Below are positions 1-32,000 of a DNA stretch of 32,000 nucleotides, piece by piece. Every line of letters begins with the position of its first letter. The stretch's first letter is position 1. Under the pieces are notes generated by a model that saw only the letters and a list, made by a program, of their open reading frames with translations, was not told the DNA's origin and made no database searches. This DNA comes from an uncultured archaeon (lineage in GTDB: Archaea; Asgardarchaeota; Jordiarchaeia; Jordiarchaeales; Jordiarchaeaceae). The stretch is taken from positions 29,884 through 61,883 of the forward strand of contig CAZECW010000076.1 of assembly GCA_964510585.1 (NCBI GenBank), written 5' to 3'. The translations under genes and the position numbers were made by a program.

Positions 1-115
1 GAAAGTAGCACAGGTAAATACCAATCAAGCCCTCTAAAATATTTGGGTGCCGCTCTTCCTTCTTTTGTTGAAATTCTAAACCATTAATTACATTATCATT
101 CGAATTTTTGGACAT
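1..115 (-). CDS. 5' end of a hypothetical protein running off the left edge
   Basis: ATG at 115; frame open to the window edge: MSKNSNDNVINGLEFQQKKEERHPNILEGLIGIYLCYF. Only 38 codons visible; not in the ORF track. Confidence 0.45.
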   Translation of the reverse strand, partial: MSKNSNDNVINGLEFQQKKEERHPNILEGLIGIYLCYF

Positions 116-222
116 CTTAATGCACCAGAGAGTCTAGTGGAATAGTAGAGGATTCATTTTTCAGGGTAATTTTAATCTCTTGGTTCAAGAGTGAAGTTTG
201 GTATTTAGTTAATTAATTTTTC

Positions 223-687
223 TTAAACTCTTTTTTCAGCTGTATCCTTAGGTTGTAACTGGATTTCGTAATACCGTGTGTATTTTTTGAATTGGTTGAC
301 CCACTTTTTACTGATGACGCCTACAATCTGCCCCTGCTTATTAACGACCCCGACCCGCTTCACTTTGGTTTTGTCAAAAAGGGTTTTTAACTCGTCCATA
401 GAAACGTCCTCGCTCACCGTTATAATGTCCCTAACCATAACGTCTCCTGCTTTATAGATTCGGGGATCCTTCTCCTTAGCCACCAAACGGAATATGACTC
501 CATCCGTGATTATTCCAACAACCTTGTCGTTGTCGTCTTTTACGAATACTGAGCTTATCCAGTTATCCACCATTAGTTTTGCCACTTTGGGTAGGGAGTC
601 GTCGACATGGCAAGTTATCACGTCACGGCTAGCCGCATTGACTATTGAGAATTTCTCCCTATTTTCAGTTGACAATCTTTCCACCAA
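223..687 (-). CDS. CBS-pair (Bateman domain) protein
   Basis: Two CBS motifs: DVITCHVDDSL...LMVDNWISSVFVKDDNDKVVGIITDG and DIITVSEDVSM...RVGVVNKQGQIVGVIS. Start TTG 687 or GTG 684. Confidence 0.85.
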   Translation of the reverse strand: MVERLSTENREKFSIVNAASRDVITCHVDDSLPKVAKLMVDNWISSVFVKDDNDKVVGIITDGVIFRLVAKEKDPRIYKAGDVMVRDIITVSEDVSMDELKTLFDKTKVKRVGVVNKQGQIVGVISKKWVNQFKKYTRYYEIQLQPKDTAEKRV

Positions 688-1012
688 GTTTTTGTGGATC
701 TATCTGTTGATACTTTTTTGATTAGGCTTTTATACTTTTTTAATGTGTTAGCAGAACTAAATCGCCTTTGCGTTTTTAGATACAGAAGGCACTTTAATTT
801 TCGTTAGTTCTTCCCTTTATAATCTGGTGATTAGTTCACATTTTTAAAATTTTCAATTAACAAAGCATGTTAATAAAAGGAAAAAAGGTACAAATAGGGG
901 AGGCAGTATATGAAAACAAACATTTAATGTTCATGTCAGCTTGTTGACCGGCAGATAGAGTTAAAATTGCTTTTCGGTTAGATAAAATTTAATCGAGTCT
1001 ATTTCAGAGGTT

Positions 1013-2398
1013 GTGGAAATGGTATTTAAACACCAGTACATATCAGCAACCGAGGAAGATAAGAAGGCTATGTTAGACGAACTAGGTATCAAAAGCGTTG
1101 AGGAACTATATAGGGATATACCGAAAAAAATCAGATTGAATAGGCCGTTGGATCTTCCCAGCCCGCTGGTGGAGGCGGATTTAAAGCGGTTCATTGAACG
1201 TATGATGGATAAGAATGTTACACATAAAGATATGCCTGTGTTTTTGGGTTCGGGGGTTTGGCTTCACTACGTACCAGCGGTGGTAAGGTCGCTGGCGTTT
1301 CTTCCAGAATTTTTAACTGCCTACACTCCCTACCAGTCGGAGATTTCTCAGGGAATCCTTCAAGCTTTGTTCGAGTATCAAAGTATGATCTGTGAGATTA
1401 CAGGGATGGATGTAGCTAATGCTTCTATGTATGACTGGGCATCTGCGCTGGGTGAGGCTGCATTAATGGCGGGGAGAGCAACTAAGAGGAAGGAAATTTT
1501 AATACCCAGGATAATTCATCCCGAAAGAAAAGCCACACTTAAAACATATATACATAACATAATGAGTTTTAAAGAGATTCCTTACAACACAGAGACCGGA
1601 ACCATCGACTTAAATGCTTTGGACAATGCAATTTCTGGAAGCACTGCGGCAGTGTACGTAGAGAATCCAAACTATTTTGGGGTTGTGGAACATGAGGTTG
1701 CCGAGATTAGTAGTATAGCTCATGAAAACGGCGCCTTATTTGTGGTGGGTGTAGACCCAACCTCTTTGGGCGTTTTGGCTCCGCCTGGAGAATATGGTGC
1801 GGATATCGTGATTGGAGAGGGACAACCCCTAGGCGTTGATCCATCTTTTGGGGGCCCCCTGATTGGACTATTTGCCTGTAGGGATGACAAGGCCTTAATA
1901 AGGAATATGCCAGGAAGACTCATTGGTATGACTGAGGATACGCAGGGAAATCGCTGTTATACAATAACCCTGCAGACCCGGGAGCAACACATTCGCAGAG
2001 AGAAGGCCACGAGTAATATCTGCTCTAATGAGGCGCTTTGCGCGATTCAGGTGGCAGTGTATCTTGCTTGTGTGGGACCGAAGGGGCTGGTTCAGTTGGG
2101 GGAGACTTGCATGGCCAATGCTAAGTACGTGATGAAGAGGATAAATGAAATAGAGGGATTTACTGCGCCGATATTTGATTCTACTCATTTTAAGGAATTT
2201 ACAGTTAAATCTCAGATACCCGTAGATGAGGTTCACAGAATGTTGCTGGATAGAGGGGTGCATGGAGGTAAAATCATCAAAAATGAGTTCCCAGAGCTTG
2301 GAGAAGCTAGCCTCTACTGTGTAACAGAGATCCACAGCATTGAAGATATGGAAAAATTGTTAGAAGCGCTCACAGAAATCTCACGTAGTTCAGGGTAG
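1013..2398 (+). CDS. gcvPA: Glycine dehydrogenase (decarboxylating) subunit 1
   Basis: EFLTAYTPYQSEISQGILQALFEYQSMICEITGMDVANASMYD and LQTREQHIRREKATSNICSN motifs; GAGG RBS upstream; start GTG 1013 or ATG 1019. Confidence 0.95.
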   Translation: MEMVFKHQYISATEEDKKAMLDELGIKSVEELYRDIPKKIRLNRPLDLPSPLVEADLKRFIERMMDKNVTHKDMPVFLGSGVWLHYVPAVVRSLAFLPEFLTAYTPYQSEISQGILQALFEYQSMICEITGMDVANASMYDWASALGEAALMAGRATKRKEILIPRIIHPERKATLKTYIHNIMSFKEIPYNTETGTIDLNALDNAISGSTAAVYVENPNYFGVVEHEVAEISSIAHENGALFVVGVDPTSLGVLAPPGEYGADIVIGEGQPLGVDPSFGGPLIGLFACRDDKALIRNMPGRLIGMTEDTQGNRCYTITLQTREQHIRREKATSNICSNEALCAIQVAVYLACVGPKGLVQLGETCMANAKYVMKRINEIEGFTAPIFDSTHFKEFTVKSQIPVDEVHRMLLDRGVHGGKIIKNEFPELGEASLYCVTEIHSIEDMEKLLEALTEISRSSG

Positions 2399-2443
2399 GG
2401 GTTAAAGGAAGTAATAGTGTTTGTGGTTTGAGGAGGTTATGGA

Positions 2444-3991
2444 ATGGCTGAGGGGTTTAAACAGGCTATCTGGAAGGAGAGAGATAAAGTACTGGAGCCA
2501 CTTATATTTGAGATAAGTGTGCCGGGCAGGGTTGGGCATGTTTTGCCCAAGGCCTGCGACAAGGTTGTTAGTGAAGTTGGGGATGTGCTGAAAAGTATTC
2601 CGGAAAAAATCAGGAGAAAAACTCCAGTAAATTTGCCCGAGGTATCAGAAATACAGTTAACTAGGCACTATCTCCATCTCGCTCAGATGAACTATGCGGT
2701 GGATTTGGGTTTTTATCCTTTGGGTTCCTGCACAATGAAGTACAATCCAAAGATAAATGAGGAAATTGCCAGAATGGACAAGATTTCAAGGCTTCACCCC
2801 TATCAAGACGCTTCTACAGTTCAGGGAGCCTTGGAGTTGCTCTACCGTTTTGAAAAAATGCTTGCGGAAATTTCGGGAATGGCGCGGGTTACCTTGCAAC
2901 CTTCTGCGGGGGCTCATGGAGAACTAACCGGCCTCTGTATAATAAGAAAATACCATGAAGATAGGGGAGAAATTCAGAATAGAAGGGAAATAATTGTGCC
3001 CGATTCGGCTCATGGAACCAACCCTGCAAGTGCCAATATGGCAGGCTTTAGTGTGGTGACAATTCCATCCTCTACAGATGGTTGTGTTGACCTAGAAGCC
3101 CTGAGAACCGTGGTTGGGAAACAAACAGCGGGCCTGATGCTTACCAACCCTAATACGCTGGGCATATTTGAGGAGGAAATACTGGAGATTTCAGACATCA
3201 TCCATAGCGTTGGTGGTCTCCTATACTATGATGGAGCTAACTTGAACGGAGTTTTGAATAAAGTTAGACCGGGAGACATGGGATTTGACATTGTTCACTT
3301 TAATTTGCACAAAACATTTTCCACACCCCATGGAGGAGGAGGCCCAGGCGCGGGACCAGTAGGGGTAAAAGAGAAGTTGGTTCCCTATCTACCGATACCT
3401 ATAGTGGAGTATGACGAGAAGAAAGGCGCTTACTACTTGGATTATAATAGGCCTAAATCCATAGGGAAGATGAAGGGGTTCTACGGAAACTTTGGGGTAA
3501 TTGTCAAAGCTTACTCTTATATTCTCTCGCTTGGAGCTGAGGGATTAAATGAGGTTGCTGAGGTTGCGGTTCTTAATGCCAATTATTTGGCGAAAAAAAT
3601 TAGGGAAATACCGGGATTCAGTCTTCCCTATGCTGAAGATAAGCCCCGTAAGCATGAGTGTGTTATAAGCGCCGCAAAACTGAAGGCGGAAACTGGCGTC
3701 ACTGCGTTTGACGTGGCGAAAAGAATACTGGATTTTGGGATACACGCACCGGTTGTTTACTTCCCCCAAATAGTTGAGGAGGCTCTAATGATTGAGCCAA
3801 CAGAAACAGAAACTAAAGAAAACCTCGACGCCTTCGTTTCGGTGATGAAAAAGATATCCAGCGAAGCCTACGGTGAAAAAGAAAAGGTTCTGAGCGCCCC
3901 CCACAGCACCTCAGTGAGCAGGGTGGACGAGGTTAGAGCAGCCAGAAAACCAATACTGAGTTGGAAAATGTATCAGAAATATAAAAGTTAA
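2444..3991 (+). CDS. gcvPB: Glycine dehydrogenase (decarboxylating) subunit 2
   Basis: [35 protein letters not shown] and the PLP-lysine motif [19 protein letters not shown]; GGAGG RBS. Confidence 0.96.
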
Positions 3992-4006
3992 CATTTTCAC
4001 TCACAA

Positions 4007-5170
4007 TTAATTTTTATCTGGAGATTTGGTTCCCGCCGCCTTCAGCTCCCTTAGCAGCTTCATCAGATCTACAACTCTGGCTAGTCTAGGCTTCTCTTTT
4101 ATTATTACTTGCACCTGAGTTCCAAGAGCTGAAAAATCGGGATGTATGTAGCCCATTCCTATGCCCATTTTGCCATGAGTTATGGATATGCCTCCGCTGG
4201 TAATCAGACCTATTTTTCTGTCACCGTGAAGAATGGGATAGTGAGGCCTGGGAATCCCCCTATCCTCCATAGCTATTCCAACTCTCACACGAGAAAGGGG
4301 GGCACCCTTAAGCTTCAACAATTTTTCTTTTCCCACAAAGTTCTTCTTTTCAAGGTTCACAAATGCGTCCAGTTTTGCTTCGAAGGGATTGGTGTTCTCG
4401 TCTATGTCATTTCCATAAAGGGGCAAACCAGCCTCAAGCCTCAAAGTGTCTCTGGCTCCCAGTCCACAGGGTAAAATATTAAATTCTCTCCCCGCCTCTA
4501 AAATATGGTTCCACAGATTAAGGGCTCTCTCAGCATTGTTAATAGGAACATCAAACTGAATGATTTCAAAACCGTCCTCGCCAGTGTAACCCGTCCTCGA
4601 AACCATGCAGGTATGATTCGAAACTTCTGTTAATATAAAATTAAAGCGTTTCAAGCGGTTTAGGTCAATTTTTACTAATTTCTGTAAAGTTTTTTGGGAA
4701 GCGGGTCCTTGAAGAGCATACATTGGTGTTAGATCAGAAATATCGTTTATTTTTACTTTGTAGCTTTTGGATTTTTCCAAGAGCCAATTGAAATCTTTTT
4801 CTCTGTTTCCAGCATTTACTACTAGAAGGCTCTTTTCTTTATTGAAATAGTTTGTGATGATATCATCTATTATTCCGCCTTCCTCATTAAGTAGGAGGCC
4901 GTACCTACAGGCGCCCTCATGTAGATCATCCATATTTCTTGAGGTAACATAATCAAGAAAATCTTTTGAGTTTTGGCCAGTAATTTCGAATCTTCCCATG
5001 TGGGTTACATCGAAAATTCCAACACTATTTCTAACGGCCAAGTGCTCCTTTATGATGCCGTATTGCTTATATTCTAGGGGCATTGCGAAGCCAGAAAAAC
5101 TAGTCATGATTGCTCGTTCAACATGCCAGTTGTATAAATGCGTCGTCCTCAGGTTTCCTCCATTTCTCAT
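4007..5170 (-). CDS. gcvT: Aminomethyltransferase (glycine cleavage T protein)
   Basis: EHLAVRNSVGIFDVTHMG, SRTGYTGEDGFE, PCGLGARDTLRLEAGLPLYG; convergent with gcvPB (15-nt gap). Confidence 0.95.
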   Translation of the reverse strand: MRNGGNLRTTHLYNWHVERAIMTSFSGFAMPLEYKQYGIIKEHLAVRNSVGIFDVTHMGRFEITGQNSKDFLDYVTSRNMDDLHEGACRYGLLLNEEGGIIDDIITNYFNKEKSLLVVNAGNREKDFNWLLEKSKSYKVKINDISDLTPMYALQGPASQKTLQKLVKIDLNRLKRFNFILTEVSNHTCMVSRTGYTGEDGFEIIQFDVPINNAERALNLWNHILEAGREFNILPCGLGARDTLRLEAGLPLYGNDIDENTNPFEAKLDAFVNLEKKNFVGKEKLLKLKGAPLSRVRVGIAMEDRGIPRPHYPILHGDRKIGLITSGGISITHGKMGIGMGYIHPDFSALGTQVQVIIKEKPRLARVVDLMKLLRELKAAGTKSPDKN

Positions 5171-5403
5171 GAAACCACCATAAAAAAGTGAATTAATTTC
5201 TCCTTTAATACTATCTTGCCTAGATAGATAATTTATTTTCTCCCAAGTTGGTATTAAATTTAGTTAAACTGGCTTCTTTGGGCTTAGCGGAATAAGTCAT
5301 AAAAGGTTTGAAATACAACATAATTCTGTGAAGTAAAGAAATACATAAGTATGGTTGGCGGAATATTTTTGACATAATACTGTTTCCAGATAGGTGTGTC
5401 CAG

Positions 5404-6387
5404 TTGGATTTTTTAGAGAACGCTAGGTTCTATGAGAAATTAGCGGAGAAGAGCCTTTCTTTTTTTAAAAAAAATTTTAGGAGTGCTGGATACTGGTATA
5501 GTAGCGCGGCGGATTACTATAGGATTGGAGGGGATAAGGAAAAGTTCATCAACCTAAAAAATTTAGCACTTAAATATTTCCTAAGCCTTTTAGAGGAGCC
5601 CAAAGAAAGGAGCATAGTAGACCGGGCAGGCCAGATTTACCTATGGGTTTCTTATGTCCATCGTGCATTGGGAAATCTAAATGAGCACCGCAACTTTTTA
5701 ATCAAGGCAGCTAAAACCTTTGCCCTACAAGCAAAGAATCTAAAGGGGGATAAAACATCGCTGGAAGCCATGATCAATTACTATAATGCTGCGAACTGTT
5801 ACCGAATCATTGGTGACAGAAGCAGAGCAGAGGAGAATTATAAAAATGCTTTAAGAGTATACTATCAAAAAGGAAGGAGTAAGGGAATCGAGTTTTCACC
5901 GGTACTGCTAGCCTCATGCCACTACAGACTGGGTGACATTAAAAAGGCGGTTGAAATTCTGGAAAAAGAATCAAAAAAGCAAAACCTTCCTCCACTAGTA
6001 TTCTCAAACATCAACTTAATCCTTGGATGTTATTATCTGGAAGAGGGAGAGGAAGAGGAGGCTAGGAAACACTTCGAAGAAGCAAGAATCCCCCCTGATA
6101 CCGAAAAACTGTCGGCACCTGAACTAGTTACCCAAGCTCTATGCCAACTAATGCTAAACAATGCTGAAAACGCCGCGGGACTAGCTGAAGTATCTATAAG
6201 ACTTTCATCCAAAATACGGGACTACAATCTAAGACAACTTATACAAGAGATAGGAGAACTTGTAATAGGCCTAGTTAAAGGCCAAGAGCGAAAAATTGAA
6301 GAATTAATGGAAAGCCTAACTTGGCAACACATGGAACTTCCACTCTATGACGCTTTAAACATAATTACTAAAAAACAGAGCCAGTGA
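5404..6387 (+). CDS. TPR-repeat helical protein with SNAP/Sec17-like repeats
   Basis: Repeated A-x2-Y-x2-AA-x2-Y-R-x2-G-D helices (AGYWYSSAADYYRIGGD; AMINYYNAANCYRIIGD) and TPR-like LASCHYRLGDIKKAVEIL, LGCYYLEEGEEEEARKHFE. TTG start. Confidence 0.72.
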   Translation: MDFLENARFYEKLAEKSLSFFKKNFRSAGYWYSSAADYYRIGGDKEKFINLKNLALKYFLSLLEEPKERSIVDRAGQIYLWVSYVHRALGNLNEHRNFLIKAAKTFALQAKNLKGDKTSLEAMINYYNAANCYRIIGDRSRAEENYKNALRVYYQKGRSKGIEFSPVLLASCHYRLGDIKKAVEILEKESKKQNLPPLVFSNINLILGCYYLEEGEEEEARKHFEEARIPPDTEKLSAPELVTQALCQLMLNNAENAAGLAEVSIRLSSKIRDYNLRQLIQEIGELVIGLVKGQERKIEELMESLTWQHMELPLYDALNIITKKQSQ

Positions 6388-6415
6388 ACACAAAACCAAT
6401 TAAAACGGGAGGGTA

Positions 6416-6931
6416 TTAGCAGTAGTATTTTGTAGTTTGCTGTCTAAAATCCTTAACAATTTCAATTTTCATATCCGAAGCGTCCATTTCGGGTGTGGGG
6501 TAGGTTATAAAGGGGAAGAAGTGGCTTATACCCTTATCACCCATCTGGGTTGCAGGATGATCTTCTCCAAGTAGAGACCGGGATATTTCAACGGTTAAGT
6601 GGCGCACGGCACTTTCATCTAAGACACCTAGGCTGTGAAGGTACTCATGAAGCAATAGGTGGAAAACGTAAGCATTGTAATACTCGGGTGACTGCTCTTT
6701 TATTCTCCTAAGGGGAGTTTTATTTAAAACGATCAGCTCAGAGCCCACTGGGTGAAATGCGCCAACAAGGTAACTTCCCTGAGCCCCCAAATCGGTTAAA
6801 CCCAACATTACCGCTCTACGTACCTTATACTTCAACATAACCGCATCTTCAACCAAGCTGAAAATATCCGTAAATGATTTAGAATTGTTCAACCGATTCA
6901 CAAATTCTTCCTGCCTATTCAAAAAAATCAA
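6416..6931 (-). CDS. Small zincin-like (HExxH) protein
   Basis: HLLLHEYLHSLGVLDE motif; 171 aa; TTG start; no signal peptide. Confidence 0.7.
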   Translation of the reverse strand: MIFLNRQEEFVNRLNNSKSFTDIFSLVEDAVMLKYKVRRAVMLGLTDLGAQGSYLVGAFHPVGSELIVLNKTPLRRIKEQSPEYYNAYVFHLLLHEYLHSLGVLDESAVRHLTVEISRSLLGEDHPATQMGDKGISHFFPFITYPTPEMDASDMKIEIVKDFRQQTTKYYC

Positions 6932-7173
6932 ACCCCATCTATAAAAGTTAAATAATTTGTTTCTAGATTAAACAATTCCCACATTCATATATATTGACTA
7001 AGTTTTAAACGCAACAAAAAACAATTTTATCAACAACGGTGGAAAAACTTCAAATTTGGAAGCTTCAAAAAAGTAATAAGGTTCTTTGAATTAACAATTT
7101 AACTCAAATACTTCGAAGGAACAAAAGTTTACTAACTAAGGAATACTTGTGGTATATTTGGAGCGTGAAAAAT

Positions 7174-7941
7174 ATGGAAGATGAGGTACTTAAAGACCTT
7201 AAAACAAGATATGAAAAAGGCGCCCCCAACCTAGTTGCTCGTTTAGTGGGATACTTGTCCATAGCCTCAATAGCAGCTATGATACCAATTATAGGAATAT
7301 CTTATATTTTATTGGAAGTTCTTCCGATGGATATCCCTTGGTATCTAATAATCTCACTTGCACCAGTTTACGTGGTGCTGGCAAGATGGATTTTTAACTT
7401 AACACTCATAGCCATTGCACGAATAACATTGAAACCAGTAGAGGAAGGGGAATACGAGATGGATGTGAAAAACAAAAATGTCAGAAACTGGCTAATAAAC
7501 GGTCTGGGAACCACACTTGCACTACACTACGTTGGATACCAACCCTTCGGCATGCCCGCCCTAAGTGGAGTGGTCTTGAGAATGCTGGGGGCGAAAATGG
7601 GATACGCAACACAGGCAAACTTTGCCGCAGACCCCTACCTGATGGAGTTTGGCGACGGAGCTATTGCGGGAGGAGGAACGATATTGTCAGGACATGCCTT
7701 CGCCGGCGGCCGACTAATTATAGGAAAAACCAAACTAGGGAGAAATGTTACAATAGGAGCCAACAGTGTAGTATTTCCAGGGGTAGAAATTGGAGATAAC
7801 AGCATCGTAGCCACGTTATCAACGGTGCCATACAAAACAAAGATTCCACCAAACCAGCTGTGGGGCGGAAACCCAGCACGCCAGATCGGAATAATAACTA
7901 AAGGCGGAAAAGTAAAGATGCTAAAAGAGATAGGGGACTAA
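7174..7941 (+). CDS. Membrane-anchored hexapeptide-repeat (left-handed beta-helix) acyltransferase-like protein
   Basis: Two hydrophobic N-terminal helices, then LRMLGAKMG...DPYLMEFGD and KLGRNVTIGANSVVFPGVEIGDNSIVA...LWGGNPAR. ATG 7174 after GGAG preferred over the track start 7147. Confidence 0.75.
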   Translation: MEDEVLKDLKTRYEKGAPNLVARLVGYLSIASIAAMIPIIGISYILLEVLPMDIPWYLIISLAPVYVVLARWIFNLTLIAIARITLKPVEEGEYEMDVKNKNVRNWLINGLGTTLALHYVGYQPFGMPALSGVVLRMLGAKMGYATQANFAADPYLMEFGDGAIAGGGTILSGHAFAGGRLIIGKTKLGRNVTIGANSVVFPGVEIGDNSIVATLSTVPYKTKIPPNQLWGGNPARQIGIITKGGKVKMLKEIGD

Positions 7942-8136
7942 ACCCTCTCAACTATTTTCGCATTCGTGATATAGGGAGCCACAAATAAAACTTGTTTCTT
8001 AACTACCCTACGCCTTATAAACATAAATGGTGGAGAAAGAAAGATATAATTATTTTTATAACTGGAGTGATAGCGATGTTTACCATAAAAGATTTAACTC
8101 AATTGTTAATATTGCATAACATTGGTCGTGTATTCG

Positions 8137-9561
8137 ATGCAGGGTTCTAAGGTAATAATTTTAGACTCGACGCTACGTGAGGGAGAACAAACTCCCGGCG
8201 TTTCCTTTAAAGTAGAAGAGAAAATAGAGATAGCAAGGAAGCTAGATGAAATAGGCGTAGGAATGATTGAAGCAGGCTCCCCGATTGTTTCAGAGGGAGT
8301 CAAGGAAGCTGTCAAAAAAATTGCGAAAGAAAATCTGAACGCGGAAATAATAAGTCACATAAGACCCGTAAAGAGCGACATCGACTTATCTCTAGACTGC
8401 GACGTAGACAGAGTAGCAATCTTCATTGGGACATCAAAAAGCCACCGTGAAGCCAAACTTAAAATGACCAAGGAGCAAATCCAAGAAAAAATTTTGGAAG
8501 CTATCAGCTATTCCAGGGATCATGGTTTAAAGGTGCGCTTCACCCCAGAGGACGCCACCAGAACTGAAATAGATTATCTCTTGCACATCTGTAAAGAGGC
8601 TGTCGAGGCGGGAGCCGACAGAATAAGCGTCGCAGACACTGTAGGCATTATGACCCCCAACCAGATGTATGATTTGGTATCAAAGATTCGCGCCAATGTG
8701 AGAGCAGAGCTGGATCTTCACTGCCATAACGATTTGGGTTTAGCTACAGCCAACTGTTTAGCAGGAGTACAGGCAGGAGCCACAGTAGTGCACACCACGG
8801 TGAATGGACTGGGGGAGAGAGCAGGCATCGCCCCTCTTTCCGAGGTTTCCGTGGCTCTCAAGGTGCTCCTAAACATTGACACGGGAATAAAATTCGATAA
8901 ACTCTCTGAAATATCCAGCATTGTTGAAAGATACAGTGGCATCTACCTCTGCCCCACCACGCCCATTGTAGGCACAAACGCATTTTCACACAAAGCAGGA
9001 ATTCACACTTCCGCAGTACTCGTCAACCCGGAAACCTATGAGGCATTCGACCCATCGCTACTGGGAAGAACCAGAAAAATAATCGTAGATAAATACGCGG
9101 GTAGGCATGCTGTAAAGGCTAAGCTGGATGAAATGGGAATAAACGTTAACGACGACCAATTAGTTAAGATAACCACGGAGATAAAGAATCTAGCTGACAA
9201 GAAAAGACGCATAGAAGACTCCGACATTGTGGCAGTAACCGAAAAAGTCTTAGGACAGAAGGTAAGCGGCGAAGCCCCAGAAATGATTACCGGACTGGTC
9301 TCCATAATGACAGACCCCCACATCTACACTACGAATATAATAAGGAGAATAATCAGCATAAATGGGGTTTCCGAAGCATACGAAATCAGTGGAGAATATG
9401 ATGTGGTTGCGCACATCCAAGCAAAAGACGTAGCCGCCCTAAATGAGTGCCTAGAGGCCATAAGAAACACCAAAGGGGTGGAAGCAACAACCACAACAAT
9501 TGTGCTCAAAAAATTCCAAAGGAAAGAGGAAGCAAAAGGACTGAGGAGAATATTCAGTTAA
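8137..9561 (+). CDS. Homocitrate synthase (DRE-TIM metallolyase) with C-terminal RAM (Lrp/AsnC ligand-binding) domain
   Basis: LDSTLREGEQTPGV, RFTPEDATR, HCHNDLGLA, NGLGERAG, HKAGIH, DKYAGRHAV; C-terminal YTTNIIRRIISINGVSEAYEISGEYDVV...LNECLEAIRNTKGV matches the RAM domain of Sulfolobus-type homocitrate synthase rather than the IPMS regulatory domain. ATG 8137. Confidence 0.82.
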   Translation: MQGSKVIILDSTLREGEQTPGVSFKVEEKIEIARKLDEIGVGMIEAGSPIVSEGVKEAVKKIAKENLNAEIISHIRPVKSDIDLSLDCDVDRVAIFIGTSKSHREAKLKMTKEQIQEKILEAISYSRDHGLKVRFTPEDATRTEIDYLLHICKEAVEAGADRISVADTVGIMTPNQMYDLVSKIRANVRAELDLHCHNDLGLATANCLAGVQAGATVVHTTVNGLGERAGIAPLSEVSVALKVLLNIDTGIKFDKLSEISSIVERYSGIYLCPTTPIVGTNAFSHKAGIHTSAVLVNPETYEAFDPSLLGRTRKIIVDKYAGRHAVKAKLDEMGINVNDDQLVKITTEIKNLADKKRRIEDSDIVAVTEKVLGQKVSGEAPEMITGLVSIMTDPHIYTTNIIRRIISINGVSEAYEISGEYDVVAHIQAKDVAALNECLEAIRNTKGVEATTTTIVLKKFQRKEEAKGLRRIFS

Positions 9562-9950
9562 TACCAAAACTCACCTTCTCTTGCCCGCCGGTAGAATACT
9601 GACAGAAAAGCATTTGCGAGTGGAACATGATTTTTATCTGTTGACTGAATTTATAGCTTGCAGTGGAGGTTCTCATTACCATATAAGGCATCGAGTTTGA
9701 GGCGATATACAAAAGTTTCCACACAATTAAAGAGATAGAATAAAGATCCATCACACTGTTACTACCTTTTGAAAACAAAAGAAATATATATTACGGCGCT
9801 TCACATGTTAGTACCTTTTGGAGGTATTTTAACAATGGGGTATTATCTTCCGACTGAATAGGGAAAAATGTTCCAAATTTAAAGCGACTTTTAAGTTGAT
9901 ATTCCCTTGCCCCAAGAAACGAAAATTACTTTTCAGCGAGGCGATGAGTT

Positions 9951-10199
9951 TTGCAGAGTAAAATAGGTATAAACACATCCAGGTGCAGTGCATGTAAAAT
10001 ATGCCAGGTTTTCTGCGCGGCTTGGAACACGGGAACTGTGAATCCCAAGAAGGCGCACATCAGAGTTGTAAATATGTTCCCCACACCCAAGATTGAGTTT
10101 CTTGAGAGCTGTAATTTCTGTGCATCATTGGATGTTGAAATTCCGATCTGTGTAAAGTACTGCAACAGAAATGCATTAACACTAAGGGAGGAACACTAA
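9951..10199 (+). CDS. 2x[4Fe-4S] ferredoxin, partner of AOR
   Basis: CSACKICQVFC and CNFC-x9-CVKYC motifs; stop codon abuts the AOR ATG (TAAATG). Confidence 0.82.
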   Translation: MQSKIGINTSRCSACKICQVFCAAWNTGTVNPKKAHIRVVNMFPTPKIEFLESCNFCASLDVEIPICVKYCNRNALTLREEH

Positions 10200-12026
10200 A
10201 TGGATATTGGAGGATACACGGGCAAAAACTTGTTAATAGACGTTTCTAAAGGAAGCTTCAAAACACTAAACTGGATGAATCAGAAAAACCAGTGGCTAAA
10301 ACTAATTGGAGGAAGGGGCTTCGGAGCAAAAATAATATGGGAGAATACAAGCGCCAAAACCAATCCGCTCAGCCCAGAGAGTCTTATAACCTTAAACACT
10401 GGTCCACTCACAGGACTACCCATCCCTGGATCAGGTAGAATATCTTTCTGCGCAATAAGTCCTCTCACGGGAATTTGGGCGGACAGCAGCATGGGAGGAG
10501 CCGCAGGAACAGAGATTAAACAATGTGGATACGATTCGATTATCATAAAGGGCAGAAGCAAAAAACCAATTTATCTACACATAAATGATAATGGGGTGGA
10601 CTTCGAGGACGCCGAACACTTGTGGGGTAAGGGTAGTTTCGAAACAGAAACCATAATCAAAGACGAATTAACCAATGATGCTAGTGTCCTAACCATAGGT
10701 CCCGCCGGAGAAAACAGAGTGCTTTTCGCCTGTATATCAACTGAGTATGGACGACAAGCAGGAAGAGCAGGAATGGGAGCAATTCTCGGATCAAAGAATA
10801 TTAAGGCAATTGCCATAAGCGGAACAAAAGACATACCCGTGACAGACCTGAAAAAAGTTATTGAAATCACAGACCAAGCAATAGAGTATATGATGAAAAA
10901 CGATCCAGAACGCTACGATGTTTTCACACGCCACGGAACAACTATGGCTCTTGACTGGGCCCAAGAGGTTGCGTGCCTACCAACCCGCAACTTCCAAGAA
11001 AACGTTTTTGAACAATCAGAAAGCATAAACGCTGAAAGCATGGAACAAAAAATCAAGGTAGGAGACAGAGGCTGCTACTGCTGCCCACTTGCATGTGGCA
11101 AATTAACAAAAACGAAAGTCAACGGAGAACAAGTGTACGTCGAGGGACCAGAATATGAAACACTAGCCCTCCTGGGATCAAACTTGGGGCTGGGAAACAT
11201 AGAAGCCATAGCAGCGGCAAATTATCTCTGCGACCAATATGGCATAGACACCATTTCGACAGGTGTTGTCATAGGATTCGCCATAGAATGCGCACAGAAA
11301 GGAAAAATCTCACTAGACGGCTTAAAGGCCGAGTGGGGCAATACAGAAACCATATTCAAACTGATAGAGAAAATAGCTAACCTTGAAGGTGTAGGAAAAA
11401 CACTAGCTCAAGGAGTGAAAAAGGCAGCCGAAATCTTTGGCAATAACTGTCAATCCCTAGCTATGCACGTCAAGGGACTAGAGCAGTCAGGATATGAAAC
11501 AAGATCCACACCTGGAATGGCCCTAGCCTACGGCACTTCAGATCTTGGGGCCCACCACAGCCGATCCACGATAGTAGGATGGGAAACAGCGACAGACCGC
11601 TTTGGAATCAACAAGCAAAAGGTAGAAATGCAAATATTCCTACAGCACCAGCGCAGTCTATTCGACGCCCTAGGAACCTGCAGATTTCAGTACTGCGAAG
11701 CCAAACTTCCACCTGAGAATTTCTACCCAAGATACTACATTGCTGCAACAGGATTAAACACAAGCCAAGAAGAGCTACTTCTGGGCGCAGAAAGAATATT
11801 CAATTTGACTCGTATGGTTAACGTTAGGCTTGGAATCTCAAGGAAAGACGATTACCCACCAGCCAGAGTGTTTGAAGAGCCCCTACCAAGCGGACCATAC
11901 AAGGGTAAAAAGATGAACAGAGAAGACTACGACAAACTTTTGGACATGTACTACGAATTAAGAGGATGGGATAAAAACGGAATCCCCACCAAAGAAAAAC
12001 TAGACGCACTGGAACTACAACTGTAA
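10200..12026 (+). CDS. aor: Aldehyde:ferredoxin oxidoreductase family protein (tungstopterin, 4Fe-4S)
   Basis: SPLTG, GRAGMGAILGSKNIKAI, GCYCCPLACGK, EGPEYET, DQYGIDTIS, HVKGLE, DALGTCRF, YYELRGWD; GGAGG RBS. Substrate subclass cannot be assigned. Confidence 0.93.
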   Translation: MDIGGYTGKNLLIDVSKGSFKTLNWMNQKNQWLKLIGGRGFGAKIIWENTSAKTNPLSPESLITLNTGPLTGLPIPGSGRISFCAISPLTGIWADSSMGGAAGTEIKQCGYDSIIIKGRSKKPIYLHINDNGVDFEDAEHLWGKGSFETETIIKDELTNDASVLTIGPAGENRVLFACISTEYGRQAGRAGMGAILGSKNIKAIAISGTKDIPVTDLKKVIEITDQAIEYMMKNDPERYDVFTRHGTTMALDWAQEVACLPTRNFQENVFEQSESINAESMEQKIKVGDRGCYCCPLACGKLTKTKVNGEQVYVEGPEYETLALLGSNLGLGNIEAIAAANYLCDQYGIDTISTGVVIGFAIECAQKGKISLDGLKAEWGNTETIFKLIEKIANLEGVGKTLAQGVKKAAEIFGNNCQSLAMHVKGLEQSGYETRSTPGMALAYGTSDLGAHHSRSTIVGWETATDRFGINKQKVEMQIFLQHQRSLFDALGTCRFQYCEAKLPPENFYPRYYIAATGLNTSQEELLLGAERIFNLTRMVNVRLGISRKDDYPPARVFEEPLPSGPYKGKKMNREDYDKLLDMYYELRGWDKNGIPTKEKLDALELQL

Positions 12027-12043
12027 TAATGCGAGGTAGACTC

Positions 12044-12049
12044 TTTTTT
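12044..12049 (+). terminator. Putative oligo-T archaeal terminator of the ferredoxin-aor unit
   Basis: T6 run 18 nt after the aor stop, followed by further T-rich tracts. Confidence 0.35.
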
Positions 12050-12248
12050 ATCCTCTTACAACCTTTTTACAAACCCACATTCTACACGTTTCTTAAAAAT
12101 TCTTTGTTTCTTCCCGTTACTTGTTTTTTCTTATGGCGGCGATTTGGAACTTCACCTAATTTATGCGGAAAACATTTCTACCTACTACTAAGGACTGCCG
12201 GTTAGGTCAAAAAATAAAAATGAACCTAAAGGAAGGTAGAGTATTGAC

Positions 12249-12276
12249 CTCTCCAAGTTTGGGAAAAGTTGGAGAG
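12249..12276. repeat. Inverted repeat (hairpin) between convergent genes
   Basis: CTCTCCAA-12 nt-TTGGAGAG, perfect 8-bp arms, 19 nt beyond the stop of the 12295 gene. Confidence 0.5.
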
Positions 12277-12294
12277 ATGGAAGTATTCCAGAGT

Positions 12295-13911
12295 TTATTC
12301 GAGCTTTCTAGCTCTCACCAGGTTTTCCCTTAGGGGTCTTGAGAGTTCCTCAATGTATCCCTCCATGGCGCTTATGACGGCAATCATTTGTTTTGCGCCT
12401 GGAGTTTTGGGGGCGAATAGGATTTCTTCCCGGTCTCTTAGTAGTCCAATCAGGTTTTCTGTCTCTGATATCTTAACTGTGGTGTTTGGTCTTGTGGCAA
12501 GTTTTTTGAGAATGTTGGGGTTTCCTGTGGTAGATATCTCCACTTTGACCCTGGGATTTATGGCGGAAATTGCCTCTGCATCTTTTTCGTCCAGATTGGG
12601 CAGAACTATCAGGATATTTGACTTGGTTTGCGCCATGGATTTCCTCATGAACTCTTTTATGTTGTCATAGCCGGAAATGACTCCGGTTCCCACGACTTCA
12701 GTCATAGTTAGCTCTTTAATCTGTTTTAGAGCGGAGAGCGCTTTTCCTTTAGCATCTGCAATTTGACTGTCAACCTGTGTTTTAACTGGTTTGAGGGCGG
12801 TATCAACATTGCCTGCAATCCGTGTGGTTTGTTCCTTCACACTATTTGAGGCGCCTGAAAGGAAGACGCCCATTTTTTCTTTAGTATCGTTTACCGCAGT
12901 TTTTCTCTTTGCCCCCTCAGCGGCTATCTTGTCTTGTATACTTTTTGATGCAGTTAGCAAAGCTTTGGAGGAACTGGAGCTTGTGGCGTCAATTGAGGAT
13001 TCAATGTCGGTTCTTAAATTGTCGAAGTTATCCTTAACTTCTCTGGTTGTTTTGTCTATGGAGGCGGTTAGTTGATTTTCAAAACTTGTGGAGAAACTGT
13101 TAAGATTGGATTCGATGGTTTCTCTAAGTTTTGTAACGTCTTTGGTTACATTCTCGGACGAGAGCGTGGTGATGTCGTTAGTTTTTGTCTTTATGCTTTT
13201 TAAGGATTCTAAAACATTCGATTCTGTTCCGCTCAGAGACTCTTCTAACTGTTGCTTTACGGATAATACATGTTGATTTAAGGTTTCCAGTTGATTCGCC
13301 ACATCGGAGAGGACGCTTTCTATACTACTTCTTGCCCTTAAAAGTGAGTCTCTGGAGGAAGAAGAGGAGACGTCTATACTTGACCCAATCTCATTTTTTA
13401 ACCCACTTATGGTGCTTTGGAAACTTCTTAAACTCTCATTTAGATTGGATGAAACTCGGGTATTCAAATCTTTAACCCGGTCGCCGAGCAGTGTCTGCAA
13501 CCCGCTCTTAAGTTCCAAGTTCTTAGAGGCAAACTGGGTACTAGTGCTATCTAAATCTTTACCAACCTTATCCTTTAACTGAGTCAGAGCAGTAGAAAGA
13601 TTTTTTTCTTCGGAAGAAAAACCTGCAGATACACTTCCCACAATGGACTTTAGTATAGCCTCATCAGAGATGAGAAGATCCTCCAAACTTTTAGTCAACT
13701 CTATTCTGTAATTCGAAAACATGCCCCCTAGATCCGCAGCGAGCTTTTCAAGGCTTGCTTTGGTTTCCTGGTTGACCCCAGTTAACCTTTCACCGATAAA
13801 ACTAGCTAAGTTGTCTAACTGTCGTGAAATCTCCTCAGCGTTTTTGTCCACCTTCATTTTCAGTTCATCTATACTCTTTTTAAGAGTCTGAACCACAGTA
13901 ACATCAGACAT
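12295..13911 (-). CDS. Long Ser/Thr-rich alpha-helical repeat protein with C-terminal TrmB-C/PLD-like alpha-beta domain
   Basis: About 400 aa of amphipathic helix, then GVISGYDNIKEFMRKSMAQTKSNILIVLP...LIGLLRDREEILFAP with no HKD motif. ATG 13911 follows AGGAGG, so the track start at 14019 is too long. Confidence 0.78.
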   Translation of the reverse strand: MSDVTVVQTLKKSIDELKMKVDKNAEEISRQLDNLASFIGERLTGVNQETKASLEKLAADLGGMFSNYRIELTKSLEDLLISDEAILKSIVGSVSAGFSSEEKNLSTALTQLKDKVGKDLDSTSTQFASKNLELKSGLQTLLGDRVKDLNTRVSSNLNESLRSFQSTISGLKNEIGSSIDVSSSSSRDSLLRARSSIESVLSDVANQLETLNQHVLSVKQQLEESLSGTESNVLESLKSIKTKTNDITTLSSENVTKDVTKLRETIESNLNSFSTSFENQLTASIDKTTREVKDNFDNLRTDIESSIDATSSSSSKALLTASKSIQDKIAAEGAKRKTAVNDTKEKMGVFLSGASNSVKEQTTRIAGNVDTALKPVKTQVDSQIADAKGKALSALKQIKELTMTEVVGTGVISGYDNIKEFMRKSMAQTKSNILIVLPNLDEKDAEAISAINPRVKVEISTTGNPNILKKLATRPNTTVKISETENLIGLLRDREEILFAPKTPGAKQMIAVISAMEGYIEELSRPLRENLVRARKLE

Positions 13912-14204
13912 CAGATTCCTCCTAAAAGGTGTATTCACCATCACAGTTAGATACTTATTTAAGAGAAATAAAAATTGACATCCAATAATTAATTTCGACA
14001 TTTTAGTTAATAAGTTCATTGGAAACCGTGTTATACTCAGAAACTTTAGCGAAGCTTTAGGAGCATTCTTTTCTGTGGCGCTCCTTTAACGAAAAAGAGT
14101 AAAAAGGCAGATTGCACATCTGTTTTTATCCAAAAATTCTTACAAACATTATCATAGTGAGAAAATCTCACTTTTCTAAAATGACAAAAAATAAAAACTT
14201 ACTC

Positions 14205-15065
14205 TCAAGCTTCCCTAGTAACTAGTTCAATGAAGCCTTCCATTAGAAAATATCCTAGAACAACCTTGACGAAACCTGGATTAAGTCTTAAATCCTGGGC
14301 GATTTTCTTTACAGAACGTTTTCCATCGTTGGCGAAAAGAATTTCCACTCCCTTTACACCATAAATTTTTTGAATTTTTTCAAGTTGGTAGACTCCTTTC
14401 ATTAGAGCTTCCCATGTTCTTGGAGAAATCTGGTACACGTCATCCTCAAGAACCTTAACCTTAAAACGGATTAAGCCCCTAACCACAAAACTACGAATTT
14501 CCTCCAAAATCTCGCTGATGTCGTAGCCGCTCTTTCTTGAGATTTCTTGCAAGTTGGTGTTCGGGTCCTCCTTCAAAATTTGTAGAATGGTGGACATTTT
14601 GGGGCTTAGCTCAACATTTTTACTGAGTCTCGTGAGGAGTTCGGGAACATATTGAGGTAATATGGACTGCGCGGGAAAAACCCTAAACACATCACTTCTA
14701 AAATCGTCAAAAACCCCGATTTCCCCCTTCCATTCTTTAATTTTGGAACCAAACTTCTTTTCAAATGCGCCTACAAGCTCTTTCAGTTTTGCTCTCACTT
14801 CAGGAACACTCTTGTCCACAATTAGTAGGCCATAAACGTGATCCCCTCTTTCTACTATTAGGCTGAAACTGCCCCTATCTATAGTTTTCAACCAGTCATC
14901 GCCCATCTTAGGTAGCAGTTCCTCGGAAAAAGAGACTATGGCGGAAATAAATCCAGACAATCTATCGGGGTCAACTTCAACACCGCTGAACTTTTGATAG
15001 TACATGCACTTTCCGGAATCTCTCTCAATAAAATACAAAGCGTAAATGTTGGGTTCGCTAATCAT
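14205..15065 (-). CDS. Longin-like domain protein with two C-terminal winged-helix domains (Asgard-type; NPRL2-like architecture)
   Basis: IYALYFIERDSGKCMYYQKF...DPDRLSGFISAIVSFSEEL...LKELVGAFEKKF...WKGEIGVFDDF (longin), then HTH1 LQEISRKSGYDISEILEEIRSFVVRGLI and HTH2 ILFANDGKRSVKKIAQDL...YFLMEGFIELV. Confidence 0.72.
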   Translation of the reverse strand: MISEPNIYALYFIERDSGKCMYYQKFSGVEVDPDRLSGFISAIVSFSEELLPKMGDDWLKTIDRGSFSLIVERGDHVYGLLIVDKSVPEVRAKLKELVGAFEKKFGSKIKEWKGEIGVFDDFRSDVFRVFPAQSILPQYVPELLTRLSKNVELSPKMSTILQILKEDPNTNLQEISRKSGYDISEILEEIRSFVVRGLIRFKVKVLEDDVYQISPRTWEALMKGVYQLEKIQKIYGVKGVEILFANDGKRSVKKIAQDLRLNPGFVKVVLGYFLMEGFIELVTREA

Positions 15066-15356
15066 TTGGAAAGACCCCCTTTAATTTTTGGCAAGATTAC
15101 CCCCTCGATTTTCACACGCCTCTCTCAGGCTTTAAACCTCCTAGAGTTTTTTAGCCGGGTGAGGTTGTTCAACTCTCTTTTGTAGTTTATCCTCCTAAAA
15201 GTAAATAAATTTATCGTATAAAAATGGTTTAAACATTAAAAAATAGTCAGTCTCAATTCGTTTAAAGTAGTAAAAAGGAAAAATCCGAATTGAAATTGAA
15301 TCGAAAATCGAACATAACAAATTCTTACATGTGACAAGAAGCGGGTTGTGTTTATG

Positions 15357-16724
15357 TCAGTGTTTCTTTCTCTCCTCCTGGACGATATGCTGCCTCCTGT
15401 TAATCAACCTTGTGAATCTTTCTGATGAGGAGAGCCATAGAATAGCTGCCAACACAATTTGAGAAATTAGGAATGCTGCCGCAAAACCCAAAGCTTGGAA
15501 ACGCTGGCCTAACAACAGTATTCCCAGAACGTCAACCACAAGTGCTGAAATATATCCTACAAGTACAATTTTTGACCGTTCCGCACTCAGAAGTATGGAG
15601 GACTTTATGTTGGCGAGGGTTGCGGGAATCACGGCTAGGGAAATGAGTTGAGTCGTTGGAACGCTACCAGTAAAATTGGGGAAGAGCCAGTTAATGATAT
15701 ATGGAGCTAAGAAGACACCAAGAACAGTAATGGCGATAGCGGCCAGCATACCAATAATTTCTACTTCGCGTCTTACAGAACCAGCAGACTTCTCTGGAAG
15801 CAGGTATGAAAGTAAACTCTGGGGGACAATCAAAAAGATTAGAAGAAATTGGAAAGCCAAATTGTAAGTCCCCAAGAAAAGCAGACCGAAAAATAAACCA
15901 ATAACGACTTTATCAAGAACAGTTCTTGAAGCTTGAGCCAAACCCATCCCCCATGTATGAAGGGTAAAGGTCAACTTTGAACGGATCTCCGCAAAATGAA
16001 AAGACACTCTTCGAACACTGAAAAGGTATCTAAAATAATCATAACTAACCAGAAAGAACGGGACAATGTAGGCCACCAACATCAACTTCTCAATATCCTT
16101 GAGAAAATAACCTGAAAAAGCACAAAAAAAGTAGAAAACCACCACCAAGCCAATTTCTACAATCCGGACGGAAGAAGTAATAAAAGCAAACTTTCTATAT
16201 TCTCGCCTACCCAAAGCCTGAGCCAAAGCAACAGTATAGAAAACAATGCCCAAAACCAGCGGAAGCACGAAAAGAAAATCTACATTTCCACCTAGCAGCG
16301 CCTGCATCGAAAATTGCAAACTATATAAAGTATCAGAACCAACCGGAGCAGGAAAGAAAAAGACATACAGAACGGTTAATACACCCACAATTAATCCCAA
16401 AATGAAGGTAAGAAGAACAGACTCCCTAATTAAATCGTCCTTCCCTTCCTTGGGATAAAAAGTAGAAATAGTGGCACTTAAACCCAAAACCGCGATAGAA
16501 GACATGAAAAAACCTAACGAAAGATAATAGGTTATGTAACCATAATTGGTAACGCTCAGTATCCTCGCAGCAATCAGATAAAACAATCCACCTAAAACAG
16601 CATTAATCAAGTTTCCAACAGTAACATAAATAAAACCCTTGACCTTAAGTCCTTGTCTAATCAAAGTGAAAAGGGAGTTCGCATTCAGCACAGAGAACAA
16701 ATCCCGCCTTTTTCTTTCAGCCAT
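15357..16724 (-). CDS. Oligosaccharide flippase (Wzx/MOP superfamily)
   Basis: About 12 hydrophobic segments; ARILSVTNYGYITY, LDKVVIGLFFGLLFLGTYNLAFQF pattern; glycan-locus context. Confidence 0.85.
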   Translation of the reverse strand: MAERKRRDLFSVLNANSLFTLIRQGLKVKGFIYVTVGNLINAVLGGLFYLIAARILSVTNYGYITYYLSLGFFMSSIAVLGLSATISTFYPKEGKDDLIRESVLLTFILGLIVGVLTVLYVFFFPAPVGSDTLYSLQFSMQALLGGNVDFLFVLPLVLGIVFYTVALAQALGRREYRKFAFITSSVRIVEIGLVVVFYFFCAFSGYFLKDIEKLMLVAYIVPFFLVSYDYFRYLFSVRRVSFHFAEIRSKLTFTLHTWGMGLAQASRTVLDKVVIGLFFGLLFLGTYNLAFQFLLIFLIVPQSLLSYLLPEKSAGSVRREVEIIGMLAAIAITVLGVFLAPYIINWLFPNFTGSVPTTQLISLAVIPATLANIKSSILLSAERSKIVLVGYISALVVDVLGILLLGQRFQALGFAAAFLISQIVLAAILWLSSSERFTRLINRRQHIVQEERKKH

Positions 16725-17207
16725 TTCTTGATACCTCTTATGAATGGAGAGTAGCTAAGAACAATACTATTCTTGATGTAAGCCTTCTTAATAACTAATC
16801 TGTAGCGTCATTCGGCCAACGGTAAATAGAAGTGAAGATAAAAAGAGATTGTAGTAAAATCCTATAAACCTTTTGATTAAATTTTAATGGATATAAAAAC
16901 AGGATGTTTAATATTGACTCATGAATTTTTGTTTTGTTCGTGGCTGACGATGCCATCAACTTTTTTCAACTTTCTCCACAAAAGTTTAACATGAAAACGT
17001 TAAAAACTAATCTAGTAGAAGAAAAAGAGAAGCAAAATATTTCCAGTCCACACAACAACATGGCCATGCACCAAGGAGCCTTCATTGGACTTATGGCTCC
17101 TATCCGCTCATTAAGCTTGGGAGTTTTTTATCGCCACAGTACTAGAACACAATCTTATTTAGGTCTATTTGGAATGATGCTGATAAGCGTCTGCTCAGTA
17201 ATCTTTT

Positions 17208-18836
17208 TTAGAGGAATAGGGCGTTGAGCAGTGGCGGGCCGTTGTATCCTTTCTTGAGAAGTATTATTCCATCAATCGCAATTATCAAACCGTATTCTTT
17301 GCTTTCGAGAAGTTTTGGTACAATGTAGCTGAATGATTTTGGTGGATTTGGCCAGTTTGCGTAGTTAAAAGGTTCTATATAGTACCAAACTGTCGTTGTG
17401 TCCACTAAAATATACTCAAATTCAATTTCGGGGTAGTATACAGGGTAAGCGTTTAAATTGTGTGAAAGGTGTGGAAAAATATCATTCTGAGTAGAAACCA
17501 AGGAGTATGGTGGAACTAGCTGCACCACAGATTCTAGTATTCTATCGTGAAGTGTTACCTCTTTGGCTAATCTCAAGGGTGTCCATGCTATTCCGCAGGA
17601 TAGTCCCAGAATTAGCAGTACTATAAGAGTTATTTTAATAGGCTTTTTGGAAATCGTAATAGTTGGGAGAACAAGACGCCTTTTTTTTATTAGGATCCTC
17701 TCCGCGAACCTACTTTTGATTATCTTCTGAGTAACAGTTTTGATAACCGATTCTGTAGTTTTAGCTCCATAAATTGCCGATGCAAAAATAAAGGGTATGA
17801 TGAGGGCGGGATACTGTGTGCCTATGGGCAGGTAGTAATTTGGGATGAGGGACAACATAGAAGCTGTTAGCCAGGGGGTTGCTATTAAAAGAGAGGGGGG
17901 ATTCAGGAATGATAAAAATGCGAGGGGAGCAAATAGCACCAACAAATAGAAAGTTTTAGCTTGGAAGGGAGTAAATGCTAGTTGAAGGGCATAGAGGGGG
18001 TTTAAAACGATGTTTCTTATTATCCCAAGCAGGCCTACCCCTAAATATCCCCACAAAAAGTAATATGATTGACCAGTTAAACTATATGATTCAATAATTT
18101 TGCTAGCCATCACATACCATAAAGCACTCGTCCCCAAGGTTATTATTGAGAAAATGATCCCACTGTCTCTAGCTAATTCTCTTGGTGCGAGTATCAAGTA
18201 GGTTAATATTTTTCTTCGGTTTACCCATAGCCCGTAGAGTCCCATAAAAAACACTATGAGTGTAACAGTTTCTTTGCACATCATTCCTAAAACTATCAAG
18301 AGAAAATAGAAGAAATATTTTCTCTTTTTGAATAGATAAAAAGCAGCCCCTAGAAAAAAGGGCACAAGACATTCGGGGTGGAAATCGTACCAGTTAACAC
18401 CCTGAAGAGGAGGATAAAGCAAGTATAAAGTGGCAAATAGCAACGCTACATTTCTACTTCTAAAATTATTTGCTGCAAGGTAAAAAATGGGAACCGCCCC
18501 CAAGGACAGAAAGAAGGACTGCAAAACCAGAAGTGTCAAAGGACTAGGATAAACTAGGTAGGCGGGAAGGAACAATAAAAGTATAGGATCAAAATGCGTT
18601 TTAAAGTGAATGCCCAATTCCGGAGTATTATAAAGGAAGAGACCGTATTGCGAGGTAGACCACAAGCTCTGTTCAAAAATTCCCAAGTCACCCGCATATG
18701 TATCAAAAGTATAGTATTTAAGGACGGTAAAGTAGGAAAATATTAGAGTATAAACTACGAGAGCCCCAAACAAAATACCAGAAGCCTTTTTCTCAGTGAA
18801 CTCCAGAATCTCTCGTATTGCTACAACCCTATCCAT
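17208..18836 (-). CDS. DUF2079 family membrane protein (predicted GT-C glycosyltransferase)
   Basis: DLGIFEQSLW, HFDPILLLFLPAYLVYPSPLTLLVLQ, NWYDFHPE, CKE, QYPALIIP, VSTQNDIFPHLS motifs; multi-pass. Confidence 0.85.
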   Translation of the reverse strand: MDRVVAIREILEFTEKKASGILFGALVVYTLIFSYFTVLKYYTFDTYAGDLGIFEQSLWSTSQYGLFLYNTPELGIHFKTHFDPILLLFLPAYLVYPSPLTLLVLQSFFLSLGAVPIFYLAANNFRSRNVALLFATLYLLYPPLQGVNWYDFHPECLVPFFLGAAFYLFKKRKYFFYFLLIVLGMMCKETVTLIVFFMGLYGLWVNRRKILTYLILAPRELARDSGIIFSIITLGTSALWYVMASKIIESYSLTGQSYYFLWGYLGVGLLGIIRNIVLNPLYALQLAFTPFQAKTFYLLVLFAPLAFLSFLNPPSLLIATPWLTASMLSLIPNYYLPIGTQYPALIIPFIFASAIYGAKTTESVIKTVTQKIIKSRFAERILIKKRRLVLPTITISKKPIKITLIVLLILGLSCGIAWTPLRLAKEVTLHDRILESVVQLVPPYSLVSTQNDIFPHLSHNLNAYPVYYPEIEFEYILVDTTTVWYYIEPFNYANWPNPPKSFSYIVPKLLESKEYGLIIAIDGIILLKKGYNGPPLLNALFL

Positions 18837-19037
18837 TTTTCTTCCACCTCAATCTGAAAAGCGTGGTTCCAACCGCTTCATCAAATATTTATTTTTGGTT
18901 CTGCACTTTTTGATATATTAAGCCTTTTCCTTATGGTTTGCATTTCTTTAAATTATGCAGCTCTCACTTGTACAAATCGGGCTCCGGGGAATATGTATGT
19001 ATCATCTGAAGAGGAGGTTTAGTGTAGTTTTTGGTCA

Positions 19038-20057
19038 TTAGTATTTTCTTAAAATAGGATGTTTCTCTGTTCCTAACCAAAGTGATATTTCAAAGCTTTT
19101 CTTGAGCATTCTTTTCTGTATTTCTTGATCCGGCACTTTTCTAGCAGATTGAACCTTTTTTCTCCTCTTTAAACTCTCTCGGAGGTTAACAATGTTCCAT
19201 ATAAATGCTTTGGGGATAGCCAGCTTTTCATTTCTTTTGCCTCGCAAAAATAACCACATAAATTTTAAAGTCTTTATCATTAGGTATTTTGGCAGAATAA
19301 AAATTAAAGTTTTTAAAGAATAATTTTTTAGCAGGGTGCAAAACCAATTTCTCTCCAAAAGGTATACTATGGGAACAAACTTGCGGGACGCTTGCCACTC
19401 ATGATATACGATGCTTTGAGGAACATAATTAATATTATAGCCCAAAAGTCTGGCTCTCCAGCACCAATCTAAATCCTCACCATACATAAGGTATCGTTCA
19501 TCGAAGCCACCCACCTTTTCCCATAGGGATCTTCTTATTACCATAACGGTACCTGTAGAGTAAAAAGGTTCATCGATTTTGTCATACTGCCCGTTATCAA
19601 GTTCCCCGTTTCCCCTGTTCCACCCAACGCCATAGATATCACAACTGCCTCCCGCAGAGTTTATCCTCCTTTTGTCATGTAAAAACTTGATTTTGCATGT
19701 TGCAACCATTGTATTGTCATTAGCCTCTACCAATACATCCATTAAATGTTTTAACCAGTTCTTATCGACCTCAACATCATTGTTGAGAAGTGCGACGAAT
19801 TCCGAAACTAAACTGTTAATAACTTGGTTATAGGCTGCTGCCAATCCTATATTACGGCCCATTTCAACAAGTTTTATCAAGGGATAATGTTCCCTAATGA
19901 ACTCTATCGATCCGTCTGTGGAACCATTATCTACGACAAATATTTCAAAATCAGGGTAATCTGTTTTTTCTACTGATTCTAAGCAACGTTTTAATAGGGA
20001 CTTACCATTGAAATTAAGAATTAGGATGTCAACATGCGGATATTTTCTTCGCTTCAT
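19038..20057 (-). CDS. GT2 family glycosyltransferase (WbbL/rhamnosyltransferase-like)
   Basis: ILNFNG, VVDNGSTDGS, LLNND, GGFDERYLMYGEDLDWCWRA; likely ATG 20057 (MKRRKYP) rather than 20120. Confidence 0.9.
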   Translation of the reverse strand: MKRRKYPHVDILILNFNGKSLLKRCLESVEKTDYPDFEIFVVDNGSTDGSIEFIREHYPLIKLVEMGRNIGLAAAYNQVINSLVSEFVALLNNDVEVDKNWLKHLMDVLVEANDNTMVATCKIKFLHDKRRINSAGGSCDIYGVGWNRGNGELDNGQYDKIDEPFYSTGTVMVIRRSLWEKVGGFDERYLMYGEDLDWCWRARLLGYNINYVPQSIVYHEWQASRKFVPIVYLLERNWFCTLLKNYSLKTLIFILPKYLMIKTLKFMWLFLRGKRNEKLAIPKAFIWNIVNLRESLKRRKKVQSARKVPDQEIQKRMLKKSFEISLWLGTEKHPILRKY

Positions 20058-20211
20058 CCCGATTACCAAGCAGAGATTTACTGTTAAAGGTGACTGCAAG
20101 TACTTTTTACAAATCTGCAAAAGGTTAAAACAAAATTATTAGTCTTTAATTATTCCAATTTTTGATTCTTGCAGGCCTTTTCATTTGTATACCATGGATT
20201 TTTTACGGTTA

Positions 20212-20964
20212 TCAAGATTTAGAATTTTTTAGCAGAGTTTCTTTTAGGAGCATTTTTATGAAGGATGAGAATTCTTTTCTTCCTAATTTGGATTTGCCAT
20301 ACGCTCTTTCTCTAAAAACAATGGGTATCTCTTTTATAGTTAGATTGCGTTCTTTGGCTCTCTGGAGCATTTCTACCTGAAAATCATAACTATTACATCT
20401 AACATGAGGGAGAATTTCTTCTAGAGCTTCTCTTCTATAGGCCCGGAAACCAGAAGTGTTATCTTTTACTCCAAGTCTAAGTAAAACATTGACCAACATA
20501 TTTGCCACAAAGCTCACCATCCTCCTAGCAAAGTCCCAGCCGATGATCCTACCATTCCGCACATATCTCGATCCTATAACAATATCAATACCACTCGCAC
20601 ACTCCCGAAATATGTAGGGCACGTCTGAGGGGGCGTGAGAAAAATCGGCGTCCATCTCCATTATGACCCTTCCACTAACCGCTTTAAAACCCGCCTTATA
20701 AGCATAACCTAAACCATTTTTTACCTTCCGCTCTAGTATTCGAATGTTATCAAACTTCTCCATGTACTTCCGAACAACATTAGCCGTGCCATCAGGACTG
20801 TTATCATCAACTACAAGTATTTCACCATCAATTCCATACTCTTTAAAGACCTTCTCAATCTCAGATATTAAAGGCCCAATATTCTCCGACTCATTGTAAG
20901 TAGGAATAACGATAGAGAGATCCCTCTCTTTCTCTCTTCTCAGAATTTTTGACACATACATCAT
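20212..20964 (-). CDS. Polyprenol/dolichol-phosphate hexose synthase (DPM1-like GT2)
   Basis: SIVIPTYNESENI, VVDDNSPDGTA, MDADFSHAP, GSRYV, KDNTSGFRAYRRE, FRERAYGKSKL; no C-terminal TM segment. Confidence 0.88.
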   Translation of the reverse strand: MMYVSKILRREKERDLSIVIPTYNESENIGPLISEIEKVFKEYGIDGEILVVDDNSPDGTANVVRKYMEKFDNIRILERKVKNGLGYAYKAGFKAVSGRVIMEMDADFSHAPSDVPYIFRECASGIDIVIGSRYVRNGRIIGWDFARRMVSFVANMLVNVLLRLGVKDNTSGFRAYRREALEEILPHVRCNSYDFQVEMLQRAKERNLTIKEIPIVFRERAYGKSKLGRKEFSSFIKMLLKETLLKNSKS

Positions 20965-21464
20965 CTCAACTGCAAGTTATTAACGCAGCATTAAGAGCAT
21001 CAATAGGAAAGTTAATTGTAATTAAAGACATAGTAACAATTTAAGTTTTATGGGAATAAGCATTCTAAAACACAAATTAAATTACATTTGGGGAACACCA
21101 TCGAACAAAGAAGTTACTTATTGTTTTTCAGTTTCAAATGGAGCTTAACGCAGATTCGCAGAAATAGGGGAAAAGTCGCTAGGAACCTATAAGGAATTTA
21201 ACAATTCTACAAAAAATCTCCCCTCCAGTATATAGCGCCATTGAAAACAAGTTTTTGGCAAGTGGAAGCCATGTCCTTGCCTGTTTCTACTTCACCGGTC
21301 ATAAATGTTTAGCTCTCCGACTGACCGATGTGCGTCGGTTTCGCCCCGTACAATTGATGTAAGGGAAAGATGAACGTTATTTTGAATGTGTTCAAGATGC
21401 ACGTAAATTACTGCGACCCTAAATCTGAGGAGCACTGATTTGGTTTTGGGTTTTGTAGAATATT

Positions 21465-22298
21465 TTAAGACTGTTTAGTTGCTGGTTTGGGTTGTTTTTG
21501 GTTGGTTTTTTCGATTATTTTTCCTTTGGATTTGGTTATTTTTTCTTCTAATTCCTTTTTTGCAGTTTGAACGACGACGTCAGCATTTTTTCCTCTTGCT
21601 GACAGGTATATTTGTGCTGTGATTTTTTGGTCTCTTTGGGGCTGGCTTTTTATCCATACTTGGGAGTATTTTTCTCTCACTTGGTCTATTAGGGGCGAGA
21701 GGTCTGATTCTATCAGTCCTTCTGTTGTTATGCATTCTTCTGCATATTGTTCTTTGGCAGTTTCTTTAAGGAGGGGAACTAAATGTTTTTCAAAGAGGGC
21801 TTTTACTTCTTGGGGGAATCCGGGTAGGCTTACTATTTTTGTTTCTCCAATCTGTACCATTGTCGCTGGTGCCAGTCCCACGGGATTTAGGAATATCTGG
21901 CTGCCTCTGGGTACGTAAGCCAACTTTTTCCTTTCCTCGGTCATTTCTTTGTGCTTTGCTCTTCCCATCTGATATATAAGTTCAAATTTCTTTTTCAAGT
22001 CCTCAAAAAGTTCCTGATTTACCTCAAGAGGCTGGTTTACAGCACTGGCAAGGGCTTTTAGCGTCATATCATCGTATGTTGAACCCAAGCCTCCAGTTGT
22101 TATCACGAAGTCAGATTTCCTGCTTACTGCTTCCCTCAGTACTGAAATTATAATTTCTAAGTCGTCAGGTATTATGGTTACACGTTTTACTTCAAGTCCC
22201 AATGCTGTTGCCTGGCTGCAAATATAGTGGCTGTTTGTATCTTGAACCCTTCCCGCTAACACCTCATTCCCAATAACTATAATTTCCATGCTAGTCAT
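21465..22298 (-). CDS. CinA-like molybdopterin-binding (MoCF_biosynth) domain protein, no PncC domain
   Basis: IIVIGNEVLAGRVQDTNSHY, TTGGLGSTYDDMT, NPVGLAPA, LPGFPQEV. Confidence 0.85.
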   Translation of the reverse strand: MTSMEIIVIGNEVLAGRVQDTNSHYICSQATALGLEVKRVTIIPDDLEIIISVLREAVSRKSDFVITTGGLGSTYDDMTLKALASAVNQPLEVNQELFEDLKKKFELIYQMGRAKHKEMTEERKKLAYVPRGSQIFLNPVGLAPATMVQIGETKIVSLPGFPQEVKALFEKHLVPLLKETAKEQYAEECITTEGLIESDLSPLIDQVREKYSQVWIKSQPQRDQKITAQIYLSARGKNADVVVQTAKKELEEKITKSKGKIIEKTNQKQPKPATKQS

Positions 22299-22579
22299 TT
22301 TTTCAACCCTTCAAAATCTTTTGAACCTCAACACTTCTCAGAAATTTAGATGGTAGAGAATTGTCCAATTTCAACTCCAAAAGGAGTGCTCATAAGGCTT
22401 CTTTTCGACTCACCCTAAAATGAGGGGTAAAGGTATTTCTACATCACATGTTGAGTTGATTTCGGTTTTATTTCGAAAATTTCTTTAAGTTCTCGCTAAA
22501 CTTGCAACGGTACATTTAAGGGTTAGAGCGAAAAGAGTAGCTGGAGATTTTTATTACTTGTTCTGGAAGTTAATGGGTT

Positions 22580-22930
22580 TCATACCCTTTTTTGAGTTTT
22601 TAATTCTTTGATTCTTTTCTTTATCAGGATTTCTTCAGTTACCAGTTCCTGGTATAGGACTCGTCTTTTAGCCGGTTCTGAGTCTTCGCGAAATATTTCG
22701 GTTAAAACTCTGCCGTCCATCTCCCTCGGCACGGGAACGTTGAATAGGTGCAGTATGGTGGGGGCGAGGTCGTAGATTTTTACGTCTCCGATTTTTCCAC
22801 AGTTCTTGATGTCTGGGCCGCATGCCAGGAATACTCCGTGAAGCTTGTGATAAGCGGACCAAACCCTATTCTCATAGTCCCAAACACTCCTCATCAAACT
22901 ATCATAAACACGGTAACCCTCACTCGGTAT
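22580..22930 (-). repeat. Copy 1 of a 351-nt direct repeat (3' end of AlkP paralogs)
   Basis: Manual alignment to 30889-31239 (offset 8309): about 15 mismatches in 351 nt, with two identical runs of about 100 nt. Confidence 0.92.
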
Positions 22931-24160
22931 AACCACTAAATCTGGAGCAAAACCCAAGTGCTCACCATAGTATATCTCTTCCTTCTTCTTAACATCAGCT
23001 ACTAGGTACTCCCCAGTCTTGGGATCTTTTATCATTTTTATTTCTTTGATTAGTTTCAATCGTAGCTTCTCATATTCTTCACGATTGAGATTCGGATTTA
23101 GAAATATTCCACATTCACCCACGTTGATAGCCTTGGTCTTTGCCCAGTCTGCTTGATTCAGTAAATTGGAGCTTTCTCTAGAGCTTATCTTTAAAAGGAG
23201 ACGGATTAAATTTTTTCGAGACATCAGTCGACTAAGTCCACCTAGCCTCAATCTGCTGAGGGATTGTGCTGTTTTTCTAGTATATAACCTGAATTTAGTT
23301 AAGAGTACATTAGTGAGGGATAAGTTGAGGTATCCTTTCTCTAGGAGCCACGTGTTTAGGTAAAAAGTTGCCTTCACACCGGTGAACCCGTGATCAGAGA
23401 TTATCAAAATGTTAGTGTTCTCCTTGAGCGAGGCTATTAAATTTCCTATCTCTTTATCAATTGTTTTCCAAATTTTTTCGATTACCTGCCCAAATTTTTC
23501 ATCTTTGGTTTCCATCTCTTTCCAAAAAAAGTGTTGTATGACATCAGTATAAAAGAGGGTCAGTTGAATAAAGTCTGGTGCATAAAGTTCAATTAAATAT
23601 TTAGCTGCTTTGAACCTCTTTTTTATGAGCTCTTCCACCTCCTGACCCAGTACGCTTCTATTAGATAATAATTGTTTGGGTTCAAGACTGTAGGCACTGG
23701 GGTTTATCCTATAACCAAATTTTTCAACTAAATCCTTTTTCAAACCCTTTGGAAAAGTATAATCTGAAGAATCAAACATAGGAGGACCAGAAACTGTAAA
23801 GCCCCTAATCACTCTTGGAGTTGAGAGAGGAAGGTTCATGATCCCAGAGGTTAAACCATACTCTCCTAGGTAATCCCAAATTTCTGGACTTCTAAAGGGG
23901 ATGCGTGTATTAACTCTTAACTCGAGATTTTTAATATCAAATGTACACCAACCAAATAAACCCAGCTTTCCCGGGTTTTTACCTGTAGAATAAGATTTCC
24001 AAGCGGGGGAGGAAAGGAATGGAACGGTGCTTTCTAAATTTGCCCACACGCCCTTCTCTATAAGCTGTTTAAATGTGGGAAGCCTTCCCTGTTCAACCAA
24101 TGGGAAAATTACGTTCCAGGTAGCCCCATCAATACCTATTACTAAGACCTTCAAATCCAA
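22580..24160 (-). CDS. AlkP-superfamily (NPP/type I phosphodiesterase fold, COG3379-like) protein, long form, Ser nucleophile
   Basis: VIGIDG, STVPFLSSPAW...TGKNPGKLG, TDVIQH, ISDHG, SAYH, IYDLAPTILHL...MDGR; TTG start after GGTG; no signal peptide. Confidence 0.9.
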   Translation of the reverse strand: MDLKVLVIGIDGATWNVIFPLVEQGRLPTFKQLIEKGVWANLESTVPFLSSPAWKSYSTGKNPGKLGLFGWCTFDIKNLELRVNTRIPFRSPEIWDYLGEYGLTSGIMNLPLSTPRVIRGFTVSGPPMFDSSDYTFPKGLKKDLVEKFGYRINPSAYSLEPKQLLSNRSVLGQEVEELIKKRFKAAKYLIELYAPDFIQLTLFYTDVIQHFFWKEMETKDEKFGQVIEKIWKTIDKEIGNLIASLKENTNILIISDHGFTGVKATFYLNTWLLEKGYLNLSLTNVLLTKFRLYTRKTAQSLSRLRLGGLSRLMSRKNLIRLLLKISSRESSNLLNQADWAKTKAINVGECGIFLNPNLNREEYEKLRLKLIKEIKMIKDPKTGEYLVADVKKKEEIYYGEHLGFAPDLVVIPSEGYRVYDSLMRSVWDYENRVWSAYHKLHGVFLACGPDIKNCGKIGDVKIYDLAPTILHLFNVPVPREMDGRVLTEIFREDSEPAKRRVLYQELVTEEILIKKRIKELKTQKRV

Positions 24161-24309
24161 ACACCATAAGTATAGCTAAAAATGAATTACAAATGTTTCA
24201 CTAAGCTGTTTCCCAATAGTTTAAGGAGTTTAAAAAATCTTTGTGTTGGGGCGTTTTATAGAATTATTGGCAAGAAAGCCCTTCAGATTTTTAGTCCAAT
24301 GACATCAAG

Positions 24310-24560
24310 TCCAAATTCTTTTCTTGCGGTATTTCAGTTTCCGGCTTGTTAGCTTCTTCCTCTCAACTACCCGAACAGATGGATGTCTGCCCATACCTAA
24401 ACAGTTAACTCAACTCATCCACCACTTCTCATCCACCACTATCTCGGGGGACTTGTCCAAGTTTATCAAGATTCATGATGTGGTCTACGAGTGCGGGTAC
24501 GAGACCGCCTTGTTTATGTTATTTATACTTGAGATTCTTACTTCTACCCTCCTCTACAAC
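24310..24560 (-). pseudogene. Degenerate IS66-like transposase fragment
   Basis: One stop-riddled frame reads RISSINNINKAVS...*...ILINLDKSPEIVVDEKWW...NC, resembling the IS66-family IS-x-TI-x-N...L-x2-SP-x3-DET-x-W segment. No terminal repeats seen. Confidence 0.3.
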
Positions 24561-24980
24561 CTTTTCCTCAACAACAAAACCTACATGTGCTGCGCTTCTT
24601 AGACAAACCCCTATACGCTGAAAGCATTTAAGGTGAAATATGAAAAAAGTTTTAATAGCAAATAAAAAATTTGCATTACCTTTGTGGAGCGCTATAATTG
24701 CAGAAAGAAGGGGTATAATCTGTGGAGAATACAAAAATTTGGGGGGTATAAAAGCTACGCGTTTACATATGAGTACTTATTATTACTCTCATCTAATTTT
24801 ACGAAGTACACATATTTCTGCTGCCGCAAAAATAAAAAGTATTATGCATATGACGAAAAATATGAGGGCAAAAGTTACTACAGTTATTGTAGGTAATACA
24901 CAGAGTATGGAAGAGGTGCATAAGAACATCTCGCGGAGGAGCGTTATTTTTCTAGGAGAATATACCCTTCTATGCTGTTA

Positions 24981-25994
24981 TTATTTCATTTGTATCGTTG
25001 CGTGGTCTCCAACGTTTAGCTCTAAAGGTGTCCCTTTGACTATGGCTTCGTCTCCAACTAGAGTGTTGGTTAAGTTGGTGTTCTCGATTTGTACGTGTGA
25101 ACCAATTATAGTGTTTGTTATTATTGAGTTCATTATTCTTGTGCATTCGGCCACTGATACATGTGGCCCTATTACAGAGTTTTCTATCTGACATTCCTCT
25201 GCTATTGCTACTGGCGGGATTATTACACTGTTTATTGGTTCGCTATGTGTGAGTTTTATGTTGTTGTTGTGTTTTTCTTGGAGTATGATTCGGTTTGCTT
25301 CAAGTAGAGTGTCTTTTCTTCCACAATCGTACCAATGTTCAACTTTGAAGGTTTTGAGGCGGGCCTTCCAATCAATCATTTTTTGCAGAGCGTCTGTTAA
25401 TTGGTACTCACCTGTTTGAGGTTCTTCTTCAATTATTTGTTCCAAGGCTTTGTAGAGTAGGGGTGTGTCATTTATAATATAGACTCCTGATATTGCAAGA
25501 TTTGACAGGGGTACTGCGGGTTTTTCGATGAGTTGGGTGATGTTCCCATTTTTTATCTTTACGTTTCCGTAGTGTTGGGGTTGGTCCACTTCCTTTACTC
25601 CTATTGAGGCTGCGCATTCCCCATTTTTCTGGTGTTTTTGAAGCATATCCTCATAGGTCTGGAGAAATATCATATCTCCGAGAATGATTAAAAGTGGCTG
25701 ATCTATTGCTTGTTCCTTTGCTACATACACTGCATGCCCTAGTCCCAGTCGGGGCTCTTGCTCAACAAATGTGAATTTAAAGTGGTCTGAGTAGTTCTTC
25801 TGCAGGTATTCTGTGATTTGCTCCTTCATGTACCCCAGGATTACTATCACTTCCTGGATTTTGGTTGTTTTCAAATTGTCTAGAATGTGCCCTATGAGGG
25901 GTTTATCTGCTACGCGGAGCAAGGATTTTGGTTTCGTATTTGTTTGAGGCCTTAAGCGAGTACCACGCCCCGCAGCAGGTATTAAAGCCCTCAA
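24981..25994 (-). CDS. Sugar-phosphate nucleotidyltransferase (long-form glucose-1-phosphate thymidylyltransferase type)
   Basis: ALIPAAGRGTRLRPQTNTKPK, EQEPRLGLGHAV, LGD, LIEKP, GEYQLTDAL, WYDCG and C-terminal hexapeptide region; TTG start. Confidence 0.92.
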   Translation of the reverse strand: MRALIPAAGRGTRLRPQTNTKPKSLLRVADKPLIGHILDNLKTTKIQEVIVILGYMKEQITEYLQKNYSDHFKFTFVEQEPRLGLGHAVYVAKEQAIDQPLLIILGDMIFLQTYEDMLQKHQKNGECAASIGVKEVDQPQHYGNVKIKNGNITQLIEKPAVPLSNLAISGVYIINDTPLLYKALEQIIEEEPQTGEYQLTDALQKMIDWKARLKTFKVEHWYDCGRKDTLLEANRIILQEKHNNNIKLTHSEPINSVIIPPVAIAEECQIENSVIGPHVSVAECTRIMNSIITNTIIGSHVQIENTNLTNTLVGDEAIVKGTPLELNVGDHATIQMK

Positions 25995-26376
25995 CCTTCT
26001 ACACCCTTGTTTCTACTAGTTAGAAAGCTTTTGTAGAAATTCTGTTAAGAGGAGTTAATAAATTATTTGCCACAACCTCATACGAGTATAGTCTTTTATA
26101 AGCCTCTTAATGTTGAGGCTAAAGTGGTAAACATAAGAATTGGATTATTAAGACCCACTCTTGAGACACGAATCCCTCAAAAATACTGGAGTTTTGTTTG
26201 CTTTACTGTAAACACTTTTCTCAAACATTCTTGAAAAATGGTGTTTAGAAGTTTAAATCCATAAAAGCTAGAGTCTGCTGATGTCTTGAAGGATGTGGAG
26301 GGAAAAGGGAAGGAGAAACACTTTTTGAGATGAGTTTCAGAAATATGGGGTTGTAAACTTTAGTGAACCGCATCAT

Positions 26377-26925
26377 CTATGAGGTATTTTCAATTTTTGG
26401 TGGAATGTATCCTAAGTCCTCCAGTTTTTTGAGTATTTTGTTAACGTTTTCTTCTATGGTATCTTTGTATGTGTCAACTATGACTTCCGGGTTTAGCGGT
26501 TCCTCGTATGGGTCTTGGATTCCTGTTAGGTCGGTTATTTCGCCCTTTAGTGCCTTTTTGTAGAGACCTTTTGGGTCTCTTTTTATGCATTCTTCTAGGG
26601 GGCATTTTACCCAGACCTCAACAAAGTTTCCTATCAGGTTTCTGGCATGTTCACGGAAGTTTCTTAAGGGTGAGATTAAGCCCACTATTACGGCTACTCC
26701 GTTTCTAACCAATAGTTTGGTTACATATGCTACTCTTTTCGCGTGGGTTTCTCTATCCTCTATGGTAAATCCTAGGTCTGGGCTGAGATTTTTTCTAACC
26801 TCATCTCCATCAAGAACTTCAACATTTAGGCCCCTTTCTCTTAGAACCTTTTCTAGGGCCAGTGCTATGGTGGTTTTTCCTGACGCAGGTAATCCTGTGA
26901 GCCAGACAGCGAAACCACTCCTCAT
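26377..26925 (-). CDS. cysC: Adenylyl-sulfate (APS) kinase
   Basis: WLTGLPASGKTT P-loop, LDGDEVRKNL, ISP, RDPKGLYKKA, TGIQDPYEEP; ATG 26925 after GGTGA (alternative GTG 26934 overlaps the AlkP stop). Confidence 0.96.
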   Translation of the reverse strand: MRSGFAVWLTGLPASGKTTIALALEKVLRERGLNVEVLDGDEVRKNLSPDLGFTIEDRETHAKRVAYVTKLLVRNGVAVIVGLISPLRNFREHARNLIGNFVEVWVKCPLEECIKRDPKGLYKKALKGEITDLTGIQDPYEEPLNPEVIVDTYKDTIEENVNKILKKLEDLGYIPPKIENTS

Positions 26926-26930
26926 AAAAC

Positions 26931-28307
26931 TCACCAATTTATTATTTTGCCTCGCATCTCTTTTGGAACTGGTATTCCTAGTATGTTTAGAACAGTGGGA
27001 GCAACATCAAGAATATTGATGTTTCTGAGTTCTAAGCCTGAATTTTTTGTGGGATCGTAGAGTATAAATATTCCATACTCGGAGTGTACCGCGTCATCTG
27101 GTCCAGTATCGTTTTCTGATAAGTATAGGGTTTCATACCCGATTGTTCCCGCTGATCTCCAGTATAGGTCATCAAAGTATACTATTAAATCAGGAGAATC
27201 ACCGTTAAGTTCCTCATATATTTCTTCTGGCTTGTAGATCTTGTTGTAGAACTTTTCCCCGTTGGGTCCCTGAATCTGTTTTAATTTATCTGCTAATTCG
27301 TCTAATGTTTTTTCGTAGTCCTCCGGTGTCACTGTTCCTTGTGGTTCTCTTCCCTCTACATTTATGAATATTCGGGCGTAGTAGCCTCCCCATCCCCAAG
27401 CCTTAGTTTGGGCCCAATCAATTGGCGTATCTTCTATCTTTGCACCTCTTTCAGGATTGCCTTTTATTTTTAGGTAGCCTTCCTGCATCAGCCATTGATT
27501 AATACAAAAGGCCCCCTTCATTTGTTTAGCTCCATGGTCAGACACAACCAGAATTATGGTATCATTATCAAGGAGTCCAAGTAAATCGCCTATCTCCTTA
27601 TCTAGGTACCTGTAATATTCCCTAATCACGTTCTCATATTTGTTGTTGGGAACATATTTCAAGTGCTCCTTATCGAAAAACTTCCAGAAGGCATGATGTA
27701 TCCTATCCAAACCAATTTCCACAAAGGCAAAAAGGTCCCAACCCCCTTTTTGTATTAGATATTTTATCACCCGGAAGTGCTGTTCAGTCATCTCATATAT
27801 TCTTTCCAAGACTTGGTCTCTTTCTTCTGCTCTGAACTCAACATCAAATATGTATTTTCCAAATTTTGCTTCCAACTCATTTTTTAGCTCTTTAGGATAG
27901 GTGTAATCCTTCTCAGCGTCGGGAGTGATGAAACAGGAGATTAGACACCCATTAACCGGTTTCGGCGGGTAGCTAGGGGGAACCCCCACTATACAGGATT
28001 TAAGGCCTTTTTCTGAGAGTATGTCCCATATAGTTTTGTGCTTTATAGATTTGGAGTTTGCTATCCACGTTTCATACGAGTAACTTTTTTTGTGTCTAAA
28101 CCCATACAGCCCCAGAGTCCCAGGATCCCTGCTGGTCATCATAACCATCCAAGCGGGAATGGTTATGGGGGGTATGCATGACTTTAGCTTACCGTAGACC
28201 CCGTGGCTCAGCATCTTTTTAATATTGGGTAGGTCGTCTAGAAACTTTTCAAAAACCAGTTCTGGCGCCGCACAGTCTAATCCTACTATTAACACCTTTT
28301 TTGGCAT
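26931..28307 (-). CDS. AlkP-superfamily (COG3379-like) protein, short form, Thr nucleophile
   Basis: IVGLDC, SCIPPITIPAW...TSRDPGTLG, LDRIHH, VSDHG, DAVH, ILDVAPTVL...MRGK; no signal peptide; ends right after MRGK. Confidence 0.9.
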   Translation of the reverse strand: MPKKVLIVGLDCAAPELVFEKFLDDLPNIKKMLSHGVYGKLKSCIPPITIPAWMVMMTSRDPGTLGLYGFRHKKSYSYETWIANSKSIKHKTIWDILSEKGLKSCIVGVPPSYPPKPVNGCLISCFITPDAEKDYTYPKELKNELEAKFGKYIFDVEFRAEERDQVLERIYEMTEQHFRVIKYLIQKGGWDLFAFVEIGLDRIHHAFWKFFDKEHLKYVPNNKYENVIREYYRYLDKEIGDLLGLLDNDTIILVVSDHGAKQMKGAFCINQWLMQEGYLKIKGNPERGAKIEDTPIDWAQTKAWGWGGYYARIFINVEGREPQGTVTPEDYEKTLDELADKLKQIQGPNGEKFYNKIYKPEEIYEELNGDSPDLIVYFDDLYWRSAGTIGYETLYLSENDTGPDDAVHSEYGIFILYDPTKNSGLELRNINILDVAPTVLNILGIPVPKEMRGKIINW

Positions 28308-28309
28308 GT

Positions 28310-29359
28310 TTACTTGCCTCCTCCTAACCTCCTTAGTAATAGTTCCAGAAGTTTTTCTGTTTCGCTTTTAGGCACCACAGCTGCAAAAACTTCTTCTTTA
28401 CCCCCCGCTTCGTATCCCAAATTGTTGGCAAAATTGATTAGTTCTTGGGAGCAAAAAAGTTTATTCCCGCTTCTCATATACACCTGATCTCTGTCCGGAA
28501 ACCAGCCCCTATTTATTACAACCACTATGCTGTCATTGTTTTTCCAAGCCAGCCGCCTCGTGACAGTAGATGTTACATTGTAGGGGGTGTTTATATCCCA
28601 GATTAGAATCTTACCTTCTCTGCGGGTAGGTGGTCTACTGGTTTGTTTTTCTACCTCTTTTCTTAGAACTTTAAGATTATTGTTCCATAAAGGGTTTTCC
28701 AAAATTATTTGTGGATCATTTTGCAGTAGTGTGAATGGTGCTTTGAGAACCCCCCTTCTGTCTCCAACTTTATAGTTGGTGTCTATTAGCTCCACCATTC
28801 TGAGAAGATCGTTGAAGGAAAGCCCCGATTCCTCGAGGTATTCCTCTATCGTTATGTAAACTTCTCTTTTATCTTTGAGTTTAGTTTCGTGGTCGGCTAC
28901 AGCACCCAACACCGCAGGAAGGGTTACCGGATTATTTAGATAGCAGTTTAAAAACCAGGAGGCTGAGGGATATTTTTCACCATTGTTTCCTTCGATTAGG
29001 GGGTTGAAGTGGTGTATTTCTTCTATTTTTTCTTGAATGTGGTGGTCGAAGTAGAAAACTTCTGCTTTGGAATGTTCTTTGAGTTTGAGAATGTTGTTTT
29101 TGGGAAGGTTTATGTCTACTATGATTATGAACTGGCAATTTTTTGAGCTTATTTTCTCAATTTCATCGTCGCTAAGACGATAATTCCCAATAGGGGGAGT
29201 GTAATTCTCAATAGCAAATTTGTTCTTCTCTTTTCTAAGGTACTGCAGTAGTAAAGCCGCTGAGGAAATGCCGTCTGTGTCCCAGTGATGAATTATCAAT
29301 CCTTCGTCATAGTTCTTAACGCTTTCAAGCTCTAGTTCATCGCTTTTGAAAGAAAACAT
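28310..29359 (-). CDS. DHH-family phosphoesterase (candidate PAP 3'-phosphatase)
   Basis: HHWDTDG, VDIN, FDHH, YPSAS, LGAVAD; DHHA1-like end AGGKEEVFAA; ATG directly after the sat stop. Confidence 0.85.
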   Translation of the reverse strand: MFSFKSDELELESVKNYDEGLIIHHWDTDGISSAALLLQYLRKEKNKFAIENYTPPIGNYRLSDDEIEKISSKNCQFIIIVDINLPKNNILKLKEHSKAEVFYFDHHIQEKIEEIHHFNPLIEGNNGEKYPSASWFLNCYLNNPVTLPAVLGAVADHETKLKDKREVYITIEEYLEESGLSFNDLLRMVELIDTNYKVGDRRGVLKAPFTLLQNDPQIILENPLWNNNLKVLRKEVEKQTSRPPTRREGKILIWDINTPYNVTSTVTRRLAWKNNDSIVVVINRGWFPDRDQVYMRSGNKLFCSQELINFANNLGYEAGGKEEVFAAVVPKSETEKLLELLLRRLGGGK

Positions 29360-30505
29360 TTAGGTTTCACCTACAAAGGGATTTCTGAAGCGCAGGATTA
29401 TGTCGGCTACTTCTGGTCGCATCATTTCCTCTGGTGGTCTCTGTCCTTTGATGAGCATTTCGCGGATTTTTGTTCCGCTGAATTTTATGTGCTGTTCTTC
29501 TCCGTGGGGGCAAGTTTTCTCATTTACAACCCCACCGCATTTTTTGCAGTAGTAGAACGCTTTGAAGAATAGGGGAATTATTCCCAAGTCTGGAAACTCG
29601 TCGAAAATGTCTTGCGCGGCGTATGGAGGGTAGAAGTCACCCACTCCTGCATGATCCCTTCCCACTATGAAGTGGGTGCACCCAAAGTTTTTCCTCACGA
29701 TAGCGTGAAATATTGCTTCTCGGGGCCCCGCGTATCTCATTTCGAAGGGTAGAATGCTTATGACGGCGCGGTCTTTTAGATAGTAGTGTTTTATCAGAGC
29801 ATTGTAGGCTTCCAGTATTACTTCGTCCCGAAAGTCGCCGGTCTTCTTTTTTCCGATGACGGGATTAATGAACACTCCGTCGACAAAGGTTAAAGCTGTC
29901 TTTTGAACATATTCGTGCCCCAAATGAGGCGCGTTCCTAGTTTGGAATCCGACTATTGTTCTCCACCCTTTCTCCTTAAATAGAATCCTGGTTTCTACTG
30001 GCTTTAGATTATATTTTGAAAAAGGGGTTTTCATTTCAGTTATTAGATCAATCTTCCCACCCAAAAGGCGTTCTCCCATACTATTGACCTTCGCCACGCC
30101 TGGGTGTTTAGCGTCCAGGGTCCCATAGACTTTCTGAGCAAATTCCCTTTTATCATATTTGTACACATCCTCGACACGCATTAGTGCCAGAGTCCCCTTC
30201 TCGTATGAGAGAGTGATTGTATCTCCCGCCCTTACTTCAAAGTTATTTGGAATATCTAAGACTATTGGTAGTGTCCAAGGCAAATCGTTGGCTAATCTCT
30301 TTTCGTCTAGTACACTATGATAATCCTCCTCCAGAAGGAAGCCCTCCAGAGGACTGAAGACGCCCCTAGCTATGTTCTCCACATCTTTAGCCAGTCCTTC
30401 ATTAATATTTATAGTGGATAGTTCGCCTACCTGTTCTAGAAGTCTTTCTTTTTCACGCTCCGGTATTTCCCGGTTTACCAGTTTTCCACCGTGGGGCTTG
30501 GGCAT
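29360..30505 (-). CDS. sat: Sulfate adenylyltransferase (ATP sulfurylase)
   Basis: MPKPHGGKLV, FSPLEGF, FQTRNAPHLGHE, MRYAGPREAIFHAIVRKNFGCTHFIVGRDHAG, FSGTKIREML. Confidence 0.97.
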   Translation of the reverse strand: MPKPHGGKLVNREIPEREKERLLEQVGELSTININEGLAKDVENIARGVFSPLEGFLLEEDYHSVLDEKRLANDLPWTLPIVLDIPNNFEVRAGDTITLSYEKGTLALMRVEDVYKYDKREFAQKVYGTLDAKHPGVAKVNSMGERLLGGKIDLITEMKTPFSKYNLKPVETRILFKEKGWRTIVGFQTRNAPHLGHEYVQKTALTFVDGVFINPVIGKKKTGDFRDEVILEAYNALIKHYYLKDRAVISILPFEMRYAGPREAIFHAIVRKNFGCTHFIVGRDHAGVGDFYPPYAAQDIFDEFPDLGIIPLFFKAFYYCKKCGGVVNEKTCPHGEEQHIKFSGTKIREMLIKGQRPPEEMMRPEVADIILRFRNPFVGET

Positions 30506-30533
30506 AAACAGAACCTTCCCAATTTATAAGGAG

Positions 30534-30767
30534 TTAGCCGAGGTAACCTAGGGCTCTAAGCCGCTCCTTTACTCTCTCCTCATCCTCTTTGCTGAAGGGT
30601 TCTCCTTCTTCCTCTTCTTCCTCAGCCACAATTTCCCGAAGCACATATGTTACATAGCTTGAAACCGAGGTAAAACCGGTGCCCTTTATTCTTTCCTGAA
30701 CCTTTTTAAATAGAGGTGTAGGTATAGAAACGGTGGTAAATTTTTTATCCTTCTTGGGCAAATCCAA
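30534..30767 (-). CDS. CopG/ribbon-helix-helix regulator with acidic linker and C-terminal RLRALGY helix
   Basis: FTTVSIPTPLFKKVQERIKGTGFTSVSSYVTYVLREIV (RHH), EEEEEEG linker, EDEERVKERLRALGYLG tail; TTG start after GGGTG. Confidence 0.85.
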   Translation of the reverse strand: MDLPKKDKKFTTVSIPTPLFKKVQERIKGTGFTSVSSYVTYVLREIVAEEEEEEGEPFSKEDEERVKERLRALGYLG

Positions 30768-30778
30768 ACACCCTGTAA

Positions 30779-30792
30779 TTAATTATAATTAA
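30779..30792. promoter_or_regulatory. 14-bp perfect palindrome, candidate operator of the RHH-sat operon
   Basis: TTAATTATAATTAA, 12 nt upstream of the RHH start, over the expected transcription start. Confidence 0.35.
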
Positions 30793-30809
30793 CAATAATA
30801 GTTCAGCCC

Positions 30810-30825
30810 ATTAAAAACCTTTACT
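30810..30825 (-). promoter_or_regulatory. Putative BRE/TATA promoter of the RHH-sat-DHH-AlkP-cysC operon
   Basis: Minus strand AGTAAAGG-TTTTTAAT about 45 nt upstream of the start codon. Confidence 0.35.
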
Positions 30826-30888
30826 AATCAAAAAATTTTGAACTTAAAGAAGCATTTAGAAGGATTACGACGAGCCTCAATCTATGAC

Positions 30889-31239
30889 CTATACCTTTTT
30901 TTGGATTTTTAATTCTTTGATTCTTTTCTTTATCAGGATTTCTTCAGTTACCAGTTCCTGGTATAGGACTTGTCTTTTAGCTGGTTCTGAGTCTTCGCGA
31001 AATATTTCTTTTAGGACCCTGCCGTCCATCTCCCTCGGCACGGGAACGTTGAATAGGTGCAGTATGGTGGGGGCGAGGTCGTAGATTTTTACGTCTCCGA
31101 TTTTTCCACAGTTCTTGATGTCTGGACCGCATGCTAGAAATACTCCGTGAAGCTTGTGATAAGCGGACCAAACCCTATTCTCATAGTCCCAAACACTCCT
31201 CATCAAACTATCATAAACACGGTAACCCTCACTCGGTAT
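30889..31239 (-). repeat. Copy 2 of the 351-nt direct repeat
   Basis: About 96% identical to 22580-22930 by manual comparison. Confidence 0.92.
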
Positions 31240-32000
31240 TACTATCAGGTCTGGCGACAATTCCAGATGTTCCCCATGGTAAATTTCCTCCTTTCTTTTA
31301 ACGTCAGAGACCGGATTTTCCCCTGTTTTTGGATTTTTTATCGTTTTTATTTCTTTGATTAGTAGCGTCCTTAGTGTTTCGTAATCTTTTTGGTTAAGTT
31401 CTGGGTTTAAGAATACCCCACATTCTCCGACACAAATGGCTTTAGTTGAGCCCCAGTCCACTTGCCATATTAGCTCCGGGCTTGAAACCTCTGGTGGAAG
31501 AATCTTCTGCTGGAGACTCATTAATTTTTCTGGAGGTATTATTCTTCTCACCATTTTATCCAGGCCTAATTGGCGTACAACATGTAATATTTTCTTATTG
31601 AATAGTCGGAGCCTGCTTAGTAATATGTTAAAAAGGGACAGATTCAAATATCCATTCTCCAAAAACCAGTTATTCAGGCAGAAGGTTGCCTTTAAGCTTG
31701 TAAAGCCATGATCGGAAATAATTAAAATATTAGTATCTTCTCCAACTTCTTCAAGAAGTTTTCCTATTTCTGAATCAATCATCTTCCAAATATTTTCAAT
31801 GACTCTACCAAACCGTTCATCCTCTGTTTCCATTTCTTTCCAGAAAAAGTGTTGCACCGCATCGGTGTAAAAAAGGGTTAGTTGAACAAAATCAGGCGAG
31901 TAAAGTTTGATTAGGTATTTGGTTACTTCGAATCTCTTTTTAATAAGCTCCTCCACTTCTGAGACAAACCTATCTTTTCTAGCCAATTGGTGCTGCGGAT
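30889..32000 (-). CDS. AlkP-superfamily (COG3379-like) protein, long form, 5'-truncated by the window edge
   Basis: Frame is open beyond the track's TTG at 31986 to position 32000 (PQHQLARKDR...); TDAVQH, ISDHG, SAYH; close paralog of 22580-24160. Confidence 0.9.
   Translation of the reverse strand, partial: PQHQLARKDRFVSEVEELIKKRFEVTKYLIKLYSPDFVQLTLFYTDAVQHFFWKEMETEDERFGRVIENIWKMIDSEIGKLLEEVGEDTNILIISDHGFTSLKATFCLNNWFLENGYLNLSLFNILLSRLRLFNKKILHVVRQLGLDKMVRRIIPPEKLMSLQQKILPPEVSSPELIWQVDWGSTKAICVGECGVFLNPELNQKDYETLRTLLIKEIKTIKNPKTGENPVSDVKRKEEIYHGEHLELSPDLIVIPSEGYRVYDSLMRSVWDYENRVWSAYHKLHGVFLACGPDIKNCGKIGDVKIYDLAPTILHLFNVPVPREMDGRVLKEIFREDSEPAKRQVLYQELVTEEILIKKRIKELKIQKKV

What the first reader, a model, noticed from the sequence alone, without database searches (positions are those of the whole stretch)
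22580..32000. Candidate non-canonical sulfation system: PAPS synthesis wired to three AlkP-fold enzymes inside a glycan locus
Seen: sat and cysC sit in a tightly coupled operon (RHH-sat-DHH-AlkP-cysC, with gaps of 0-28 nt or overlaps). Two more AlkP paralogs flank it, co-oriented with a nucleotidyltransferase, two GT2, a GT-C and a flippase. All AlkP copies whose N-terminus is visible lack signal peptides. The window has no PAPS reductase (cysH), sulfite reductase, aprAB or P-loop sulfotransferase. Known: Sat plus CysC make PAPS, the universal sulfuryl donor, and other AlkP-superfamily members (LtaS, EptA, OpgB/MdoB) are transferases working through a Ser/Thr covalent intermediate. From memory, and to be verified, some haloarchaeal glycan-sulfation genes (e.g. 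Haloferax agl7) carry AlkP/sulfatase-type annotations. Inference: these AlkP proteins act as PAPS-dependent sulfotransferases that sulfate a lipid-linked or nucleotide sugar for a surface glycan. That would be a sulfotransferase class unrelated to the P-loop family, here in a probable Asgard archaeon.
Basis: partly seen in the sequence, partly recalled or inferred. Interest (0 to 1): 0.85.

Follow-up and report, generated by a model that had tools for sequence, protein, structure and literature searches.

The report
Known PAPS cassette inside glycan locus
This Asgard archaeon carries a five-gene cassette, already described in Thermococcus and Pyrococcus, that makes the activated-sulfate donor PAPS. 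The cassette's own alkaline-phosphatase-type gene matches a measured pyrophosphatase, not a new sulfotransferase. The enzyme that uses the PAPS is still unidentified, and the two flanking paralogs are only candidates.

Summary
RHH-sat-DHH-AlkP-cysC is a tightly packed minus-strand operon. Two more PF01663 paralogs and glycan genes flank it. The genome (96% complete) shows no P-loop sulfotransferase, CysH-type reductase or sulfite reductase.

The operon is the sulfate-activation cassette already published for Thermococcus onnurineus (TON_1704-1707) and Pyrococcus yayanosii (pych_17520-17560). The operon AlkP is 55-59% identical to, and in the same position as, TON_1705/PYCH_17550. TON_1705 was measured as an inorganic pyrophosphatase (kcat 2.1 s-1, Km 18.8 uM). 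The DHH gene is a homolog of the solved PAP phosphatase 8A8K.

This AlkP orthogroup is bound to the cassette: cysC is adjacent in 64 of 80 loci, CysC is present in 50 of 50 genomes and Sat in 48 of 50. The family of the two flanking paralogs is not bound to it (CysC in 20 of 50 genomes).

The flanking paralogs remain the best local candidates for the missing sulfotransferase. Alkaline-phosphatase-superfamily glycan sulfotransferases are already published (Agl30/Agl31, 2025), so that idea is no longer a new class.

This scan has noted the same cassette many times on other DNA.

The parts
30534..30767 (-). CopG/RHH-type regulator of the cassette. Its acidic linker ends in the C-terminal tail EERVKERLRALGYLG.
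   Evidence: It has no Pfam hit. Homologs lie upstream of sat in 41 of 80 loci. PMC8268124 calls the positional equivalent pych_17520 a putative copG transcription factor. The tail is shown.
29360..30505 (-). ATP sulfurylase (Sat): PUA_2 domain plus ATP-sulfurylase domain.
   Evidence: PF01747 at 317 bits and PF14306 at 166 bits. It is 61% identical to the T. onnurineus copy and 60% to the P. yayanosii copy.
28310..29359 (-). DHH-family PAP (3'-phosphoadenosine 5'-phosphate) phosphatase.
   Evidence: PF01368 at 38 bits. Full-length match to the M. thermolithotrophicus PAP phosphatase 8A8K, E 5.3e-40 (PMC10322725). It is 32-35% identical to the TON_1706 and PYCH_17540 positional equivalents.
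26931..28307 (-). AlkP2: a cytoplasmic NPP-fold enzyme and ortholog of TON_1705/PYCH_17550. It is most likely a low-Km inorganic pyrophosphatase that pulls the ATP sulfurylase reaction.
   Evidence: PF01663 at 176 bits. About 60% identical across archaea and bacteria. CysC lies directly downstream in 64 of 80 loci and Sat directly upstream in 57 of 80. 55-59% identity to the Thermococcales orthologs in the same position. Best fold matches are ENPP1/3/6 and Xanthomonas NPP. Natural AlkP-CysC fusion P0076.
26377..26937 (-). APS kinase (CysC), with the C-terminal tail ILKKLEDLGYI.
   Evidence: PF01583 at 198 bits. The tail is shown. 24 of 47 cassette CysC proteins carry the tail.
24981..25994 (-). 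Sugar-1-phosphate nucleotidylyltransferase (RmlA-long/GlmU-like). It lies 382 nt downstream of cysC.
   Evidence: PF00483 at 140 bits. TIGR01208 at 240 bits, below its cut-off of 320. It is conserved after cysC in Jordarchaeia loci L087, L088 and L091.
22580..24160 (-). AlkP1: a cytoplasmic COG3379/PF01663 paralog with a Ser at the nucleophile position (SSPAW), a helical insert and the C-terminal helix KKRIKELKTQKRV. Candidate glycan-modifying enzyme, possibly a sulfotransferase; function unproven.
   Evidence: PF01663 at 138 bits. Only about 28% identical to AlkP2. The family is about 40% identical outside the order. Model pLDDT 83.
30889..31998 (-). AlkP3: a second AlkP1-type paralog whose N-terminus is cut by the contig end. 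P0123 (533 aa), a protein 70% identical to AlkP1 and taken here as its full-length counterpart (no direct alignment to AlkP3 was run), stands on the same 50.8-kb contig as P0121.
   Evidence: PF01663 at 62 bits on the partial protein. Contig end shown. P0123.
15357..22298 (-). Co-oriented glycan genes: Wzx-type flippase, DUF2079 membrane protein, two GT2 glycosyltransferases and a CinA-like protein.
   Evidence: PF01943, PF09852 (205 bits), PF00535 twice and PF00994.

Best explanation
The operon at 26377-30767 is the archaeal sulfate-activation cassette already described in Thermococcales.

Shown or inferred by homology:
- Sat makes APS and PPi.
- The NPP-fold protein AlkP2 hydrolyses PPi, which pulls the unfavourable Sat equilibrium. 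This rests on orthology to TON_1705, for which pyrophosphatase activity was published.
- CysC phosphorylates APS to PAPS.
- The DHH enzyme removes the inhibitory by-product PAP. This rests on homology to a solved and assayed enzyme.
- The CopG/RHH protein regulates the unit.

Inferred from context:
- This genome has no sulfite reductase, no CysH-type reductase and no P-loop sulfotransferase, and the cassette is embedded in a co-oriented glycan locus. The PAPS therefore most likely feeds sulfation of a surface glycan.
- The transferase itself is not identified.
- The two flanking COG3379-type paralogs (AlkP1, AlkP3) are the best local candidates, at roughly 35-40%. They are not established as sulfotransferases.
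For: 1. Same genes in the same order as TON_1707-1704 (PMC4463584) and pych_17520-17560 (PMC8268124).
2. A genome whose single contig is 1,847,607 bp carries RHH-Sat-DHH-AlkP2-CysC at 1.570-1.575 Mb, and a 1,716,818-bp genome carries it at 1.565-1.569 Mb. AlkP2 identity is 55% and 59% over about 455 residues.
3. TON_1705 is listed as a pyrophosphatase with pH optimum 9.5, kcat 2.1 s-1, Km 18.8 uM and kcat/Km 1.1e5 M-1 s-1 (PMC9653972, Table 1, citing Lee et al. 2009).
4. AlkP2 is as conserved as Sat and CysC, about 55-63% across domains. That fits a universal small substrate rather than variable glycan acceptors.
5. Among 50 genomes with AlkP2, CysC is present in 50 and Sat-type sulfurylase in 48.
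6. The fold is NPP-type, that is, pyrophosphate and phosphodiester bond cleavage.
7. The DHH protein matches 8A8K at E 5e-40.
8. In T. onnurineus the cassette is followed by TauE and a flippase, and a convergent canonical sulfotransferase lies beyond them (PF00685 57 bits, PF13469 51 bits). The cassette therefore works as a PAPS supply for a separate transferase.
9. The own genome has no reductive route and no P-loop sulfotransferase.
Against: - The primary paper on TON_1705 (Lee et al. 2009, J Bacteriol 191:3415) is not held. I saw only its title and numbers quoted by others.
- PMC8268124 calls the pyrophosphatase role of PYCH_17550 speculation.
- A kcat of 2.1 s-1 is about 10,000 times slower than the housekeeping PPase Ton1914 of the same organism (PMC9653972). 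Alkaline-phosphatase-superfamily enzymes are known to be promiscuous, so the measured activity might not be the native one.
- AlkP2 is adjacent to, and sometimes fused with, CysC (64 of 80 loci; P0076) more often than it is adjacent to Sat (57 of 80). A helper of Sat would not obviously show that pattern.
- 22 of 50 cassette genomes have neither a PF00685/PF13469 sulfotransferase nor a NIR_SIR sulfite reductase, so a PAPS consumer is missing there.
The tool gave no names.
Confidence: 0.6

Rival explanations
1. The flanking paralogs AlkP1 and AlkP3, but not AlkP2, are NPP-fold sulfotransferases. They would take the sulfuryl group from PAPS (or APS) onto their Ser/Thr nucleophile and pass it to a lipid-linked or nucleotide sugar. 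This adds to the best explanation rather than excluding it.
For: - The genome has no P-loop sulfotransferase.
- The paralogs flank the cassette throughout Jordarchaeia (L087-L092).
- Extra AlkP paralogs lie within 10 kb of the cassette in about 12 of 80 distant loci, and sulfatase-like genes in 5.
- Comparing gene positions: next to cassette-TauE-flippase, T. onnurineus has a canonical sulfotransferase and P. yayanosii has an AlkP1-like gene plus a GT2. Methanocaldococcus sp. 16A has an AlkP1-like gene plus a PF00884-like gene.
- Alkaline-phosphatase-superfamily sulfotransferases exist: Agl30 and Agl31 (PMC11980604).
- Some accessory paralogs share the LGY tail with the cassette's RHH and CysC.
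- GT2 genes lie near AlkP1-like genes in 22 of 80 loci.
Against: - The family is not tied to sulfate activation. Only 20 of 50 genomes with an AlkP1-like gene have an APS kinase and 14 of 51 have a Sat-type sulfurylase. That is about the rate in the 14 control genomes.
- Small candidate-phyla bacterial genomes with AlkP1-like genes lack both.
- Outside Jordarchaeia, only 1 of 74 AlkP1-like loci has sat/cysC nearby.
- The closest folds are phosphodiesterases, not the sulfatases that Agl30/31 resemble.
- There are no biochemical data.
Confidence: 0.35
2. AlkP2 itself is the PAPS-consuming enzyme, a new NPP-fold sulfotransferase with a conserved small acceptor. The pyrophosphatase activity measured for TON_1705 would then be a side activity.
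For: - 22 of 50 cassette genomes lack any P-loop sulfotransferase or sulfite reductase.
- One of them (G056) has AlkP2 as its only PF01663 or PF00884 protein.
- AlkP2 is tightly adjacent to, and recurrently fused with, CysC, the PAPS producer. Evidence: P0076 and open frames of 635-704 aa at the AlkP2 hit in seven Thermococcaceae genomes.
- The kcat for PPi is low (PMC9653972).
- Nucleotide-sugar genes often follow cysC: an SDR epimerase/dehydratase in 30 of 80 loci and UGDH in 14.
Against: - The ortholog has a measured PPi activity with a Km of 18.8 uM and kcat/Km of 1e5, which is in the range of native activities.
- T. onnurineus has a canonical sulfotransferase beside the cassette.
- Nearly all genomes that lack a consumer carry other alkaline-phosphatase-superfamily paralogs that could be the transferase.
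- An NPP-type pocket places the alpha-phosphate, not the sulfate, of a bound nucleotide at the nucleophile. This is inference from the family's known mechanism.
- G056 is a metagenome-assembled genome of unknown completeness.
Confidence: 0.13
3. The cassette serves assimilatory sulfate reduction through unrecognised reductases, and sits next to glycan genes by chance.
For: - PMC4463584 and PMC8268124 describe the cluster as part of sulfate assimilation.
- M. thermolithotrophicus uses atypical PAPS and sulfite reductases (PMC10322725).
- The genome has a PUA-PAPS_reduct-Fer4 protein.
- 16 of 50 cassette genomes do have NIR_SIR proteins.
Against: - There is no NIR_SIR domain protein in a 96% complete genome, and all known sulfite reductases, including Fsr, carry one.
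- The PAPS_reduct protein belongs to PRK13795, carries a PUA RNA-binding domain and scores far below the CysH cut-offs.
- The glycan context recurs in distant lineages: a flippase and a sulfotransferase or AlkP paralogs in Thermococcales and Methanocaldococcus, and SDR/UGDH genes in Aminicenantes.
Confidence: 0.07

Closest known systems
Sulfate-activation cluster of Thermococcus onnurineus NA1: TON_1704 APS kinase, TON_1705 pyrophosphatase, TON_1706 PAP phosphatase, TON_1707 ATP sulfurylase (Lee et al. 2009, as cited in PMC4463584 and PMC9653972)
   Same: Same five genes in the same order, including the upstream RHH with an identical type of tail. AlkP2 is 55% identical, Sat 61%, CysC 57% and DHH 32%. 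The cluster also sits beside a flippase and sugar-modifying genes.
   Different: T. onnurineus has a canonical P-loop sulfotransferase about 3 kb from cysC and a TauE gene directly after it. The window has neither, and instead has two COG3379 paralogs flanking the cassette. Here the host is an Asgard archaeon without any sulfite reductase.
Pyrococcus yayanosii CH1 cluster pych_17520-17560: CopG, ATP sulfurylase, DHH pApase (structure solved), type I phosphodiesterase/nucleotide pyrophosphatase, APS kinase (PMC8268124)
   Same: Identical architecture, with AlkP2 59% identical. An AlkP1-like paralog (33% identity, similar C-terminal helix) and a GT2 lie 3 kb beyond cysC. The authors likewise found no sulfotransferase or sulfite-to-sulfide enzyme in that organism.
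   Different: TauE and a flippase lie between cysC and the paralog. There is only one flanking paralog. The pyrophosphatase role of PYCH_17550 is stated there as speculation.
Sulfate-assimilation locus of Methanothermococcus thermolithotrophicus: ATPS, APSK, DHH-type PAP phosphatase 8A8K, APS-reductase-like PAPS reductase, Fsr (PMC10322725)
   Same: The DHH PAP phosphatase is homologous over its full length (E 5e-40). Sat and APS kinase are present.
   Different: That pathway ends in reduction to sulfide, and that paper does not mention an alkaline phosphatase. The window's genome lacks any sulfite reductase.
Agl30 (VNG1056C) and Agl31 (VNG1057C), N-glycan sulfotransferases of Halobacterium salinarum (PMC11980604)
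   Same: They are alkaline-phosphatase-like core superfamily proteins encoded in a glycan locus. One of them is soluble and cytosolic. Deletion and heterologous expression show they are needed and sufficient for glycan sulfation. They set the precedent that this superfamily can supply sulfotransferases.
   Different: They are sulfatase-like: their best structural matches are the sulfatases 5G2U and 6HHM. AlkP1-3 are NPP-like, with best matches ENPP1/3/6/7, and score below the PF00884 cut-off. The paper passages read here do not name a sulfate donor. Most haloarchaeal genomes tested here lacked an APS kinase.
Nucleotide pyrophosphatase/phosphodiesterases: Xanthomonas NPP 2GSN, ENPP1/3/6
   Same: Same fold (TM about 0.55-0.6, probability 1.0) and PF01663 membership. 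Asp, His and Thr residues that are invariant in the family alignment line up with the NPP metal-ligand and nucleophile positions (alignment A1).
   Different: Only 13-18% identical. AlkP2 is cytoplasmic rather than secreted. It has a TIPAW motif and large family-specific conserved blocks (WGWGGYYARIF, ENDTGPDDAVH). Its reported substrate is PPi rather than nucleotides.

Membership tests
Thermococcales-type sulfate-activation cassette (TON_1704-1707 / pych_17520-17560) | Gene content and order: CopG/RHH, ATP sulfurylase, DHH PAP phosphatase, PF01663 protein, APS kinase, co-oriented and tightly spaced. | tested here: met
   Searches show gaps of 28, 0 and 2 nt and a 7-nt overlap. The same order is found in L179 and L180 and in the published descriptions (PMC4463584, PMC8268124).
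Thermococcales-type sulfate-activation cassette (TON_1704-1707 / pych_17520-17560) | The PF01663 member is orthologous to TON_1705/PYCH_17550. | tested here: met
   55% and 59% identity over about 455 residues, in the same position. There is a single hit at E <= 1e-100 per genome in 62 of 97 Thermococcaceae genomes.
Thermococcales-type sulfate-activation cassette (TON_1704-1707 / pych_17520-17560) | The PF01663 member hydrolyses PPi, and the DHH member hydrolyses PAP. | not testable with these tools
   Only literature values for the orthologs are available (PMC9653972 Table 1; PMC8268124; PMC10322725).
NPP clade of the alkaline phosphatase superfamily (PF01663) | Pfam model above its gathering score, and an NPP-type fold. 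| tested here: met
   AlkP2 scores 176 bits, AlkP1 138 and AlkP3 (partial) 62, against a cut-off of 23. Foldseek gives ENPP and Xanthomonas NPP at probability 1.0.
NPP clade of the alkaline phosphatase superfamily (PF01663) | Bimetal ligand set plus a Thr/Ser nucleophile. | tested here: met
   Invariant in A1: D11, T49, D201, H205, D257, H258, H408. Invariant or nearly invariant in A2: D11, T/S50, D206, H210, D256, H257, H438. These residues were assigned to ligand roles from the alignment pattern, not from a superposed structure.
P-loop PAPS-dependent sulfotransferases (PF00685, PF13469 and relatives) | A match to a sulfotransferase Pfam model. | tested here: not met
   No protein in the window matches one. 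None is found in the genome.
Formylglycine sulfatases (PF00884) | PF00884 above its cut-off, and a C/S-x-P-x-R maturation motif at the nucleophile. | tested here: not met
   AlkP2 scores 23.3 bits on PF00884, below the cut-off of 25. AlkP1 and AlkP3 have no hit. The motifs are T-I-P-A-W and S-S-P-A-W, with Trp in place of Arg.
Agl30/Agl31-type alkaline-phosphatase-superfamily glycan sulfotransferases | Sulfatase-like fold, with closest structures 5G2U and 6HHM, as in PMC11980604. | tested here: not met
   The best matches of both models are ENPPs. 6HHM appears only as a weak sequence hit of profile A1 (E 0.0011).
Agl30/Agl31-type alkaline-phosphatase-superfamily glycan sulfotransferases | A genetic requirement for glycan sulfation. 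| not testable with these tools
   This needs deletion or expression experiments plus mass spectrometry.

The most novel reading that the evidence does not exclude
Cytoplasmic NPP-fold (COG3379/PF01663) enzymes are sulfotransferases that work through a covalent sulfo-Ser/Thr intermediate. This would apply to the flanking AlkP1/AlkP3 type and conceivably to AlkP2 as well. A shared C-terminal docking tail would wire them to the PAPS cassette. The tail, (E)E-x-[IV]-K-x-R-L-[KR]-x-L-G-Y, is carried by the cassette's regulator, by CysC and by accessory alkaline-phosphatase-fold paralogs. That would make a second alkaline-phosphatase-superfamily route to glycan sulfation, distinct from the sulfatase-like Agl30/31.
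Probability: 0.3. Interest if true: 0.75.

Novelty: new member of a known kind. Interest (0 to 1): 0.4.

Why it matters
The cassette supplies PAPS in hundreds of archaeal and bacterial species. In the search of one genome per species, 590 encoded a relative of AlkP2.

In about 44% of the 50 genomes sampled, including this Asgard genome, no known PAPS consumer is detectable. What these organisms sulfate, and with which enzyme, is an open question. The P. yayanosii authors raised the same question.

Assigning the operon AlkP to the published pyrophosphatase removes a false lead. It narrows the search to the accessory alkaline-phosphatase-fold paralogs and to the proteins that carry the tail.

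If the flanking paralogs prove to be sulfotransferases, that would extend the 2025 haloarchaeal precedent to a different fold branch and to Asgard surface glycans.

Tried and rejected
1. Agl7 precedent. The papers held say only that Agl7 (HVO_2046) contributes to sulfation of DolP-hexose. Its annotation table is not held. AGL7 did not appear among the top 30 Swiss-Prot fold matches of either model. An attempt to locate it among unnamed Haloferax genomes was inconclusive.

2. Complex prediction of AlkP2 with CysC gave no verdict (score 0.00). This is no evidence either way.

3. The primary TON_1705 paper could not be read.

4. Literature searches for COG3379, and for AlkP together with sulfotransferase, PAPS and archaea, found nothing relevant.

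5. I considered the PUA-PAPS_reduct-Fer4 protein as a PAPS reductase and rejected it. It belongs to family PRK13795, scores far below the CysH cut-offs, and the genome has no sulfite reductase.

6. I considered the genome's one PF00884 protein (contig C90) as an Agl31-like candidate. It lies among corrinoid methyltransferase genes, with no glycan or sulfate context.

7. I considered the LGY tail as a docking peptide specific for AlkP2 or Sat and weakened that idea. AlkP1-like proteins in most haloarchaeal loci examined carry the tail, although nearly all of those genomes tested lack an APS kinase.

8. NCBIfam has no named model for AlkP1 or AlkP2.

Full report
**What is there**

All genes from 15357 to the window end lie on the minus strand. 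Pfam assigns them as follows:

| Gene | Coordinates | Assignment |
|---|---|---|
| AlkP3 | 30889-31998 | partial PF01663 protein |
| RHH | 30534-30767 | 77-aa protein, no Pfam hit |
| Sat | 29360-30505 | ATP sulfurylase |
| DHH | 28310-29359 | DHH protein |
| AlkP2 | 26931-28307 | PF01663, 176 bits |
| CysC | 26377-26937 | APS kinase |
| NTP transferase | 24981-25994 | sugar-1-phosphate nucleotidylyltransferase |
| AlkP1 | 22580-24160 | PF01663, 138 bits |
| CinA-like | 21465-22298 | |
| GT2 (two genes) | 20212-20964, 19038-20120 | glycosyltransferases |
| DUF2079 | 17208-18836 | membrane protein |
| Flippase | 15357-16724 | Wzx-type |

Inside the operon the gaps are 28, 0 and 2 nt, and AlkP2 and CysC overlap by 7 nt. 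The contig ends at the window end, which is why AlkP3 is truncated. The nearest protein relatives are labelled Jordarchaeaceae/Freyarchaeota.

**What uses PAPS in this genome**

The assembly is 96% complete.
- It has no PF00685, PF13469 or PF05935.
- It has no hit to PF03567, PF17784 or PF09037 either, but those controls rang in no genome, so these three searches say nothing.
- It has no NIR_SIR sulfite reductase.
- The one strong PAPS_reduct hit is a 646-aa PUA-PAPS_reduct-ferredoxin protein of the uncharacterised family PRK13795. It scores 83 bits on the CysH model, whose cut-off is 154.

A reductive fate for PAPS is therefore unlikely. The DHH protein matches the solved PAP phosphatase of M. 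thermolithotrophicus (8A8K) over its full length at E 5e-40 (PMC10322725). Something here therefore turns PAPS into PAP.

**The operon AlkP is a conserved part of the cassette**

- AlkP2 has thousands of relatives and is about 60% identical across Bathyarchaeia, Nitrososphaeria, Asgard archaea, Archaeoglobi, Aminicenantes and others.
- A scan of one genome per species found 590 encoded relatives.
- In the best 80 loci, cysC lies directly downstream in 64, sat directly upstream in 57, the RHH gene in 41 and the DHH gene in 12. GT2 genes appear in only 4-7.
- Unbiased clustering of all neighbouring ORFs gave the same core. It also found an SDR epimerase/dehydratase in 30 loci, UDP-glucose dehydrogenase in 14, TauE in 4, sulfatase-like proteins in 5 and extra AlkP paralogs in about 12.
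- A natural AlkP-CysC fusion exists (P0076).
- Across 50 genomes with AlkP2, CysC is present in all 50 and a Sat-type sulfurylase in 48.

**The cassette is already published**

[quoted passage not shown] 2009.
- PMC8268124 describes pych_17520-17560 as CopG, ATP sulfurylase, DHH pApase, type I phosphodiesterase/nucleotide pyrophosphatase and APS kinase. It speculates that the fourth protein removes PPi.
- PMC9653972 tabulates TON_1705 with a pH optimum of 9.5, kcat 2.1 s-1, Km 18.8 uM and kcat/Km 1.1e5 M-1 s-1.

I then searched Thermococcaceae genomes. Of 97 genomes, 62 carry one AlkP2 ortholog at 55-61% identity. A genome with a single 1,847,607-bp contig has the cassette at 1.570-1.575 Mb on the minus strand. 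A 1,716,818-bp genome has it at 1.565-1.569 Mb. From memory these sizes are those of T. onnurineus NA1 and P. yayanosii CH1, and the positions fit the locus tags. AlkP2 is therefore the ortholog of an enzyme measured as a pyrophosphatase.

This reading fits several other results. The fold is NPP-type. The conservation is as high as that of Sat and CysC. ATP sulfurylase also needs PPi kept very low, a point of established thermodynamics that I did not compute here.

**The cassette does not need its AlkP as the transferase**

- In the T. onnurineus-sized genome the cassette is followed by TauE and a flippase. Beyond them lie, convergently, a canonical sulfotransferase (PF00685 57 bits, PF13469 51 bits) and sugar-modifying genes.
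- In the P. yayanosii-sized genome the corresponding position holds a 545-aa AlkP1-like protein and a GT2.
- In Methanocaldococcus sp. 16A the neighbourhood holds an AlkP1-like protein, a PF00884 sulfatase-like protein and a flippase.

The cassette is thus a PAPS supply unit beside variable glycan genes. The neighbouring position that holds a canonical sulfotransferase in one species holds alkaline-phosphatase-fold paralogs in others.

**The flanking paralogs**

AlkP1 and AlkP3 belong to a more divergent family, about 40% identical outside the order. It keeps the same ligand set and a Ser/Thr-x-P-A-W nucleophile motif.

Their family is not tied to sulfate activation:
- Outside Jordarchaeia, only 1 of 74 loci has sat/cysC nearby.
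- Only 20 of 50 genomes have an APS kinase and 14 of 51 have a Sat. That is about the rate in the tool's 14 control genomes.
- Most haloarchaea and the small candidate-phyla bacteria lack both.

In their favour:
- They recur beside the cassette in distant lineages.
- GT2 genes lie near them in 22 of 80 loci.
- 22 of 50 cassette genomes have neither a P-loop sulfotransferase nor a sulfite reductase, and nearly all of those carry other PF01663 or PF00884 paralogs.
- Agl30 and Agl31 of Hbt. salinarum were published in 2025 as alkaline-phosphatase-superfamily sulfotransferases (PMC11980604). Those two are sulfatase-like, whereas AlkP1 resembles ENPPs.

I put the sulfotransferase reading for AlkP1/AlkP3 at about 35%.

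**A shared tail**

- The RHH protein ends in EERVKERLRALGYLG, and CysC ends in ILKKLEDLGYI followed by a few more residues.
- These are the only two real genes among 14,043 ORFs of the genome with this motif in the last 25 residues.
- Across the 80 loci the motif ends 41 of 42 RHH proteins and 24 of 47 CysC proteins. It is absent from all 48 Sat proteins and from the SDR, UGDH and DHH proteins.
- It also ends three AlkP-cluster proteins, which I take to be extra paralogs rather than AlkP2 orthologs (not checked individually), and two sulfatase-like neighbours.
- AlkP1-like proteins of most haloarchaeal loci examined carry it too. Other AlkP1-like proteins, including the window's, end in a related helix, IKxLKxxGKI.

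This links the regulator, CysC and alkaline-phosphatase-fold paralogs. However, the tail also occurs in genomes without an APS kinase, so its binding partner is unknown.

**Verdict**

The operon is a new member of a known, published cassette, and its AlkP is most likely the cassette's pyrophosphatase (confidence 0.6). The idea that alkaline-phosphatase-superfamily proteins can be sulfotransferases is already in the literature. The identity of the PAPS consumer in this Asgard genome is open, and the flanking paralogs are candidates only. The scan has recorded the same cassette on many other genomes.

Noticed in passing
window 30534-30596 (RHH C-terminus) and 26377-26450 (CysC C-terminus); also loci L005-L084, L179, L180, L184: A C-terminal tail, (E)EE-x-[IV]-K-x-R-L-[KR]-x-L-G-Y-[ILV], ends 41 of 42 cassette RHH regulators and 24 of 47 CysC proteins. 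It also ends some accessory AlkP or sulfatase-like neighbours and most of the haloarchaeal AlkP1-like proteins examined. It never ends Sat, and none of the three AlkP-cluster hits looks like the AlkP2 ortholog (not checked individually). In the own genome, only RHH and CysC carry it among real genes. Its binding partner is unknown.
   Followed up: partly
G000:C72 (L001:745-2685): A 646-aa protein with PUA, PAPS_reduct and 4Fe-4S ferredoxin-like regions belongs to family PRK13795 ('hypothetical protein'). It is the only strong PAPS_reduct hit in the genome. Given its PUA domain it is more likely an RNA-modifying enzyme than a CysH.
   Followed up: partly
G000:C90:9639-11036 (L181:7639-9036): A cytoplasmic PF00884 sulfatase-like protein (142 bits) has Thr at the formylglycine position (P-T-I-P-F-R-R). 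It sits between corrinoid-binding proteins and MtaA/URO-D-like methyltransferase genes, with no glycan or sulfate context.
   Followed up: partly
P0076; Thermococcaceae hits (G088, G102, G114, G126, G130, G142, G144): P0076 (686 aa) is an AlkP2-CysC fusion protein. In seven Thermococcaceae genomes the open frame at the AlkP2 hit spans 635-704 aa, which suggests the same fusion has arisen repeatedly.
   Followed up: partly
L132, L136, L137, L145, L147, L149, L157, L158, L160 (haloarchaeal loci): Haloarchaea hold clusters of three or four AlkP1-like paralogs, often with a GT2 about 7 kb away. Yet almost all of the haloarchaeal genomes tested lack an APS kinase and a Sat-type sulfurylase. Either these proteins do something other than PAPS-dependent sulfation, or haloarchaeal sulfation uses another donor.
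   Followed up: partly
L006-L034 and others (Aminicenantes/Saccharicenans loci): In Aminicenantes the cassette is followed directly by an SDR epimerase/dehydratase and often by two UDP-glucose dehydrogenase genes. That points to a uronic-acid nucleotide sugar as part of the sulfated product in that lineage.
   Followed up: no
L179:1847-2809: The T. onnurineus-sized genome has a canonical P-loop sulfotransferase, a Polysacc_synt_2 dehydratase and a flippase next to the cassette. In that cultured organism the cassette therefore serves glycan sulfation rather than assimilation.
   Followed up: partly
window 12295-14019 (-): A 574-aa protein gives only weak, sub-threshold matches to apolipoprotein- and spectrin-like helical repeats. 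It is a long coiled-coil protein of unknown role next to a wHTH protein.
   Followed up: no

What the first reader, a model, noticed from the sequence alone, without database searches (positions are those of the whole stretch)
30534..30596. RHH regulator carries the C-terminal helix that its operon's AlkP enzyme lacks (possible split enzyme or sensor)
Seen: the RHH protein ends EDEERVKERLRAL-GYLG after a poly-Glu linker. Both long AlkP paralogs end with a matching helix, TEEILIKKRIKEL (shared [IV]-K-x-R-[IL]-[KR]-x-L). The short AlkP in the same operon (26931-28307) stops at MRGKIINW and has no such tail. Known: an E..RL..LGY tail is common at the C-terminus of AlkP/sulfatase-fold proteins. 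Inference: the regulator may donate this helix in trans to the tail-less enzyme. This would make it an accessory subunit, or would link operon transcription to the enzyme's state.
Basis: partly seen in the sequence, partly recalled or inferred. Interest (0 to 1): 0.7.

Follow-up and report, generated by a model that had tools for sequence, protein, structure and literature searches.

The report
Sulfate-operon repressor tail docks enzyme
A tiny, extremely conserved DNA-binding repressor that heads sulfate-activation operons ends in a short "LGY" helix, and a structure model with clean controls places that helix in the catalytic cleft of the tail-less phosphatase-fold enzyme of the same operon; this would tie gene control to the enzyme, but binding has not been measured.

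Summary
The 77-aa ORF (30534-30767, minus strand) ends in an acidic linker and then the EDEERVKERLRALGYLG tail. Both long AlkP paralogs end in a related basic helix. The operon's 458-aa AlkP has no tail.

The ORF belongs to a family of more than 2,395 proteins that are 80-94% identical across archaeal and bacterial phyla. It heads ATP-sulfurylase operons of either type (sat or cysDN). A conserved operator, TAATTA-N4-TAATTA, sits in front of these operons: 49 of 75 upstream regions have it, against 5 of 4,473 control windows. In this genome the only other array lies before a TauE transporter gene. The ORF is therefore an autoregulated repressor of sulfate uptake and activation.

The tail is a portable module. 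51 of 150 representative homologs of the long AlkP end in the same tail. The window's long paralogs carry a Lys/Arg variant of it.

A complex model docks the tail in the short AlkP's catalytic cleft (score 0.87, best control 0.02), with Tyr75 beside nucleophile Thr49. In Asgard genomes 48 of 50 short AlkPs co-occur with the RHH. However, 12 of 60 RHH genomes lack this AlkP and still keep the tail.

A regulatory plug fits these results better than a split enzyme. This scan has noted the tail many times on other DNA; the enzyme cleft as its docking site is the new lead.

The parts
30534..30767 (-). RHH-LGY repressor gene (77 aa, TTG start): strand about residues 9-15, helices 17-26 and 35-51, acidic linker 49-57, tail helix 60-72, then G74-Y75-L76-G77
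   Evidence: ORF. More than 2,395 homologs at 80-94% identity. AF2 secondary structure. Best structural neighbours are all RHH proteins, but with E-values of 2 or more.
30537..30596 (-). LGY tail, residues 58-77 (F-SKEDEERVKERLRALGYLG); this is the stretch the finding points to
   Evidence: F58, D62, E63, R69, L70, L73, G74 and Y75 are invariant in 25 diverse homologs. The same module ends 51 of 150 long-AlkP homologs. Residues 55-77 form the modelled interface.
30597..30623 (-). Acidic flexible linker, residues 49-57 (six Glu, then G-E-P)
   Evidence: pLDDT is below 50 for residues 51-55. The length varies by 1-4 residues among homologs.
30776..30791 (.). Operator TAATTA-ATTA-TAATTA: two palindromic hexamers 10 bp apart, 9-24 nt upstream of the RHH start codon
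   Evidence: Sequence. TAATTA-N4-TAATTA occurs in 49 of 75 RHH upstream regions, 5 of 4,473 control windows and 0.03 per shuffled set. It occurs at only three places in this 3.78-Mb genome.
29360..30505 (-). sat, ATP sulfurylase (381 aa), starting 28 nt after the RHH stop
   Evidence: PF01747 at 4e-95 and PF14306 at 5e-49. It lies directly after the RHH in 54 of 80 loci.
28310..29359 (-). DHH-family phosphoesterase (349 aa), probably a PAP phosphatase
   Evidence: PF01368. A DHH enzyme in the equivalent locus of M. thermolithotrophicus is a characterised PAP phosphatase (PMC10322725).
26931..28307 (-). Short, tail-less AP/NPP-fold enzyme (458 aa) and modelled docking partner. The cleft residues that touch the tail are 48-50, 69-71, 81-86, 113-114, 127-133, 155-159, 306-309, 385-388 and 400-404.
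   Evidence: PF01663 at 2e-51. Metal ligands and Thr49 are invariant in 29 orthologs. 119 of the 120 best homologs lack an LGY ending; the one exception, P0347 (461 aa), has an LGY inside its catalytic domain, not an appended tail. 118 of the 120 are 452-476 aa long. Interface.
26377..26937 (-). cysC, APS kinase (186 aa). Its last helix ends ..KKLEDLGYI and is followed by 8 more residues.
   Evidence: PF01583 at 1e-58. Solved archaeal-type APS kinases 7yq0 and 8a8h end natively in ..LGYL.
22580..24160 (-). Long AlkP paralog 1 (526 aa). Its C-terminal helix 509-522 is the Lys/Arg variant of the tail.
   Evidence: PF01663 at 7e-40. AF2 model has mean pLDDT 91.9; the tail helix is at about 80-86. 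Tail classes in homologs.
30889..31998 (-). Long AlkP paralog 2 (C-terminal 369 aa; its 5' end lies beyond the window), with the same basic tail

Best explanation
The 77-aa gene encodes the autoregulated ribbon-helix-helix repressor of the sulfate uptake and activation regulon. Dimers bind palindromic TAATTA hexamers that repeat every 10 bp across the promoter of its own sat operon, and across the promoter of a TauE transporter gene elsewhere in the genome.

The tail has three parts: a flexible acidic linker, a 13-residue amphipathic helix, and an invariant Gly-Tyr. It is a portable docking peptide. The same peptide is attached in cis to about a third of the long COG3379-type AP-fold enzymes.

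In this operon the tail most likely binds in trans in the catalytic cleft of the tail-less short AP-fold enzyme, with Tyr75 next to the Thr49 nucleophile. The enzyme and the repressor would then report on each other, as a plug, a pseudo-substrate or a co-repressor. Occupancy of the cleft by the real substrate would feed back on transcription.

What is shown: the family, the gene contexts, the operator, and that the tail is portable. What is only modelled: the docking. What is inferred: the regulatory consequence.
For: Regulator role:
- More than 2,395 homologs, 80-94% identical from Asgard archaea to Thermoplasmata and Chloroflexota.
- The gene lies directly before sat in 54 of 80 loci, is the last gene of a sat operon in 5, and lies before cysD-cysN in about 15.
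- TAATTA-N4-TAATTA is present in 49 of 75 upstream regions, against 5 of 4,473 control windows and 0.03 per shuffled set.
- Where the RHH is the last gene of the operon, the site still sits at the front of the operon.
- In this genome, four phased hexamers follow a TTTATA box upstream of a TauE gene (PF01925, 1.8e-24).

Portable tail:
- 51 of 150 long-AlkP representatives end in the same roughly 19-residue module.

Docking:
- The model supports binding; it does not show it. ipSAE was 0.87, 0.88 and 0.84, and the best of 3 controls was 0.02.
- In the tool's calibration this mark was reached by 58 of 80 solved complexes and 2 of 110 mismatched pairs. My own alignments were used, so these counts hold only roughly.
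- The three runs agree in at least 95% of their contacts, and the partner's pLDDT is at least 69.
- The contacts use the tail's conserved residues (F58, D62, E63, V66, K67, R69, L70, L73, G74, Y75) and invariant enzyme residues (T49, G69, F70, R71, Y113, P114, P129, D155, R159, W306-Y309, D404).
- No similar complex has been solved. The nearest PDB sequence is phosphonoacetate hydrolase at E 9e-6.

Co-occurrence:
- 48 of 50 Asgard genomes with the short AlkP also have the RHH.
Against: - The tail is just as conserved in operons with no short AlkP. This includes 12 of 60 Asgard RHH genomes, some 98-100% complete, and Thermoplasmata RHH-sat-DHH loci. About 10 of 50 full-flank loci have no AP-fold ORF within 7 kb. 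The short AlkP therefore cannot be the tail's only purpose or partner.
- Co-occurrence is expected anyway for genes of one operon.
- The invariant cleft residues would be conserved for catalysis alone.
- The model may echo cis-tailed AP homologs that it learned from sequence data.
- The control peptides were unstructured (pLDDT 29), not rival amphipathic helices.
- Specificity against Sat, DHH, CysC or the long AlkP could not be tested, because only one job was allowed.
- The apparent covariation at the interface follows lineages.
Confidence: 0.45

Rival explanations
1. The tail serves the repressor itself. It links neighbouring RHH dimers on the 10-bp-phased hexamers, as the C-terminal helix of Mnt does. 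Identical tails on enzymes or micro-proteins could then titrate it, as SinI does to SinR. No contact with the AlkP cleft is needed.
For: - Operators are arrays of 2-4 hexamers at 10-bp phasing, which calls for cooperative dimer-dimer binding.
- The tail is kept in every genomic context, with or without an AP enzyme.
- Tandem RHH paralogs with diverged DNA-binding parts keep the same tail (L079, L082, L084, L087, L088, L095).
- The acidic first half and basic second half of the helix would suit antiparallel pairing (read from the sequence).
Against: - Nearly every tail residue is conserved, including the polar face and Gly-Tyr. That is more than a simple helix bundle needs.
- The complex model with the AlkP passes with clean controls.
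- Self-association was not tested here.
Confidence: 0.2
2. Split enzyme. The short AlkP needs the tail helix in trans for folding or catalysis, so the RHH is an obligatory accessory subunit.
For: - The short-AlkP clade is uniformly tail-less (119 of 120 lack an LGY ending) and nearly always accompanied by the RHH (48 of 50).
- The tail is modelled in the active-site cleft with Arg69, Arg71 and Tyr75 near the catalytic centre.
Against: - The short AlkP models as a complete, confident fold without the tail (pLDDT 93-94 for that chain, also in the control runs).
- All metal ligands and the nucleophile are its own.
- About 20 of 150 long-clade homologs have no tail.
- The RHH keeps its tail where there is no AlkP.
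- A repressor present at a few copies per cell is a poor stoichiometric subunit (general reasoning).
Confidence: 0.08
3. Tyr75 is a true substrate. The AP-fold enzyme transfers a group, most plausibly sulfate from PAPS made by the same operon, onto the tail tyrosine. The repressor would then sense PAPS supply through its own covalent modification.
For: - Tyr75 is invariant and is modelled touching Thr49, residues 69-71 and 308.
- The operon makes PAPS and carries a PAP phosphatase-type DHH enzyme but no recognised sulfotransferase.
- Acidic residues precede the tyrosine, as around known sulfated tyrosines (own knowledge).
Against: - In the long AP clade the same tail position is often Lys or Arg (LG[KR][ILV] endings). 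That suits a plug better than a substrate.
- No AP-fold protein sulfotransferase is known (no paper found).
- There is no chemical evidence of any kind here.
Confidence: 0.1
4. There is no AlkP link. The resemblance is a generic helix cap (L-x-x-L-G-Y-hydrophobic), the complex model is a false positive, and the tail binds an unidentified partner common to all sulfate-activation loci.
For: - APS kinases end natively in ..LGYL (7yq0, 8a8h), and CysD ends in ..GY[FM] from Pseudomonas to archaea.
- The tail persists without AP enzymes.
- 2 of 110 mismatched pairs reached the same mark in the tool's calibration, and the tool description reports that 7 of 44 blindly chosen neighbours passed.
Against: - The match between RHH and AP tails spans about 19 positions, not just the cap.
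- The score is far above all controls.
- AP-fold genes are the most frequent companions after ATP sulfurylase. This includes a mini-AP inside cysD-cysN operons.
Confidence: 0.17

Closest known systems
CysE-CysK cysteine synthase complex, and CymR-CysK of Bacillus subtilis
   Same: Both concern sulfur metabolism. A short C-terminal tail of one protein inserts into the active site of an enzyme and competes with substrate. In B. subtilis the enzyme also binds the pathway's transcription factor, so enzyme occupancy controls transcription.
   Different: The folds are unrelated: a PLP enzyme against an AP/NPP bimetal enzyme, and Rrf2 or CysE against an RHH. The CysE tail needs a terminal Ile, whereas here a helix plus Gly-Tyr is conserved. 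The interaction here is only modelled.
RHH-class type II antitoxins (ParD, CcdA, RelB, FitA)
   Same: Both have an N-terminal RHH that represses its own operon, followed by a flexible C-terminal tail that folds onto the product of a downstream gene. ParD (3kxe) and an RHH antitoxin-like factor (1y9b) are the top structural neighbours.
   Different: No toxin gene is present; the neighbours are metabolic enzymes. The tail is nearly invariant across phyla and is also attached to enzymes. The structural matches are not significant (E of 2 or more).
Arc, Mnt, CopG, MetJ and NikR repressors (RHH superfamily)
   Same: Small dimeric repressors that bind short repeats on one face of the DNA, cooperatively, and autoregulate. 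MetJ is also a sulfur-pathway regulator, and Mnt has a C-terminal oligomerisation helix. The NikR RHH domain is the only sequence-level hit (NCBIfam E 0.0026; PDB E 0.6).
   Different: No Pfam RHH model matches at E 0.01 or below. The operator (TAATTA-N4-TAATTA), the acidic linker and the LGY tail are specific to this family. No ligand-binding domain is present.
Sulfate-assimilation locus of Methanothermococcus thermolithotrophicus (PMC10322725)
   Same: ATP sulfurylase, APS kinase and a DHH-type PAP phosphatase are encoded together.
   Different: A text search of that paper for 'ribbon-helix', 'CopG' and 'regulator' found no locus regulator; I did not search it for an AP-fold enzyme. That pathway continues to PAPS reductase and sulfite reductase for assimilation.

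Membership tests
Ribbon-helix-helix (Arc/MetJ/CopG) superfamily | An N-terminal beta-strand followed by two helices within about 45 residues | tested here: met
   AF2 gives helices 17-26 and 35-51 after an extended K8-P16 segment. The strand only forms in the dimer, which was not modelled.
Ribbon-helix-helix (Arc/MetJ/CopG) superfamily | A significant match to a curated RHH profile or to a solved RHH structure | tested here: inconclusive
   No Pfam hit at E 0.01 or below. NikR RHH region at NCBIfam E 0.0026 and PDB E about 0.6. The three best Foldseek hits are RHH proteins (1y9b, ParD 3kxe, NikR 2wve), with a second NikR entry (3od2) at rank 9; all have E of 2 or more.
Ribbon-helix-helix (Arc/MetJ/CopG) superfamily | Binds short repeated or palindromic operators near its own promoter | tested here: met
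   Shown in silico only. TAATTA-N4-TAATTA occurs in 49 of 75 upstream regions against 5 of 4,473 control windows, across archaeal and bacterial phyla.
RHH-class type II antitoxin | A cognate toxin gene (ParE, CcdB, RelE, PIN or similar) immediately downstream | tested here: not met
   The downstream genes are sat, DHH, AP-fold and cysC here, and sat or cysD in 74 of 80 loci.
Alkaline-phosphatase superfamily, NPP type (PF01663), for the short AlkP | Profile match plus a bimetal ligand set and a Thr nucleophile in a T-x-P motif | tested here: met
   PF01663 at E 2e-51. D11, T49, D201, H205, D257, H258 and H408 are invariant in 29 orthologs. The assignment of their roles rests on motif comparison with NPPs (own knowledge).
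LGY-tail module of COG3379-type AP enzymes | A C-terminal hydrophobic-[ST]-x-E-[DE]-E-E-x-[IV]-[KR]-x-R-L-[KR]-x-L-G-Y-[LIM] ending, within 0-2 residues of the C-terminus | tested here: met
   The RHH consensus (120 sequences) and the AP-tail consensus (51 sequences) agree at about 15 of 19 positions when anchored on LGY.
LGY-tail module, for the window's two long AlkP paralogs | The same module including Gly-Tyr | tested here: not met
   They end in ..EEILIKKRIKELK.QK.V, with no Gly-Tyr. They belong to the Lys/Arg-rich variant seen in at least 43 of 150 homologs at the same position.
CysE-CysK-type tail-in-active-site complex | A C-terminal tail occupies the partner enzyme's active site and is displaced by substrate | tested here: inconclusive
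   Occupancy is modelled only: ipSAE 0.87, best control 0.02, with Tyr75 touching Thr49. Displacement by substrate cannot be tested with these tools.

The most novel reading that the evidence does not exclude
The short AP-fold enzyme is a protein-tyrosine-modifying enzyme, most plausibly a PAPS-dependent sulfotransferase working through a sulfo-Thr49 intermediate. Its substrate would be the invariant tyrosine of LGY tails. The repressor of the PAPS-making operon would then be switched by sulfation of its own tail, giving a direct covalent read-out of activated-sulfate supply that is conserved from Asgard archaea to Chloroflexota.
Probability: 0.1. Interest if true: 0.9.

Novelty: new variant of a known kind. 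Interest (0 to 1): 0.62.

Why it matters
Regulation of sulfate activation in archaea is essentially undescribed. My literature searches found no paper on this RHH family, its operator or the AP-fold enzyme.

This work gives a regulator that is conserved across domains. It has a defined operator and a first regulon, namely the sat operon plus a TauE transporter.

It also gives a concrete, testable docking site for the LGY tail, whose partner earlier reports of this scan left open: the catalytic cleft of AP-fold enzymes. If this holds, it would be a second, independent case of a sulfur-pathway enzyme sensing its own occupancy through a tail in its active site and passing that on to transcription, as in CysE-CysK and CymR.

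It would also point to what the very large, uncharacterised short-AlkP clade binds. More than 7,900 database proteins matched it at E 1e-20 or below.

Tried and rejected
- **Tail proteins in this genome.** I looked for other LGY-tailed proteins. The only real gene is the RHH; the other four pattern matches are short spurious ORFs or a membrane-protein ending.
- **CysN as the partner.** I considered that the tail mimics CysD's ending (..KLRALGYM against ..RLRALGYL). I dropped this as a general answer because most RHH loci have sat and no cysN. The two papers I read say nothing about the CysD C-terminus.
- **AlkP-free genomes.** I searched PF01663 in whole genomes of AlkP-less loci. The family is too broad to be informative, since it matches 11 of 14 control genomes.
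- **Interface covariation.** I looked for covariation across 29 paired sequences. The changes track lineages and do not count as independent events.
- **Rosetta-stone fusions.**
  - None of the 120 best short-AlkP homologs carries an appended tail.
  - One of them is an AlkP-CysC fusion.
  - One ORF joins a sulfatase C-terminal part to a complete RHH-LGY. It comes from a single contig and may be a read-through.
- **Cis docking in the long paralog.** I wanted to see where its own tail docks, but only pLDDT and secondary structure are returned and no coordinates are provided.
- **Third operator site.** The single site in this genome at C82:22437 lies between an OsmC-like ORF and a 613-aa ORF that I read as a DNA ligase without testing it. 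I treated the site as probable chance.
- **Literature.** Searches for the RHH with sat, for COG3379, and for an AP-superfamily sulfotransferase gave nothing relevant.

Full report
**1. Observation**

The ORF at 30534-30767 (minus strand) encodes 77 residues. Residues 8-47 have the look of a ribbon-helix-helix domain. Residues 49-57 are an acidic linker: six Glu, then G-E-P. Residues 58-77 read F-SKEDEERVKERLRALGYLG. The finding's coordinates (30534-30596) are exactly this tail plus the stop codon.

Both long AlkP ORFs end in ...TEEILIKKRIKELK.QK.V. The short AlkP of the operon (26931-28307) ends at ...MRGKIINW, directly after the catalytic domain.

It occurs in 5 of 3,150 ORFs of at least 120 aa, and in the last 30 residues of only the two long paralogs. 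Because the pattern was drawn up after seeing the sequences, that rarity is an upper bound on its significance. The RHH is the only real gene in the 3.78-Mb assembly that ends in an LGY tail.

**2. What the gene is**

The protein belongs to a very large family: 2,395 hits within the searched length band. Members are 80-94% identical between Asgard archaea, Thermoplasmata, Bathyarchaeia and Chloroflexota. The tail E-D-E-E-x-V-K-x-R-L-R-A-L-G-Y-[LI] is nearly invariant. By comparison, the Sat enzyme next to it is only 57-65% identical over the same range of organisms.

Gene contexts in 80 loci from species-representative genomes:
- The gene lies directly upstream of sat in 54.
- It is the last gene of a sat operon in 5.
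- In about 15 it lies next to, mostly directly upstream of, cysD (PF01507; PDB 1zun at E 4e-66), which comes with cysN.

So it follows ATP sulfurylase of either type, not one particular enzyme.

The upstream regions share a conserved site, TAATTA-N4-TAATTA. This is two palindromic hexamers one helical turn apart, often repeated to give three or four hexamers. It is found in 49 of 75 upstream regions, against 5 of 4,473 other 170-nt windows of the same loci and 0.03 per shuffled set. Where the RHH is the last gene of the operon (L071, L089), the site still sits at the front of the operon, about 880 bp before sat.

In the window the site is at 30776-30791, 9-24 nt before the TTG start codon. In the whole genome the motif occurs at only three places:
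- the window itself;
- a single site that is probably chance;
- an array of four phased hexamers, right after a TTTATA box, upstream of a TauE/TSUP anion-transporter gene on contig C174 (PF01925, 1.8e-24).

The gene is therefore the autoregulated repressor of sulfate uptake and activation. This part rests on comparative sequence evidence and I hold it at about 0.85.

Membership in the RHH superfamily is supported by the secondary-structure pattern, by the kind of operator, and by the fact that the top structural neighbours are RHH proteins (1y9b, ParD, NikR). However, no profile or structure match is statistically significant.

**3. The tail is a portable module**

Among 150 representatives (clusters at 50% identity) of the long-AlkP family:
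- 51 end in ..[hydrophobic]-S-x-E-D-E-E-x-I-K-E-R-L-K-x-L-G-Y-L. This agrees with the RHH tail at about 15 of 19 positions.
- At least 43, and by eye more, end at the same position in a Lys/Arg-rich variant (..I-K-K-K-I-K-K-L-K-x-x-G-K-I).
- About 20 have no tail.

The window's two long paralogs carry the Lys/Arg variant.

APS kinase and CysD end natively in similar caps: 7yq0 and 8a8h end in ..LGYL, and CysD ends in ..GY[FM]. The window's CysC has ..KKLEDLGYI followed by eight more residues.

Earlier reports of this scan, on other genomes, described the same tail on RHH proteins, AP-fold enzymes, CysD and CysC, and left its partner open. I re-derived the points above independently.

**4.

*Co-occurrence.* In a sample of 151 Asgard genomes:
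- 50 have an ortholog of the short AlkP (E below 1e-100).
- 60 have the RHH.
- 48 have both.
- The two genomes with only the AlkP have the gene about 1 kb from a contig start, so the upstream genes are cut off.
- 12 genomes, several of them 98-100% complete, have the RHH but no short AlkP.

In those 12 the RHH heads RHH-sat-(DHH)-cysC operons with no AP-fold gene nearby, and the tail is kept. Thermoplasmata and DHVE2 loci show the same arrangement.

The short-AlkP clade itself is uniformly tail-less: 119 of the 120 best homologs lack an LGY ending, and nearly all are 452-476 aa long.

The result supports binding; it does not show it.
- ipSAE was 0.87, 0.88 and 0.84, and the best of three controls was 0.02.
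- In the tool's calibration this mark was reached by 58 of 80 solved complexes and 2 of 110 mismatched pairs. The counts hold only roughly here, because my own alignments were used.
- The runs agree in at least 95% of their contacts, and the partner's pLDDT is at least 69.

In the model, tail residues 55, 57-58, 62-63, 65-67 and 69-77 lie on enzyme residues 48-50, 69-71, 81-86, 113-114, 127-133, 155-159, 306-309, 385-388 and 400-404. Tyr75 touches Thr49, 50, 69-71 and 308.

Thr49 sits in the T-I-P motif that corresponds to the NPP nucleophile (a motif comparison from my own knowledge). It is invariant, as are G69-F70-R71, Y113-P114, D155, R159, W306-Y309 and D404. No related complex is in the PDB, so recall of a solved structure is unlikely. 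An echo of cis-tailed homologs in the sequence data remains possible.

*The cis tail.* The long paralog's own tail helix (509-522) is modelled with pLDDT of about 80-86.

**5. Mechanism**

The most likely reading (about 0.45 overall) is that the tail is a tethered docking peptide for the catalytic cleft of AP-fold enzymes.
- On long AP enzymes it is attached in cis.
- On the repressor it reaches the tail-less operon enzyme in trans.

Because the modelled site is the substrate cleft, the tail would act as a plug or pseudo-substrate. Substrate occupancy and repressor binding would then exclude each other, which links transcription of the sat operon and the TauE transporter to the state of the enzyme.

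The first option, a split enzyme, is less likely for three reasons:
- The enzyme models as a complete fold with its own catalytic residues.
- Tail-less members exist within the long clade.
- The tail persists where no AlkP exists.

The last point also means the tail must have a function without the short AlkP. Candidates are cooperative dimer-dimer contacts on the phased hexamers, or binding to other AP-fold proteins.
- One such protein is the 230-260-aa mini-AP that sits inside cysD-cysN operons.
- An AP-fold ORF lies within 7 kb in about 80% of full-flank loci.

The rivals are listed with their odds in the Rival explanations section. The most novel reading not excluded is that Tyr75 is a genuine substrate, for example for sulfation from PAPS.

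**6. Comparison with known systems**

In function, the closest parallels are:
- the CysE tail in the CysK active site;
- CymR-CysK in Bacillus;
- RHH antitoxins, whose tails fold onto the product of a downstream gene.

In fold, the protein looks like Arc, Mnt, CopG or the NikR N-domain.

It is not a toxin-antitoxin pair, because no toxin is present. It shares no fold with the CysE/CysK system. The M. thermolithotrophicus sulfate locus shares ATP sulfurylase, APS kinase and the DHH PAP phosphatase, but my text search of that paper found no regulator described for it.

**7. Verdict**

- Observation: confirmed.
- Interpretation: partly supported.
- Kind: a new variant of known kinds, namely an RHH autorepressor with a partner-binding tail, and tail-in-active-site coupling.

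The tail has been noted before on other DNA in this scan. What is new here:
- the operator statistics and the regulon in this genome;
- the one-directional co-occurrence;
- a strongly scoring, controlled model that names the AP-fold catalytic cleft as the docking site.

Binding itself remains to be measured.

Noticed in passing
Own genome contig C174:28-63 (locus L091 28-63), gene at L091 268-1182: Four TAATTA hexamers at exact 10-bp phasing lie directly after a TTTATA box, about 200 nt upstream of a TauE/TSUP transporter gene (PF01925, 1.8e-24). This is probably the second operon of the RHH regulon. The contig starts 27 nt before the array.
   Followed up: partly
L014 7001-7465 (Freyarchaeota chromosome CP147778, also L001): A second RHH-LGY paralog sits behind four TAATTA hexamers. 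It is followed by a 67-aa ORF resembling the first 49 residues of Sat (47% identity), and then by ABC-ATPase, CobW and PF04060 Fe-S genes. This looks like a duplicated regulatory cassette driving another operon.
   Followed up: partly
L023 9409-10188, L025 8040-8738 and 12 other cysDN-type loci: A 230-260-aa mini AP-fold protein (PF01663) sits inside or beside RHH-cysD-cysN operons. AP-fold genes therefore accompany both types of ATP sulfurylase.
   Followed up: partly
P0346 (686 aa, metagenome): A natural fusion of a short-AlkP ortholog (60% identity) with APS kinase. This argues that the two enzymes work together. In the window the two genes overlap by 7 nt (26931-26937).
   Followed up: no
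P0391 (314 aa, subsurface metagenome, one 3.4-kb contig): One ORF joins the C-terminal part of a sulfatase-type AP enzyme to a complete RHH-LGY protein. It may be a real fusion or a read-through of adjacent genes.
   Followed up: no
P0392-P0400 (about 213 aa; one of them, P0396, is labelled Bathyarchaeia by its source): A longer form has an extra N-terminal RHH-like segment and a domain of about 100 aa in front of the RHH-LGY unit.
   Followed up: no
L079, L082, L084, L087, L088, L095: Tandem second RHH paralogs lie directly upstream of the main RHH. Their DNA-binding parts have diverged, but the ..RLRALGY[IL] tail is almost unchanged.
   Followed up: no
L053, L055, L071, L076, L089 (L053 and L089 are labelled Thorarchaeota, L071 Promethearchaeota): Here the RHH is the last gene of the operon (after cysC). 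In L071, L076 and L089 it has also lost the P-F that precedes the tail helix, and in all five the short AlkP differs at several modelled contact residues (N84D, 157-158, 385-388). These are lineage-correlated changes only.
   Followed up: partly
window 30534-30767 compared with 29360-30505: The repressor is far more conserved than the enzymes it sits with: 80-94% identity across phyla, against 57-65% for Sat. This is unusual for a transcription factor and suggests that several of its surfaces are constrained.
   Followed up: partly
window 22580-22930 and 30889-31239: The 3' ends of the two long AlkP paralogs, including the tail codons, are nearly identical at the protein level, while the rest of the proteins has diverged.
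   Followed up: no
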